Shown here: in pieces, positions 1 to 64,000 of the stretch
How the letters are laid out: every line of letters starts with the position of its first letter
How positions within the stretch are numbered: position 1 is the stretch's first letter
DNA from: Nitrosopumilaceae archaeon
GTDB lineage: Archaea; Thermoproteota; Nitrososphaeria; Nitrososphaerales; Nitrosopumilaceae
Length of the DNA stretch: 64,000 nucleotides
Direction of reading: 5' to 3'
NCBI GenBank assembly: GCA_965207375.1
Contig: OZ242274.1
Coordinates: 128,001-192,000, forward strand
Made by a program: the position numbers and the translations under genes
The notes under the pieces: generated by a model
Database searches by the model: none
Seen by the model: only the letters and a program-made list of their open reading frames with translations
What the model was told of the DNA's origin: nothing

Positions 1-532
1 GTGATGTCTTTATTTCACGGTTGTACTGTTCTTTGTTTTCTGTGACTCTGACTATCTTTTCACCATCAAAGAAAAAGAGCTTTGCAATTCCCAGAGGTAA
101 TAATCCCTCAATAAATGTCTGCCATTGGGATTCGTCAATATCGCTCATAAGACGGTCATTTTTTGTAATTGAAAATGATTCTGTAGTTGTTCCTCCATTG
201 ACAGTCCAGTTTCTGTTTATCACATACCTGTCTTCTGAACCTTTGTGATAAAACCTGAATGCGATCTCTACTGAGGCAGAATCCGCACGTTTTCGATTAG
301 TTTTGTGTATTTTTTTATACATAAAATCAAGATATTCTTTTCTAGTCTTTTTGACTCCAAAGTACGTCTTGCCATAAAGTGCAATCATCATCGATTCTAG
401 TATAGTAGTCTTTCCTGCTCCGTTGTGTCCTCCAACTAAAACTATGGGTTTTTTGACAGTGGATACCAGATCAAAGTCATTTTGTCCTGCATATACCCCG
501 TAATTGTATACAGATAGGCGCTCAAGTAGCAT
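1..532 (-). CDS. dndD: DNA phosphorothioation ATPase DndD, N-terminal part (runs off the left edge)
   Basis: Manual translation from ATG at 532 gives MLLERLSVYNYGVYAGQNDFDLVSTVKKPIVLVGGHNGAGKTTILESMMIALYGK, an SMC-like Walker A typical of DndD. The start overlaps the dndC stop (TAATG). Confidence 0.9.
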   Translation of the reverse strand, partial: MLLERLSVYNYGVYAGQNDFDLVSTVKKPIVLVGGHNGAGKTTILESMMIALYGKTYFGVKKTRKEYLDFMYKKIHKTNRKRADSASVEIAFRFYHKGSEDRYVINRNWTVNGGTTTESFSITKNDRLMSDIDESQWQTFIEGLLPLGIAKLFFFDGEKIVRVTENKEQYNREIKTS

Positions 533-1950
533 TATTCGTAAATCTCCTTTATCTTACGCTTTTTGTTCTCTGCATCTTTTACTGCTATTTCCATGTCATC
601 CTTCCACTCTTCACCAAGTATTTTGGATATAGAGTCATGCACCTTTTGTCTGCGAGATATTCCCTGCATGTCAAACTCCACCTGTAATGCTCTTGCAACA
701 AGCTCATAATGCACACCATGTTGGGCGCAGGCCTGTTCTAGTTCATGCTGTTCTATACCTCCAAATTCTCCCAAATCCTCTTTGCTTGGTGTAATGTCTT
801 GACCCGTAACATCTTTGTAAATTGAATATGCAGAGTTTTTCCAGTCTCCCCTTTCTATTCTCCACAGACGTTGAATCTCATGAATTTCATCTTCATGAAT
901 AAGTGCAAGTTCTGGATCAGGTCCGTTCTTGCGTACTGTATTTTGTGCCTCCAAAAGACTTTGAAATATATTCTTGCAAAAATCAAACTTGTATGGACCA
1001 TAAGTCACCCTGTCATTCCAAAATATGACGCGTCCGTTTCTGTGTTTTAATTCACGATACTGATTCTTTTTAGCCGGATCCTGTGTGTCTTTGAGCATCT
1101 GTCGTAACTCCAATAACGGCTCCATCCACTCCTCACCGTTGTCAATCATACTCTCCATAGACTTGTCATGTTCTACTACCGTGCACACCCAACATCCAAA
1201 CCTACTGTTTCCGCATGATGCAGTACTAGTATCAACTACAAGCGGACACTCTGAGGCATTTGCATCCTGATACATTGCAAGAAGATCTCGGTTGTTTTTA
1301 CCCCACGGATTGTCTACATTTTGCAAAAGATAGTTCCACACATCTTGGGTTGTAAAATCCCTCAATGGGACATAGATGAATGCCTGTGGGAGCATATTGT
1401 GGTGGGATAGCCTACTTCCCTTGATTCTGTGAGAGTTGATAACCTGGGCTCTTGTGCTACTTTCATCCCTTCTGCTTCCAAGTACCATCACGACCTCCCC
1501 GTGCTCAGATACCTTGTCTTCGATGAATTTGTTTGCACTTTTTATCTTGAGCCTATCAGTACACCATCTAAATGTGCTTGAAGGTGCAGGGTAGCCCTTG
1601 CCAATCATACATACCCAAAATGTATTGTCAAGTATTGGACGGACAAGATTGGTCTCAATTGGAAGTGATGATTTTTTTGCTGCAGATTCCATCTTTTCAA
1701 GGGATTCAGTCACAGTTTCCACTATCTTTGGAGACTCTACAAGGGTATCAGAGGATATTATGTAGATTTTTTTTGTCAGACTCGATTTTGGAAGTCTTTC
1801 CAAAGCGGCCCAAACAAGTTGTATCATGCATGTAGAGTCCTTGCCTCCGCTGAATCCAAGAATCCAAGGTCGACCGTCTTCAAGATACACCTCCTGTATC
1901 TCAGTATAGATATCATCTAGTTTTTTTGATTTAAAAACTGATTCTGTCAT
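532..1950 (-). CDS. dndC: DNA phosphorothioation protein DndC (PAPS reductase-like)
   Basis: Motifs PWILGFSGGKDS, SDTLVE, GKGYPAP..FRWCTDRLKI, ECPLVVD..SCGNSRFGCWVCTVV. Confidence 0.95.
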   Translation of the reverse strand: MTESVFKSKKLDDIYTEIQEVYLEDGRPWILGFSGGKDSTCMIQLVWAALERLPKSSLTKKIYIISSDTLVESPKIVETVTESLEKMESAAKKSSLPIETNLVRPILDNTFWVCMIGKGYPAPSSTFRWCTDRLKIKSANKFIEDKVSEHGEVVMVLGSRRDESSTRAQVINSHRIKGSRLSHHNMLPQAFIYVPLRDFTTQDVWNYLLQNVDNPWGKNNRDLLAMYQDANASECPLVVDTSTASCGNSRFGCWVCTVVEHDKSMESMIDNGEEWMEPLLELRQMLKDTQDPAKKNQYRELKHRNGRVIFWNDRVTYGPYKFDFCKNIFQSLLEAQNTVRKNGPDPELALIHEDEIHEIQRLWRIERGDWKNSAYSIYKDVTGQDITPSKEDLGEFGGIEQHELEQACAQHGVHYELVARALQVEFDMQGISRRQKVHDSISKILGEEWKDDMEIAVKDAENKKRKIKEIYE

Positions 1951-2972
1951 ATTTTCTCACAGTGTTTTATTAGAATTTTTGCTGCTGCATTCATTCCTGC
2001 TTTGGTCTTTGTCATCTTGCCTCTAACTATTATTTTGCCGTCCCATTCCGGATTTGTTCTACTCCAGTCAACCTTTTGTAATCCTGACAGCATTCTTATC
2101 CATTTGTTTGGGAATTTTTTTATTAAGTAATTTCCTGCAATTGCAATTGCCTCAAGCATGTTTGTATTTGCATGAACAAAATCTTTGCGCAGTTCTGCAG
2201 GTGTTACCTTGTTGTTTGTAAGCAAAACCCATTCTGGAATGTTCTTGTACACAGCATTCCAAAAATTGATAACTGTTTCCTTTTCATGGTCTTTTAGATT
2301 TTTGTCCTTGCCAAGAATATTTTTTGTGGCAAGCTCCAATCCACTTAACGTAAAGAATTTGGTAGAGCGATTTGATATACTAGTTTTTTCCATTTCAATG
2401 CGATTACGAAACACCTTGACGTTTTTTGACATTTCAACCACAAACGTGGCAAAGTTATTGCGTCTATCATATAAAATTCCAAGTGATTTTGTTGGCTTTA
2501 CTGCATGCTTGTTGAGATCAGCAAACATCTGCTGGCTTTTTGCAAGCTTTAGATCCTCAAAAAATACTACAGAAATCTCATCTTGGCCTAATGCAGGATT
2601 CTCTGAGATGGCATCCTTTATGGCAGCAGCACGATGTTGTCCATCATTAATTAAAATTGAAGCATTCTGAGATATTGAAATAATTCCAAGATTACCTGTA
2701 TTCTTAGATGTTGATTCGAAATTTATTTTTCCATCTACAGATGCGGTAATCGATGAGAAGGTATAATCAAGTGGATTTGTAAGGATATAGTCACGTATTC
2801 TTGGGATACGGGATTTTCGCAGAGTTCTTTGGGCTCTTTGTTCTGCAGGAATGTCTGCATCTTTGAACGTAAATAGCTTGGCTACAGATTTTAATGTACA
2901 CATGGCAATGTAAAAGTCACTACCTGCCTGTCTTCCCCTTATTGCCTCAAAGGTATGAACATTAATTGCCAT
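1947..2972 (-). CDS. dndB: DNA sulfur modification protein DndB (DGQHR domain)
   Basis: RAQR, FSSITAS, INDGQHR and QQMFADLN motifs; ATGA overlap with dndC. Confidence 0.92.
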   Translation of the reverse strand: MAINVHTFEAIRGRQAGSDFYIAMCTLKSVAKLFTFKDADIPAEQRAQRTLRKSRIPRIRDYILTNPLDYTFSSITASVDGKINFESTSKNTGNLGIISISQNASILINDGQHRAAAIKDAISENPALGQDEISVVFFEDLKLAKSQQMFADLNKHAVKPTKSLGILYDRRNNFATFVVEMSKNVKVFRNRIEMEKTSISNRSTKFFTLSGLELATKNILGKDKNLKDHEKETVINFWNAVYKNIPEWVLLTNNKVTPAELRKDFVHANTNMLEAIAIAGNYLIKKFPNKWIRMLSGLQKVDWSRTNPEWDGKIIVRGKMTKTKAGMNAAAKILIKHCEKI

Positions 2973-3172
2973 GTTTTTGCTCCATTTTGTGCCTAAATTG
3001 GAAGTATATTTTTGAGTTAAAATTGTACATTTCTATAATTCAATAATCTACAATGTATATAACCTTAAGGCAGATACGGTGATAGAAAATTCAGATTATA
3101 TATACAAAAGAATCTATTTGCAATCAAAATGAGAAATAAATTCTAAATTTAGCACAATTTACACATTATGGA

Positions 3173-4132
3173 TCATTTCTCTGGGCTAAAAAATTGATTG
3201 CCATTGTATTCAGTTACACAGCTATCAAAAAGTAATCTGTATGCTTTTTTGTCATATGCAGAGTTTATGTCTTGTAGATAGTCTATAATTTCTTCATTTC
3301 TCTCTAGGACTTTATCAAATATTTTCTCATTTGGGAGCGTATCTGATTTGGTACAGTTGCATTGTTGACATGCTAATGTACAATTGTATGGATCAGTTGT
3401 AAACACGTAATTATACGGTATGACATGATCTACATGGGATTTTAATAGTTTTCCATCACAGTAAAAACATTTAGAATTCTGCCATTGACTCATTTTAATT
3501 CGTATTTCTGCATGTAGTGACTTTCTTTTGTTGTTTTCACTGTCGATTTTGTTTGAGATCTGAGGTGTCAATCGGTTTAATTTTTCAAGATATTTTGCCA
3601 AAACACCAGTCAATCCTTTTCTGAGTAAAATTTTGTGTTTATGCAAGAATTCAACAATGTCGTCATCAAGTACTATTGTTTTTGCATCAGTTTTTTTGTA
3701 CAGATCATTCATATCAGTTTTCAAATGCACTAAAACTTCGGGTTTAATACTGCGATTTATCACACTTGTTCTAAATTCCTGCATTGCATCTGATGCAAGT
3801 TCTTCGATTGTGGGTGGTTTTTTGTCAGGTTCATGTATTGCCTTTATCAATCTAGTAATATTTGCATCCTGTGGGTCTTGAGACTGTCTGAGACGAAAGC
3901 TATACTCCATATCCCAGTAATACTTTGCAAATCTGACTGCGATAAAATTTAGATTAACATGGATCTTATCATCCTCACGTTTTATCCATTGTTGGCCAAT
4001 CAGATCTTTTTTTGAATCATGTAGATTTCCTATATCCAAAAGTGCTCGTAAAAATACAGGTTTGTACGTACTAGACATTCTATTTGCATTGTTGAAGAAT
4101 CGATTAAACATCTGAATATAGTCTTTTGACAT
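3173..4132 (-). CDS. HNH endonuclease with N-terminal helical domain
   Basis: C-terminal CFYC..HVDHVIP..N..LACQQCN..KSD; N-terminal STYKPVFLRALLD / FAKYYW. Confidence 0.85.
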   Translation of the reverse strand: MSKDYIQMFNRFFNNANRMSSTYKPVFLRALLDIGNLHDSKKDLIGQQWIKREDDKIHVNLNFIAVRFAKYYWDMEYSFRLRQSQDPQDANITRLIKAIHEPDKKPPTIEELASDAMQEFRTSVINRSIKPEVLVHLKTDMNDLYKKTDAKTIVLDDDIVEFLHKHKILLRKGLTGVLAKYLEKLNRLTPQISNKIDSENNKRKSLHAEIRIKMSQWQNSKCFYCDGKLLKSHVDHVIPYNYVFTTDPYNCTLACQQCNCTKSDTLPNEKIFDKVLERNEEIIDYLQDINSAYDKKAYRLLFDSCVTEYNGNQFFSPEK

Positions 4133-4227
4133 TATAATGAAACATAGGTTGTACTGTAATAATATATTTTCATCAAGAGTTTATTTGTCAAGTTATGATG
4201 ACTCGTTGCTATCAACATCTATGAATT

Positions 4228-5139
4228 CTATGGGATTTTTTCCAATAGATACACATCAACCTCTGGCACAGTAACTGTACTTCCCAAAATCGTATCATAG
4301 TCTTTGAGACCAGTAAAGAGTCCCCAGATTCTGACCCTGTCAGGATCTTGGACGAACGGATCATGCTTTTTCTCAATGTCTTGTACCCACAAAATCTGCT
4401 CGTCTGTATCCGGACTAAAGTTTGACCATACAGAATTTGTAACAAACAGCTCATTAGAGACCTCAACCCGTAACATGTACGAATTGAAATTGTCCATCAC
4501 CTGTACGATATTTCCCTCGTATTGTATTATCTCGCCCTGGTACCTCTGACTTTCTGCCAAAAGCGAGTCATATGGAACTACAAGTGCATTTTGTCGTATC
4601 TGCTCGTCTGTCATCTCAGTTACTGACACCTTTGTATCCTCAAAGGACTCGTGTACAATTCCAAGTATGCCTACAAGCATCAAAATAGGCAGTATTGAAA
4701 GCAGCGCCCCAAGTATTAGCGTCTTGCGAGCCCGCGGTGGGTCCTGTTTTCTCAGACACAGATAAGATATTGCACCTCCCACTATGGAAAAAAATACAGG
4801 CAAAAGATACCACGCAGCACTTGACTGACGTGGCTGGTTGATAATTACAATATTTTTTTCTAAAACATCATCAGATGGAGACACAGATGGAACATCTTTT
4901 GGTTTTTCTTTGATATCTTCTGATACCCTTGTAGTTTCATTATAATTTTTCGTATCTTGATGCACGGAATTCTCAACAAGACGTTGCTTTAGACCTGCAA
5001 GATATTTCTCATCAGAGTTGTACAGTTGCCTGTCCTGTTTTAACATAGTTTTCATGTGGTATAATCGTCCCTCATCACCTATACCTAGATGTAACAGTGC
5101 ATCAATATCGGCAATTTTTTCAGAATCCAAACTGTTCAA
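4228..5139 (-). CDS. Membrane protein with WYLLP two-TM module and a probable OB-fold-like C-terminal domain
   Basis: Hydrophobic hairpin AWYLLPVFFSIVGG..; C-terminus YQGEIIQYEGNIVQV..DRVRIWG..TILGSTVTVP; paralogous to 5154-6347. Confidence 0.7.
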   Translation of the reverse strand: MNSLDSEKIADIDALLHLGIGDEGRLYHMKTMLKQDRQLYNSDEKYLAGLKQRLVENSVHQDTKNYNETTRVSEDIKEKPKDVPSVSPSDDVLEKNIVIINQPRQSSAAWYLLPVFFSIVGGAISYLCLRKQDPPRARKTLILGALLSILPILMLVGILGIVHESFEDTKVSVTEMTDEQIRQNALVVPYDSLLAESQRYQGEIIQYEGNIVQVMDNFNSYMLRVEVSNELFVTNSVWSNFSPDTDEQILWVQDIEKKHDPFVQDPDRVRIWGLFTGLKDYDTILGSTVTVPEVDVYLLEKIP

Positions 5140-5153
5140 CAGTTTACAGTTTG

Positions 5154-6347
5154 TTATTTAAAGTATTGATCAACTAGTTCCACGCATGAAATGTCATCAT
5201 CAAGTGAATCTAGCAACAGTACTGTCTCGTTGTGCTTTTTGGTATTGGATGCAAGTAAATCCTGATTAGCTTCTTGTTCCTTTAGTTGCTGTCGTGCAAG
5301 AACAATCTCGTGTAAATCCTTTTTGACAGACTCTATATTTACCAGTATTTCTTGGCCTTGCTGTGTCAGAATATCAGGTGCAGTCACGTCAGGTATTGTG
5401 TATCCGCGATTATCAAATGTAGATATAGTATCTACGTCAAAGAATTCTCCTGAATACATCAGATGGTCCTCCTCATCAATGTGTCGTAGTCCCAAATAGT
5501 GTCCCATCTCGTGTGCAATTATATATTTTAGTGACTGCATGCTATACTGCTGATACTGGGAATGACAGTCATCATTTCCCAGCCGTATTACAATGAAATG
5601 ATTATCGGCACCATTAGATTCTACATCATGTACAGTGTGTAGTCCAAGGCCGCCTGAAGGCATCCAGCGCCTCCATTCTATGTGTACGTTACCATCAGAT
5701 TCTACCAACTCAAACTCTACAAATGAATTAGAGGATTTCCATGCAGATATCGCCTCCTCTAGTGCCAAAATAACTATACCAGAGTCAACATACTCGGGAA
5801 TAGAATCATGAGACACGGTATGAATTTCAGATTCACGCATTGAGATGGCCTCTGGTTTGCCAGGTGCAACGACATCCTCAGATACATCTACATCCTCAGA
5901 TTCATCTGAGATGGCTTGATTTTGAATTGTAGATACTACATCTTCATCAAAAAGTGAATCATCAACCCTGTCTGCATCATACATGGCACCTGCAGCCACC
6001 AGCCCCACAAACACCACAAGCGTTACAATGCCCAGCAGTAGCGTATTTCGCGCAAGCTTGGGATCAACATGGCGCAGACCCACATATGCAATCAGACCTC
6101 CCAAGAGTGAAAGAAACAACGGAAGTAGATACCATGCACGGCTTGATCTCTTTTTTGAAACAGATGCATCAAACTGTTTTAGCTCACCAACACGCCCAAA
6201 GGTATCATAAACATAGTCAATGTCATCCTGATTTACATCATTATACAAGATTCTGTTTCGTATTCTGACTAGTCTGGCAAGATCACCCATCTCAAGCCTT
6301 TCTAGTGCCTTTATCATGTTTAGAATGTCACTGGATTTTTTATCCAT
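5154..6347 (-). CDS. Membrane-anchored matrixin/metzincin-like metallopeptidase with WYLLP module
   Basis: HEMGHYLGLRH zinc motif followed by a Met-turn (HLMY); N-terminal TM hairpin. Confidence 0.85.
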   Translation of the reverse strand: MDKKSSDILNMIKALERLEMGDLARLVRIRNRILYNDVNQDDIDYVYDTFGRVGELKQFDASVSKKRSSRAWYLLPLFLSLLGGLIAYVGLRHVDPKLARNTLLLGIVTLVVFVGLVAAGAMYDADRVDDSLFDEDVVSTIQNQAISDESEDVDVSEDVVAPGKPEAISMRESEIHTVSHDSIPEYVDSGIVILALEEAISAWKSSNSFVEFELVESDGNVHIEWRRWMPSGGLGLHTVHDVESNGADNHFIVIRLGNDDCHSQYQQYSMQSLKYIIAHEMGHYLGLRHIDEEDHLMYSGEFFDVDTISTFDNRGYTIPDVTAPDILTQQGQEILVNIESVKKDLHEIVLARQQLKEQEANQDLLASNTKKHNETVLLLDSLDDDISCVELVDQYFK

Positions 6348-6585
6348 GATACATCACAGATTTCTTGATTATTTCAGCATTATTACAATAACTAGATGTC
6401 AATGACAGATGTCAATTAAGATGCCTAGCAATGACATTGATAAAATAATGACTACATTGACTTTGAATATATCGTATGTGTATTTTTCACCTAGTGAACA
6501 AGTACGAACTGTCCTAAATGTGGGTTTACCACCTATACCCTTTCAGACCGGATAAGCCATGCTAAATCATGTAATGAGAATAACT

Positions 6586-6643
6586 AACTGTATGTTATCA
6601 AGCCGAGATCTTAATTTTTTATTTTTTTAAAATTTGTTGATTA
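6586..6643. repeat. 58-bp direct repeat R1, copy 1 (copy 2 at 7921-7978)
   Basis: aactgtatgttatcaagccgagatcttaattttttatttttttaaaatttgttgatta; 56/58 identical to copy 2 by manual alignment. Confidence 0.95.
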
Positions 6644-7480
6644 TCTTTGAGGCCATAATGCCTTAATCTCATCAGGAACATCAAAAACTGTTATAGTTCC
6701 GTTAAACTGTGGATATTCCTTGATTTTCCATGTATAAACGCCTGCATCAAGAGCATACCATTTCTCATATTGTAATCTGTCAAACCCATCTGCCTTTACC
6801 CTCTTACCATCCTCATCCTTTACTATGAAAGTAAGATGTGATTTATTATGGTTTAGAAATTCAGGCTCATTTTCCTGTCCGTCATACATGTAATCTTCAT
6901 ATTCAATTTCCAAATTTGACTGTCTATGATCAAGTTTAGGAATCCATAATTCAGTGTTTTGAGATGTGGCAATACATGGTTCTGTTGAGTTGTTAAATGT
7001 CCAACCCTCATACCATTGACATTGGTTACCAACGCTAACTGATATGTAATAGTGAATATCTCGTAGATTGTTGTTATCTAACCATTCGTTTCTTGCAGTC
7101 TCGTATTTTTTATGTTCGTAATATGACAACACATCACCCCAACGGTTATGGTGATCCTCAAAGCGTGTATCATTCATGAATTTCTTCATTAATTCCATCT
7201 CTACCATCTCTGGTTTCATGTCTCCAATTGCATCCCTTTTGGCATCAAGTTTGGCTTTTAACTCATCAATCTTATTTTCTAATCTGTCAATCTTCATGTG
7301 TTTACGTTTAAGATTCTCCTTAGTCTCAAGATATGCCTCTTTTTGCTCTTCTGGAGACATGGCATCATATTCTGCAGTCCACTTTACAATTAACTCATCT
7401 ATACCTTCAATGGCTGCATAGGCACTTGAAGTTATTCCAATTGCTAGAACTGCGATAATGGTAAAATGTAAAGTCTTCAC
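6641..7480 (-). CDS. Secreted protein: signal peptide, coiled coil and possible ligand-less cupredoxin-like C-terminus
   Basis: Signal peptide MKTLHFTIIAVLAIGITSSAYA; heptad region; ends AGVYTWKIKEYPQFNGTITV. Confidence 0.7.
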   Translation of the reverse strand: MKTLHFTIIAVLAIGITSSAYAAIEGIDELIVKWTAEYDAMSPEEQKEAYLETKENLKRKHMKIDRLENKIDELKAKLDAKRDAIGDMKPEMVEMELMKKFMNDTRFEDHHNRWGDVLSYYEHKKYETARNEWLDNNNLRDIHYYISVSVGNQCQWYEGWTFNNSTEPCIATSQNTELWIPKLDHRQSNLEIEYEDYMYDGQENEPEFLNHNKSHLTFIVKDEDGKRVKADGFDRLQYEKWYALDAGVYTWKIKEYPQFNGTITVFDVPDEIKALWPQR

Positions 7481-7517
7481 TGGTGTTTAGACTGAATTGA
7501 GAGTAATTAAATCAATC
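7473..7517 (-). promoter_or_regulatory. Conserved start/promoter repeat R2, copy 1 (copy 2 at 9207-9250)
   Basis: gtcttcactggtgtttagactgaattgagagtaattaaatcaatc versus gtcttcactgggtttaggcagaattgagagttattaaatcagtc; AT-rich TATA-like box about 25-30 bp upstream of the GTG start. Confidence 0.7.
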
Positions 7518-7558
7518 TGCCTGGTTCTTAATTATTTTCATCAGATGATTTTATATCT

Positions 7559-7864
7559 TCACCTGTGGCTTTTTTCATATTTTGGCCACTCATCTAGTTT
7601 TTCATCCTTCAAGTTTACATATTTCAAACAGTTCAATAATTCGTACCTTGTTTTTTCATTATCGCCATTCTCTTCCTTTAACAACCGATCAACCTTGCAT
7701 GCAATTTCCCAGAGAACGCATTTTTTTTCATTCAAGTTTACACATTTCAAATGGTTCGATAAATCGGCTCTTACCTGTTCCCTATCTGGATTATCTTTAT
7801 TCAAATAATCATTTGCCTTACGTGCAATTTCCCAGAGAACGCTATCAGGGTCGTCTTTCTCCAT
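7559..7864 (-). CDS. Small hypothetical protein with an internal duplication of about 40 aa
   Basis: VLWEIARKA..LSNHLKCVNLNEKK versus VLWEIACKV..LLNCLKYVNLKDEK. Confidence 0.7.
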   Translation of the reverse strand: MEKDDPDSVLWEIARKANDYLNKDNPDREQVRADLSNHLKCVNLNEKKCVLWEIACKVDRLLKEENGDNEKTRYELLNCLKYVNLKDEKLDEWPKYEKSHR

Positions 7865-7920
7865 TATTACATTAGAATTGCAACACGTGTTTAAAGCTGG
7901 CGATCAGCTAAAGACCGTCA

Positions 7921-7978
7921 AACTGCATGTTATCAAGCCGAGATCTTGATTTTTTATTTTTTTAAAATTTGTTGATTA
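7921..7978. repeat. 58-bp direct repeat R1, copy 2
   Basis: aactgcatgttatcaagccgagatcttgattttttatttttttaaaatttgttgatta. Confidence 0.95.
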
Positions 7979-7987
7979 GAAGTTAGG

Positions 7988-9214
7988 TTAACTTATTCGT
8001 GAAGATTTGACTGTTCCGTCAGGATGATAACCCATTCTAACGTTTTGTCCATCTTCATTTTTATACGCATGATAACTGACATTACCATTTGGATGGTACC
8101 TGACTTCTTCACAATTAGAGTATCCAGAGTAATACCAAACATTATCATCTGATAAGGAATACCTTATGTTATTACCATTATTACGATCACTACAATCGTA
8201 GTGCATATAATAGCCATGATTTACTTTTTTTTCTGCACTATATGCAGTACCGTTTTGGTTATAATACACTTCCATTATGATTGTACCGTCATCATGGTAT
8301 GAATAATATTTGTATTTTATCATGCTGTATTTGGTATCGTCGCCCTTGAATGTGCTAATCGTTTCCGTCATGACTGTATAGACTCTACTACTGTTTGTAT
8401 AGACCCGATGGTCCAGATACCAAATATCACATTTGCCATCACGATTATAATCATTAGTAATGCTAAAACCCCAGTATTCATGTTCATGTCTTATCGAGAA
8501 TCCACCGGCATGGGTGCTAACTTTAAAAGGACATGGACTTTGCTGTAACTCTGGCTGTTCATAGTATGATTCGTAAGGTGGTTGTGGCATATAGTCCATT
8601 AATGATGGACGTATAGTAATTGGTTCAGGTTGTGTCATAGGATTTGTTGGTACCGTGTATTTCTCTGGTTCTATTATTCTATGCTTTTCCATCAAGGTCT
8701 TCATTTCACTCATCTGTGCCTTCATTGCATCAAGTTTCTCATTCTTATTGTCAATCTTTCTATCTACCTTTTCTTTCAAGTGATCAATCTTTGCATCTTT
8801 GTTATCAAGTGCATCTTCTAGTTCTGCATTCTTTGCATTTTTTCTATCTAGTTTATCCTGTAGTTTTACATCTTGATTTTCAGTTTGACTGGTTTTAGCT
8901 TTTAGTTTATCTCTTAGTTCTGCAATCTTTGCATTTTTCTTTTGTTTATCTTCTTGTAGTTCTGCAATCTTTGCATTTTTCTTTTGTTTATCTTCTTGTA
9001 GTTCTGCAATCTTAGCTTCTAGTTCTGCAATCATTGCCCTTAATTGAATGACTATTGGCCACTCTTCCATCATATCATCAGTGACAGAACCTGTACTGTT
9101 TTGTATTGGCCCATTCATTCTCATATCTTCTTCATGACTATCTGCATAGGCTACAGAACTGGATAGTAACGTAATTGAAAGTAATGCTATAATTGTGATG
9201 TTAAAGGTCTTCAC
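7988..9214 (-). CDS. Secreted protein: signal peptide, coiled coil, Pro-rich linker and MORN/YwqK-like repeats
   Basis: MKTFNITIIALLSITLLSSSVAYA; repeats YHDDGTI, YYNQNGT, YHPNGNV, YHPDGTV. Confidence 0.75.
   Translation of the reverse strand: MKTFNITIIALLSITLLSSSVAYADSHEEDMRMNGPIQNSTGSVTDDMMEEWPIVIQLRAMIAELEAKIAELQEDKQKKNAKIAELQEDKQKKNAKIAELRDKLKAKTSQTENQDVKLQDKLDRKNAKNAELEDALDNKDAKIDHLKEKVDRKIDNKNEKLDAMKAQMSEMKTLMEKHRIIEPEKYTVPTNPMTQPEPITIRPSLMDYMPQPPYESYYEQPELQQSPCPFKVSTHAGGFSIRHEHEYWGFSITNDYNRDGKCDIWYLDHRVYTNSSRVYTVMTETISTFKGDDTKYSMIKYKYYSYHDDGTIIMEVYYNQNGTAYSAEKKVNHGYYMHYDCSDRNNGNNIRYSLSDDNVWYYSGYSNCEEVRYHPNGNVSYHAYKNEDGQNVRMGYHPDGTVKSSRIS
8915..9013. repeat. 42-bp coding tandem repeat (about 2.3 copies; KIAELQEDKQKKNA)
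   Basis: Units beginning tagttctgcaatctt at 8915, 8957 and 8999. Confidence 0.9.
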
Positions 9215-9250
9215 TGGGTTTAGGCAGAATTGAGAGTTATTAAATCAGTC
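9207..9250 (-). promoter_or_regulatory. Conserved start/promoter repeat R2, copy 2
   Basis: Aligns to 7473-7517 with a few substitutions and one indel. Confidence 0.7.
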
Positions 9251-9264
9251 GATATTGCACGGAA

Positions 9265-9540
9265 TCATAAATTATTATTAATTATTTTTTTATTTTTAAA
9301 ATCTACGTGGTCTAAAAGTCCTTCAAAGGATCTGATTGCTTTGTGTATTTCATCAAGTAGTTCTTTTGCAACTGTGGCCGTTTCCCAGAGACTCTCTTCT
9401 TTTTCCTCACGTGTATTACGATTCAATGCATCATTGAATTTGTATGCGTTGTCTATTGTTCGTAAACCCCGCAACACTTCACAAGCCTCTCCCTTGATAA
9501 TCTCAAGTGTTATCTTTTCATATTTATCCATGTTAATCAT
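9265..9540 (-). CDS. Small helical hypothetical protein
   Basis: 91-aa ORF in the same relative position as 7559-7864; shares only a weak LWExA motif. Confidence 0.6.
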   Translation of the reverse strand: MINMDKYEKITLEIIKGEACEVLRGLRTIDNAYKFNDALNRNTREEKEESLWETATVAKELLDEIHKAIRSFEGLLDHVDFKNKKIINNNL

Positions 9541-9553
9541 TAATGTCTGATGG

Positions 9554-10048
9554 TCATGTGTTTTCTTTCTGCTCCAAAAATTGATAGCCTTCTGCTAATA
9601 ATAGAGCCCTAAAATTACTGCTAACCATCTCACATAACTCTATCCATCCATGTCTCTTTAGATACCCCATCTGCGCCATAAGCTCAAATTTGTTGTTATT
9701 TTTTATTTTGTCTAAAATAGCAGATCTATTAACATATTGTTGTGTATCTTCATCATAACTCTCTTTGAGTAATTTTAGTATAGTTTCTCGTTGTTCAAAT
9801 CTTTTACCAACTATAGATGTAGGTAGTTCCTTTTCATATAGATCTATTCCATATGCAGTTATGTGATAATGACTATCATATTTTTCGATGGTACCCTCAA
9901 TCATCAATCGACCTGTTGCTTTGGAAACATCATTTTTGTTTCTATGCACTTTTTGATAAAGATGACCATCATAGATTCCTTGATACTCATCAAAATATGT
10001 GTCGTATAAAATTTTTAGAATCTCTATTTTTATTTCTGGATCAATCAT
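9554..10048 (-). CDS. Hypothetical protein with two winged-helix-like repeats
   Basis: EILKILYD..RLMIEGTIEK..YHITAYGIDLYE and TILKLLKE..YLKRHGWIE..LLAEGYQFLE. Confidence 0.7.
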   Translation of the reverse strand: MIDPEIKIEILKILYDTYFDEYQGIYDGHLYQKVHRNKNDVSKATGRLMIEGTIEKYDSHYHITAYGIDLYEKELPTSIVGKRFEQRETILKLLKESYDEDTQQYVNRSAILDKIKNNNKFELMAQMGYLKRHGWIELCEMVSSNFRALLLAEGYQFLEQKENT

Positions 10049-10523
10049 CTTGCTAGTTTACAATAAGACGTAGTTATATACATTCAAACGAAAATGTGAA
10101 ATTTGTTTTTTTCTATGAGCATCCAACTCTTTTGTATCTGAAAAAATTCATGTATTAACTGTGTCAGTTGGGTATTCCAGTATTAGCCTTAACCTTTTTT
10201 AATAGTTTGAAAACTCAAATCTGATTCTTTGGTTTCTGGTCATATTCTACTACAAAAACAACCTCTTGTGATTTTTGATCATACACTGCCTGCCATTTTG
10301 TTATTATGAATCTAGTGTCAATCAGAAATTCCTCAAAGAGTTTAAGATCAAGAATCTTTACAAGTTTTCCCATATCTAAAAAGATCAGGTGGTATAATAA
10401 AAGGATACACACTCAGATCTCAATTGTAATAGACACAAAATGAATAATCGATTTTATTGGATTAGGTGTGAGTTTGAACTGGAGTTGAACTTGTACATCA
10501 AGAGAACGTCATCTCTACAATTT

Positions 10524-11645
10524 TTATCTGACAATCTTGCCATTTTTAAAAAACTTACATCTTTCCTCATCAAAATGATTGACTATTTCGTTCATTACTG
10601 ACTCTGCAATTGATTCTCGGTTATCCTTTACATACTGTAACGGGTGTTCTCTGTTTACATCAATGTGTACTTTATATTCGTCAGGTCCATCTACAGAATC
10701 AAAACTTTTGGGAAATCTTATCATGGAATTTGATTCAATACATACTGATAATCTAACTTCACCAAAATACCCATAATGAAACAATATTTCACTACCAAAT
10801 TCCAGTGCCTGCAAAAGTCCAACTACCGTATCTTTTTCATCGAATATCATAGGGGTCCTGTGTTTAAAATACTGTTTATACACAATGCATCCATTTCTGT
10901 GTATTTCTATAGTAGGCATGTAATCGAACCCCGCATCACATTTTATCCCCTTACCAAAAAAGTTCAAACGTGGAAAATTTATCGGACAGCAAGGTGTACT
11001 GTATTTCGGTTTAATCCTTGTAATCCATTCCAGTTTTGTATAATCTGATGTGTCGATTAGTCGATGCTCAATGTTTGAGGGAATTATAATTATGTTCAGA
11101 TTAATACCATCTGAAATAAGCGCTTTACTTGGTGTGTTATCGCTTATGTATTGTTTCAGAGTATCATGATTTGAAAATCTTCGCTTGTAGCAATCACAAA
11201 CTTCCTGTTCTGTCATCGCACCGGATTTGAATTGAAATCTCTTGTAATATTTTTCATCCTTGGAATCAAAGTATGGTTTAAGACTGCTGTCGGGGATACG
11301 TATTATCATAATGGTTTTCTGATTATCAGGTTGAACCTTAACAAGCTGTATTTTTATTGGAAGTCTTGGAACTATATTTGATAAAACAATCTGTTCTATT
11401 CTTTCCTTGTTTATGTCATCTGTCAGCCCTATGATCTCTTCAGGATGTCCTCCACGGCCAGATTCTTTTATTCCAAAAATAATATCACCACCACGTGTAT
11501 TTGCAAAGGCACATACGTGCCTCAGTAGATCTGCATCCTTTATCATTATTTCTTTGTAATCTAATGTATCGCTTTCATCCACTTTGTCAACTAGTAATTT
11601 TTCTATGTCAGAGTACTGAATGCTCTCTATGTCCTTGTTTATCAT
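10524..11645 (-). CDS. Schlafen/AlbA_2 domain protein
   Basis: ESDTLDYKE, CAFANTRGGDIIFGIKE and KPY..YYKR motifs; start moved to the ATG of MINKD. Confidence 0.85.
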   Translation of the reverse strand: MINKDIESIQYSDIEKLLVDKVDESDTLDYKEIMIKDADLLRHVCAFANTRGGDIIFGIKESGRGGHPEEIIGLTDDINKERIEQIVLSNIVPRLPIKIQLVKVQPDNQKTIMIIRIPDSSLKPYFDSKDEKYYKRFQFKSGAMTEQEVCDCYKRRFSNHDTLKQYISDNTPSKALISDGINLNIIIIPSNIEHRLIDTSDYTKLEWITRIKPKYSTPCCPINFPRLNFFGKGIKCDAGFDYMPTIEIHRNGCIVYKQYFKHRTPMIFDEKDTVVGLLQALEFGSEILFHYGYFGEVRLSVCIESNSMIRFPKSFDSVDGPDEYKVHIDVNREHPLQYVKDNRESIAESVMNEIVNHFDEERCKFFKNGKIVR

Positions 11646-11697
11646 TGATCTATATCTCAATAATTCATAATAAAAAAAGGTTAACACGTTAACGTTA

Positions 11698-11868
11698 TCA
11701 CGCTAACATGGGGGTCTGGGTCCGGAACGCCATCATTCTAAATGCCTGTGACTTTGGTATGTGACCGTCCTTTGCCATTTGAACCAACTGTAGATGTTCT
11801 GCCTCTGTAAGTGATACAGTGACTGAACGCCTTCTTGGAATCTTTTTGCCTGTTATTCTTTCTACCAT
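11698..11868 (-). CDS. Small ribbon-helix-helix (CopG-like) protein, not in the ORF track
   Basis: Manual translation: MVERITGKKIPRRRSVTVSLTEAEHLQLVQMAKDGHIPKSQAFRMMAFRTQTPMLA (56 aa), beta-alpha-alpha pattern. Confidence 0.65.
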   Translation of the reverse strand: MVERITGKKIPRRRSVTVSLTEAEHLQLVQMAKDGHIPKSQAFRMMAFRTQTPMLA

Positions 11869-12275
11869 CTTTTCAAGGTCTACTAAACCACATGGATTAT
11901 GATGAAGAACAGTCGATCTGAAACCAGATTATTCACGATTTGCATTCTAAACTCATCATAACCTGTATTCACAGAATCATTTTCTACTGTTAAATCGTTC
12001 AAATCAATTTTCAAACTAAACAAGGATACAAAACGTTCTGATTATACTTGATCAGGTTATGTAAATTCCTGTTATTTCACCTGATCAAGTATATCTGCTG
12101 AATCTACCCATGTAGAGACACGCGGCTGAATCTGTGCTTATCGCACATCCTGTAGAGTCATTTTCTGCTATTAAATCTGCCTGAATCTTGCAAATTATAT
12201 CACACAAAAACAAGAACTGATGAAAAAAATAACTACACATGACGATACCATCATTGAGCTTTATTGCAAAACCTA

Positions 12276-12479
12276 CTATATTTCCCATTCTGACGGCGTC
12301 TTGTCGCTGGTATAAATTATTAGAAATATACCCAAAACAGCCACGCTATAGACCAAACATAATGCCACAATACGCCATACAAAATCATGAATCGATGCAG
12401 GAACTATCAGCAGGACAACGAACCAAAAACAAAGAAAAAATCCAAGTACACGCATTTCACGATATTTTTGTGGATACTG
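12276..12479 (-). pseudogene. Two-TM membrane protein fragment abutting the IS left end
   Basis: Frame is open up to the IS boundary: QYPQKYREMRVLGFFLCFWFVVLLIVPASIHDFVWRIVALCLVYSVAVLGIFLIIYTSDKTPSEWEI. Confidence 0.45.
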
Positions 12480-14261
12480 GTAACTGTTTCGCTTTTTGAA
12501 GCTTCAATCTAGTTATATGCCTCAGATTTGCTTGCCAAGTAATTCGTACCTGTTGATCTAATTTTCTTTACATTCTATCTAAAACATGCATGATGTAATG
12601 TTCCATCGGCTTTCAAATGATGGAACAAGCACACCAGCAAAACAGACTCGTAGATTACCTATTTAAGCTAAACAAACTAGCAGTATCAAATCAGAATTAC
12701 AGGGGCAAAAAGAATTGACCCGTTCTGAGGCCCAATCTAACATACCACACGCAGATAGACCGTGCCTTGAGAAAGAGTGCAGGTGCTGTAAATGGTGGTT
12801 GCAACAAACCGGCATTGACAAGATGTCATGTACAAATAATGTCAAAGAGGTATCTGAGATAATATCCAAAAAGCAAGAGAAATCAGACAGGTTGATTATA
12901 GAAAACACATCTCTTACCAAAGACAACAAAAAGTATCAAAAGGCAAACCAAGAGTTAAGAGCAAAGAAAAACGGCATCAAGGCAGTAACTGCAGCAGACA
13001 AATCAGGTAACAAGGACAAACCTAGGGGTAGACCCAAGGGGCAAAAAGCCACCATCAACAGGCGACCAGACAACATAGACCGAGAAGAAACAATAGATGA
13101 TCCTTGCTGTCCTGACTGTGGCGCAAAGATGTCAGAAACGATAACTAGTCAATACGATAGGGTGGCCACCATTGTACAAACCATACGGGAAAACGTACTA
13201 TTCAACATGAAAAGACGCTGGTGTTCTAAATGTAAAAAGCAAAAATCCCAGCCCATTCCAGGAGTGGACAAGTATGCGCGTAGATCATCAAGCCATACGG
13301 CTGCAATCACATCTTTGAACCTGTCAGGCATGTCGCACGGCAGGACTGCAGAGCATTCAAAGGACATAATGGGGGTAAACATATCACGCGCAGCAGCATA
13401 TCGCGACAAGATGTCATTGACCAAAAAATGTACACCCATGCGGGATTCCATAAGAGAAGATATTCTCAAGGAGCAAAACCTAATGTGTGACGAGTTCTGG
13501 TGGCCAATTGATGGCAAGCAAGGATACGTGCTGGCTGCACTAGGCAAGAATAACTGTCTGATGGAGGTATCCCAAACCAGAAAAATAGAGGCATTAAAGA
13601 AATTTCTGCCTGGATACAAGGGAGTTTCATCGCATGACTCGTATCCGGGCTGGCTACACATAGGACTGATTCATCAGATGTGCATGGCACACCAGATTCG
13701 GCTGCCAAAAAAAGAAATCAAATACGGCAATCCCAAGGGAGATGTACTACAGTTTCTAAACGAACTTGAACATCTATGCAAGCAACACTATACTGCAAAC
13801 AAGATAACTGATATGCACTCAAGAAAGGTGGCAGCCAACTGTCTTGACAGTCAAATGCGTCAGCTTATGAATGCAGAATGGACAGATGACAAGCACGGCA
13901 CGATACGCAGGTTCCAAAAGAGATGGAGGAGGGAAGGATACTACACCACTACGTTTCTGACAATGGAGGGGATTGAACCTGACAACAACAGAGTGGAGAG
14001 AATGAACCGGCGTTTTGTATCAATACGGCATGATGGAGGTGGGAATCGTTCTGCTGCAGGTATGGAGGCCAATTCCATACTGTTTACAATACTTGCAACT
14101 AGCAAGATTCAAAATACTGTCTTTTATGACATTTTACAAAATTCCTACAGTCCAGGATAGCATTATTTCTGTATATTATATCCTGAGTAATGGCAAATTG
14201 CAAATGATAGGGGATGTTGCGCATGACTATCTGAGAGAGCTTCAAAAAGCGAAACAGTTAC
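12480..14261 (+). mobile_element. IS66-family element A (single ORF, ISBst12-like group)
   Basis: Perfect 24-bp terminal inverted repeats gtaactgtttcgctttttgaagct (12480-12503) and agcttcaaaaagcgaaacagttac (14238-14261); no target-site duplication. Confidence 0.93.
12715..14160 (+). CDS. IS66-family DDE transposase
   Basis: Coiled coil, GRPKGQK, CPDC..CSKC zinc finger, CDE, HDSY, HQMCMAHQIR, DNNRVERMNR. Confidence 0.92.
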   Translation: MTRSEAQSNIPHADRPCLEKECRCCKWWLQQTGIDKMSCTNNVKEVSEIISKKQEKSDRLIIENTSLTKDNKKYQKANQELRAKKNGIKAVTAADKSGNKDKPRGRPKGQKATINRRPDNIDREETIDDPCCPDCGAKMSETITSQYDRVATIVQTIRENVLFNMKRRWCSKCKKQKSQPIPGVDKYARRSSSHTAAITSLNLSGMSHGRTAEHSKDIMGVNISRAAAYRDKMSLTKKCTPMRDSIREDILKEQNLMCDEFWWPIDGKQGYVLAALGKNNCLMEVSQTRKIEALKKFLPGYKGVSSHDSYPGWLHIGLIHQMCMAHQIRLPKKEIKYGNPKGDVLQFLNELEHLCKQHYTANKITDMHSRKVAANCLDSQMRQLMNAEWTDDKHGTIRRFQKRWRREGYYTTTFLTMEGIEPDNNRVERMNRRFVSIRHDGGGNRSAAGMEANSILFTILATSKIQNTVFYDILQNSYSPG

Positions 14262-15122
14262 GATGGTATCTAAACGGCAAACTGTGCTGGGCATGGGTGT
14301 TTCATTCTGTATATACGGTAGTATATCACATCGCACAATCTAGAAGCAAAATGGTATCTGAGACGTTTCTAAAGGATTTTGAAGGCATACTGATGGGTGA
14401 CTCTCATCCCGGATGGAGTGTTGCAGATATACTTCAAAAATGCCTGCTACACTATTTCAGAGACATGTATAGAACGCTTGAAAAAAATGACAAAAAAGAA
14501 TTTCAAACATTCTTTGATGAACTATACAAGATACTAAAATCTGCAATAAAGCTTGGCAAAAAACACGACACAGTACAGGACATTCCAAAGCGCAGCATAA
14601 CTAAACTGCAAAAAAGAATCAATGCACTTGCTACAGGAACATATGAGGATACAGATTGTCTCAGATATGTAAAGCGACTAAAACGCGAGGGTAACTCTTT
14701 GCTAACATTTCTAAAATATGATGGTGTGCCGTACCACAACAATGCAAGCGAGCAGGCAATGCGCATATTTGCTATAATGAGGAAGATATTCTACGGTAGT
14801 CGCTCAGAGAGAGGCCTAAAAACCACAGAGATACGTCAAAGCATATTTGCCACATGTGAAAGGCGCGATGTAAATCCGTATCATTTCGTCAAGGAGTATC
14901 TGCGTGGAAATATCAAAGAAATTCCCATGCCAAAAGTCACAGTTGCTGCATGATACCATCAAATGTACAGTGTATAATACACAAAATTTGTTACTGTATG
15001 ATCATTTCTGTAATCTGAATCTGTTGTATACTGGTTCATTGACGTAAACTGCACCGGGGTTTTGCATGCAGTTTCATGGGTCATCTAAATCCCAGAGTAA
15101 CTTCAGAAAGTCGATCTGTTAC
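14262..15122 (+). mobile_element. Truncated copy (right 861 bp) of IS66 element B
   Basis: Matches 22367-23227 with no differences seen, including the right end ..gtcgatctgttac. The transposase remnant ends at 14953; the 5' part of ORF 14015-14953 is IS-A sequence. Confidence 0.93.
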
Positions 15123-15643
15123 GAAGATACACACAATTTAATGAAATCTGCAATGGTATAGTATAATTAATTTTGACAGGGATTTTTTAATCGAATTTAA
15201 TTTTCGGCTATTTGATGATACATTAAAAATAAAATTATATCAAAATAGGTCATAATCTTAGACTCTGGTCAAGAAGAAACATAATAAAATTAAATCAGGT
15301 GAGGTATTCAGGATTAGACAAAATTAAGAACTAGATTAAATTTTCTAGATCAAAATTTGATTATAATGGCCTAGATTTTGATGATTTTGTAAGTCATAGC
15401 AAAACAGAAACTAGATAGTATCAGGTATATTCAAATTTCAAAATTCAGATTCATATTTTTAATTAACAATGACATTGAAATTTTGAAACATAAAATTACA
15501 ATAAATGAACCAGTACTAGTTTGAACTCAAATTTTATAGATTACAATTTGATATTATCATACTGCACAAATGTAATTAAAATGATTTTAAAAAATTAAAT
15601 TATAATTAGGAATAAAGTATAATGGTCAAGTGCTTGACTGATA

Positions 15644-16660
15644 ATGTTATTATGCATTGGCGTGCAGTATAACAGTATGAAATGGAGTCCGCATGTGGAA
15701 GGAGAATTTGTGTGCAGCCATCTAGCCTCTAACCTTGCAGATTTAGTACTAGTTCTCACAAGGCATAAAAAATTCTACAAAACTAGCATGGTACACGTGG
15801 GAAAGAACTGCCACAACAACACACTTTTTGTCTATTATTCATGCAAAGGATGCTTTGATGCAGTACATTCTGTCTCGATACAGTATAAACATCAGGAAAT
15901 AGGAGAATCTGGCAGATATAAAATAACTGGAAACGTAATAAATTACAATCAAAGTCATCAAATGTACCAAAATATCATTTTAGGCGCCGATAGATATCTT
16001 GCAACAAGGAGAAAAATAAACGATAATATCGGCTCTGGGTACAGCTTTGACAGACAAAAGGCTCTGACAATCTGGGATGATGCCTGCATGATAGCCTTTG
16101 AGGACTATATGGGGGACAGAGCAGAAGATCTTTTTGCACGCTGGGACAAATGGAAGAAACAACAGGGCAAGACCAACACCCAAGAAAAGACACGAATAAC
16201 CAGGCTTGCCAAGGCCAAATTGGCAAAAGCTATCGAAATAATAGACAATGAGGGCATGCCCCATTTGGCATTTGATCAATACGTCTATTTCTTTGATAAA
16301 TTCGGAAAGATGTGTGACATGTGTTTTGTGGTATTTGCCCAAAGAGGCACCACCTGCAGATTCTGTAGAGGTTTTACCCAGACTGAGATAAACCGGCTAA
16401 AACGACTAGAAAATAGAATCAAAAAGAGGTTCAACAGGCTAAAACATGATGATGCAGACAAAAAGGACTCGATTTCTAAAAGAATCGAGGATGATGGCAG
16501 ACAGGTGGTAATTTCAGAGATGATTGAGGAAAAGGGAACAAACGAGACATTTTCTGAACTCAAGGAGATGTATGGGTACCGAACTGCACGTGAATTGACC
16601 GGAGCAGATCCAGACGAGTACGATGACGGCCTGAGTGAAGCAGAGAGAAATGAAACATAG
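15644..16660 (+). CDS. Hypothetical protein with CxxC pairs and an acidic tail
   Basis: Long ORF containing CDMC..CRFC; no family recognised; true start may be the ATG of MKWSPH. Confidence 0.65.
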   Translation: MLLCIGVQYNSMKWSPHVEGEFVCSHLASNLADLVLVLTRHKKFYKTSMVHVGKNCHNNTLFVYYSCKGCFDAVHSVSIQYKHQEIGESGRYKITGNVINYNQSHQMYQNIILGADRYLATRRKINDNIGSGYSFDRQKALTIWDDACMIAFEDYMGDRAEDLFARWDKWKKQQGKTNTQEKTRITRLAKAKLAKAIEIIDNEGMPHLAFDQYVYFFDKFGKMCDMCFVVFAQRGTTCRFCRGFTQTEINRLKRLENRIKKRFNRLKHDDADKKDSISKRIEDDGRQVVISEMIEEKGTNETFSELKEMYGYRTARELTGADPDEYDDGLSEAERNET

Positions 16661-17271
16661 AATCTATGGTATAGTTTGTACATTTGGTAGGTCTAGATTG
16701 TGTTCCATTGAGATCTACGTACTTTTTCACGTATTAGTGTTAATTTGTGCCCAGATGATACAATGATTGAAAAATTAGACACTAGGTGAACAAGTACGAT
16801 ATGATTAAAGAGCAACAAGCCGTGACGTTTCAAATTAATTCAATGAATATGAGAGGCATCAAGCGTTGGAGACCCGGGTTCCCTCTACTAAAGTGCTCGA
16901 AGCACAGACAGGTATTGGTTATTTCCAGTTCTAGCCTCTCATGGCATATGTTAGACGATCAAATAAAAACATGATCTTGAAATTTCAATTTTTTTGAAAT
17001 CAAGGTCTATTTTTAATTCTGAATCAGGCTGAAATTAAATCATAATCAAATGATAATATTTCAATTAAAATCAGAAAACAATGCATAATTTACACGTGTA
17101 TGAAATGATACAGTGCACAACTTTTTCATTATGTTGTTAGGTTTGAAATAATATGGCTAAAATGGCGTACAGTGCTGAGTCATATATTCAAAGTGCAGTT
17201 TCTGATCGCCTCGATCAGGTACCAGGTTTTTGAGAAAATCAAGAGTACTTTGCTTGTAAAAGACAGTGATT

Positions 17272-17388
17272 AGCTTACGCCAGCTACGCCCAAGCTTACC
17301 GTTTTTTTTAAATATTTTTAGACTTTTTTTTAAAATATACATAATACTTTGGCAAATTCCGTAAGCTCAGCCGTGATCCGTGTAAGCT
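17272..17388. other. Putative replication origin: inverted iteron pairs around an AT-rich core
   Basis: AGCTTAC at 17272 and 17293, GTAAGCT at 17361 and 17382 (21-bp spacing on each side), T-tract core between; located at the 3' end of the primase-helicase gene. Confidence 0.6.
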
Positions 17389-19061
17389 GTTACGATAGTT
17401 TGAGTGTCATCGTCACGTACTAGTGCTAGATCCTTCCAGTATCTGGTGTTTTCCCCATCAATCCTAGTGATTCCCTGTTTGTGTCCGTGTTTTTCCATTA
17501 GTTGGTTAAATTTAGTATTGGTCTTTTCTGGTTTTTGTAATGTCTTACAGAATAAAGTATACGCAGTATGAACGGCACCTACTGTGGCATGGGATTCATT
17601 GTCCCTCCTTGGCCTTAGTCTTGTCATAATAAATAGGGTGGCAACATCAGAGTTACTCTGCCATAACTCCTTGACTAGTGCCGTATCCTGAGTATACGTA
17701 AAGTCTTTGTTGATGACATCTTGCAGATAAAATATCAGTGAGTTTAGTATTTTTGTTCTTTGCTCTGGCGTTTTCAGATTGTTTTCAAGTAATGTGTCAC
17801 GATCAAATTTTTTCACAAACGGTAAGATTCTGAACCTGTCAAGTATTGATTCGGACCATTCAGACGGGTTAGGCATCTCATTACAGGAGAAAAACATCAT
17901 GGCAGTAATATCTGCCTTGTGTGCCTGCACATTCTTTGCCTGTACAGACAGCATGTCACCCGGAATTACAAGCCTCTTGATTTTATTAGAGCCCTCAAGG
18001 GCATCTGATGGAATATCTGCAGATATGTTGGCTAGACTGCCCTCCAAATTAGATGCTGCAAATCGGTCGTTTTGTATGTCTTGTAGATCCTCAGATGACG
18101 TACAGTTTTGACCCAGCACTGCCTGATACGTGTTAAGTATGGTTGATTTTCCATTGCGGCCGTCACCCACCATACAAATTAGGGCACGTGGATGGTATTT
18201 TCCCCTAGTCAGGCTTGCAGCCATGTATTGCAACAACATTGTACCGTTTTTCTGGCCTGCTGCCCACATCACCATGTCCTCAAACATCTCTTCTCTGCCA
18301 TGTTCTGGCTTGAATTCGGTGTCAATCTGTATGAGTGACTTTATGTCTCTTTGAATCATCTTACCTATTCTAAGATCTACAAATCCATTTTTGCAGTTTA
18401 GGATCATCGGATCTGCGTCAAATTCACTTCTTTCATGCAGACATTGATCTTTCACTGCTGCTACCACTGCATTAACTATGTAGGGTTTCCAGTATTTCTC
18501 ATCAATTCCATCGTGTAGAATTTTTCGAAGTACTGCCTCACCATGTACACAATAAACACCGTTTTCTTCATGATACAGCTGTTTTGGGGTGTCTCGGATT
18601 ACTGCAAAATTGTGTTTTTCCAAAATTTCTGCTGCAATTGCCTTAACAGGTGGCAACTCGGCCTTCCCATCATAATCATGTACCAAAGAGATGGGTACTT
18701 GGCTCTTACCCATTTTCTTTAACCTGATTTTCTCAAAGTCGGTCTCTATCAGAGCCTCATTTGTGATACTAGCCTTTTCAAATTTTAGACGGTCGTAGTC
18801 TCTCATTACATTATGATTGTAATGGCCCTTGTCGTAGATACTTAGGATATGCTCTTTACAATCTGCGCACCATGGGGTTTCTTTTGTAATGGCTATTTTC
18901 TCGTCATATTCAGTGAATTTATGACCCTTTTCTTTGCAATAATTAAGACATAAACTACTAGAGGCGTCCTTTTTGGAATCGGCATAGTATTTCCCACAGA
19001 TCTCACAATCAACTAACCTTAGTGGAAGTTTAGTCAATTCCAAAACCTCTCCCTTTGACAA
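17367..19061 (-). CDS. Phage/plasmid P4/D5-family SF3 helicase (primase-helicase type) with Cys/His-rich N-terminus
   Basis: LNCKNGFVDL (D5_N-like), Walker A GDGRNGKST, LANISAD, FSCNEMP, DRFRILPF and C-terminal wHTH. Confidence 0.9.
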   Translation of the reverse strand: MSKGEVLELTKLPLRLVDCEICGKYYADSKKDASSSLCLNYCKEKGHKFTEYDEKIAITKETPWCADCKEHILSIYDKGHYNHNVMRDYDRLKFEKASITNEALIETDFEKIRLKKMGKSQVPISLVHDYDGKAELPPVKAIAAEILEKHNFAVIRDTPKQLYHEENGVYCVHGEAVLRKILHDGIDEKYWKPYIVNAVVAAVKDQCLHERSEFDADPMILNCKNGFVDLRIGKMIQRDIKSLIQIDTEFKPEHGREEMFEDMVMWAAGQKNGTMLLQYMAASLTRGKYHPRALICMVGDGRNGKSTILNTYQAVLGQNCTSSEDLQDIQNDRFAASNLEGSLANISADIPSDALEGSNKIKRLVIPGDMLSVQAKNVQAHKADITAMMFFSCNEMPNPSEWSESILDRFRILPFVKKFDRDTLLENNLKTPEQRTKILNSLIFYLQDVINKDFTYTQDTALVKELWQSNSDVATLFIMTRLRPRRDNESHATVGAVHTAYTLFCKTLQKPEKTNTKFNQLMEKHGHKQGITRIDGENTRYWKDLALVRDDDTQTIVTAYTDHG

Positions 19062-19163
19062 GCATTGTCAATTGTCCGTAGATGCCATACATTGCACATA
19101 TATCACCAATCTGGACATGTTTACAGTGCAGTACAGGTGTCTCAGAGATTGAAGATACAGTCA

Positions 19164-20339
19164 TCATCCGACCCCTCCAAGTTGTGCTATTACCTCTCCG
19201 TTGTGTTCCTCTAATGTTTGAAATGTTGCTTCATCGTTTTGTGCAAGAATGCCCTGAGTTGCAGTACCCTTCCAGTCCTTTAAAGAATCAGATTTTACAA
19301 TATGCAGCCACATCCTGCCATTTTCGGTATTATACACACACAAGATAAAATCAACACCGGTGCTTTCTGCGTGTTGTATAGATACTGCACATGTCTTTTT
19401 ATGTATTCGCTTGGTCCTGTTGCTTGGCTCATCTGAAATACTCCTGACTATGACTAACATGGTAGCCTTTAGGTTTCCATGCTTGTCATGCAGGAAGATG
19501 TGAGGGTCTGCCTTGTTTTGGCCACGCTTTGATTTGAGTCCATATTTTCTGATCTTGTCGCGCAGTACCTCTATTGGCTGTTCTGGATTATCAGGTATGG
19601 CCTCCTCAGGTACAGGCAGAGATTCAGATGATTGTATGTCATCATCTTTGTCATCTGGTATAGTGTTTTCTGCTATGATTTTAGTTTGCAGGGCCATCTG
19701 TTTTAGCACAGAATTGATATATGAGATTTTATGCTCTAGTGCATCTATCTTTGATATATGTGAGATTAACTCGTCTGCCTTGGAAGACGTCTTTGTTGTC
19801 TCATCTAGAATTGTATCATGTTTATCTGATATCTGTTGCAGAGATGAATTTATTTGCTGTTTTATGTTTTGTATCATCTCGTCATTATGCTTTTTTATTT
19901 CTGAACTACCAGATACCATGCAGATATCCATCCTCTTTTCAATATCTTGTGCAGTCGCGTTTATTGTCTGATCTAGCAGCTTTACACTATCAGTATAGAT
20001 TTTTTTTATTTCTCGCCTTGCATTATCTGATTTTTTTTCGTAATATTTTATCCACCAGTTGAAAAACCACCATGTTGGTGGACCAAACGACATAACAACG
20101 ACTGTAATAATTACATCTACTTGCACCTTGTCTAGTTGTAACGGTTCTACAATGGAAGAAATCCACGGATATATAACCAAAAACATAATCAGAATTGTAA
20201 TAATCAACGGTGTGGCATAAACGAGCAAACTATTTCCTATTTTTAATTCTATTTTCGCCTTGAGGTCGCCTACGGCCATAGCAACACCGAGTCCTACTGT
20301 GAAAATTATTATTGCAATCATTTCGGTCGAGTCAATCAT
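19164..20339 (-). CDS. Membrane protein: three TM helices, coiled coil and possible degenerate PD-(D/E)xK-like C-terminal domain
   Basis: Three hydrophobic N-terminal segments, a heptad region, an acidic linker and ADPHIFL..; AAAGGAGG Shine-Dalgarno upstream. Confidence 0.65.
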   Translation of the reverse strand: MIDSTEMIAIIIFTVGLGVAMAVGDLKAKIELKIGNSLLVYATPLIITILIMFLVIYPWISSIVEPLQLDKVQVDVIITVVVMSFGPPTWWFFNWWIKYYEKKSDNARREIKKIYTDSVKLLDQTINATAQDIEKRMDICMVSGSSEIKKHNDEMIQNIKQQINSSLQQISDKHDTILDETTKTSSKADELISHISKIDALEHKISYINSVLKQMALQTKIIAENTIPDDKDDDIQSSESLPVPEEAIPDNPEQPIEVLRDKIRKYGLKSKRGQNKADPHIFLHDKHGNLKATMLVIVRSISDEPSNRTKRIHKKTCAVSIQHAESTGVDFILCVYNTENGRMWLHIVKSDSLKDWKGTATQGILAQNDEATFQTLEEHNGEVIAQLGGVG

Positions 20340-20435
20340 GATATAATCCTCCTTTCAAGTCAGAAAATCCAAGCAAAGACGCATCTGTGCCATGTTGAAT
20401 ATCACATATTGACAAGCAGTTGGATTGTGGTTCCA

Positions 20436-20630
20436 TCATGATGCCTCCCCTGCGCATTTTTCTTGTATTGGAGCCTGTACTTCAGAAAATCCACCACTTG
20501 ATCTCAGTGCAATATCGGCACAGATATCACAGCAATTTATGATATACAGGATGCCATTTTGTTCTTGAGTTAATTGCCTATCTAGATTTTGATGTCTACA
20601 TTTTAGTATTTTCATATATGTATGAGTCAT
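20436..20630 (-). CDS. Small Cys-containing hypothetical protein, first gene of the leftward operon
   Basis: 64-aa ORF with CRH..CCDIC, divergent from the wHTH gene. Confidence 0.5.
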   Translation of the reverse strand: MTHTYMKILKCRHQNLDRQLTQEQNGILYIINCCDICADIALRSSGGFSEVQAPIQEKCAGEAS

Positions 20631-20736
20631 CTTCAGTAGTTAATAGGTAGAAAACTATAAAACATTTTCTATGTCAAGTTTAGTTCATATATAGATATTC
20701 TATTATAATTAAATATGTGAACATTTATGTAAAAAC

Positions 20737-21378
20737 ATGAAAAAGATAGACGGAATTTTGATGTTGTGTAGCGATGGTGAAGTCAGCTTAAAACATATTG
20801 CCGAAGAAATGAAATGGAGCACAGGTGCAACATCAGTTGCCATAGCTGGACTAGTTAGCAGGGGTTTGTTACAAAAGACACGTTATGGATTTTACAGTAT
20901 AACTAAAACAGGGTTAAAAAGACTCAAGGAAAACATCAAAAATGATCCAGAGCGACATGACGACATTGAAACAATAATACAAAGAACTGTTGCTCTTTTC
21001 ACCGTAGATTCACGTTTTGATATCATAAAGGCACTCAAGTATGAAAAAGAGAGCATGAGACCCTCTGAGCATACAAAAAAACTAAGGAATACAATCAGAA
21101 GCATATACATTGAATCTGTCAGTTCTGAACATCACAATGATTATGATTTGATAAAAAGTATGTGGAGAACCCATCAAAAGCCAAAATGTTCAAGTTGTGG
21201 ATTTGATTTTGAAAAAGCGTATAATAATTATTTAGTACATATCAAAGATGTAGTAGGCAAAAGAAGACTGTACAAAAATTTACGATGGGAATCGTTTCCA
21301 GATATAGAAAAATATAGGCGGAATTTTGGAATGACTACAACATTTACAGAACCTGAAATTCCTGATGATTGGAACTAA
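20737..21378 (+). CDS. Winged-helix (MarR-like) regulator with C-terminal CxxC
   Basis: SLKHIAEEMKWSTGATSVAIAGLVSRGLLQK..YSITKTG; CSSCG. Confidence 0.75.
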   Translation: MKKIDGILMLCSDGEVSLKHIAEEMKWSTGATSVAIAGLVSRGLLQKTRYGFYSITKTGLKRLKENIKNDPERHDDIETIIQRTVALFTVDSRFDIIKALKYEKESMRPSEHTKKLRNTIRSIYIESVSSEHHNDYDLIKSMWRTHQKPKCSSCGFDFEKAYNNYLVHIKDVVGKRRLYKNLRWESFPDIEKYRRNFGMTTTFTEPEIPDDWN

Positions 21379-21567
21379 TTATAATCCTGATAATACTCAT
21401 CTAATTTTGACATGCTGTAAATTTTGTAACTGTATGAACTATCTTTACAAAAATAATCATTGGATAGATATCTAGAGACGGAAAATATTCGTAACATTCC
21501 GACTCTCTGAAGTTCCTTATATAGTCAGGCAGTAAAGCATAAGGATCACTATCATCAGCATAAAATT

Positions 21568-23058
21568 ATGATGCCGGGATTTGATCTTGAAGAAATAGAC
21601 TGGAAGAATCCCGATGTCAACAAGCTTTTCGAGGTTCTTACTGAAAAATTTGATCAAATGGATAAACAAATGAAAGATCTGCAAAAAGACAATCAGCTAA
21701 AAGATGTAGAAAGCAAACAAGTGATTGCAGAAAATAAACAAGTGATTGCAGAAAATAAACAAGTAATCACAGAAAACAAACAGCTAAAAGAAGAAATCGT
21801 TCAACTAAAAAAACTCATAGCAAAACTGCAAAAGAAAAAAACAAGATCCAGTCATGTCAGTAGCTATAACACCAGAGAGTACAAGGGATACCCAGAGATC
21901 AAAAAACAAAAGACGCAGCCAAAATATACGCAACAAGACCATGAGACCACAGATGTAATTGTAGATCACAAGTTTTGTCCATCATGTGGTAATCCGCTTG
22001 CAGATTCGTCAAGCAAATACACTAGAAACGGTGAATCGATAATAGACGGCAAATGGTCTGGTGTCAACATGACTATTGTGGGTAGATACTGCAAAAAATG
22101 TGTACGCATGCAATATGCAAAACCTATTGACTTTATGCCAGAAGAGCATTTTAGCATCACAATAATGGCAAGAATTTCTGCAATGAGAAACCTGACTATA
22201 TCGTATGGCAAAATACAAAAACTCTTGCAGATGTTTTACGGCAAAAATATTGCCATATCCACACTTGAAAAACTTGATGCACGTGTCTCAAAATGCCTAG
22301 AACCTGTATATTATTCGCTTCTTGATGAGATTGTCAAGGCAAAAATCCTAGGAGGTGACGAAACAGGATGGTATCTAAACGGCAAACTGTGCTGGGCATG
22401 GGTGTTTCATTCTGTATATACGGTAGTATATCACATCGCACAATCTAGAAGCAAAATGGTATCTGAGACGTTTCTAAAGGATTTTGAAGGCATACTGATG
22501 GGTGACTCTCATCCCGGATGGAGTGTTGCAGATATACTTCAAAAATGCCTGCTACACTATTTCAGAGACATGTATAGAACGCTTGAAAAAAATGACAAAA
22601 AAGAATTTCAAACATTCTTTGATGAACTATACAAGATACTAAAATCTGCAATAAAGCTTGGCAAAAAACACGACACAGTACAGGACATTCCAAAGCGCAG
22701 CATAACTAAACTGCAAAAAAGAATCAATGCACTTGCTACAGGAACATATGAGGATACAGATTGTCTCAGATATGTAAAGCGACTAAAACGCGAGGGTAAC
22801 TCTTTGCTAACATTTCTAAAATATGATGGTGTGCCGTACCACAACAATGCAAGCGAGCAGGCAATGCGCATATTTGCTATAATGAGGAAGATATTCTACG
22901 GTAGTCGCTCAGAGAGAGGCCTAAAAACCACAGAGATACGTCAAAGCATATTTGCCACATGTGAAAGGCGCGATGTAAATCCGTATCATTTCGTCAAGGA
23001 GTATCTGCGTGGAAATATCAAAGAAATTCCCATGCCAAAAGTCACAGTTGCTGCATGA
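21568..23058 (+). CDS. IS66-family DDE transposase
   Basis: Coiled coil, CPSC..CKKC, GDETGW, GDSH, QKCLLHYFRD, HNNASEQAMR. Confidence 0.95.
   Translation: MMPGFDLEEIDWKNPDVNKLFEVLTEKFDQMDKQMKDLQKDNQLKDVESKQVIAENKQVIAENKQVITENKQLKEEIVQLKKLIAKLQKKKTRSSHVSSYNTREYKGYPEIKKQKTQPKYTQQDHETTDVIVDHKFCPSCGNPLADSSSKYTRNGESIIDGKWSGVNMTIVGRYCKKCVRMQYAKPIDFMPEEHFSITIMARISAMRNLTISYGKIQKLLQMFYGKNIAISTLEKLDARVSKCLEPVYYSLLDEIVKAKILGGDETGWYLNGKLCWAWVFHSVYTVVYHIAQSRSKMVSETFLKDFEGILMGDSHPGWSVADILQKCLLHYFRDMYRTLEKNDKKEFQTFFDELYKILKSAIKLGKKHDTVQDIPKRSITKLQKRINALATGTYEDTDCLRYVKRLKREGNSLLTFLKYDGVPYHNNASEQAMRIFAIMRKIFYGSRSERGLKTTEIRQSIFATCERRDVNPYHFVKEYLRGNIKEIPMPKVTVAA
21715..21782. repeat. 21-bp coding tandem repeat x3 (KQVIAEN heptad)
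   Basis: aaacaagtgattgcagaaaat at 21715 and 21736, variant at 21757. Confidence 0.9.
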
Positions 23059-23233
23059 TACCATCAAATGTACAGTGTATAATACACAAAATTTGTTACT
23101 GTATGATCATTTCTGTAATCTGAATCTGTTGTATACTGGTTCATTGACGTAAACTGCACCGGGGTTTTGCATGCAGTTTCATGGGTCATCTAAATCCCAG
23201 AGTAACTTCAGAAAGTCGATCTGTTACAAATAT

Positions 23234-24433
23234 TCATTGTCTTGCTGACTCAAACATTGATTCTCGTAATACCTTTTGTACTTCGTCTCGGATCATATCC
23301 CTAACTGCATCCTTTGCAATGTGGGTTTTTTCAAGCTTTGATTTTTGTTCCTGAATCTTTTCTAACTCCATCTGTTTTCTTGCTGAATCATCTATTGTCA
23401 GAAACGGAATCGCCTTTTGATACTCGGGGAACCTCTCAAAGTCCTCTTCGACATACCTCTCATAGCTTGATTCAAGACCAGTTTTGTGTCCCATCATGTC
23501 TTCTTTGTCTGCAAAGTTTATCCTTGCACGGCGCAGCATTGTGTTAAAATATTTTCGAAATCCATGATCCAACTGTACTGCGTATCTTTTCTTTCCTGGG
23601 ATCATCTTCTCCCTTATGCCTAGATGCCCGACTATTTTTTTGACCCTTCTAGACACACCCGTATGGTATAGCCTTGTGGGAAACTGGGATCTTTCTTGTA
23701 CCAACAATGGGTCAGACGGGGATGGCTCCTTCATGAATTTGTTTCTCCAATATGCCCTGTACAGGTCAAGCAGGTTGCAAAATTCTGGTGTGACATGAGT
23801 CCAGTACTCTTCGCTGTCACCACGGTATACGCGTAGTGCACCACCTTTGTATGTCCCGTCACTGTTTCTAAACAAAGTAACATCATCCCAAGTAAAGTAA
23901 TCCCATGCCTCCAGCCTAAATCCGCCTGAAGCAAATCCTACAATTATTACCTTGTCTATAATGTCCTCGCAATGTACAAGCATGCCCTGGATCTCTTCTT
24001 TTGTATATGCTCGGTCTTCACTCTTTGTATTCTTTGGTAACGACTTGTCAATTAGATACCAAGAGAACTCTATATCGTTTGAGCGCAACAGGGATTTTAT
24101 CGGTTTTATCCTGTTTCTTGCAGTGTTTGTATTGAGATCTTTTTTTTCTATCTGCTTTCTTACATACTGGACGTATCTTTTGATCTGTTCTTTGCCCTTT
24201 GTAGGATCCGTTTTCATAGATTCCACAAAATCATTTACAAGTATAGCAAGCTCGTCATCAGATAGTAGTGTTCTTTTTTGCTGTGGAAGATCCCACCTAT
24301 ATCTAGGATTAAGAAACATCTCCAACTGCCCGCGATATTTCCTTCGGGTCGCATCATCTCTTATTGCACTCATGAAATTCTCAAACGGTGTAAAGTCCCC
24401 TAACTTTTCCATGTTATAGTCATAATGACTCAT
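23234..24433 (-). CDS. Tyrosine recombinase/integrase
   Basis: SGGFR, HGFRKYF, MMGH and SSYERY catalytic motifs; directly downstream of a tRNA 3' end. Start moved to MSHYD because the longer ORF overlaps the tRNA. Confidence 0.93.
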   Translation of the reverse strand: MSHYDYNMEKLGDFTPFENFMSAIRDDATRRKYRGQLEMFLNPRYRWDLPQQKRTLLSDDELAILVNDFVESMKTDPTKGKEQIKRYVQYVRKQIEKKDLNTNTARNRIKPIKSLLRSNDIEFSWYLIDKSLPKNTKSEDRAYTKEEIQGMLVHCEDIIDKVIIVGFASGGFRLEAWDYFTWDDVTLFRNSDGTYKGGALRVYRGDSEEYWTHVTPEFCNLLDLYRAYWRNKFMKEPSPSDPLLVQERSQFPTRLYHTGVSRRVKKIVGHLGIREKMIPGKKRYAVQLDHGFRKYFNTMLRRARINFADKEDMMGHKTGLESSYERYVEEDFERFPEYQKAIPFLTIDDSARKQMELEKIQEQKSKLEKTHIAKDAVRDMIRDEVQKVLRESMFESARQ

Positions 24434-24476
24434 AGAATTATAAAAACATGGAACCAAATAAAGGAATAAAATGGTA

Positions 24477-24550
24477 TGGGCCCGAAGGGCTTCGATCCCT
24501 TGGCTCACCGATTATGAGTCGGTTACTCTACCAAGCTGAGTTACGGGCCC
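24477..24550 (-). tRNA. tRNA with CAT anticodon, probably tRNA-Ile2 (alternatively elongator Met)
   Basis: gggcccgtaactcagcttggtagagtaaccgactCATaatcggtgagccaagggatcgaagcccttcgggccca folds as a cloverleaf; the GGGCCC acceptor stem is Ile-like. Confidence 0.9.
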
Positions 24551-24584
24551 TAGAAGGATAATTTTGTATCTCAGGTATAAAATG

Positions 24585-25229
24585 TTATGAAGGCTGGCAG
24601 TAGGCCTCATAGCAGCCATCAAGCAACAGATTCTGTGCAGCAATAGACATGTCTGCAATCTTTATTAGCTGATCTTTTGATGTGACAGAGTCCTCCAAGA
24701 TATTTCTCCAAGATGCCGCATGTCTGATGTCTGCCTCGGTGTGTAACTTGAAGTATTGTGTTGCCTGTTGGGTAGTGATGCCATAAAATTCGGCTAGTCC
24801 ATCAAGCTTTGTCTGACTAATTTTTGGAATTTCCTTTTCAAATGCATACATTGCACAAGAGCCTCCCTCAAAGCTAGTCATAAGAGAGCCAAGAGAATCA
24901 ACTGCCCTGTTGGTTTTTTCCAATCCCGCATAACACTCTAGCTCGGATTTGCCTACTCCAAGCTCGCCTGCAAAGCTGATCCAAGGATCGATGTGAGAAT
25001 ACTCTTCTGCCTGATTGTCTGCAAGTTCACCCCTGACAGATTCGGGCGCCTTTTGAATTATCGGCGTCATAAATCCAGGAACTGCCTTTACAAGCTGAAA
25101 ATATTCTTTGGAATATCCTGCCAAAGAGTCACGCGTCAGCTTTCCGGCAGACCACATTTCGTAAAACGGATGCTTTAGCAAACTCTGAGCCTGAATCATC
25201 TCGTCAATTCTTTGTATTAATTTACTCAT
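24585..25229 (-). CDS. PqqC/TenA/CADD-like heme-oxygenase-fold protein
   Basis: LLKHPFYEMW, EE.SH, YAFE.EIP, YFKLHTEADIRH. Confidence 0.85.
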   Translation of the reverse strand: MSKLIQRIDEMIQAQSLLKHPFYEMWSAGKLTRDSLAGYSKEYFQLVKAVPGFMTPIIQKAPESVRGELADNQAEEYSHIDPWISFAGELGVGKSELECYAGLEKTNRAVDSLGSLMTSFEGGSCAMYAFEKEIPKISQTKLDGLAEFYGITTQQATQYFKLHTEADIRHAASWRNILEDSVTSKDQLIKIADMSIAAQNLLLDGCYEAYCQPS

Positions 25230-25308
25230 ATCTGATGTATCATGAGGCCAATAAAAAAATCTTTGTTGTTCCAAAAGATTTTATGGTTAAGACAAATCGT
25301 TGAATCAG

Positions 25309-25384
25309 GCTCCTATGGTGTAGACCGGTCAAGCATACTGCCCTTTCAAGGCAGTGATCTCGGGTTCAAATCCCGATGGGAGCA
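25309..25384 (+). tRNA. tRNA-Glu(TTC)
   Basis: Cloverleaf with anticodon arm ctgcc-ctTTCaa-ggcag and T arm ggttcaaatcc. Confidence 0.95.
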
Positions 25385-25409
25385 TTTTAAAATCAAGATT
25401 TAATTACTG

Positions 25410-26288
25410 ATGATAGAGTTTTTGAATCAGGCAAACTTGGACAGGAAAAACATTGAGATTAATCCGCTGTTAGAAACCTATGGAAGATACATTGATAAAA
25501 TTAACGATGCATTAAACAGAGAATTAGAACTGTACTCTGAATCCGAATTCATAGAGCCCTTAAAATATTCGCTAAACGGCGGCAAACGAATCAGACCAAT
25601 CATTTTGATTTTGTCAGCTGAAAGTGTAGGCAATGTAGATGACAACTCATATTCGGCAGCATGTGCAGTTGAATTTCTCCACATGGAATCAATAATACAC
25701 GACGACATTATCGATGAGGAAACACTGCGGCGCCACAAGGATCCCTTTCACATAAAGTACGGATACAATACAAGCATACTAACAGGAGACTTTGTCCTAG
25801 GTTTGATTTTGGGCATATCATCAAAACTAAACAACGCCAGAATTACAAAGGATCTGGCCACAACTGCCATGCTCATGAGCGAGGGCGAGATGATCGAGGC
25901 AAGGTTGGAGGGAAGTGAGGATGTAACATTTGATGACTATCTAAAGGTAATGGAATACAAAACGGCAACTGCATTTGAGGTTGCAGCACGCATAGGTGCA
26001 ATTATCGCAGGTGCAAGCGAGGAGGAAATTGAGGCACTGACCGAATATGGAAGAAACATAGGAGTTGCATATCAGATAAGAGATGACCTACTAGATTGGA
26101 AAAACGAAGACAAGCTGTTTAATTTACTAATCAAGAAAAGCTCTGATCCCAGAGATGTATTTGACAAGATGGAGGAGCTCTTAAAGGAATATTCTGAAAA
26201 GGCGCGCGCAGGTCTGAGAAGAATTCCTGACAATGATGCAAAGATAAACCTGGAAAACCTGATAAAATTTACCACGTTTAAGGCATAA
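25410..26288 (+). CDS. Polyprenyl (geranylgeranyl) diphosphate synthase
   Basis: GGKRIRP, HDDIID..RR, KT, YQIRDDLLD. Confidence 0.92.
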   Translation: MIEFLNQANLDRKNIEINPLLETYGRYIDKINDALNRELELYSESEFIEPLKYSLNGGKRIRPIILILSAESVGNVDDNSYSAACAVEFLHMESIIHDDIIDEETLRRHKDPFHIKYGYNTSILTGDFVLGLILGISSKLNNARITKDLATTAMLMSEGEMIEARLEGSEDVTFDDYLKVMEYKTATAFEVAARIGAIIAGASEEEIEALTEYGRNIGVAYQIRDDLLDWKNEDKLFNLLIKKSSDPRDVFDKMEELLKEYSEKARAGLRRIPDNDAKINLENLIKFTTFKA

Positions 26289-27759
26289 GACCCTGCAATG
26301 AGGGAGTAGCCATTTCTGCAAACTGTATTAGCGGCTCTGGATATACACCAAATCCCACCATAAACAGAATGGAAAATATCATGACGGCAATTACAGATTT
26401 TGGTTCAGAAACACGTTTTTCATTTTCTCCTTCAAAGTACATTTTTCTCATGATCCAGCCATAATATGCTAAAGACAGTGCACTGTTGAGTACGCCTGCA
26501 ATGGCAAGCCATGCAGTCCATGGGACGGTGATGCTTGCATCAAGGGCTGCACCAAACAAGATAAGTTTGCTCCAAAATCCGCCAAGTGGTGGAACGCCTG
26601 CTAGAGCAAAAAGAGAGATTAAAAGGCCAAGAGAGGTAATGGGCATTTTTCTGCCCAACCCTTTGAGTTTGTCTAGATGTGTTACTGCCAGGGTTGTAAC
26701 AATACCTGCAATGGCAATAAATGCAGCACCCTTCATGACTGCGTGATTCATTACGTGTAATAGGGAGCCATGAAGTCCGGTCGGGGAGAACGGGGCAACT
26801 GCCAAGCCAATCAAAAGATATCCGGCATGACCAATGCTAGAGTACGCAAGCATTCTAGCAAGATTTTTTTGCATGATGGCTGCCACATTTCCTATCGTCA
26901 TAGTCATTACCGCAATTACGCCCAAGGCTAGTGCCCAATCAACATTGAGTGCCACAGTTCCAAGTATAACTACGCGTATTGCCGCTGCAAATCCTGCCTT
27001 TTTTGTTCCCGCAGCTAGCAATGCAGTAATTGGCGGAGGCGAGCCTTCGTATGTGTCTGGCAGCCACATATGAAACGGCACCAAACCCATCTTAAAGCCA
27101 AATCCTGCAATGAATAGTCCCACCGATAACAATGCCAACGGCAGCATGCTGGCATCAACATTGGCAAATCCCTGAATTACTTCACTGATATTGGTAGAAC
27201 CGGTAATACCGTAGGCCAAAGATATGCCGTATACTATAATTGCAGAAGATAATGCACCAAACAAAAAGTATTTGAGGGCGCCCTCGTTGGAGCGGGGATC
27301 CTTTTTTATAAATCCTGCAAGCACATATGTAGGAATGCTCATCAGCTCCCAAGCAACAAACAGCATTACCAAATCAGTAGAATATGCAACTAGAACCATG
27401 CCGATTGCAGACAACAGAATCAGAGAATAATAGACTGCATGGTGTCTGTGTTTTCTCATATAGTTAAAAGAGCCGACAGTTGTCATGACGGCCACAATCA
27501 ACATTGCAATTGCAAAGAACCCGCCAAACAGATCATCAGAAATTACATCCTCAGAAAATAATGCAGCAGGTGCAACGTTGTTATTTATTATCTGATATCC
27601 TACAAATGCAATAGATGCAATCAGGGCACCAAATGCGATAACTGCATAAAATGAATTTCCGCCCTGCTCCTTGCGCGCAATACTGATCACCGGCAGCAAG
27701 ACGCCAACAGTACCCAAAATTGCAACTATTATCATCGGAGTGGAGGTAAAGTCTATCAT
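26278..27759 (-). CDS. nuoN: NADH-quinone oxidoreductase subunit N
   Basis: EGALKYF, FKMGLVPFHMWLPDTYEG, RMLAYSSIGH. Confidence 0.95.
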   Translation of the reverse strand: MIDFTSTPMIIVAILGTVGVLLPVISIARKEQGGNSFYAVIAFGALIASIAFVGYQIINNNVAPAALFSEDVISDDLFGGFFAIAMLIVAVMTTVGSFNYMRKHRHHAVYYSLILLSAIGMVLVAYSTDLVMLFVAWELMSIPTYVLAGFIKKDPRSNEGALKYFLFGALSSAIIVYGISLAYGITGSTNISEVIQGFANVDASMLPLALLSVGLFIAGFGFKMGLVPFHMWLPDTYEGSPPPITALLAAGTKKAGFAAAIRVVILGTVALNVDWALALGVIAVMTMTIGNVAAIMQKNLARMLAYSSIGHAGYLLIGLAVAPFSPTGLHGSLLHVMNHAVMKGAAFIAIAGIVTTLAVTHLDKLKGLGRKMPITSLGLLISLFALAGVPPLGGFWSKLILFGAALDASITVPWTAWLAIAGVLNSALSLAYYGWIMRKMYFEGENEKRVSEPKSVIAVMIFSILFMVGFGVYPEPLIQFAEMATPSLQGLMP

Positions 27760-27771
27760 TTCATTTTTCTC

Positions 27772-29850
27772 CTAAATTAACAATATCAGGACTACAAATA
27801 GTAATCCTGCTCCAAATACGAATAGATAAGACTGGGCAATTCCGGTTTGTGTTCCCTGTACCACCTTAGCACCCCAAGCAGTTGCCCTCTCAAAGCCCAC
27901 ATTCATGCCCGTATCGATAGCAGTTTTCTCAAAGTATCTAAATACGCCCCTTGCAAGCCACAACGGTGCCACCACAAAGCACCAATATATCATGGCATTA
28001 AGATACCACCTGTTTAGTAAAAGTTTGTGTATGGCATAAAAGAAAATGTTGGAATTTACAAATCTGACCGGATCTATAAACCTTCCAATATAAAATACGT
28101 AACCCAATCCGATACCGATTGCAAATGCTGCAAGTGATGAGCCAAGTGCAACAGGATTTAATCCAGACAGGAATCCTGGCAGAATCGAATCGGCTGCCTC
28201 ATAATGTACAGAATGAATGCCAAACGTATCATCAAGATATACATCAAATAGGTGATGCAGTTCCTGCTCAAATCCTAGTCCGATAATGCCTATTCCAATA
28301 GTTAGAACCGCCAAAATTCCATATGGCACCCACATTGATAACGGAGCCTCGTGAATATGACGTCCCTGCTCTTGCATCTTTTCAAGGTGTTTGCTTGGCT
28401 TGCCAAAAAATACCATGCCTATCATTCGTGTAGTGTAAAATGCAGTAATTACAGCAGTAAGCACCGCAATTGCATAAAGCGGCAGTGCCCACTCGCTTCC
28501 AGAGGTGTACACAGATGCAAATATTGCATCCTTGCTCCAGAATCCTGTAGTGATAAATGGTGCCCCCATCAGTGCAAGGCCTGCAGCCCACATAAACGCA
28601 TAAGTTTTTTTCATGTGTTTTCGCAGACCTCCCATATCTGTCATAAATCTAGAACCTACAACGTGTAAAAGCGAACCTGCTGCCATAAACAACGAGGCCT
28701 TAAACATTGCATGTGAAATCAAATGAAAGAATCCGGCAGTATAGCCATCAACGTATTGGTGAGACAGTCCTGCAACCCCTAGTGCCATCATCATGTAGCC
28801 AATTTGGGAACCAGTCGAATATGCCAATACCTTTTTGATTTCTGGATTGACCATTCCTTGCGTTGCAAGTAACAGTGCAGTGATTGCTCCAACCCATGCA
28901 ATAATTTCAAAGAACTGATCCATCATGATTCCTGCAGCTGCCAAGGCAAAAAACAGCGGTCCGATTCTTGCAACCAAAAAGACACCTGCCTTTACCATTG
29001 TAGCTGCGTGAATCAGTGCAGAAACTGCTGTAGGACCTGTCATTGCCTCAAGCAGCCATTCATTTAATGGAAACTGGGCGGATTTTCCAATTGCTCCACC
29101 AAACAAAAGTACCGCAGCAGGCACAAGCAGTCCTTGGGCCTGCATGGAAACTGCCCATGCAGTATCATGTGTCAGCTCCCTAAATCCAAACGTGCCTGCA
29201 AACGCAAATATCAAAAACATTCCTGCAAGCATCATGATATCACCAATCTTTGTCATGATGAATGCCTTCATTCCCGCATGTGTCGGCGAGTAATATGCTG
29301 CCAATCCAAGTGCAGTATGACCTTGGGTACCTACATAATCCTTTTTCTTATCTCGATACCAGAAGCTTATCAACATGTATGAGGCAAGACCTACGCCCTC
29401 CCAGCCAAAGAAGACCTGCAATAAATTATCTGAAAGCACAATGAGTTGCATGGAACCTATAAAAAACATCATCCAGAACCAGAATCTGGTAATGTCTTTG
29501 TCACCCTTCATGTAACCGGTACCATAAATCATAATCAAAAATGAAATCCATCCTACAACATTTGCCATTATGACTGCCAGAGGATCTGCAAGAACCCCAG
29601 CTTCAAGACCTATTGCATTAATCCACATAATTTGATCATGAAGTTCGGTGCCAGATAATGCGCCCGGAAGCATTGATGCTGCAGATAATGCGCTCATTAA
29701 TGCAAATCCTACTGCGACCCAGCCGGTACCCCGTTTTGTGAATCGCCCAATTGCAGGCATTATCAACGCTGCAATAAACGGCAAAATCCATACTGCCCAT
29801 GCTGCGTTTGCGGTAACCTCAAATGGCAAGGCCATAGTTTCAGTTGCCAT
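27772..29850 (-). CDS. nuoL: NADH-quinone oxidoreductase subunit L
   Basis: GKSAQFPL..AMTGPTAVSALIHAATMV, HAMFKASLF. Confidence 0.95.
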   Translation of the reverse strand: MATETMALPFEVTANAAWAVWILPFIAALIMPAIGRFTKRGTGWVAVGFALMSALSAASMLPGALSGTELHDQIMWINAIGLEAGVLADPLAVIMANVVGWISFLIMIYGTGYMKGDKDITRFWFWMMFFIGSMQLIVLSDNLLQVFFGWEGVGLASYMLISFWYRDKKKDYVGTQGHTALGLAAYYSPTHAGMKAFIMTKIGDIMMLAGMFLIFAFAGTFGFRELTHDTAWAVSMQAQGLLVPAAVLLFGGAIGKSAQFPLNEWLLEAMTGPTAVSALIHAATMVKAGVFLVARIGPLFFALAAAGIMMDQFFEIIAWVGAITALLLATQGMVNPEIKKVLAYSTGSQIGYMMMALGVAGLSHQYVDGYTAGFFHLISHAMFKASLFMAAGSLLHVVGSRFMTDMGGLRKHMKKTYAFMWAAGLALMGAPFITTGFWSKDAIFASVYTSGSEWALPLYAIAVLTAVITAFYTTRMIGMVFFGKPSKHLEKMQEQGRHIHEAPLSMWVPYGILAVLTIGIGIIGLGFEQELHHLFDVYLDDTFGIHSVHYEAADSILPGFLSGLNPVALGSSLAAFAIGIGLGYVFYIGRFIDPVRFVNSNIFFYAIHKLLLNRWYLNAMIYWCFVVAPLWLARGVFRYFEKTAIDTGMNVGFERATAWGAKVVQGTQTGIAQSYLFVFGAGLLFVVLILLI

Positions 29851-29851
29851 A

Positions 29852-31399
29852 CTAAACTCCCAACACTCCGTTCATGTAAGGCATGATTTGTTCTAGGAAA
29901 ATATCAGGATAAATACCTAAAACAACGGTGAATCCGGCAAGAACCATCATAGGGGCAGTCATGTACCAGCTAGCTTCTCGGACATTGGTCAAACTGTTTG
30001 GCAGCTTGCCAAAGAATACGCGTTTTAGCATCCACAATATATAAGACATTGTAAGTGCCGTTGCAACAAGTCCCAGTCCGAATGTGATCATTCGAATCGT
30101 AGAACCCTCCTCGATGGCAGTCTCCAATGCACCATAAAAGAGAATCCATTCGCCCATAAAACCGCTAGTTGGCGGAACACCCATAATTGTCAGTGCACCA
30201 ATTACTGCGCATACTGCCGTGATTGGCATTTTGCCTGCAAGACCTCCAAGTTTTGAGATCTGTCTTGTACCTACCTTTACGATAAGAATGCCTGCAGTCA
30301 TGAAGAGGATTCCTTTTCCTAACGCGTGTGTAACATACATCATTTCAGCACCTGCCAACCCCATTGATGAATAGGTCCCAATTCCAAACAGGAGATATCC
30401 CATCTGACTAATACTAGAATATGCAAATAGTTTTTTGATGTCATCTTGCATCAGTGCCATTGCACCTCCATAGAACATGGTAACTAACCCCCAGACATGA
30501 AACCAAATTGATAATTCATAAAAAGCAGACGGCAGAAATTCCACAATCAACCTAAAGATTCCGTATGCACCGATTCCAATCATTGCAGGAGACAAAAGTG
30601 CACTAATTGGAGTAGGCGCCGCACCGTGAACATGGGGAAGCCAAATATGAAACATAAACGCTGCAAGCTTTACTCCAAGACCGATTGCAATTGCTACTGC
30701 AGATATTAGCAATACGTCTTGTGGAATTGCCGATTCCTCAATGTCTGCAAAGTCAAAGCTTCCTATACTAAGACCGATCATCAAAAATCCAAGTAATAGT
30801 ACCACTGCGCCAACATGTGTCCAAAACAAAAACATCAGTGCGATTTTTCTTCTAGGTCCGTCACCCCAAAAGGCAATCAAAAAGAAACCCGGAATGAGCA
30901 TGACCTCAAAAAATATGTAAAATTGAATGAGATTTGTTGCAAGAACGGTTCCCAGCATGCCCATTGCAAAAACCAAATACAGTGCAAAATACAGACCAGA
31001 TTTTGCATTGATGTAACTCTCTAATCCCTCCGAGTCTGCTGTAGTCTGTCCAGAGGTAGTAATTTCATGTTGCATCTGCGCGTACTGTTCCTTGAATTTG
31101 TGAATCATGTATGGCTTTGAATAAAGTACTAAAATGGTAGACAGGACATAGATCATAATGGCAAACGGGGACGCTAGTCCGTCAAGCAGGAATCCAAACT
31201 CTCCAAACATGCTAGTCCACGGATAATGCTCCTCGTATGTTCCATCAACTGCTGGAATTATGATAATGACTGTACAGTAAAGAAGAATTGCAAATGTAAA
31301 CCACATTACAGGCGTAGGTCCTGCCTTTCTGCCGATCAGGTACGCCACAGGTGATAGTAATAGAGGCAAGAAAACTGCCTGAATTAATGCATATTCCAT
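29852..31399 (-). CDS. nuoM: NADH-quinone oxidoreductase subunit M
   Basis: HIWLPHVHGAAPTP, AYSSISQMG, SGFMGE. Confidence 0.95.
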   Translation of the reverse strand: MEYALIQAVFLPLLLSPVAYLIGRKAGPTPVMWFTFAILLYCTVIIIIPAVDGTYEEHYPWTSMFGEFGFLLDGLASPFAIMIYVLSTILVLYSKPYMIHKFKEQYAQMQHEITTSGQTTADSEGLESYINAKSGLYFALYLVFAMGMLGTVLATNLIQFYIFFEVMLIPGFFLIAFWGDGPRRKIALMFLFWTHVGAVVLLLGFLMIGLSIGSFDFADIEESAIPQDVLLISAVAIAIGLGVKLAAFMFHIWLPHVHGAAPTPISALLSPAMIGIGAYGIFRLIVEFLPSAFYELSIWFHVWGLVTMFYGGAMALMQDDIKKLFAYSSISQMGYLLFGIGTYSSMGLAGAEMMYVTHALGKGILFMTAGILIVKVGTRQISKLGGLAGKMPITAVCAVIGALTIMGVPPTSGFMGEWILFYGALETAIEEGSTIRMITFGLGLVATALTMSYILWMLKRVFFGKLPNSLTNVREASWYMTAPMMVLAGFTVVLGIYPDIFLEQIMPYMNGVLGV

Positions 31400-31704
31400 T
31401 ATCCCTTCAGGCTCCTAAATTCTGCAACATCTACATTTTGATACATCCTATATGCAACAATGATTAGTGAAAGTCCTACTGCGACCTCGGCTGCGGCAAT
31501 AGCAATTGAAAACAACGCCATGGTCTGACCCCCACTGTGAGGCAAGAACCTTGCAAATGCCACAAGATTGAGATTTGCAGCATTGATTATAATTTCAACT
31601 GCAAACAGCATTCTAATTGCATTACGTTTTACAGATAACCCATAGATTCCAATTCCCAAAAGGGCAATTGATACAATGACAAAATCAGTCAGTTCGTTGA
31701 CCAT
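31399..31704 (-). CDS. nuoK: NADH-quinone oxidoreductase subunit K
   Basis: AVEIIINAANL, AAAEVAVGL. Confidence 0.95.
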   Translation of the reverse strand: MVNELTDFVIVSIALLGIGIYGLSVKRNAIRMLFAVEIIINAANLNLVAFARFLPHSGGQTMALFSIAIAAAEVAVGLSLIIVAYRMYQNVDVAEFRSLKG

Positions 31705-32200
31705 TTTCCAACTCCTCCTCTCTTCTTGCAAGTACCAGTGCACCAGTTACAGATGCAGACAGTATAAGGGCCATCAAGACCAGTGCGGGCCAATAATATG
31801 TTAAAAAGTCAGTACCAATTTCTCGAAAATCAACTGGGGGCTCATCTGTGGTTACAGACTTTATACCCGAATCCAGGATAACTGCGCCAATGGAGACCAT
31901 AAAGACCAACATCAGGGCAATGCCTGCAAATTTTCGTCGCCTGTCTTCGACCTTTTTGAAGATTAATTCACGCTTTACCAACATTACTGTAAATAGAATC
32001 AAAACGGCAATCGAGCCCACATACACTGCAATCTGAAACATTGCAACAAACGGTGAATCAAGCAGTAAAAAGAATCCTGCAATGCCGCCCAATGTTCCCA
32101 TCAATGCTATAGAGCCGTAAATGAGCGAACGCAGCTCAAGTGCTGCAATGGCAGAGCCTATTGTCAAAACAGAAAGCGCAAGAAATGCAGCATCAGCCAT
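31685..32200 (-). CDS. nuoJ: NADH-quinone oxidoreductase subunit J
   Basis: QIAVYVGSIAVLILFTVML; operon position. Confidence 0.93.
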   Translation of the reverse strand: MADAAFLALSVLTIGSAIAALELRSLIYGSIALMGTLGGIAGFFLLLDSPFVAMFQIAVYVGSIAVLILFTVMLVKRELIFKKVEDRRRKFAGIALMLVFMVSIGAVILDSGIKSVTTDEPPVDFREIGTDFLTYYWPALVLMALILSASVTGALVLARREEELENGQRTD

Positions 32201-32690
32201 GCGATGCACCCCTATCATCAATTCTAATTTCCACATCTTGGGAAATATTTGGCTTTACCTGTAGTTGGGCAGGTGTGTAAATCAGACCCTCCTTGGTAAA
32301 AGAGGACAACTCATAATCATTACTCATATACAATGCATAAAACGGACATGCATCCACACAGAGTCCACAAAACACGCATTTCCCATAATCTATCTGCGGC
32401 ATGATTGATTTTTTGTTTTGGCCCCATTGCTCTGGAACCTTTACCATGCCGATTGCCTCAGCGACGCCCTCACATGCAATAGAACATAGCTGGCATCCGG
32501 TACAATGATCATGAAACAACATGTGTCTGCCCTTTAGTCCTGCAATACCTACGCCTGTAGTTGGATCAAACTGATACCCGTCACCTACAAACTTTAGTTT
32601 TTCTTCAGGATACCTTAGGGTGAATCTTTTTACTGCAAGATGCTTGATTCCAGAGTTTAATGCTTTGATAATTCCGGTTGCCGTTCCCAT
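32193..32690 (-). CDS. nuoI: NADH-quinone oxidoreductase subunit I
   Basis: Two 4Fe-4S motifs, CTGCQLCSIAC and CVFCGLCVDACP. Confidence 0.95.
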   Translation of the reverse strand: MGTATGIIKALNSGIKHLAVKRFTLRYPEEKLKFVGDGYQFDPTTGVGIAGLKGRHMLFHDHCTGCQLCSIACEGVAEAIGMVKVPEQWGQNKKSIMPQIDYGKCVFCGLCVDACPFYALYMSNDYELSSFTKEGLIYTPAQLQVKPNISQDVEIRIDDRGASHG

Positions 32691-33991
32691 TATAACATAC
32701 CTCCAGGTCCTATTACTCCAGCGTAAAGCAATCCGAGTGCTATAAACATGTTAACAAAGGCCAATCCGATTAATTTGAACCATCCAAGCTGTAACAGCAT
32801 ATCTATTCGGATTCTGGGGAAAACACCCCTTGGAAGCAGAATAAAAAAGATGACTCCCACAGTTTTTAGCACAAACCAAATGGTTCCGTTAATCATTTCC
32901 TGCGATACAATTGGAAGGCCTGATATCATGACAGTAACAGGTCCTGCCTCTATTCCATCTGTAATTATTTCCTCTGGGAACGGGGGCCAAATCATCGGTC
33001 CGTTCCATCCTCCCAAAAACAATACCACAAAGAGTGCAGCAAATGCATAAAGTTTTAGATAGGTTCCAAGCTGTACCAGACCATACATCATTCCGGAAAA
33101 TTCCGTCAGCCATCCTGCAACAATTTCACTTTCAGCCTCGGGCAAATCAAATGGAACTCTTTCAAGCTCTGCAAGCATTGTGATAAAAAATACAATTGCA
33201 CCTATTGGCAGGAAAATAATCCATGGAAATGCAGACTGACTCTCAATGATTTCAGTCAGATTTAGGGTTCCGGTAACTATTACGACTCCAAGCAGTGACA
33301 GTATCAGGGGAATTTCAAAAGATACCATCTGATGAAGTGCCCTGATTCCACCGATAAATGGGAATTTACTGTTTGCAGACCATGCAGATAATATGGTAAT
33401 AATTGGAAAGAATCCGATCACGGCAAATACTGCAAGCAGTCCCACATCCAAGTCTGCAACGACCCATCCACCAGGTGCCACCGGAATTAGTGCGGTAAAT
33501 GCGGCTGCTGCACCTACAAACATTAGCGGCGCAGTCCAAAATATTGGCTTGTCAGCCTTTGCAGGTATTATGATTTCTTTTGAGACAAGCTTGAGACCGT
33601 CTCCCATCAATTGCAAAATTCCTTCAATTTTTCCACAATAAAACGGTCCTACTCGCAACTGTAATTTTGCAAGCATCTTTCTTTCAACAAAGATTGTTCC
33701 TGCTGCCAATAGTGCAGCAAATCCAAATCCGGGAAACGCTGCAATTCTGAAAAAATCAGAGGCCAAAAGAGACTTTATCAGCGGAATTGCCCTAGACGGA
33801 TCAGAGAGCATTGTAAAGGCCAGAAATGGACTGACTAGTTCCCCATTGACTACGGGCAAATCCATATAGATTAAGACTATCTGAACTGCCGGAATTCCTA
33901 ACAGCGATCCAATAAGGACTATCCAAAATACGTTATCAAGTATGGATTTTAAAAAATATCCTAAACTAAACTGTGGTGCAAGAATTGACAT
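32690..33991 (-). CDS. nuoH: NADH-quinone oxidoreductase subunit H
   Basis: ERKMLAKLQLRVGP, RVPFDLPEAESE. Confidence 0.95.
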   Translation of the reverse strand: MSILAPQFSLGYFLKSILDNVFWIVLIGSLLGIPAVQIVLIYMDLPVVNGELVSPFLAFTMLSDPSRAIPLIKSLLASDFFRIAAFPGFGFAALLAAGTIFVERKMLAKLQLRVGPFYCGKIEGILQLMGDGLKLVSKEIIIPAKADKPIFWTAPLMFVGAAAAFTALIPVAPGGWVVADLDVGLLAVFAVIGFFPIITILSAWSANSKFPFIGGIRALHQMVSFEIPLILSLLGVVIVTGTLNLTEIIESQSAFPWIIFLPIGAIVFFITMLAELERVPFDLPEAESEIVAGWLTEFSGMMYGLVQLGTYLKLYAFAALFVVLFLGGWNGPMIWPPFPEEIITDGIEAGPVTVMISGLPIVSQEMINGTIWFVLKTVGVIFFILLPRGVFPRIRIDMLLQLGWFKLIGLAFVNMFIALGLLYAGVIGPGGML

Positions 33992-35125
33992 TTATCTGTC
34001 AGCCTCCACAGGCCAATAGTTGAGACTCCAATAAACTGCTGGCATGTTGCCTAATTTTTCACCCTTGAGTAAATATGGCATTGCAATCAAATTTCTAAAC
34101 GAGGAGACGCTGAGTTTTACCCTGTACGGCTCTGGTTTTTTATCAGAAACAATGTATGCGCCCAAAGAACCGCGTCCTGATTCTACGCGTTTGTAGACTG
34201 AGCCTATCTCACCCTTTGGATTTGGTTTTAATTTCACTCTGACGGAACCGGATTTTGACATTTTTTGCAATGCGTCTTTGATGATTCGACAACTTTGAAG
34301 CATGTCAAGCCACGGGATTTTGGAGCGCGCATAAGAGTCACCTTTTTGAAGAACCGGAACCTCAAAATCCATCTCGTCATAGGCATCATACGGCTCTTTT
34401 TTTCGAAGATCAAAGTCAACGCCGCTGGCTCTAAGCACCGAACCCGTGGTGCCTAATCTGATGGCATCCTGTCTGGACAAAACACCGGTATTTTCGGTTC
34501 TAGATACAAGTATTGGATTGTCATAGAATATGTCGGCATACTCTCTGATTCGTTTCTCAAAGTAATTGACCTGTCGTATACACACATCTTCAAAGTTTGC
34601 AGGAAGATCATTTCGGACTCCGCCTGGAACAAAGTAGGCATGTGTTACTCTTGCCCCTGTTAGTTTTTCCAAAAGATCAATTAAGAGCTCCCTGTCACCT
34701 GCAGGCCACATAAACATTGTAGAATGTCCCAAGAAAATTCCGTAAATTGCTAGCCAGTACAAAATGTAAACACAACGATTCAGCTCTGATGCAATAATTC
34801 TGACATACTTTGCACGTTCTGGAACCTCCACACCCAAGAGTTCCTCAACTCCCAGACAGTACGGATACAAAACATTGCAGGAATCGTGAATTACCGGACG
34901 TTCTAGATGCGGGATGTTTGTGATGTAATTTCTATATTCTGCCATTTTTTCCTCTCCGCGATGAACATATCCAGGATCAGGGTCACATGCAACAATATAG
35001 TCGCCGTCAATTTGAACAATGATTCTCATGTGGCCAGAACCAGGATGCTGTGGTCCTACATTGAGAGTCATGATTCTCTCATCTACTTTTTGAAGTGCCA
35101 ATCCCGGAGGTAGTTGTGTTGCCAT
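33992..35125 (-). CDS. nuoD: NADH-quinone oxidoreductase subunit D
   Basis: NVGPQHPGSGH, GYVHRGEEK, ends EADR. Confidence 0.95.
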   Translation of the reverse strand: MATQLPPGLALQKVDERIMTLNVGPQHPGSGHMRIIVQIDGDYIVACDPDPGYVHRGEEKMAEYRNYITNIPHLERPVIHDSCNVLYPYCLGVEELLGVEVPERAKYVRIIASELNRCVYILYWLAIYGIFLGHSTMFMWPAGDRELLIDLLEKLTGARVTHAYFVPGGVRNDLPANFEDVCIRQVNYFEKRIREYADIFYDNPILVSRTENTGVLSRQDAIRLGTTGSVLRASGVDFDLRKKEPYDAYDEMDFEVPVLQKGDSYARSKIPWLDMLQSCRIIKDALQKMSKSGSVRVKLKPNPKGEIGSVYKRVESGRGSLGAYIVSDKKPEPYRVKLSVSSFRNLIAMPYLLKGEKLGNMPAVYWSLNYWPVEADR

Positions 35126-35126
35126 T

Positions 35127-35795
35127 TTATCTTCCCTTGATTGCAAAGTCCTTTCTCATAGGCGGCAAATCCGCCCAATCTTCTGGCAAAAGTAGCCTTC
35201 TATTATCTGGATGACCTTCAAAATAAACACCTAGCATTTCAAAACATTCTCTTTCATGAAATTCTACACTGTAAAAGACCTCCCTAAGACTTGGCACAGT
35301 TGTAGAGTCCTTGCCTGGATTTGGGATTTCCTCTCTAGGAGAACGTGTAGCAAGTTCTAAAACCTGGCTAGACAGTGAATCATCAGAATAAGAGCCCAAA
35401 TGATACACTACCTCAATCTCCTTTTCGGCAGGATAGTCGACGCCGGTTACAGATTCGGCATGATCAAAGTTTAGCTCATCACGAAGGTATGTTGCGACCT
35501 CTTTGACGTCTTGCCGTGCGGCTTTGATGCCTATTCTGTTGGGTTTTACAAATGTAACCTGTGTTTTTTCGCCAAACTTGGCCACAATTTTATCAGAAAT
35601 TCCCTTTTCAAATTCAGAAAGTGATTTTTCTGCTGCGGGTTTTGGCACAGGCTTTGATACGGGTTTATCAGGTGAAGACTCTTTGGCCTTTACAGGCTCT
35701 GTAGGTTTGTCTTTATCTGTAGACTTTGCTACCTTTGACTTGTCTTCCAAAGTCTCTGCAGGTTTGTCTTTTGGATTATCAGCTGAGCTCATCAT
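35127..35795 (-). CDS. nuoC: NADH-quinone oxidoreductase subunit C
   Basis: ERECFEMLGVYFEGHP..RRLLL..PMRKDF; low-complexity K/P/S N-terminal extension. Confidence 0.93.
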   Translation of the reverse strand: MMSSADNPKDKPAETLEDKSKVAKSTDKDKPTEPVKAKESSPDKPVSKPVPKPAAEKSLSEFEKGISDKIVAKFGEKTQVTFVKPNRIGIKAARQDVKEVATYLRDELNFDHAESVTGVDYPAEKEIEVVYHLGSYSDDSLSSQVLELATRSPREEIPNPGKDSTTVPSLREVFYSVEFHERECFEMLGVYFEGHPDNRRLLLPEDWADLPPMRKDFAIKGR

Positions 35796-36319
35796 ACTTC
35801 CTTCCTAGCTTTCATTCTTTTGATTTTTTCTTGTAGCAACATACAACCCTGAATAAGAGTTTCAGGCCTAGGCGGACAGCCTGGTACATATACATCCACA
35901 GGCAAAACACCGTCAATACCTGGCAAGACATTGTAAGAATCAAAATACAATCCGCCAGTTATTGCACATGCACCCATTGCTATCACATATTTTGGTTCGG
36001 GCATTTGATCATAAACTAGTCTGAGGCGTGGGGCCATTTTTCTGGTAATTGTTCCCTGAACCACAATCAAGTCACACTGTCTCAGAGAACCAAATGCCTC
36101 TATGATTCCAAATCTTTCAACATCATATCTTGGACTTGATGCTGCACCAAACTCTACACTACAACATGCAGTTTCAATATGAACCGGCCACAATGACCAG
36201 ATTCTTCCCCAGTTTATGGCATAACCTAGCGGCTTGTCAATGGCCTTTTCCAAAATATCGCCAAGCTTGCCAACAAAAACATTTGCATTTTGAGGCGTTA
36301 TCAGATCCTTGATGGTCAT
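35792..36319 (-). CDS. nuoB: NADH-quinone oxidoreductase subunit B
   Basis: TACCSVE, MGACA, PGCPPRPE. Confidence 0.95.
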   Translation of the reverse strand: MTIKDLITPQNANVFVGKLGDILEKAIDKPLGYAINWGRIWSLWPVHIETACCSVEFGAASSPRYDVERFGIIEAFGSLRQCDLIVVQGTITRKMAPRLRLVYDQMPEPKYVIAMGACAITGGLYFDSYNVLPGIDGVLPVDVYVPGCPPRPETLIQGCMLLQEKIKRMKARKEV

Positions 36320-36335
36320 ACTATTTCCTCCATGT

Positions 36336-36710
36336 CTACCATATGTTTCGTCTCCGTGATTGGTACAGTGCAAATGCCATGGCTGCAAACATTATTGCCA
36401 AAAATGCAATTATTGGAAGAGTTGCAGCCTTTGGCAGATGAAGAATTGTACTTCCCCAAGCATACAAGAAAATAGCCATTACATCAAATACTACAAACAT
36501 TAGAATATACGCATAATACTGCATCATAAAGTGGGTACGTCCCTCACCCTTGGGAACCTGTCCGCATTCCATTGGCAGAAATTTTACTGGATTGTTGTGT
36601 TTTCGGGGTGCCACCATACGTGAAATCAACAACGCAGGAGCCGTCGCTACAACGGCAAATCCAAACATAAGCAAGACTTGACTGTAATTACCTGCCACTT
36701 CCCCGACCAA
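36336..36710 (-). CDS. nuoA: NADH-quinone oxidoreductase subunit A
   Basis: PMECG, FVVFDV, three TM helices. Confidence 0.93.
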   Translation of the reverse strand: MVGEVAGNYSQVLLMFGFAVVATAPALLISRMVAPRKHNNPVKFLPMECGQVPKGEGRTHFMMQYYAYILMFVVFDVMAIFLYAWGSTILHLPKAATLPIIAFLAIMFAAMAFALYQSRRRNIW

Positions 36711-36828
36711 AGTAGCTTTTGCTCCCTAGAATTGTTATATAAAACTATTCAAACTTTTTTAGGATGTCAGATCGCAAAGTCACAAAAAATTTTGTAAGGT
36801 TCTAATATGACAAAAATTGTTGAACTAT

Positions 36829-37299
36829 ATGGTACTAAACACAGGTGATCAAGCTCCAGATTTTGAACTTCCAGACACAGATTTAAAACTGAGAAGGCTA
36901 GAAGAATTCAAAGGCAAAAAGGTGGTGCTGTCATTTATTGTTGCTGCAAGCTCTCCTGTATGCGAGGTTGAATTGTGTACGTTTAGAGATTCATGGGATG
37001 AAATTTCCAAGTTGGGTGCACAAGTTGTTGCAATCAGCAACGATGGGCCCTTTGCAAACAAGGCATTTGCAGAAAAACATAACTTTGAATTTCCATTGTT
37101 GGGCGATTACACAAGCAAAACAATCAGAGACTATGACATTTTAATGCCTGATTTGTTGCACATAAAAAACTACAATGCAGCAAAGCGTTCCGTATTTGTC
37201 ATAATGGAGGATGGAAAAATAGGATACAAGTGGATATCTGAAGATCCATTAAAGGAACCAAACTATGATGAAATTAAAAACTTTTTAAAACAAAACTAG
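36829..37299 (+). CDS. Peroxiredoxin (AhpC/TSA/BCP-like redoxin)
   Basis: GDQAPDFEL, SPVCEVELC, KRSVFVI. Confidence 0.9.
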   Translation: MVLNTGDQAPDFELPDTDLKLRRLEEFKGKKVVLSFIVAASSPVCEVELCTFRDSWDEISKLGAQVVAISNDGPFANKAFAEKHNFEFPLLGDYTSKTIRDYDILMPDLLHIKNYNAAKRSVFVIMEDGKIGYKWISEDPLKEPNYDEIKNFLKQN

Positions 37300-37376
37300 A
37301 CGGCTTGATAAAGTGCACCTAAATTAAATGTAAAATTATCGGTTTATGGTTTTTACGCAAAGTCTGCATGTTGTGA

Positions 37377-37889
37377 TTATTCTATTTCGGCAATAATGTC
37401 GTTTTTTGCAACGCTACTACCCTTTTTGATTTTGACAGATTTTACAGAGCCGTCTTTGTGTGCCTTGACACCTACCTGCATCTTCATAGATTCAAGGGTG
37501 CAAATGACATCTCCCTTCTTGACTGATGTGCCCTCCTCTACATCAATTGAGACTACCTTTCCTGGAATCTGGCTTTTGAGTAAAGTCGATACGCCGCCTG
37601 CACCACCACCTGAATTTTTGTAAACAACTTTGTCCAAACCCGGATGCATGTTGACAGTAATTGGTACTCCGTCTACAACTAGATTCATTTGGGCAGTAGA
37701 GCTTTGAAGATATTTTACTTTGTGAAACTCGTCATTTAAAATAAATTCAACACCTTTTGCATCAACTGTTAAAATTCTTAGACCATATTCATGATCATCT
37801 ATTTTGATAACATATTCAGAGTTGCCCAAGTTTTTGAGAATCTGTCCGTTAAAAATTCCCTCAATGTCTGAAATTTTGTATTCCATCAC
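37377..37889 (-). CDS. accB: Biotin carboxyl carrier protein of acetyl/propionyl-CoA carboxylase
   Basis: ESMKM biotinylation motif; adjacent to the carboxylase subunits. Confidence 0.92.
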   Translation of the reverse strand: MMEYKISDIEGIFNGQILKNLGNSEYVIKIDDHEYGLRILTVDAKGVEFILNDEFHKVKYLQSSTAQMNLVVDGVPITVNMHPGLDKVVYKNSGGGAGGVSTLLKSQIPGKVVSIDVEEGTSVKKGDVICTLESMKMQVGVKAHKDGSVKSVKIKKGSSVAKNDIIAEIE

Positions 37890-37890
37890 T

Positions 37891-39384
37891 TTAACCCAAC
37901 CTATTTTTCCATTGAGAGTCTTCGTGAGGACCTGCAGTTATTTTGCTTTTATAGTATTCATTGTGTATGATTGCAGCTGCTAGAGCAACAGTCTGTTTTT
38001 CTCTTTGATCAGCTTTGATATCCTCAGTCAATCTGTTAATTATGTTGTAGCGTTTCAAAAAGTCAGTCGATAATTTGCCGTTTTTATACTCGTCTGTCTG
38101 CAAAATGGTTTTGTAAAGCGGAATCGAGGTCTCTACACCTTGAATGTGGAAATCCTGCAAGGCAGTCAACATACGCGTGCGACACTCGTCAAATGTAGGC
38201 GCCCAAGTACACAGTTTTGCCATCAACGAATCATAAAACGGAGAAACAGTACAGCCAGGATACAGGTACGTGTCACATCTGACGTTTGGGCCTGAGGGGA
38301 TTGTAACGTCTGGGACAGGTCCCGTGGATGGTGCAAAGTCCAAAAAGGTGTCTTCAGCATTAATTCTGCACTCGATTGCGTACCCGTTCATCCTAAGATC
38401 ACTTTGTTTGAATGGAAGTGGCTCGCCATTTGCAATGTCTAGTTGAAGTTTTACAAAATCCAATCCAGACACCATTTCAGATATTGGATGTTCTACCTGT
38501 AGTCTTGCGTTGATTTCTATGAAATAAAACTCTCCAGAGTCGGCTCGCAGGAATTCGGCAGTTCCCAAATTGGTATAATCAACTGCCTGTGCTGCCTTGA
38601 TGACTAGCTGTCCGATTTCCTCCCGTATAGTCTCATCTACTACCGGAGATGGGGTTTGTTCAATTAGTTTTTGGTTTCGTCTTTGAATTGAGCATTCTCT
38701 CTCAAAGAGGTGTACAGTATTACCGTGATGATCTCGGCACATTTGGTATTCTATGTGTCTTGTCTTTTCTAGGAATTTTTCAACTATAATTGCTGATTTT
38801 CCAACAGCAGATATTGACTCTGATGTTACAGTATCAAAACCCTCGCGTAATTCTTTGTCGTTTGTAACCAGCCTAATTCCTCTGCCTCCGCCACCATAGA
38901 CTGATTTCAAAAGTACCGGATATCCAATTTCGTTTGCAATCTTTTCTGCCTCATCTCCGTCTGCCACCAATCCAGGACTTCCTGGTACGGTTGGAACATT
39001 TGCTTTGAGCATTGCGGCCTTGCATCGCATCTTGTCCCCGCAAAGATTCATAGAGTCCGCAGATGGGCCGATAAAGTTGATCTTGTTTTTTTCACATAAT
39101 CGTGCAAAATCATCATTTTCTGAAAGAAATCCATAGCCTGGATGTACCGCATCTGCACCAGAAGACAGCATGACTTCAAGAATTTTTTCTTGATTCAGAT
39201 ATGATTTTGCGGGGGCTGCCTCGCCGATATGATAAGCTTCAGTTGCCTGCTTTACATGTAGGGAATTAAAGTCTTCATCAGAATAAACTGCCACGGTTTT
39301 GATTCCAAGTGCCTTGCATGTTCTAATTACCCTGAGGGCAATCTCTCCTCTGTTTGCGACAAGTACCTTCTCAATCATGTACAA
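37891..39384 (-). CDS. accC: Biotin carboxylase subunit
   Basis: ANRGEIA, HPGYGFLSEN, GGGGRG, RECSIQRR, RLQVEH. Confidence 0.95.
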   Translation of the reverse strand: MYMIEKVLVANRGEIALRVIRTCKALGIKTVAVYSDEDFNSLHVKQATEAYHIGEAAPAKSYLNQEKILEVMLSSGADAVHPGYGFLSENDDFARLCEKNKINFIGPSADSMNLCGDKMRCKAAMLKANVPTVPGSPGLVADGDEAEKIANEIGYPVLLKSVYGGGGRGIRLVTNDKELREGFDTVTSESISAVGKSAIIVEKFLEKTRHIEYQMCRDHHGNTVHLFERECSIQRRNQKLIEQTPSPVVDETIREEIGQLVIKAAQAVDYTNLGTAEFLRADSGEFYFIEINARLQVEHPISEMVSGLDFVKLQLDIANGEPLPFKQSDLRMNGYAIECRINAEDTFLDFAPSTGPVPDVTIPSGPNVRCDTYLYPGCTVSPFYDSLMAKLCTWAPTFDECRTRMLTALQDFHIQGVETSIPLYKTILQTDEYKNGKLSTDFLKRYNIINRLTEDIKADQREKQTVALAAAIIHNEYYKSKITAGPHEDSQWKNRLG

Positions 39385-40938
39385 TCACAGGTTTATGTTT
39401 CCATGCTTTCGCGGAAGTTGTTTGTCACGTTTGTTTTTCAACATGTATAGTGCTTTAATTATCATTGGTCTAGTTTGTGCAGGATCAATTACGTTATCTA
39501 CGGTGCCATGGGATGCTGCAACATATGGATTGTCAAATTTTTCGGCAAATTTGTCTGTTAGCTGCCTCTTTAATGTGTCTGGATCGTCTGCATTTGCAAG
39601 ATCTTTTCTGTTCATTATCTTTACTGCCGCTTCTGCACCAAGTACGGCACAGCGCGCAGTAGGCCACGCATAGTTTACATCGGTTCGAAGGTTTTTGCTG
39701 CCCATTGCAATATAGGCCCCGCCATATGCCTTTCCTACTACGACGGTGATTTTTGGAACAGTTGCCTCACAGTATGCATAAAGAAGCTTGCTGCCGTGCC
39801 TGATAATGCCGTTATGTTCCTGATGCGACCCAGGCATGTAACCAGGAGTGTCTACAAGTGTCACAATTGGAATGTTAAATGCGTCGCAAAACCTGATGAA
39901 TCTTGCTGCCTTGTTTGAAGAGTCAATATCTAAGGCTCCTGCTAGTGCATTGGGCTGGTTTGCAACAATGCCTACCACGTGTCCGTCCATCCTTGCGTAT
40001 CCTATGATGATGTTTTGTGCAAACAACTCGTGTATCTCAAAGAACTCATAGTTATCAACAATAGAGTTTATAATTTCATGCATGTCATATGGATGCAATG
40101 GATTTTCAGGAATAATATCTATTAGTTTGCAATCTAGACGGTTTGGATCATCGTCGGTTTTGACAACGGGGGGCTGTTGCGTATTGTTTTGAGGAATAAA
40201 TGAAAGTAATTTTTTGATATAATCCATACATTGGTATTCGTTTTCGGCAACAAAATGGGCAACTCCACTCTTTGAACCATGAGACATCGCCCCACCTAGT
40301 TCGTCAGCAGTTATCTCCTCTCCTAGTACCGTTTTTACAACATCGGGTCCCGTAACAAACATTGTTGCTGCCTTTTGAACCATGACAATAAAGTCCGTCA
40401 TTGCAGGCGAATAAACAGAACCTCCTGCCGAGGGTCCAATACTTGCAGTAATTTGTGGAATAACTCCAGAGGCTAATTGATTGTGATAAAAAATATCTGC
40501 AAATCCGTCAAGACTCATAATTCCTTCCTGAATTCTTGCACCACCAGAATCCATAATTCCAATGATGGGACAACCGGTTCTAACTGCATGATCCATGAGT
40601 TTTGTGATTTTTTTAGCCCCCATCTGACTTAGTGTGCCGCCCAAAACCGTAAAATCGTATGCAAAAACAAAAACCTGTCTTCCATGAACCGTACCGTAAC
40701 CGCCAACAACTCCATCCCCGTAGAATTTCTTTTCCTGCATGTCGTATTCATGATAATGGTGAGTTGCCAACGGATCAACTTCGGTAAAACTGCCCTCATC
40801 CATCAATAGATCGATTCTCTCTCTAGCGGTGAGTTTTCCCTTTTCATGTTGAGATACGATTCGGTCCTCGCCTCCGCCTTGTAATGCCACGTTTTTCTTT
40901 GTAGAATAGTCATTAATTTTATCTGAATGTATAGCCAC
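39385..40938 (-). CDS. pccB: Acetyl/propionyl-CoA carboxylase carboxyltransferase subunit (3HP/4HB cycle)
   Basis: GKLTARERI, DSGGARIQEG, GKAYGGAY, KHGNINL. Confidence 0.93.
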   Translation of the reverse strand: MAIHSDKINDYSTKKNVALQGGGEDRIVSQHEKGKLTARERIDLLMDEGSFTEVDPLATHHYHEYDMQEKKFYGDGVVGGYGTVHGRQVFVFAYDFTVLGGTLSQMGAKKITKLMDHAVRTGCPIIGIMDSGGARIQEGIMSLDGFADIFYHNQLASGVIPQITASIGPSAGGSVYSPAMTDFIVMVQKAATMFVTGPDVVKTVLGEEITADELGGAMSHGSKSGVAHFVAENEYQCMDYIKKLLSFIPQNNTQQPPVVKTDDDPNRLDCKLIDIIPENPLHPYDMHEIINSIVDNYEFFEIHELFAQNIIIGYARMDGHVVGIVANQPNALAGALDIDSSNKAARFIRFCDAFNIPIVTLVDTPGYMPGSHQEHNGIIRHGSKLLYAYCEATVPKITVVVGKAYGGAYIAMGSKNLRTDVNYAWPTARCAVLGAEAAVKIMNRKDLANADDPDTLKRQLTDKFAEKFDNPYVAASHGTVDNVIDPAQTRPMIIKALYMLKNKRDKQLPRKHGNINL

Positions 40939-41010
40939 GCGATCTGAGGCATCTGTTAGCCTATATTAATTTAGTTAGCTTTTGCAAGCCGATGTTCGAA
41001 TTTTAAGAGG

Positions 41011-41322
41011 TTAGGCATTTAGGATGCGGAACCTCTTTTTGGCAGCATTTTGATAGGATATGTAAGAATCTCCGTTATCGCTGCATTTTTTACAAATGCA
41101 CAACTCTGATACCTTTTCAAGATCACATTCTTCTGTAAATTCACACGTACTACAGCCTGCAGGACCGCCGCATACAATGCAGTTCAATTCCCTGACTTGT
41201 GCACATTTTTCATGTTTTACGCCTAGTCCTTTTGCCCATAATCCGATTTCGTTAATCTCGATTTTTTCATTACACACAATACATGTGCCGGGAAATTTCA
41301 TTGGTATTTTACGCCAGCTCAT
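41011..41322 (-). CDS. Cys-rich conserved hypothetical (zinc-binding) protein
   Basis: Multiple CxxC motifs; ATGA-coupled to rfcL. Confidence 0.75.
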   Translation of the reverse strand: MSWRKIPMKFPGTCIVCNEKIEINEIGLWAKGLGVKHEKCAQVRELNCIVCGGPAGCSTCEFTEECDLEKVSELCICKKCSDNGDSYISYQNAAKKRFRILNA

Positions 41323-42479
41323 TTGATCAGATCCATTTCCTTGTCTAGCAATTCTGTAAATGCCTCGTCTAATTGTAGATTTAGTCCTTTATTTTTCATG
41401 CAAAACAAAACAAATGGCAAATAAAACACTGCAATGCGGCTTTGTGAGGTGTGGAAAAGTTTTCCAAGTGTACGGCCTAGTGATTTGATTTTTGCACCAT
41501 CCCATCTTATGCGATTAAGTAAAGGCCAAGAAAGATTGTATTGGGTGTATCTAATTGACGTGTCAGCCTTGTATAATTTTAATAAAATCGAATCCAGATA
41601 TCTTAACAGTCTCCAGTTTTGTGTTCGTATGATTTTTCCATATAACATGTCTGATTCAGAAATTACAGATAACATGTTTTGCATATCGGTTGGAGAAATT
41701 GCACTTGTGATCACGCTGGAATAAAACGCGTTGATTTTTTCTCTTGGATCTATTCTTAATGAATAAAGTACGCCTCTTGCCTCCTCTACAGACTTTGCCT
41801 TGAAAAATGCATTGACTCCCTCCTCTACATTTAATGTTTCAAATGATTTTTCCGTTGGTGGATCAAATCCAGTAACTAGTGCCTGTGCAGAATTTATGAT
41901 AGAGCGAATATCTCCTCTTGAATTATTTACAATTTTGATGACAGAACCCGGTCCCAATGTTGCGTCCTCTTTTTTCAAAATATGTTGCAGATAGATTCGT
42001 AATAATCTTGGAGGCAGTGGTTTGAATGCTATTGTTTTTACTGCCTTTTTGATATTTTTCATTTTAGCAGAGTCATCATAGTTGGCTGCCAACACGATTG
42101 GAACCGTGGCTTCTTTGAGAATCTTGATCAGGGCATCTGCTCCTCCATAATCTGAACGTCCGTGAATTCCGTCTACCTCGTCAATGAATATCATAGGTAC
42201 GCCCATCACACTGACATTACCTAAGACAGGGGTCAATATTTCATTAATTCTAGACTTTGTACGTGCATCACTTGCATTAAGGCCGATCATATCATAACCG
42301 AATTGCTTTGCAGCCAAGTTTGCAATCGTTGTTTTTCCAATTCCTGGAGGACCTACCAAAAGAATCGGCTTTGTGCCTTTTTTCCACTTTGCAAACCATT
42401 CTATAATAGTTGCGCGAGCAGCCTCGTTTCCGACCATGTCAATTATGGTTTGAGGCCTATACTTTTCGGACCACATCAT
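41319..42479 (-). CDS. rfcL: Replication factor C large subunit
   Basis: WSEKYRP, GPPGIGKTT, LNASDAR, IDEVDG, GDIRSIIN. Confidence 0.9.
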   Translation of the reverse strand: MMWSEKYRPQTIIDMVGNEAARATIIEWFAKWKKGTKPILLVGPPGIGKTTIANLAAKQFGYDMIGLNASDARTKSRINEILTPVLGNVSVMGVPMIFIDEVDGIHGRSDYGGADALIKILKEATVPIVLAANYDDSAKMKNIKKAVKTIAFKPLPPRLLRIYLQHILKKEDATLGPGSVIKIVNNSRGDIRSIINSAQALVTGFDPPTEKSFETLNVEEGVNAFFKAKSVEEARGVLYSLRIDPREKINAFYSSVITSAISPTDMQNMLSVISESDMLYGKIIRTQNWRLLRYLDSILLKLYKADTSIRYTQYNLSWPLLNRIRWDGAKIKSLGRTLGKLFHTSQSRIAVFYLPFVLFCMKNKGLNLQLDEAFTELLDKEMDLIK

Positions 42480-42485
42480 GGCAAA

Positions 42486-43598
42486 TCATTGGGGTAGTTT
42501 TGACGCAAAGTCAGACCACATGTCGGCTTTATGCAACTTGTTGTACCAGAATTGGTTATAATGTTCTACAGTTAAAAACAAAAATTCCAAAAATTCTTTG
42601 TGTGAAAATCCTTCCGGAAGCAGTTTGATGGCCAATCTTGCATCCTGAAGGTACAAATTGCCTTTTTCTAGGGTCAGTTCAAATCCCTTCTGAACGTCGT
42701 CTGCCAATAGGGAATAATATAACGGCCAGGATGGAATTTTTACAAATCCATTTTTAATAGAGTCCTCAATTTCGTTTCCACAGCCTACACCCTGTGCAGC
42801 ACATGCCATACCCAGATAAAAGATTTCTCCCAATGGCCTCTGTGCCAAAGCCATGTTTTTTCCAGCAGTACCCATAACTGCACGGTATTTTTTGTATGAC
42901 AGCGTCATTTCCTCCTCAGTAATGCTAGTTGGTTTTGTCTTTAATTTTTCGTCTACATATTGACCCACTCTTGCGTCTTTGAATCCGTCTTCGAATTCCT
43001 TGAGAACCTGTTCGCCACCCTTTGCAATCTTGTTTCTAGCTAATTGTAAAATATATGGATTCATCAGTTTGTAGTCATCTAAATAATCCAAATCTTCATC
43101 TTTGTCTACGATTCTGTCCATTGGTTCACTAAGATCAATTGCAAGAATGTGACCCTCGACAATATCTTGTTTTAGTTCAAAATGATCTCCTGAATATGCA
43201 GATGCTGCATCAAATAGGGCGTTAAATACTGGAAAGGTCATTTTTACAAAATTGGAATTGAGAATCCGCACTACTCTGTCTTTTAGTACGTCGCTGTCTT
43301 CTAATTTTGATTTGATTGGATCAATTTGTGATGCTTGTAAAATAATTTCAGTAGAACCTACCTCGTCTGCAAAAGCCTGCTGAGTTGTATTTGGTGAGGA
43401 ATCTGATTTGATTACCTTGTGCAGGTCATATACGAATCTGTCAGTAAAGTCGGGAAAATTGTTTTCGGTTTCCTCCTTGTATTTGTTAAACAGTTTGAAT
43501 CCTTTGGACTTGAAAAGTCCCTGTTTCATGATTTGCTTTCCGGGTCTTGTACTCATCAGGGCTTCCTTGCTTACCACCGACTGATCTTTGCTGCTCAC
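42486..43598 (-). CDS. Conserved hypothetical protein
   Basis: 370-aa ORF in a core operon; no function recognised. Confidence 0.8.
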   Translation of the reverse strand: MSSKDQSVVSKEALMSTRPGKQIMKQGLFKSKGFKLFNKYKEETENNFPDFTDRFVYDLHKVIKSDSSPNTTQQAFADEVGSTEIILQASQIDPIKSKLEDSDVLKDRVVRILNSNFVKMTFPVFNALFDAASAYSGDHFELKQDIVEGHILAIDLSEPMDRIVDKDEDLDYLDDYKLMNPYILQLARNKIAKGGEQVLKEFEDGFKDARVGQYVDEKLKTKPTSITEEEMTLSYKKYRAVMGTAGKNMALAQRPLGEIFYLGMACAAQGVGCGNEIEDSIKNGFVKIPSWPLYYSLLADDVQKGFELTLEKGNLYLQDARLAIKLLPEGFSHKEFLEFLFLTVEHYNQFWYNKLHKADMWSDFASKLPQ

Positions 43599-43673
43599 AA
43601 GGCTTTAGCTCATATGTTGTTATTTATGCTTTCAAAAAACTCCACTTAAATTACGAAAAATTTCAAAAGCGTC

Positions 43674-44471
43674 ATGAAAGTAATTGACGTCTTACAAAAC
43701 GCATCAAAGCTGGTTTATGATAATGTAAAGGATCTGGCAGGTACCGAAGATGCCGCAGGAGATAACGGAATAGGCAGAGGTGGAGACATATCGCGAAATA
43801 TCGACATTATTGCAGAAAAAACTGTTCTAGACTATCTAAGAAAAGTTAATTTTGACTGTACCGTCTTAGGAGAAGAGTGCGGCACAGTACAGATATCAGA
43901 AAATCCAAGTGGATTTGTAATTATGGATGCAATAGACGGCTCTGCTAATGCAGTCAGAGGCGTTCCGTTTTTTTGCTGTTCGCTTGCCTTTGCAACCAAA
44001 GACAGACTAAGCTCTGTTACAGACGGGGTGGTTACCAACCTAGCTACCGGAGAAACGTACAGGGCCACCGCAGGTAATGGATGCTATTTAGATGAAAAAC
44101 AGATTAAAGTTCGCTCCAAAGAACCGATTTACAAAATTGTCGGAGTCAACACTTCAGGTGCAAGTAAGGAGCTTGTGGGACGATTAGATCCTGTCTTTGA
44201 AAATCATAATCACGTCAGACATTTTGGTGCAAACGCATTAGAAATGGCACTAGTTGCTAGAGGATTGATGGATGTATTTATTGATTTGCGCAAAAAAATT
44301 AGAATACAGGATTTGGCTGCAGGTTACATACTTGTCAAGGAGGCAGGAGGCCTGATTTTAGATGAAAATTATGAACCGTTGGATTCTGATTTGAGTTATG
44401 AGACTAGGTTGTCCTTTGTTGCAGCTTCGAATCAAAAGATTATAGATGATGTAATGTCAAAAGTAAAATAA
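43674..44471 (+). CDS. Inositol monophosphatase / FBPase family protein
   Basis: LGEE, DAIDGSAN, RHFGANALE, DLAAG..VKEAGG. Confidence 0.9.
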   Translation: MKVIDVLQNASKLVYDNVKDLAGTEDAAGDNGIGRGGDISRNIDIIAEKTVLDYLRKVNFDCTVLGEECGTVQISENPSGFVIMDAIDGSANAVRGVPFFCCSLAFATKDRLSSVTDGVVTNLATGETYRATAGNGCYLDEKQIKVRSKEPIYKIVGVNTSGASKELVGRLDPVFENHNHVRHFGANALEMALVARGLMDVFIDLRKKIRIQDLAAGYILVKEAGGLILDENYEPLDSDLSYETRLSFVAASNQKIIDDVMSKVK

Positions 44472-44781
44472 AACAGCCTAGACAGAATTACAAATTCTGA
44501 TATCATTTATCTCACCTTATAAAACCAATTAGAATATTTTTTTCATGTTTTTGCAACATTAACATCACGGTCAGATTTTTATTTTTTAACAAAGCAATTT
44601 CATATCTAAAATTATCATAATTTCAAAACGCCAACGGTTACAAACGTGTTGATCACGATGAAATTATTTAGATACAGTGTAACTTTGAAATTTACAGATA
44701 GTAACTAACTCGCACAAGCAGGCGATACCGAAATTATTGGTTTTTGTGATATCTTCTTGATTGAAGTTGGTGAAAATAAAA

Positions 44782-44859
44782 TGGCGCCCTCGGCGGGATT
44801 TGAACACGCGTCTCAGCCGTGACAGGGCCGAATTCTAGACCGGGCTATACTACAAGGGC
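44782..44859 (-). tRNA. tRNA-Asp(GTC), CCA encoded
   Basis: gcccttgtagtatagcccggtctagaattcggccctGTCacggctgagacgcgtgttcaaatcccgccgagggcgcca. Confidence 0.92.
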
Positions 44860-44956
44860 ACTGTAAAATAAAAATAAGAATCGACGTTTAAAAGTTTCTT
44901 GAAGCTAAGAATACTTGTAAAAGACTAAATTATGTGGATCAGGAGTTTGTTTACGG

Positions 44957-45030
44957 GGGTCTATAGCGCAGCCAGGTAGCGCACTGGCCTTTTAAGCCAG
45001 CTGTCGTGGGTCCGAATCCCACTAGACCCG
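44957..45030 (+). tRNA. tRNA-Lys(TTT)
   Basis: gggtcta..ctggc-ctTTTaa-gccag..gtgggtccgaatcccac-tagacccg. Confidence 0.92.
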
Positions 45031-45073
45031 CTTCATTTTTGACATTTAATTAGGACACGCACGAAATCTAGGC

Positions 45074-46393
45074 GTGCCAATACGACTAGACCAAAGCGAT
45101 ATTATACAGACAACAGATGATGCATTAGCATTGTTTAGTACCGGCATCAAGACCAAGGCAACAAAACAAACCTACGAAAAACGCCTCAAAGAGTTTCTGT
45201 GCGGTACTTTGGAAAATTATCTTGATGGTGATTCAGAACTGCGAGACAGGCAAAAAAAGGAACGCTTGGCCGAAGGCAGCAATGCAGAAATTGGCAAGAC
45301 TTTGGATGCAGATTTTTCAGCCAGAGCCAGTGAATTGGTAAAAAAGGCAAAAGATGACCCAGATGCAGTGATGGGTCTACTGCTTGCATATTCTTCAAAA
45401 TTAAAGGAAAGATGCGACAAGCCTGCTGAAGATCCAGATCATCTCAATCCTAATACCGTACCTAATATGTTCAAGCCAATAAAGAAACTGTTCAAAATGA
45501 ATGGTGTTCATTTTCAATGGGAACGAATTGATTCCACATACCCCGAGTCTGAGACCAATCGTGACACTAGGGGATATACGCGAGAAGAAATTACCTCTAT
45601 TCTAGGATTTGCCAATCCACTTGAAAAGGCTGCCATATACCTTGCATCCTCATCTGGTATGAGGCGAGGTGGATTTGATTTTACCTGGGACTGCATCAAA
45701 CCTGTGTACAAAAAGGATAATGATTATTTCATGGGAAATTATGATGATAATGAAACTACTGGTGTTGTGTGTGGTGTGGTTACCGTGTATGCAGGCTCTA
45801 ATGAGCAATATTTCGCAATGTTTACACCAGAGGCATGGAAGGCAATCTGTGTGTATAGAACCCAATGGCACTCTGATACATTGCAGCATCCAAAACCCAA
45901 GGATGGATTCCTAAAGCGCGCAGGTGCTCAGATAAAATTGCTCAGCTGTGATGCATTGGCAACCAGGCTCAACAAAGTACTCAAAAAAGCAAAGGTCAGA
46001 GGACCACTTGAGGCAGGCAAAAGAAACCACGAGGTGCCAATCATGAATGGATTCAGAAGATACTTTAACAAAATCAACAAGGAGACCTTTTCAAGAGATT
46101 CTCCCCTGGCATCGTTGATAAAAAAGGAGATGATGCTTAGTCATACAGGCCTGCTAAAACTTGACAAGAATTACTTTCAAACACACTGGAAGGAGCTAGT
46201 CGAAGAGTATCTGGGTGCAGTTCCTGCACTGACTGTTTCCTCGGAACAAAGAGCAAAGGCAGAAAACCAGAAATTACGTGTAGAAAAATCCGAACTTGAG
46301 GACAAGAACCAGCAGCTACAGGCCATGAAGGAAGAGATAGACAAGATTCGTCAAAGGATGGATATTGCAGATAGGTTTGACAAGAAGGCATAA
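45074..46393 (+). CDS. Tyrosine recombinase/integrase
   Basis: SSGMRRG, NGFRRYF, LSH, KNY; begins 43 bp after tRNA-Lys; C-terminal coiled coil; similar to 23234-24433. Confidence 0.9.
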   Translation: MPIRLDQSDIIQTTDDALALFSTGIKTKATKQTYEKRLKEFLCGTLENYLDGDSELRDRQKKERLAEGSNAEIGKTLDADFSARASELVKKAKDDPDAVMGLLLAYSSKLKERCDKPAEDPDHLNPNTVPNMFKPIKKLFKMNGVHFQWERIDSTYPESETNRDTRGYTREEITSILGFANPLEKAAIYLASSSGMRRGGFDFTWDCIKPVYKKDNDYFMGNYDDNETTGVVCGVVTVYAGSNEQYFAMFTPEAWKAICVYRTQWHSDTLQHPKPKDGFLKRAGAQIKLLSCDALATRLNKVLKKAKVRGPLEAGKRNHEVPIMNGFRRYFNKINKETFSRDSPLASLIKKEMMLSHTGLLKLDKNYFQTHWKELVEEYLGAVPALTVSSEQRAKAENQKLRVEKSELEDKNQQLQAMKEEIDKIRQRMDIADRFDKKA

Positions 46394-46552
46394 CAGTTTT
46401 TTTCTAGATTTTCCAGATAAAATATTTGTATTCTCTATTGTTGGATTGCTTGGTAGGTAGGTGTAATTAAAATTGAGGGAGACAATAAATGGAAAATAAT
46501 AATTTAGTATTTCTCCGAAAGATCAAAATAGAAGTTATTTACACATAAAGTA

Positions 46553-47014
46553 ATGGAGCATTATCTAGATACTATCATTCTAGCCGTTATTGCTATATTT
46601 GCAGGTATTAGTGGTTTAGCTGCATGGTTTACATTTAAAAATACAAAAAAACACTATACCACTCATGAAAAATACATTTCATCTCAAATAATAATGCAAA
46701 TATTAAAGATGACAGAAAACTACTATGAGATAAATAATAAGATACTAGAAAAGGATATTAAAGAATATGAAACCGATGATGATTTGGAGCCATACATGAA
46801 TCATCTAGAAGGTCTTGGAAGATATTACCGTGATGGGCTTGTAACATATGAACATGTAGAAAACGACTTTGTTGAATTGCTTATAAAAATAAAAAAAGAC
46901 AACCTCCTTGAGCATTGCTTTGGAGATAAAATAAAATTAAACACTAGACGATTTGAAAATGTAAAATATCTTATTGCAAAGATTACTCCACCTAATGATT
47001 CCAAAAAAGAATAG
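46553..47014 (+). CDS. DUF4760-like protein with an N-terminal TM helix
   Basis: TM helix, then YMNHLEGLGRYYRDGLV..FENVKYL. Confidence 0.65.
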   Translation: MEHYLDTIILAVIAIFAGISGLAAWFTFKNTKKHYTTHEKYISSQIIMQILKMTENYYEINNKILEKDIKEYETDDDLEPYMNHLEGLGRYYRDGLVTYEHVENDFVELLIKIKKDNLLEHCFGDKIKLNTRRFENVKYLIAKITPPNDSKKE

Positions 47015-47284
47015 AATCAAAATACATACTAAGTCATTGTAACTTCATAATAATGGGATTTGCTAGTCTGAATCGTTTTTAGGTTTGCCACGTTTTCCTG
47101 TGGATGTATGATCTACTGTTGTTGCAGGAGTGCTAGGTTTTTTTCTTTTTTTCTTGGGTTTTTCGTCAGTCATAAAAAAACCCAACATGGCACTCTAATA
47201 AAATGATCCTTTAATCCAGCTAAACGAAATGTGATCCTAATTCTACCTGCGATAATGAAATTTTGTGTCTAAATCATCACAGAA

Positions 47285-47902
47285 TCATTCTAATTGAATT
47301 ATTGATAACAAATCAAAAAATAATATGATAGCCCCAAGTAAAATGCCTAGCACCACATAGATTGCTATGCTTCCTGCAATACTGATTGCTATGCTTTTTG
47401 CAATACTATATACTCTATTTTTTGCTTTGATTTTAAATGCAAAATCTTGTGTAGCGTACACTTTACCATTTTTGTAATTAATCCACACACCAACCCCGAT
47501 CTGGTTGTAATTGCCTAATATGTTGAAGCGATGTCCGGCACTTTTCATCCACATCTTGACTAATTCTGAAGCCAAGGATCTTTCATTTTTGGATCTGGCA
47601 TGATGCTTGACGCCTTTACTAATGGTAAAGTGCGTATCTGTCCAAGTATATGCAATGTTTTCACCTATGCCCATATCCAAACCTGCCTTATCTGCCCTAT
47701 CTGTCGGTTCGTCTAAACTACCTAAAGTCTTATGACTATAATATTTTCTTCTTGCCATGTCTCTAGAATGATTGCGAGCGATTCTGCCTATTGAGCGTGA
47801 CCATGCTAGTTGATTTAGCCTATGTTTTCGTCTCTCTCTGTTTGTAATTTCAAATATGTGCCGTTCTATTTTTGACACTGACAACTTTCGATTGAATATC
47901 AA
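47285..47902 (-). CDS. CAP/SCP-domain protein with a C-terminal TM anchor
   Basis: TNRERRKH, ARNHSRDM, GENIA, WMKSAGHRFNIL, IGVG, YATQDF. Confidence 0.9.
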   Translation of the reverse strand: MIFNRKLSVSKIERHIFEITNRERRKHRLNQLAWSRSIGRIARNHSRDMARRKYYSHKTLGSLDEPTDRADKAGLDMGIGENIAYTWTDTHFTISKGVKHHARSKNERSLASELVKMWMKSAGHRFNILGNYNQIGVGVWINYKNGKVYATQDFAFKIKAKNRVYSIAKSIAISIAGSIAIYVVLGILLGAIILFFDLLSIIQLE

Positions 47903-47956
47903 GTCATAAAATGTGGGATTTTCTCAAATAAGTAGTTAAACAGCTAAACAAAATGT

Positions 47957-48340
47957 GTGCAAAATAGGCCAAAATCTACCGCAAAATGCAAAGAGAACAA
48001 CAGGTGCAGGTTAAGAATTTGGGTCACATTTCGCTTAGCTGAAGGATGTAAAAAACATATTAACGCAAAAAACCTAGATGAACAAATGAATGAAAGTGAA
48101 ATAAAATCAGAAATTAATGAATTTTTTAAGATTTGGATTACAGCACATGAACACTTACAAACCAAAAAATCCGAATATGAAATAAAAAAAGATGATGAAT
48201 GGAGATTTGTAAATATGATATTAGAAAAACAACATAGAGATGAGGTGAAGGGTTATTTGGATTATATTGCATTTACAATGGATACGATTGATACATCACT
48301 GTGGAAAATAGCTAATCCTGATACTCCCAAGGATGAGTGA
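47957..48340 (+). CDS. Hypothetical protein (true start may be internal, MNESEIK)
   Basis: ORF track; protein-like composition in the 3' two-thirds. Confidence 0.5.
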   Translation: MQNRPKSTAKCKENNRCRLRIWVTFRLAEGCKKHINAKNLDEQMNESEIKSEINEFFKIWITAHEHLQTKKSEYEIKKDDEWRFVNMILEKQHRDEVKGYLDYIAFTMDTIDTSLWKIANPDTPKDE

Positions 48341-48629
48341 CACTCAGGATAACTTTATCAATTCTTTTACCTCGTAATTAAGCAGTTCATAATCCCACAG
48401 TATTTTTCCTGTATCAAAGCCTTGATTGAGACTTTGTGCCTTTTACATATTGTCTAGTCCAGTCTATTTAGAATATGTTCAGTATTTCTATCAAGTTTCT
48501 TTTCAATACCTACCATTGAAGGTATAAGGCTGCAGGAACTATAAGATCGTATTGTGTAATATTACCTTCACTTCAAGTCACAATCCCACTTTTCATGCAG
48601 TTTAATGAGTATCTGTTCTAGAAGATGTT

Positions 48630-48857
48630 TTATTCATACTGCATATTTTGATATGTGGAATCACCAATTCTTTGAATTTCTCCTGATTTGTTCAGTGAGT
48701 ATATTGCACTACGAATCCTATGTTTTATCTCGTTTTCTTTGATGTAAACATCTGGATGATTCACAAGTGCCTCATACAATTCTGAAAGCGTAACCTGTTT
48801 TTTATCCCGTATTACTTCCCGAACAATTCGAATCAGAGAAATGCGCTTCTGTTTCAT
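48630..48857 (-). CDS. Small winged-helix protein
   Basis: VTLSELYEAL..KHRIRSAIYSLNKSGEIQRIGDSTY. Confidence 0.7.
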   Translation of the reverse strand: MKQKRISLIRIVREVIRDKKQVTLSELYEALVNHPDVYIKENEIKHRIRSAIYSLNKSGEIQRIGDSTYQNMQYE

Positions 48858-48982
48858 TTTTTTACCATATTTACTATTTTATACGTATTATTAGAGATTT
48901 TCTAATCTATATAATAATCCCAAAAAATATGAAATGGGGGTTTCAAACAACCTAGTCTGGATTAGGTCACTCAATTCTGAAA

Positions 48983-49927
48983 TTATTGATGGAAAATAGT
49001 ATGTGAAAACAAACTAGCAGATATTCCTATCAACTGTATATCAAATTTTAAAGATGGCTCTATTCTGGTACGTGCATTATGTATTCTAAATGATATTGTC
49101 CAGCCATTATCAAAAGTTACGATTAAAATATTGTCTTGTTTTCTTTCGGTGTCAATTATCTTTCTTGGCATTTTTAGACGTGAAATTTTGTTTTTGGGTT
49201 TTATATTATTGCAAGGATAATTTAATGTTCCACACATGTTGTAGCCCTGTATTTTGGTACATTCATTATGTTTAATTATCTTGTAAAAGTCATTTTTTCC
49301 TAATAGATATTCAAGTAACAATTTTGGCACTTGGGGATTGTTTGACAAACTACACAATTCTTTTTCAAACGCATCTAGTGTAGGAATATAATATGAAGAT
49401 TCTTTGTTGTCAAGATCACGCCAGTTTTGATTTGGATTCTGTTTGAGTAGTGTTCTTATATCACCAAATATTTTACCTACACTCTTCATGTATTCATTGG
49501 AACAATTAACACCTAGCCATTCCTTCCCAAAATCTATCTTATCTGATAATCTTGAATGCTTAACTGCCGTATGATTGTTCTTTGCAGAAAACCCAATCTC
49601 CCAATTATGTACAGACCTTACCATAATCACATCCCTAACATCACCTTTTGCACCTTGTTGATCAGGCTGTATTGTTATGTGCAATTCGTCATCACTTATA
49701 GAGTGCTCAAGACGTGGTTCAAGATCTGAAATATAATCAACTGCTACACGTGCAGATTTTATGTATAGTTTTTGTTCCGTCAAGGTAAACAAGTCATAGC
49801 AGTTTTGTGCATTATAATATGATGTATTTTTTATGATTGTTATTTTTTGTCCATTATTTAGTTTGTCAAATAATTCAGTACATAGTGCATATTCAAATGC
49901 CTTTCCAGATTGCATTTGATTAGGCAT
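48983..49927 (-). CDS. HaeIII-family type II restriction endonuclease
   Basis: GKAFEYA, DQQGAKGDVRDV, IGFSAKNNHTAVKHSRLS, YLLGKNDFYK, SFRIHNA..EPSLKFDIQL. Confidence 0.88.
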   Translation of the reverse strand: MPNQMQSGKAFEYALCTELFDKLNNGQKITIIKNTSYYNAQNCYDLFTLTEQKLYIKSARVAVDYISDLEPRLEHSISDDELHITIQPDQQGAKGDVRDVIMVRSVHNWEIGFSAKNNHTAVKHSRLSDKIDFGKEWLGVNCSNEYMKSVGKIFGDIRTLLKQNPNQNWRDLDNKESSYYIPTLDAFEKELCSLSNNPQVPKLLLEYLLGKNDFYKIIKHNECTKIQGYNMCGTLNYPCNNIKPKNKISRLKMPRKIIDTERKQDNILIVTFDNGWTISFRIHNARTRIEPSLKFDIQLIGISASLFSHTIFHQ

Positions 49928-49931
49928 TTTA

Positions 49932-50702
49932 TCAATCCAGGTCGTGACTTAAAATCAAAACTTCTCTTGATTTTTTATTATTTGACATTCCGTATTTCCA
50001 TTCAGGATAATGAAAGCGATAACCATCATAAAGAGAGTGGATTTGCTTGCAGTCATTATATGACAAAATCCATCTTTTACGCTTGTGTAGTAGATTAGCC
50101 AGCGCCTCATGATCAAACCCATCATGCATATTGCCTTTATCACCATACAAACGACTTTGTATAAGATATGGTGGATCAAGATACAATAGTTTGCCCCTGT
50201 TTTTTGGGATTGATTTTGTAAAATCAGCATGTGATACTTGTAAGTTTTGAATGCTGAAATTTACAAGTCTTTCAATGGCAGATTGTGTAAAACGTGGATG
50301 GTCTGGCGACATTCCGCCTGATAGTGTGGTGCCTGAAAAAGAACATCTGTTCAGAACATAAAATATTGCCGCTCTTTCATATTTTGAATGATTCTTGTAT
50401 GTCTTTTGAAGTTTATAAAAATCCGGTCTTGACATAGGATAATATTTGGTCACAGCATCTGCTAGTCTCTTTGGGTCCTTCAAAAGACATTGCCAAAATT
50501 CTACAACAGGCTTGAAATTATCATAGCCAATTACCTTAATGCCATTATTTGCACAGAAAAGTTCAACTGAGCCTCCCCCAAAAAAAGGTGAGCAGATAAT
50601 TTTTGTATCTTGAGGTATGAAATTCGATATTTCCAAAACACCTCTTGATTTGCCACCGCAATATCTTAGTGGTGATTTTGAATGCTTTTTAACAACTTGC
50701 AT
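49932..50702 (-). CDS. Dam/D12-class N6-adenine DNA methyltransferase
   Basis: SPLRYCGGKS, SPFFGGGSV (motif I), LNRCSFSG, YLDPPY (motif IV), WILSYND, REVLI. Confidence 0.92.
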   Translation of the reverse strand: MQVVKKHSKSPLRYCGGKSRGVLEISNFIPQDTKIICSPFFGGGSVELFCANNGIKVIGYDNFKPVVEFWQCLLKDPKRLADAVTKYYPMSRPDFYKLQKTYKNHSKYERAAIFYVLNRCSFSGTTLSGGMSPDHPRFTQSAIERLVNFSIQNLQVSHADFTKSIPKNRGKLLYLDPPYLIQSRLYGDKGNMHDGFDHEALANLLHKRKRWILSYNDCKQIHSLYDGYRFHYPEWKYGMSNNKKSREVLILSHDLD

Positions 50703-50961
50703 CTGCCTTCACCCAATGATTACATTGTGAACAACATGGTATTTTCATTTTTGAGAAAAACTCATGACCGCATTCTTCACATTTTATGACCCGCCTTTTC
50801 TTTAGTTGTTCTGTATATTTTCTAGCTTTGGCCACATTTCGATACTAGATGTATACTATTTTAGTGTATATACTATACAAAAGTATACGGTTCATAAATG
50901 CATATACAATAGTATTCAAGAAACCCAAAGCGATCTAGATAAAATTAAAATATCTATTAAC

Positions 50962-52203
50962 ATGGGAGACTTTGTGAGCACCAAAATATCTACCGAAAGA
51001 AAGCAATATTATGACAAACTTCAAAGAACGCTAAAACCGAAGGAGACATACAAAGTTCCATACAAATCTAATACAGAATATACTGCACTTCCAAAATACA
51101 CAATTCCAATTGGTGATTTTCAAACAGGACTCAGATACAATCTGTATAACTCTAGAATATTAAGATCAATAGAGTTTGAAGAGTCTAAAGGTACAAAACT
51201 AGATCCATCAGATGAAGCTACTCAAAAACTAATCGAAGAAATTCTTCTCAATGACAAAAATTATTCTAGTCGTGCACCTGAAAAATTAGCAGAAGATTTA
51301 GACAACAGCGGCCAACAGGAACCTGCGATAATATCATGTGATGGGGTTATTTGGGATGGAAATAGAAGAATAGCTACAAAGAGAAATAAAAAGAGAGAGA
51401 CTGGGGATCCAAAATGGGATACAGTAAAATGTGTATTTCTTCCAGAACTTGATAAAAAACAACTGAAACTATTAGAACATCGCATTCAGATGGCACCAGA
51501 ACTTCGTGAGGATTATGACAGAATAACATTATTTCTTGATTGTAGAAAGAGAATAAGGGAAGATAAATGGACACTTGAGGAACTTGTTAATTCATTCAAA
51601 GATAGGTATACAAAAAAAGAGATTGAGGATTTTATCAAGCAAATTGACATAATAGATGAGTATTTGATACGAATAGGACGACCAAAAAATTATCCAAATA
51701 TTGGTGATAAAGGTGCCGAATTTTTTACCATCATGCAAAAACATATTGAAAAAGAGGACAAGAAATTAGGCACTAATAAGATTGATTTGGCCAAAATAAA
51801 AACGGAATTTTTTGCTGCAGCAGCACACCCTAAATCTACATATCAACATGCTCGAAATCTTGGCAAGATTTTGGCAAAAGAAGATACAAGAAAGACATAT
51901 CTTGCAAATTCCAAGATTTTCAAGGAGCATGCAAAGTACACCGTACCTGATAATGATGGAATTGAAAAAACATTTTTACCTAAATCTACAGATGATGTCA
52001 TTAAAAACATCACATCAACATCTGCTGAGATGAGTGCACGTGAAGTTGATGGACCCGAAACACTTGCAAACAAAGCATTGGACAAGCTTAATGACATCAA
52101 AGAAGAATATATTAAACAGGATGACTCTGATCTACTAAATACACTAAAACAAATTGAGAAACGCATAGTGATATTGAAGAAATACCTAAACGAAGATGTT
52201 TAA
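50962..52203 (+). CDS. ParB/Srx-like N-terminal domain protein
   Basis: YNLYNSRI, GQQEPAIISCDGVIWDGNRRIA; start moved to the ATG of MGDFV. Confidence 0.8.
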   Translation: MGDFVSTKISTERKQYYDKLQRTLKPKETYKVPYKSNTEYTALPKYTIPIGDFQTGLRYNLYNSRILRSIEFEESKGTKLDPSDEATQKLIEEILLNDKNYSSRAPEKLAEDLDNSGQQEPAIISCDGVIWDGNRRIATKRNKKRETGDPKWDTVKCVFLPELDKKQLKLLEHRIQMAPELREDYDRITLFLDCRKRIREDKWTLEELVNSFKDRYTKKEIEDFIKQIDIIDEYLIRIGRPKNYPNIGDKGAEFFTIMQKHIEKEDKKLGTNKIDLAKIKTEFFAAAAHPKSTYQHARNLGKILAKEDTRKTYLANSKIFKEHAKYTVPDNDGIEKTFLPKSTDDVIKNITSTSAEMSAREVDGPETLANKALDKLNDIKEEYIKQDDSDLLNTLKQIEKRIVILKKYLNEDV

Positions 52204-54109
52204 GATTACATATCAAAACAATGAGTTATCTGTAATCTCTAATGAATCCTTAATTCCTGTAATTAGACAATTCTTACAGGATTTTGGGTTTGAAATGTCT
52301 GGGTCACAACAGATGATTTTAAAATTAAATAAATCTCCATATCCGATAATTGAATCTGTAAAACGAATGATTGAGGAATATGGACCCATAGTATTGGATG
52401 AGGGTTGCAATAAGATAATCGATGACGAAAATACCTCGAAATTGGAATTTCAAAACATGCTTGCTGAGGCAAAATCAATCAAGCATAAAGACAAGACATA
52501 TTGGGAAAATGTTGATGTGGTCATACCTATGTTAGCACCGGATAAATCACTAAAATGGTATCAGAAAATGCCAGTACAGCATGCAGTAACGCTGGGAAAT
52601 ACTGCAAATTTTTCAGTACCTGGTTCAGGCAAAACATGGATGGGTTACTCTACATTCTTCAAGCTAAAATATGAAAAGGATGTTGTTGATAAATTACTTG
52701 TAGTCTCCCCACTTGCTGCATTTAGACCATGGGAAACAGAGTATTACTCTATGACCGGAAAGGAACCAAACATAGTTAGAATAACCGGAACCCCTAAAGA
52801 AAGAAACAGCATAATTTATAACAAAATAAATTATTCTGACATATTTTTAATATCACATACTATGGTTACCAATGAAGAGGACCATCTGATAGATATAATG
52901 AACAAGTTTAGATTTATGGTAATAGTTGACGAATCACATAACATCAAAAAACATGATGGAAAACGCGCAACTTCATTGCATAAAATTGCACTATTTGCGC
53001 GCAGACGCATGATTCTTAGCGGAACACCAATTCCAAAGAACCTTCATGATTTGTGGTCACAATTTACATTTCTATATCATGATGAATCATTGCTACACAC
53101 ATGGCCACAATATGAGCAAGAATGCAAATCAGTAAATGCCCTTAAAGACATATCCTCTAAATTGAATCCATATTTTGTAAGAGTCTCAAAGGACGTGCTG
53201 AATCTACCAAAACCTACATTTAATCCAAACAATGTCGATGGAAGACCAACAATCATTCAAATGAATCCAATACAAAGAAGAATTTATGACACTATAGCAC
53301 TCAGGATCAAGAACAATGTCGAACAGTTTCGCAGTGATGCCGTTGCCCTAGACAAATTTAGAAGAAATTCTATGATTTACCTTATAGAGGCTGCAACCGA
53401 TCCCTCACTTCTTACAAAAGATCAAACATATCCTAATGATGATATGGATGCTGAAGGTCTGGAAATGTTAGAACTTTTGGCAAAATATCCACGTCTTAGG
53501 GGTGAGCGTCCAAATAAGATAACAGAAGCAATACGTCTTGCAAAAACAACGCTTGACTCTGATGGAAAGGTCATCATTTGGTGTAGTTTCATTAATACGA
53601 TACAGAAAATATCCCAGTATTTTGATGATGCAGGACATAAATCAATTCGAATATGGGGAGATATACCGCGAGATGAGGATGTCAATGAACACTTTAACCG
53701 TGAAAGTGAAATAGAGAAATTCAAAACAGATGGCAACTATAACATACTTGTAGCAAATCCTGCATCCATGGCCGAATCTATATCCCTGCACAAAGTCTGT
53801 CACCATGCAATATATGTGGACAGGACGTTTAATGGTGCACATTACATGCAGAGTCTTGAGAGAATACACAGGGTAGGTCTGCAATCAGATGTGCACACCA
53901 AATATGACATCCTCCAGTCCGAGGCATCAATTGATCAGACAATACATGAGCGTCTTACATTAAAGCAACAAAACATGGAAAAATTTCTTAACAGCAAAGA
54001 CCTCAAAATTCATGGAACAGAAGAATTTGTCAAAGGTTTCGATGATGATTATGCAGATGACTTTAACGCCGTGATACGAGATATAAAACAACATGTCGGG
54101 TCTGTTTGA
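52196..54109 (+). CDS. SNF2-family SF2 helicase/ATPase
   Basis: PGSGKT, VVSP, VDESHNIK, LSGTP, DLWSQF, KVIIW, ESISL, QSLERIHRVG. Confidence 0.93.
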   Translation: MFKITYQNNELSVISNESLIPVIRQFLQDFGFEMSGSQQMILKLNKSPYPIIESVKRMIEEYGPIVLDEGCNKIIDDENTSKLEFQNMLAEAKSIKHKDKTYWENVDVVIPMLAPDKSLKWYQKMPVQHAVTLGNTANFSVPGSGKTWMGYSTFFKLKYEKDVVDKLLVVSPLAAFRPWETEYYSMTGKEPNIVRITGTPKERNSIIYNKINYSDIFLISHTMVTNEEDHLIDIMNKFRFMVIVDESHNIKKHDGKRATSLHKIALFARRRMILSGTPIPKNLHDLWSQFTFLYHDESLLHTWPQYEQECKSVNALKDISSKLNPYFVRVSKDVLNLPKPTFNPNNVDGRPTIIQMNPIQRRIYDTIALRIKNNVEQFRSDAVALDKFRRNSMIYLIEAATDPSLLTKDQTYPNDDMDAEGLEMLELLAKYPRLRGERPNKITEAIRLAKTTLDSDGKVIIWCSFINTIQKISQYFDDAGHKSIRIWGDIPRDEDVNEHFNRESEIEKFKTDGNYNILVANPASMAESISLHKVCHHAIYVDRTFNGAHYMQSLERIHRVGLQSDVHTKYDILQSEASIDQTIHERLTLKQQNMEKFLNSKDLKIHGTEEFVKGFDDDYADDFNAVIRDIKQHVGSV

Positions 54110-55091
54110 TCTAAATAAGATGTTGATGACGGTCCATAATTTTGGTACAGGACCAACAGAGGAGAGTTTCATACGTTTGACATATGACAGTACATATTAT
54201 TCGGAACAAACGGCCAATTTTGACGATGTACTATATGTGGCCTCATGCATGAATTTTCTGGATTTGAATGGTGACAAAATATCACTTTTACAAAACGGAT
54301 ATGACTTTATTGATTTGACATCCAAATATGACAATCACGTCATGTTGGACAGCAACGACTTGCAGAAAAAATTTGTGTTTGACTGCCTTGATACGGCATG
54401 TATCAATGACATGTGTAAAACACTATTTGAAAAATTTTACATAAATTATTCATTTGAGCCACCAACATGGAATGCTTATTTACGTTTATTTGATAATAAG
54501 GAAAGGTTCCTTCTTGACATACTTTGTGATATTGGAGTGGTATCATTTGAGAGAAAAATGGTTTGGTTAGATAATCAACATTTGAATCTGTTTTCTGTAA
54601 TGAAACATGGATTAATTGTAAACTGGAGTGAACTTTTTGAGCGCAAACAACAAGTTGGAAATCTAGGTGAGGATTTATCTATGAATTATGAGGTAAAAAG
54701 ACTAACAAATTATTGTCGTGGGGATTTGGCAGATATGATAAAACAGACAAGTCTGATTGATCCGTACGCTGGATATGACATAATGTCATTTGATGCACCT
54801 GATTCAGATGAGGATTGTCCAGATAGATTCATTGAGGTAAAGGCAACTGTTGGAACACGGCCTAATTTTTTCTGGAGTAAAAATGAAATAATCAAGGCAA
54901 AACAATACGGTACAAAATATTGGATATATCTGTGGGTAAACGTTGATAATGATTCCAGAAAATTATACTTGATACAAGATCCATACAAAAATCTATTTGA
55001 AACTGGCAATCCTATACCTGAGCCAACTACATATCTAATAGATGGAAATGTGTTGGAACATGCAAACATGGAGGCTGTAGAAACAATATGA
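54093..55091 (+). CDS. DUF3883 (NOV C-terminal) PD-(D/E)xK nuclease domain protein
   Basis: GNLGE..YEVKRL, AGYDIMSF, RFIEVKAT, FFWSKNE, YWIY. Confidence 0.88.
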   Translation: MSGLFDLNKMLMTVHNFGTGPTEESFIRLTYDSTYYSEQTANFDDVLYVASCMNFLDLNGDKISLLQNGYDFIDLTSKYDNHVMLDSNDLQKKFVFDCLDTACINDMCKTLFEKFYINYSFEPPTWNAYLRLFDNKERFLLDILCDIGVVSFERKMVWLDNQHLNLFSVMKHGLIVNWSELFERKQQVGNLGEDLSMNYEVKRLTNYCRGDLADMIKQTSLIDPYAGYDIMSFDAPDSDEDCPDRFIEVKATVGTRPNFFWSKNEIIKAKQYGTKYWIYLWVNVDNDSRKLYLIQDPYKNLFETGNPIPEPTTYLIDGNVLEHANMEAVETI

Positions 55092-55927
55092 AGTTTACAG
55101 GTTCTGGAGTAACTGCATTTGATAAGATGCAAAAATATCTAAAAACACGCAAGACTAAAACATCTACAGATACAATGAGACAATTGAAACAACACAAGTC
55201 TGACAAACCTCATAATTTGGCCAATATCAAAAACAAACTTCCAAAGTCAAAACATCGTTTTAGATTTACCAAAAAGACACCCAAAGTAACCAATGATACA
55301 ACCCACGATGCATGGAGTTCCAAAATTCGTAGGAAAATTGATAGTTTGAACTGTGATAAATCTCGAATATTTCCACTTGGCGATATTACTTTTACACCAG
55401 ATTATATCCTAAAATTATCCTATGAAGGAAAACAAATCATTGTACATATAGATCGTAATTTTACAAATTCTGCAACAGAGAAATACAAATCATTTATGGA
55501 GAAGTTCAAAACAGCCTATTACTTTATTTTAGTGGTCAGTGATAATGATCTTAGGCGTTGGAATACGACCAATATGGGACGAAGAATCCTTTTTGATGAG
55601 ATTTGGGTCGGTGAAGATGTGACAGATATGATTAAAAACATACAAAAATTATCGGAACAAACCACAAACAAAATTATGGTATGCTCTAAATGTTATAAAA
55701 AGATAGAAGGCATACAAAAAATCAAGAGTCATTTTTCATATCAAACAAAAGAAGATGGTTCTCTTTTAATTAATTCTATATGTAGAAAATGTGTGGAAAT
55801 TCCACAACCTACAATAACTCATATTCCAAAATCAACGTACAAGTGTATAGGTTGTGGTAGTGATTTTGATACTACAATAGCTTCTCAACTATATTGTGAT
55901 GTATGCAATGACAAACTACAATCATGA
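55088..55927 (+). CDS. Hypothetical protein: basic N-terminus, PD-(D/E)xK-like core and two zinc fingers
   Basis: FTPDYIL..IIVHID..EKYKSF; CSKC..CRKC and CIGC..CDVC; ATGA-coupled to the upstream gene. Confidence 0.7.
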   Translation: MKFTGSGVTAFDKMQKYLKTRKTKTSTDTMRQLKQHKSDKPHNLANIKNKLPKSKHRFRFTKKTPKVTNDTTHDAWSSKIRRKIDSLNCDKSRIFPLGDITFTPDYILKLSYEGKQIIVHIDRNFTNSATEKYKSFMEKFKTAYYFILVVSDNDLRRWNTTNMGRRILFDEIWVGEDVTDMIKNIQKLSEQTTNKIMVCSKCYKKIEGIQKIKSHFSYQTKEDGSLLINSICRKCVEIPQPTITHIPKSTYKCIGCGSDFDTTIASQLYCDVCNDKLQS

Positions 55928-55959
55928 GATTTATGTACACACTCAGGTCATAGATTTTT

Positions 55960-55982
55960 CAGGCATGAAATTTTCATGTCTG
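55960..55982. terminator. Near-perfect palindrome between convergent genes
   Basis: caggcatgaaa-t-tttcatgtctg (10/11 Watson-Crick pairs plus one G-T). Confidence 0.4.
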
Positions 55983-56009
55983 TATCATCACATCTAATAA
56001 ACTCTAAAG

Positions 56010-56669
56010 TCACCTTTTAGTTGACTTTTTTGGGCTTTGCAGGTGTGCTTGCTTTTTGGCAGCCTTTATCTTGTCCTTGATTTTCTTTTTGGCAAGTATC
56101 TGTTCTTTGTTCCTTTCATAGTATTCTTTTGAGCGCTTGTCAACCTTTTCCTTGTTATTCTGGTAATACTCTTTTTCTTTCTGTATAATTTTCATCTTAT
56201 TTTTTTCCCTGTTATTCATGTACTCCTTTTTGATTTTCTCTTTGTTCTTTTGATAATACTCTTTTCTATACTGTTGTAGTCTCTCCTCGTGTTCTTTGTT
56301 ATAGGCCTTTGATTTGTTTACGAGTTTCTTTTTGTTTTTTTGATAGTATTCTTGCTTTTTTTCCTTGTCCTTGCGTGCATTTGATCTTGTCTTTTCTTTA
56401 TTCTTTGTATAGTGTGCCGCCTTTTGTGCAAGTAACCTTTCTCTGTCTTTTTGATACTTTGCCTTCTTTTCTGCTAGTATCTTTTCCTTGTTTAGTTCGT
56501 ATAGTGCCTTATGATGCGCCTTGATTTTCTCCTTGTTTTTTTGATAATATTTGGCAGTGTATTGATTTTCTCGCTCTCTTAGTTCTTCGTGTTTTTCTTT
56601 ACGTTTTTCCTTGATTTTTTCTTTATTTTTCTGATAATACGCTTGATGTTGTTGGGTATAGGTAGACAT
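56010..56669 (-). CDS. Lys/Tyr-rich 15-aa repeat protein 3 (YYQKNKEKI repeats, SPKK tail)
   Basis: About 12 repeat units; ends QSPKKSTKR. Confidence 0.8.
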   Translation of the reverse strand: MSTYTQQHQAYYQKNKEKIKEKRKEKHEELRERENQYTAKYYQKNKEKIKAHHKALYELNKEKILAEKKAKYQKDRERLLAQKAAHYTKNKEKTRSNARKDKEKKQEYYQKNKKKLVNKSKAYNKEHEERLQQYRKEYYQKNKEKIKKEYMNNREKNKMKIIQKEKEYYQNNKEKVDKRSKEYYERNKEQILAKKKIKDKIKAAKKQAHLQSPKKSTKR

Positions 56670-56675
56670 GTTACC

Positions 56676-57119
56676 TCACCTCGATTTTTTGGCCTGTACC
56701 GGCTTTTTGGCTCTCTTGACAGGCTTTATCTTGGCTTTAGTCCTGGCTGCAGTTTTCTTGCCTAGTTCGTATTTTTTCTTTTTATCTGCTAGGATCTTTT
56801 CTCTGTTTAATTGATAACGTTTTTTGTATTTGGCAAGTAACTTTTCTTTATTCTTTGTATAGTATTCCTTTTTTTGCTCTAAGACCTTCTTTTTGTTCTT
56901 TATATTGTACTGTTTGTTATATTCCTTGAACCGTTCCTTGTCTGATTCGTATAGTTCTTTGTGATTTGCCTTGATTCTCTCTTTGTTCTTTTGATAATAA
57001 TCGGCGCTGATTTGATTTTCTTGTTCTTTATTTGCTGTATAATGCTTTTTGCGGTTTTTCTTGATTCTTTCCTTGTTTTTTTGATAGTAGACTTGGTGGG
57101 TTTGTGTGTAGGTAGACAT
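56676..57119 (-). CDS. Lys/Tyr-rich 15-aa repeat protein 2
   Basis: About 8 regular units; tail KAKIKPVKRAKKPVQAKKSR. Confidence 0.8.
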   Translation of the reverse strand: MSTYTQTHQVYYQKNKERIKKNRKKHYTANKEQENQISADYYQKNKERIKANHKELYESDKERFKEYNKQYNIKNKKKVLEQKKEYYTKNKEKLLAKYKKRYQLNREKILADKKKKYELGKKTAARTKAKIKPVKRAKKPVQAKKSR

Positions 57120-57124
57120 GCATG

Positions 57125-57745
57125 TTACCCCGATGTTTGCTTGATGGTTTCTTCTTTGATCTTTTGACGGTTGATTCTTGCTCGTTCTGCGATTTTTTCC
57201 TTGTTATTTTGATAGTATTCTTTTTGCTGCTTTGCAATCTTTTCTTTGTTATTTTGATATTTTACCTTGTTCTTGACACTTATCGCTTCCTTGTTCTTTG
57301 TATAGTGTTTCTTTGCTCGCTTGGCAAAATCAGCCTTGTTGTTCTGATAGTATGTCTGTGCACGTTTGACAAATTTTTCCTTGTTATTCTGATAATACTC
57401 CTTTGCACGCTTTGCAATTTCTTCCTTGTTTGCCTTGTATAGTGCTTTTTTCTTGGCGCTTAATTGGGCCTTGTTCCTTTCATAGTATTGCTTTTCTCTC
57501 TTTGTAACTTTGTCTTTATTTTTCTCCCTGTACTCTCTACTGCTTTTTTTGAATTTCTCCTTGTCATTTGCATAGTTGTTTCTATTCTTTTTTTTTATTT
57601 GCTCTTTATTTTTCTGATAATAGGTATACTGATTTTCTCGTTCTCTGAGTTCGTTGTGGTGTTTTTTGTGGTTTTCCTTTATCTTTTCTTTATTTTTCTG
57701 ATAATACTCTTGGTGTTGTTTTGTGTATGTAGTTAGTTGTTTCAA
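57125..57745 (-). CDS. Lys/Tyr-rich 15-aa repeat protein 1
   Basis: About 12 units; TTG start, LTTYTKQHQEYYQKNKEKI. Confidence 0.75.
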   Translation of the reverse strand: MKQLTTYTKQHQEYYQKNKEKIKENHKKHHNELRERENQYTYYQKNKEQIKKKNRNNYANDKEKFKKSSREYREKNKDKVTKREKQYYERNKAQLSAKKKALYKANKEEIAKRAKEYYQNNKEKFVKRAQTYYQNNKADFAKRAKKHYTKNKEAISVKNKVKYQNNKEKIAKQQKEYYQNNKEKIAERARINRQKIKEETIKQTSG

Positions 57746-57789
57746 TTTTTCAGAATAAAAAGAAAAGGGGAAATGTGTTGTTTTCTAGT

Positions 57790-60700
57790 CTAGTTGACAG
57801 TTATTGTGAGTTCGTTTGGTGGTGATAGTGCAGTTGGATTATCTACAGACTCCCAAACAAATGCAGTTGCAGTGTATGTTCCTGCCTCTGATGGGGTCCA
57901 TGATAATGCTGGACTAAACGACTGTGAAGGTGTCAATGTTCCTGAAACCCATGCAAGGGCTACAGTTACACTGCTACTATCCTGAATCTGTACGATGTAT
58001 GCAAATGGCTGATCTTTATCCTGACCGTTTGCTAGGTCGGCTGTAATCTGTACCTGTTGATCCACGTCGACCGTATCTAGCGTATTGCTAAATGCATCAA
58101 CTACTCTCAAGTTGGTAGCTGGTGCTCGTTCGAGTGGAGGTATGATTGAGCCAATCTGGGTTGTGGCAGTAATATCGATTTCATCTGATGTATCGTGTGG
58201 ATCAGGTAGTGTACGGTCGTTATATTCTGCAGTGACAGTGTCGCCTTCTGAAACTCTCAGTCTGTGACCGGAGGATGTATCAGATACGGTAAAGAATGCT
58301 GTGCCTTCAAAGATTCCGGTTGCCTGGTTTGTCTCAGTTACAGTCAAGTCAATACCTCCGACATCTGAATCAGACCAGACGTTAACCTCAAAGTTATCGA
58401 CTGATTCTGGATTCAAATTCATGTCTGGGTCTATTACCCTGATTACGCCTGTACCGCTAGCTGCATAGCTTGCTTCTAACCACTGAACCTCACCGATATT
58501 CCATCTGATTAGTGCTGATCCTACTACCGTTTCATCCTCTGAAAATTCAAAGGAGATAGAAAGACCATCATCGTCTTCAGTTGCTAGGAATCCGTTTGTT
58601 GGTCCTAAGTTGTCAGTTTGGCCTTTACCGTCACCGGTAATTGCTCTTGCATCGTCTTTTTCGCCGTCACCATTAGCATCGTGTGCAAATCCAGTAAGGA
58701 TTACCTCACCAGTAAAGATTCCAGTGTTAGGTCCTGTCTCAACCAGTTTGTATTGGTCAAGGTCGTCACCTCTTGTTGCAATCTTTATTGGATCGTCACC
58801 AGTATTACCTATTTCATCTACCAAGTCAGAATCGAAGTTGTGATCAGGTGCTACAATAGTTATGTAGACCTTATCAGTCCAAGTGTAAACCTTTTGGTCT
58901 AGCTCCACTGTACTGCCAAAGTTTGATGTAAAGATTGTAAGATTAATATCTTCATCTTCATCACCAACGTGGTCAGAACCAGATGGGCCCCAATCGGTAT
59001 ATTCTAGTTCGATTTCTTCACCTCTTTCGAGTTTGTCGCCGCCTAGTTCTGCAGGAACTTCGACTACAACCTGGAAGACTCCAGTGCTGTCACCTGTTTC
59101 TCTAAAGTCGGCTGGTTCTGGATCAAATGCTGCTGCATCTGTTCCATATTTACCCATACTCGTTGTGCCTGCATCTGAATCCCACTCGATTAAGTCAAGT
59201 GGATATGTCTCTGCTCCATCATTGTCAAGATCAAAGTCTGGCTCTATTAGAGTCAAGATCATGTCACTTCCAATGATGTAGACTGACTTGCCAGATTGCA
59301 GTACGGCGTTTCTTAGGTCAAATGTAGCTGAATCAGTAATTGTGTTTGGCTCACCAGATGCGTCTGTTGGATCTTCATACTGTACAGTAATAATATCTCC
59401 TTGCAGAATACATCCATCTTTGAATATGTTATTTGCAGCATTTGGATATACTGGACAATCGTTTGTAGGTCCATCATTGTAGCTGATTGGAATATCTGCT
59501 TCAAAGATTCCAGCGTCAGGTGCAATCTCTGTAATTGGACCATACTCCTTTGCAGTAGTATTTGTAGCCTCAATTACATTTTCTCCACCTGCTGTTGCAA
59601 CAATTTTAGAAGCTTGTCCTCTTGAAACAGTAACCTCGATAGGTCCTTTTGTGCCTGATGCGATTGTATCTTCACCAGAGGCTGACAAATCATAGTCAGG
59701 ATCAGAGACTCTGACATGAATTATTGCATCGCCTTGTGGCAAATATCCACTAGCACCTTCGTCCTTAAACTTGGATCCATCTGAAGTATCAATTGATGGA
59801 TGAAGTGGGAATGCATTATCTGCGAATGGAACTGGGTAAACCGTTCTGTCAAGAGATATTGAACCAGTGCTGGCTCGTACACCTGCTGAATCACCTACTT
59901 CGATGATTTCACCAGATTCGTCTCTATAGTCAAGATAGTTTACTTCAATGTCAGTACCGGTAACAGATAATCGTTTACCGTCGTCATTGTTTTCACCATT
60001 GATTTCTGTTGGACAATACATTGCTGGAATCTGGAATGAACCAGTAAAGACACCGCTTGCAGTTTCGGTTTCAATTAGTGTGAAACCTGTTTCATGTAAG
60101 CCGTCATCAGAGTTTGGATCATCTCCACACTCATTTACAGTCCATGTCTCGTCATCAAAGGTAACATCAAGTATTCGTCCTAATGGATTACCAGATTCAC
60201 TGATTGTTTTGTTAGCGCCAATTGATTTACTGTAAGACTTTGATACGTCTTTTCCGACTGTGTCGGCCAAGTCGCCGTCTTCGACTACGGTAAATATGTC
60301 AATCAAGTCACTATCCACGTTCAAGTCAGCATCAGTCAATTTGACAATCACTGTATCAGCCACCTTGTAGGATTTTGAATCAAGTGATACCACACCAGAG
60401 TGTGATGGTGCTGCTTGTTGGTCAGCAATCTGTGTTGAAACACCGTCTGCTCCTAGGTCAAGATAATTGACTCGAGGAGAGTCTTCATCTGTTAGATCCT
60501 CCATTACGATAAATGTTGGTTCATCAGATATTGGACTAAGACCTTTGTATGTATCTGCGTCTAGTATGTTGAGTTGGTTTAACATGGTGTATTCAAGGCC
60601 ACCTACAAAGGTGTCAGTGTTATCACCAGTTTCTTCCAATTCAAGTCTGACTATTTGGTTAGCTGTTCTTCCGTCATCGCCAAATCCAAATGCGAAAAAG

Positions 60701-63700
60701 TCCAATACAATTGGATCTGCTTTAGCATCAGTCTTGGCGTTAGTTTTGACGTTGTCTTTATGATATTCAATGAGTATTGCTAATTCACTGTCGTCATGAA
60801 TGTCCAAGATGTTTGTGATTGTTGCATTGTGAGTGTGTGCTTTGTCTGTTTGGTCTACCTGAACTGTTTGTCCAAAGATTTCACCAAATGAGTTGATTGC
60901 ACAGTCAATACATGATACTAACTGTGGGCTGTTCAACATTGGTATAGATGATGTAGAAGCACAAGTGTTAACTGGATCAGCTGCTTTGTATGTAAAGCTA
61001 GTAGCAGTTGCATCGTCAGCTATCTCAAGTACGTCATAGATTGTACATTCAAGATCACCGTTGGCGCCAAGAATTGTACTGTGTGTCAAGGAACTGGCAT
61101 TGTATGCACGAGCTACATCTGGCAAGATTTGCTTTAGTTGCTCGGCTGTGCCATCTTTTCCAAGTTGATCTATGGCTCGTGCCATGATTTGACCTGCGTC
61201 GTATGCGGCATATACATGCCTATCAGCATATTCGTTTCCTTGGTTGGCTATATCATGTAATTTTTTAGCGTTAGCGCTGTCTAGTGCAAACTTTATCGTT
61301 TTCATGTCTGTGGCTTTTAGCAATGCAATTCCATCAGCGTCAAGTGCTGCTGGAACGGTTGCTGCAAGGTCTGGAATGAAGATGTTTGTTGTTTCAATTC
61401 CTGTATAGATATACGTACCATTAGTGTGTGTCTTAGATAGTTCCATGATTACAGTTTCAACTTCACCAAATCCTAGAATCACAATTGCGGTGTTTGCTGC
61501 AATAGTGCCTACGTTTGCTGGGGTCAATTTGCTCATTATTTCACCTGTCAAGTCTGTTGCAGATGAATTGTATGCAATCTCTTTGTGGTTGTTACCATAT
61601 AGAGTGACTAGTTGATCTTTAAAGTCAGCACTCCATGCATCGTCGCGATGTATGGTTATGACGTTTGCAATAGTAGCATTATCTAACTGTGGCTTCAAAA
61701 CCTCAGCTGTCTGACGTTTATTGTCCATAGTTAGTCTGAATATATTGTCGTCAAGTGATAGCGTTGAAGCAGTTGAAGCATAACTTAGGAAGACAATTCT
61801 AGATTCATCCTTGTATTTTGTCAACTGTTCTGAGCTGTATGTGCCGACAACTCCTATATGTTCATCACGAACTATTGGGTCAATGTCTGCGGTAGTACCG
61901 GCAGTGATGTTATATCGTACGTCATAAATAGTCGTATTTTGTTGCCTTCTGTCTTCATTATGATAATCGCCTATGGCAATACCAAATGCTTCAAAGAATT
62001 GTTGTTCGTAGTTATCAGCTATATTAAGATACAGCATTGGAATGTTAACATCGCCAGCGTCAAAGGCTACTCTGTCTGGAATTACCACTGGAGTTGGTGC
62101 TGGTGCAGTTATTGTGATAGTAATAGATTCTCTATCAAAACCACCTTTTCCGTCACTTGCTGTAAACATTACATTGTTTGTGACACTTTCAGTTGGTGTA
62201 TTCCAAGTGAATGTGTGGCCTACTAGAGTTGATCCTGTTGGCTTACCGATCACATTGTAATTAACCCTGTCACCATCTGGATCAGGTGCAGAGAGAGTGA
62301 AGGATAGTGCTGTGCCTTCTTGGTGTGTTATATCACCGATTTCTGCCAAGACTGGAGGTCTATTTACTGTGATAGTAATAGTCTCGGAATCCATACCAGA
62401 TGCGTCAGCTGCTGTGAATGTTACTCTGTGTGTGCCTGAACTTGATGGAGTCCAAGTGAATTCACCTGTGCGGTTGTCAAATGTTACTCCTGTTAGACGT
62501 GGGGTCATATTGTAAGTAATACTGTCGCCATCTGCATCAGTTGCATTAACTGTGAAGGTCAATGTTTCATCTACGTTTACAAATTTATCACCTATTGGGT
62601 CTAAATCTGGAGCGGTGTTAGATGAGCCTCCATTGGTTTGTGCTGCATTTACGGTTATAGTAACAGTCTCTGTATCACTGCCTCCGTTACCGTCAGATAC
62701 AGTAAACAGGATGTTTACAGAACCTTGGGCTGTTGGAGTGAATGTAAAGACGTTGGCAGTGTTTGTTGGCAGTGTTTCTGCATTATCTTCTGTATAGATC
62801 AAAGTATCGCTAGTGTCAGCGTCAGTTGCTACAACAGTTAGTGTCAATGATTGACCTACTGTTACTGTTCTAGCACCGGTTACTGATGATATGACTGGAT
62901 CTGCGTTAGCTGGTGCAGTTGGAGTTGCCGGTACATTAATAGATGCTGGGCCTGTTCCTTCTGCGTTTGTTGCACTTACTTTAAAGATGTAGTTTTGATC
63001 GTTTGTGAGACCTGTTATTGTAGCGGTTGTTCCCGTTACTGTAACAGGAGTGAAGGTGTTTCCTGCATCTGCACTGTATTGTACTGTGTAGTTGAGGATT
63101 TGTGAATTGCCGTCATGTGGTTGATTCCACTCTAGTGTGACTTGAGTATCACCTACTGTAGCGTTAAGACCTGTTACTTGTTCAGGTATAGTAGCTGTTG
63201 CTGATGGAATTGCAGTATCAACATTAGATGCTGGTCCTGCTCCTTGTGCATTTGTTGCAAGTACTCGGAAGTGGTATGTTTGACCGTTAGTAAGTCCAGT
63301 TACCATAGCAGTTGTTCCAGTTACAGTTGTAGAATCAACGAAGTTAGTTCCATCAGTACTTTGTTGTACTGTATAACCTGTTGCTGGAGTACCAGTGCTT
63401 GGTGCTTTCCATTCTAGTGCAACTGCTGCGTCTCTACCTTGTGCTATAAGACCAGTTGGTGCATTAGGTTCTGCTATAGTTTTAGGACATTCAACAGCGT
63501 TAGTAGTTTCTTGTGTTGGAGTTTTAAGTGCAAATGTTCCAGAACTATCATCAATCTCAAATATGTCATAGACCATACATGCTAGGTCACCATCTGCGTT
63601 TAGCTTTGTATTGTATATCAAAGCGTTAGGACTATAATCGTTTGCTACGATTGGAATCCGTTTGTTTAGTTGTTCAGATGTGTAATCCAATTCACCATCT

Positions 63701-64000
63701 TCTGATCTAAGATCATCTATGGCTTGTGTCAGAATCTGACCTGCGTCGTATGCGGCGTATGCATGTCTGTCAAAGATGTTACCAAAACTGTCAAGATTAA
63801 CACGATCAGAAGGACTCTGATTTTGTAGAGAGGTCTTCAATGCTGTTTGATCATCAGTGTTGTCACTTAGTGCAAACTTTATCGTCTGCATGTTTGTGGC
63901 TTTTAGTAATGCAATAGCATCATCGTTTATAGTAGTACCGAATGCACCACTTGGAACATCAGGAATGATGAACTTTGTGGTCTCGATTCCTTCAAAAACA
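57790..64000 (-). CDS. Giant S-layer (SlaA-like) fusion protein with PBP type 1-like, Fn3 and Ig/cadherin-like domains; 5' end outside the window
   Basis: The C-terminal ~1000 aa show thaumarchaeal S-layer motifs (LELEETGDNT, DLTDEDSPRVNYLDLGADGV, LVETGPNTGIFTG, AFVWESVDNPTALSP). The frame stays open from 63891 to the window edge (VFEGIETTKFIIPD..LLKATNM). Confidence 0.9.
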   Translation of the reverse strand, partial: VFEGIETTKFIIPDVPSGAFGTTINDDAIALLKATNMQTIKFALSDNTDDQTALKTSLQNQSPSDRVNLDSFGNIFDRHAYAAYDAGQILTQAIDDLRSEDGELDYTSEQLNKRIPIVANDYSPNALIYNTKLNADGDLACMVYDIFEIDDSSGTFALKTPTQETTNAVECPKTIAEPNAPTGLIAQGRDAAVALEWKAPSTGTPATGYTVQQSTDGTNFVDSTTVTGTTAMVTGLTNGQTYHFRVLATNAQGAGPASNVDTAIPSATATIPEQVTGLNATVGDTQVTLEWNQPHDGNSQILNYTVQYSADAGNTFTPVTVTGTTATITGLTNDQNYIFKVSATNAEGTGPASINVPATPTAPANADPVISSVTGARTVTVGQSLTLTVVATDADTSDTLIYTEDNAETLPTNTANVFTFTPTAQGSVNILFTVSDGNGGSDTETVTITVNAAQTNGGSSNTAPDLDPIGDKFVNVDETLTFTVNATDADGDSITYNMTPRLTGVTFDNRTGEFTWTPSSSGTHRVTFTAADASGMDSETITITVNRPPVLAEIGDITHQEGTALSFTLSAPDPDGDRVNYNVIGKPTGSTLVGHTFTWNTPTESVTNNVMFTASDGKGGFDRESITITITAPAPTPVVIPDRVAFDAGDVNIPMLYLNIADNYEQQFFEAFGIAIGDYHNEDRRQQNTTIYDVRYNITAGTTADIDPIVRDEHIGVVGTYSSEQLTKYKDESRIVFLSYASTASTLSLDDNIFRLTMDNKRQTAEVLKPQLDNATIANVITIHRDDAWSADFKDQLVTLYGNNHKEIAYNSSATDLTGEIMSKLTPANVGTIAANTAIVILGFGEVETVIMELSKTHTNGTYIYTGIETTNIFIPDLAATVPAALDADGIALLKATDMKTIKFALDSANAKKLHDIANQGNEYADRHVYAAYDAGQIMARAIDQLGKDGTAEQLKQILPDVARAYNASSLTHSTILGANGDLECTIYDVLEIADDATATSFTYKAADPVNTCASTSSIPMLNSPQLVSCIDCAINSFGEIFGQTVQVDQTDKAHTHNATITNILDIHDDSELAILIEYHKDNVKTNAKTDAKADPIVLDFFAFGFGDDGRTANQIVRLELEETGDNTDTFVGGLEYTMLNQLNILDADTYKGLSPISDEPTFIVMEDLTDEDSPRVNYLDLGADGVSTQIADQQAAPSHSGVVSLDSKSYKVADTVIVKLTDADLNVDSDLIDIFTVVEDGDLADTVGKDVSKSYSKSIGANKTISESGNPLGRILDVTFDDETWTVNECGDDPNSDDGLHETGFTLIETETASGVFTGSFQIPAMYCPTEINGENNDDGKRLSVTGTDIEVNYLDYRDESGEIIEVGDSAGVRASTGSISLDRTVYPVPFADNAFPLHPSIDTSDGSKFKDEGASGYLPQGDAIIHVRVSDPDYDLSASGEDTIASGTKGPIEVTVSRGQASKIVATAGGENVIEATNTTAKEYGPITEIAPDAGIFEADIPISYNDGPTNDCPVYPNAANNIFKDGCILQGDIITVQYEDPTDASGEPNTITDSATFDLRNAVLQSGKSVYIIGSDMILTLIEPDFDLDNDGAETYPLDLIEWDSDAGTTSMGKYGTDAAAFDPEPADFRETGDSTGVFQVVVEVPAELGGDKLERGEEIELEYTDWGPSGSDHVGDEDEDINLTIFTSNFGSTVELDQKVYTWTDKVYITIVAPDHNFDSDLVDEIGNTGDDPIKIATRGDDLDQYKLVETGPNTGIFTGEVILTGFAHDANGDGEKDDARAITGDGKGQTDNLGPTNGFLATEDDDGLSISFEFSEDETVVGSALIRWNIGEVQWLEASYAASGTGVIRVIDPDMNLNPESVDNFEVNVWSDSDVGGIDLTVTETNQATGIFEGTAFFTVSDTSSGHRLRVSEGDTVTAEYNDRTLPDPHDTSDEIDITATTQIGSIIPPLERAPATNLRVVDAFSNTLDTVDVDQQVQITADLANGQDKDQPFAYIVQIQDSSSVTVALAWVSGTLTPSQSFSPALSWTPSEAGTYTATAFVWESVDNPTALSPPNELTITVN

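Follow-up and report, generated by a model that had tools for sequence, protein, structure and literature searches.

Three of four overlapping genes in the window, the 64,000-nucleotide stretch of Nitrosopumilaceae DNA analyzed here, form a module comprising a ParB-fold protein, a SNF2 ATPase and a nuclease that joins a winged helix-turn-helix (wHTH) to a NOV_C (DUF3883) domain. By sequence comparison, this module is widespread, unnamed and a cousin of the lactococcal AbiR system. Based on the folds of its products, the intact motifs of genes 1–3, the conserved gene order, the linkage to DNA methylases and the homology to loci of AbiR layout, we lean towards reading the operon as an AbiR-type restriction module that is driven by ATP and guarded by a methylase.

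The operon and its divergent neighbors

The four genes lie co-oriented on the forward strand, with overlaps of 8, 17 and 4 bp between successive open reading frames, in agreement with the preliminary description of this locus. A contig from a public sequencing run covers positions 48514–55964 with zero differences and is possibly the window's own source, so it does not provide independent support. A promoter scan returned chance-level results.

Gene 1 (50962..52203, 413 aa) encodes an AbiRb-like protein with an N-terminal ParB domain, a helix-turn-helix (HTH) at about residues 183–235 and a helical C-terminus. The ATG at 50962 fits its ~410-aa homologs, whereas an upstream TTG at 50806 does not. 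Searches of Pfam, PADLOC, NCBIfam and PDB sequences placed this protein in no family, and its relatives yielded weak profile matches to ddrB-ParB (14/113) and PD-Lambda-5_A (6/113). The N-terminal domain carries DGNRR, an instance of the pattern [ND]GNRR, with N134, R135 and R136 present in all 113 rows of alignment A2. The AF2 model (pLDDT 93.5) is closest in fold to pNOB8 ParB (5K5D; Z 8.7, rmsd 4.2, 209 aligned), and a Foldseek search retrieved a Myxococcus ParB (E 3e-4). As modeled, the N-terminus has the ParB/Srx superfamily fold with its arginine-patch motif, and the protein is predicted to bind and hydrolyze NTP and to clamp DNA.

Gene 2 (52196..54109, 637 aa) encodes an AbiRc-like SNF2-family ATPase matching PF00176 (E 1e-21) and PF00271, with the motifs PGSGKT, DESH and QSLERIHRVG; a Pfam search with the protein (P0002) revealed no PLD domain. 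Gene 3 (54093..55091, 332 aa) encodes the nuclease, composed of a winged helix (residues 1–86), a second helical region and a C-terminal NOV_C/DUF3883 PD-(D/E)xK domain (residues 176–332; PF13020, E 2.4e-16, 60 bits against a cut-off of 22.1). NOV_C is a PD-(D/E)xK nuclease domain, the HmaA copy of which nicks DNA, and the catalytic residues E193, D229, E248 and K250 (E..D..ExK) are present in all 40 rows of alignment A4. The gene 3 model (pLDDT 86) matched wHTH proteins as well as Hjc, I-Ssp6803I and NhoI, all tied at Z 8–9.5; NhoI (Z 9.2, rmsd 5.2, 124 aligned) is methyl-dependent. The motifs that had been reported as intact are therefore so for genes 1–3, and the fold and Pfam matches uphold the proposed combination of ParB-fold protein, SNF2 ATPase and PD-(D/E)xK nuclease as a conserved defense-type module.

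Gene 4 (55088..55927, 279 aa) encodes an accessory protein with a nuclease-like domain, for which no Pfam, PADLOC or NCBIfam family was found and for which the Atlas leads, all below 0.9, were Vsr/DUF559/TnsA-like clusters. Its initial designation as a PD-(D/E)xK/Zn-finger protein holds for the two Cys zinc ribbons but probably not for an intact nuclease site: across four sequences in all, PD is kept, and the ExHE of the three homologs is HxDR here. Full-length copies occur in only 4/401 family genomes, always in the gene 4 position, which led us to reject gene 4 as a core component; judging from these sequences, it is an accessory gene confined to one clade, and its nuclease motif appears degenerate.

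A restriction-modification (R-M) pair on the reverse strand diverges from the operon, as previously noted, beginning 259 bp upstream of gene 1. It consists of an M.CbeI-like alpha-class methyltransferase (49932..50702; PF02086) and, 4 bp away, a CbeI-like HaeIII-family restriction endonuclease (48983..49927; PF09556, E 5e-96). This arrangement resembles CbeI/M.CbeI of Caldicellulosiruptor bescii, in which a HaeIII-family nuclease lies beside an alpha-class DPPY methylase, although that system corresponds only to the divergent pair and not to the operon. By this analogy, the pair would be specific for GGCC. The best PDB match of the methylase is M.CbeI (7M6B, E 7e-34), with DpnM at 6e-8, and the enzyme probably makes GGm4CC rather than m6A; since its closest match is an m4C enzyme, the suggestion that the operon reads a nearby m6A mark was discarded. 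A small winged-helix gene (48630..48857, reverse strand) matches DpnI_C weakly (E 0.006, short of the cut-off) and has homologs in three sister loci (L025, L026 and L028).

Upstream of these genes lies a tRNA-Lys (44957..45031, forward strand), and a 20-bp attachment repeat at 45014–45033 is identical to positions 209609–209628 of contig C1, 36.6 kb downstream. According to these repeats, the operon and the R-M pair are carried on a 36.6-kb att-bounded element starting at tRNA-Lys. The earlier picture of an integrase-headed island holds as regards the tRNA, the repeat and a forward-strand open reading frame at its head (45074..46393), but this frame has no Pfam or NCBIfam match, and it is labeled integrase-like because of its position, the repeat and the presence of similar frames elsewhere, including one next to a tRNA-Met. 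The phosphorothioation (PT; dnd) genes lie at 532–2972, 48 kb away and outside the element, on which grounds we set aside the proposed sensing of PT marks by the operon.

Conservation of the trio and its methylase neighbors

The three-gene order is conserved across prokaryotes: the trio was identified in 45 of the 111 loci scored, spanning archaea and many bacterial phyla. A metagenome scan gave 103 pattern matches, none of which was confirmed. The preliminary description had remarked on the lack of a methylase in the operon, but this is misleading, since a DNA methylase is the most constant neighbor of the trio, lying within 1.5 kb in 37/45 cases. Methylase density is 0.72 per kb within 500 bp, against 0.017 per kb at 1.5–9 kb, an enrichment that is partly circular, the methylase profiles having been made from these same neighbors, and that is affected by the sharing of neighbors among related loci. 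By rank, methylases make up 30/83 first, 10/78 second and 5/213 third to seventh neighbors.

The clade containing the window locus is well supported in both the SNF2 (100/99) and ParB (95/86) trees, and the methylase adjoins the operon in all four of its members. The clade retains the M.CbeI-like gene, though not always in the same arrangement: L026 has a truncated copy beside the operon and an intact one about 16 kb upstream. The methylase is likely to be the self-protecting partner of the operon.

Several observations count against a restriction module. Among well-flanked trios, 6/37 have no methylase within 1.5 kb; 25 loci carry ParB-SNF2 genes with neither nuclease adjoining; and M.CbeI-like genes occur in 41/401 family genomes, mostly without the trio. 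GGCC is barely avoided (observed/expected 0.95 in the genome; 13 sites against 15.4 expected in the modules), and the avoidance analysis of genome and modules brought out no target site.

Relationship to AbiR and other systems

AbiR, encoded on Lactococcus lactis pKR223, comprises AbiRa, AbiRb and AbiRc together with M.LlaKR2I; AbiRa is sigma70-like, a PLD endonuclease is fused to the AbiRc N-terminus, and the system blocks phage DNA replication. According to one account, it has an anti-phage phenotype described as abortive, needs M.LlaKR2I and is toxic without this methylase (PMC13064643). Its classification under abortive infection rather than restriction also weighs against our reading.

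As in AbiR, the ParB-like gene directly precedes the SNF2 gene, and both have homologs in L157, a locus of AbiR layout. Gene 2 aligns with the L157 PLD-SNF2 at 28% identity over 545 aa (E 5e-52); the latter, an 850-aa protein with PF13091, is taken as a stand-in for AbiRc, and the two share the signatures [ND]FSVPGxGKT and QSx[DE]RIHRxG. A further homolog of gene 1 is P0294 (AAF75618.1, from L. lactis bv. diacetylactis), with 28% identity across 199 aa (E 1e-14); its organism, and the 61% identity that it shares with the L157 middle gene, lead us to infer that it is AbiRb. The best fold match of gene 1, 5K5D, is also the one named for AbiRii in a review. A linked methylase with an adjoining restriction enzyme is a further AbiR-like trait, although the methylase here is divergent and of a different class (M.CbeI-like m4C instead of C5). 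The window operon differs from AbiR in its archaeal host, its separate wHTH-NOV_C nuclease, the additional gene 4 and its placement in separate clades of both trees. It contains no sigma70-like open reading frame, a single query with the AbiRa-like protein of L157 found no match in genome G000 at E 0.01, and a PADLOC 2.0 search matched no AbiR profile. Lacking both an AbiRa-like gene and the PLD domain, the locus represents an AbiR-like variant, not AbiR. An AU test on 14 family SNF2s did not reject their grouping in one clade (p 0.135) and so does not establish repeated acquisition.

The claim that the operon matches no named system was borne out in that PADLOC yielded only single-domain matches, but not in that genes 1 and 2 are homologous to AbiR-layout loci. 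Domain-level matches among the 11 island proteins scanned were limited to genes 2 and 3, and involved Zorya ZorD, DISARM DrmD, Dpd DpdE, Hma, Tiamat, PD-T4-1 and PDC-S36; NCBIfam scores for these systems were far below cut-off, none has a model for gene 1, and no partner genes of Zorya, DISARM, Dpd, Pbe or Hma were found among the 11 proteins. A PLD-less AbiRb/c pair has already been published in SAR11 AG-313-A04 (PMC13712998). Likened here by description only, that operon pairs ParB-like and SNF2 genes without the AbiRc terminal domain or AbiRa; the passage on the pair assigns it no function and, in contrast to the locus described here, mentions neither a NOV_C gene nor a methylase link. Our literature search located no paper describing the NOV_C-plus-methylase form.

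Proposed mechanism and alternatives

In the mechanism we propose, the M.CbeI-like enzyme would mark the host's own DNA by converting GGCC to GGm4CC. Where invading DNA lacks this mark, the ParB-fold protein would bind a nucleotide (CTP and ATP being the probable ligands) and clamp the DNA, whereupon the SNF2 motor would load and translocate and the NOV_C nuclease, replacing the fused PLD of AbiR, would nick or cut. Loss of the methylase would expose host DNA to attack, as reported for AbiR. The module may serve here as backup to the HaeIII-type enzyme, with gene 4 dispensable or an adaptor. The site could be read by the ParB HTH, the nuclease wHTH or the methylase itself; the nuclease N-terminus is 12–19% identical within the same-methylase clade and the ParB HTH 18–41%, and neither of these domains co-varied clearly with the methylase.

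The want of a conserved site reader, together with the abortive description of AbiR and its toxicity without its methylase, would also suit a guard system, in which the methylase protein or its activity restrains the trio and viral inhibition of R-M triggers degradation of host DNA. We regard this as unlikely: methylase partners fall into several distinct families, even inside one SNF2 clade, which makes a common contact surface improbable and favors the view that the partners have a mark on DNA in common instead of a protein surface, and 28/37 trio-methylase loci have no separate restriction enzyme to guard within 3 kb that a small profile set could recognize. Less probable still is a Type IV-like activity that depends on modification and restricts DNA bearing foreign marks, akin to the idea first put forward for this locus, with methylases as mere island neighbors. 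The wHTH plus PD-(D/E)xK architecture, the tied NhoI match and the DpnI_C-like wHTH gene accompanying the clade are in its favor, but methylase frequency falls sharply past the second neighbor, AbiR is toxic without its methylase and the dnd genes lie 48 kb away, outside the element.

Nuclease-less ParB-SNF2 pairs directly behind type III R-M genes, and the intact HaeIII-family gene in the window, would accord with an accessory role in classical R-M, whereby ParB-SNF2 loads at breaks or sites bound by the neighboring enzyme and extends degradation; the same 28/37 loci without a recognized enzyme render this rather doubtful. Element maintenance by partition or addiction is highly improbable, for although the closest ParB fold is a plasmid ParB, the location is a mobile element and run X1 weakly hints at variable carriage (depth 71 in the cassette against 203 in the flank), the operon has no ParA partner, its SNF2, nuclease and methylase neighbors are constant, an anti-phage phenotype is reported for its relative AbiR and addiction could arise as a by-product of restriction.

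Beyond this locus, and more tentatively than the restriction-module reading itself, we suggest that an as yet undescribed class of restriction machines may be built around ParB-like and SNF2 proteins: a ParB clamp gated by nucleotide would license the motor on unmethylated DNA, nucleases (PLD, NOV_C) and methylases (C5, alpha-m4C, beta-m4C) would be exchangeable, and AbiR would be a misfiled member. How AbiR works has been an open question since 2000, and a 2026 review still terms the mechanism unclear. Should the restriction-module reading hold, AbiR would be a single branch of a methylase-guarded family that crosses domains of life and is missed by the PADLOC, Pfam and NCBIfam models applied here, and the ParB-type switch would gain a role in restriction. 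The predictable protecting mark, GGm4CC, makes the locus a sharp test case, and the locus extends the defense inventory of ammonia-oxidizing archaea.

Anatomy of the operon and its mobile element

Re-examination of the operon at 50962..55927 (+ strand) bore out the four open reading frames, their overlaps of 8, 17 and 4 bp and the motifs of genes 1–3 given in the preliminary description; the motif of gene 4 proved to be altered. Searches with Pfam, PADLOC and NCBIfam returned no family match for gene 1, for which 797 relatives were counted at E≤0.001 in a set clustered at 50%. Its predicted model (pLDDT 93.5) has a fold resembling ParB proteins, matching the pNOB8 ParB structure 5K5D (Z 8.7), PadC (8.4), KorB (8.2) and Spo0J (7.8). 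Gene 2 encodes an SNF2 ATPase (Pfam), and gene 3 a winged helix and a NOV_C (DUF3883) nuclease whose catalytic residues are invariant in the alignment. Gene 4 has a single database relative and weak Atlas leads.

The operon sits within an element 36.6 kb long, whose two ends carry a 20-bp repeat matching the 3' end of tRNA-Lys, in a host that, from its gene content, looks like an ammonia-oxidising archaeon. GC content here is ~0.33–0.36, versus 0.38–0.44 on the left flank. The divergent pair consists of a HaeIII-family nuclease (48983..49927, − strand) and a methylase (49932..50702, − strand) nearest to M.CbeI, an m4C enzyme targeting GGCC according to sections of PMC8616854 and PMC3425538; M.CbeI-like methylases are present in 41 of 401 Nitrosopumilaceae genomes. 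This pair and the operon (48514-55964) form a single contig in public sequencing run X1, at depth 71 against 203 for the flank, and have a depth of ~2–11 against 30 in run X3, a weak hint of variable carriage.

A 2949-aa gene (57790-64000, continuing to 66639) also lies within the att-bounded element. Three tandem Lys/Tyr-rich repeat ORFs without Pfam matches occupy 56010-57745; more copies occur elsewhere in the genome, and their joints vary among public runs. The window further contains dndB, a dndC-like gene and the beginning of a dndD-like one, beside an HNH protein (2-4132). A second island (17367-24550) carries a gene for a D5-type primase/helicase and several transposase-like ORFs, and tRNA-Met marks the position of its integrase-like ORF.

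Conservation of the trio and its methylase linkage

We scored 111 loci from five sources: the window, 7 of 26 plasmid matches, 22 regions representing all 21 positive genomes among 400 of the family, at least 76 loci picked up in species genomes by a motif scan biased to one motif, and 5 of 10 Streptococcaceae matches. Eight short duplicate loci, 38 flankless loci and 4 duplicates had been removed. Among the matches listed, the proposed gene order recurs for genes 1–3, with ParB-SNF2-NOV_C trios at 45 of the 111 loci (at least 30 from the motif scan, 12 from the family, 2 from plasmids and the window) across more than 15 phylum labels; the others comprise 25 ParB-SNF2 pairs, 13 ParB plus PLD-SNF2 loci, 12 in which ParB accompanies a sigma-like protein but no SNF2, 9 without a strong ParB match, and 7 that were of another kind or cut off. 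The four-gene order did not hold up: full-length gene 4 was found solely in the window and loci L025, L026 and L028 (4 of 401 genomes), the same four sequences that built the search model. These four cluster on the ParB and SNF2 trees, and all share gene 4, a small gene for a wHTH protein and an M.CbeI-like methylase gene. Within the family, a UvrD plus PD-(D/E)xK gene of ~1030 aa recurs near the module (L024, L025, L026, L028, L032).

The operon had been described as lacking a methylase, a framing that misleads: among the matches listed, a methylase lies within 1.5 kb of 37 of 45 trios (31 of 37 where both flanks were long enough), ranking as first neighbour in 30 of 83 cases, second in 10 of 78 and third to seventh in 5 of 213, counted with profiles derived from these very neighbours and with classes confirmed by Pfam. 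The methylases involved are of the SPPY beta class, for which M.PvuII is the best match, of two D12 groups or of the C5 type. No separate restriction enzyme was recognised within 3 kb of 28 of the 37 methylase-linked trios among the matches listed. Methylase class is clustered on the ParB tree (10 changes versus at least 25 in shuffles; 53 rows), a pattern that kinship alone can give.

ParB-SNF2-D12 methylase operons without an adjoining NOV_C gene were also observed (L040, L067, L071, L096, L098, L103, L106, L117). Two ParB-like paralogues occur at each of L017, L021, L022 and L023, one in L023 fused to Mrr_N.

Likeness to AbiR and related loci

The Lactococcus lactis phage-resistance system AbiR comprises sigma70-like AbiRa, ParB-like AbiRb (matched to 5K5D) and the endonuclease-SNF2 protein AbiRc; it needs the LlaKR2I methylase, is toxic without it, and its mechanism is called unclear, all according to a 2026 review (PMC13064643). 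Passages of PMC3632139 mention its tie to restriction-modification, and of PMC12278908 that DefenseFinder tracks AbiRc. Searching with a plasmid homologue retrieved AAF75618.1, a protein of L. lactis bv. diacetylactis annotated as "unknown". A relative with 61% identity at locus L157 sits between Sigma70_r4 and PLD-SNF2 genes; next come a C5 methylase and a MutH-family nuclease, which makes this the AbiR layout. Gene 1 matches AAF75618.1 and gene 2 the L157 SNF2 protein, but AbiRa-like and PLD parts were not found at the window's locus, so that the likeness holds while membership in AbiR fails.

Parts of PMC13712998 already report a SAR11 AbiRb/c pair without PLD and AbiRa, and parts of the Tiamat preprint (10.64898/2026.09.30.754977) treat NOV_C. 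The trio module is not described in passages of PMC3710099, PMC12839542 and PMC10853773, and literature searches, with subscription papers and most supplements outside their reach, turned up nothing published on the NOV_C-plus-methylase form.

At nine loci lacking SNF2 (L044, L046, L051, L065, L089, L090, L099, L107, L108; ParB gene and next two), the first gene encodes a ParB-like protein fused to a Swt1-like HEPN domain, followed by a ~1000-aa RNAP-alpha-CTD/Sigma70_r4 (AbiRa-like) protein and often a HIRAN protein (Pfam on L107 and L046); this subfamily is possibly an RNase-armed AbiR relative. Nuclease-less ParB-SNF2 pairs lie right behind type III R-M genes at L004, L005 and L159 and in the L038 group, and Collinsella pairs of this kind are preceded by an AbiRa-like domain and followed by GmrSD.

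Proposed self-marking and its alternatives

The operon is real and conserved. Counting against a reading in which the methylase marks self DNA, comparisons of the nuclease N-terminus and ParB HTH identified no site reader, site counts indicate that GGCC is hardly avoided, and some trios have no nearby methylase. A guard or abortive system is an unlikely alternative reading, and modification-dependent restriction is less probable again; we give slightly less credence to a role as an R-M accessory, and element maintenance is improbable. On balance, we lean towards a system in which the methylase would mark self and the trio would restrict unmarked DNA.
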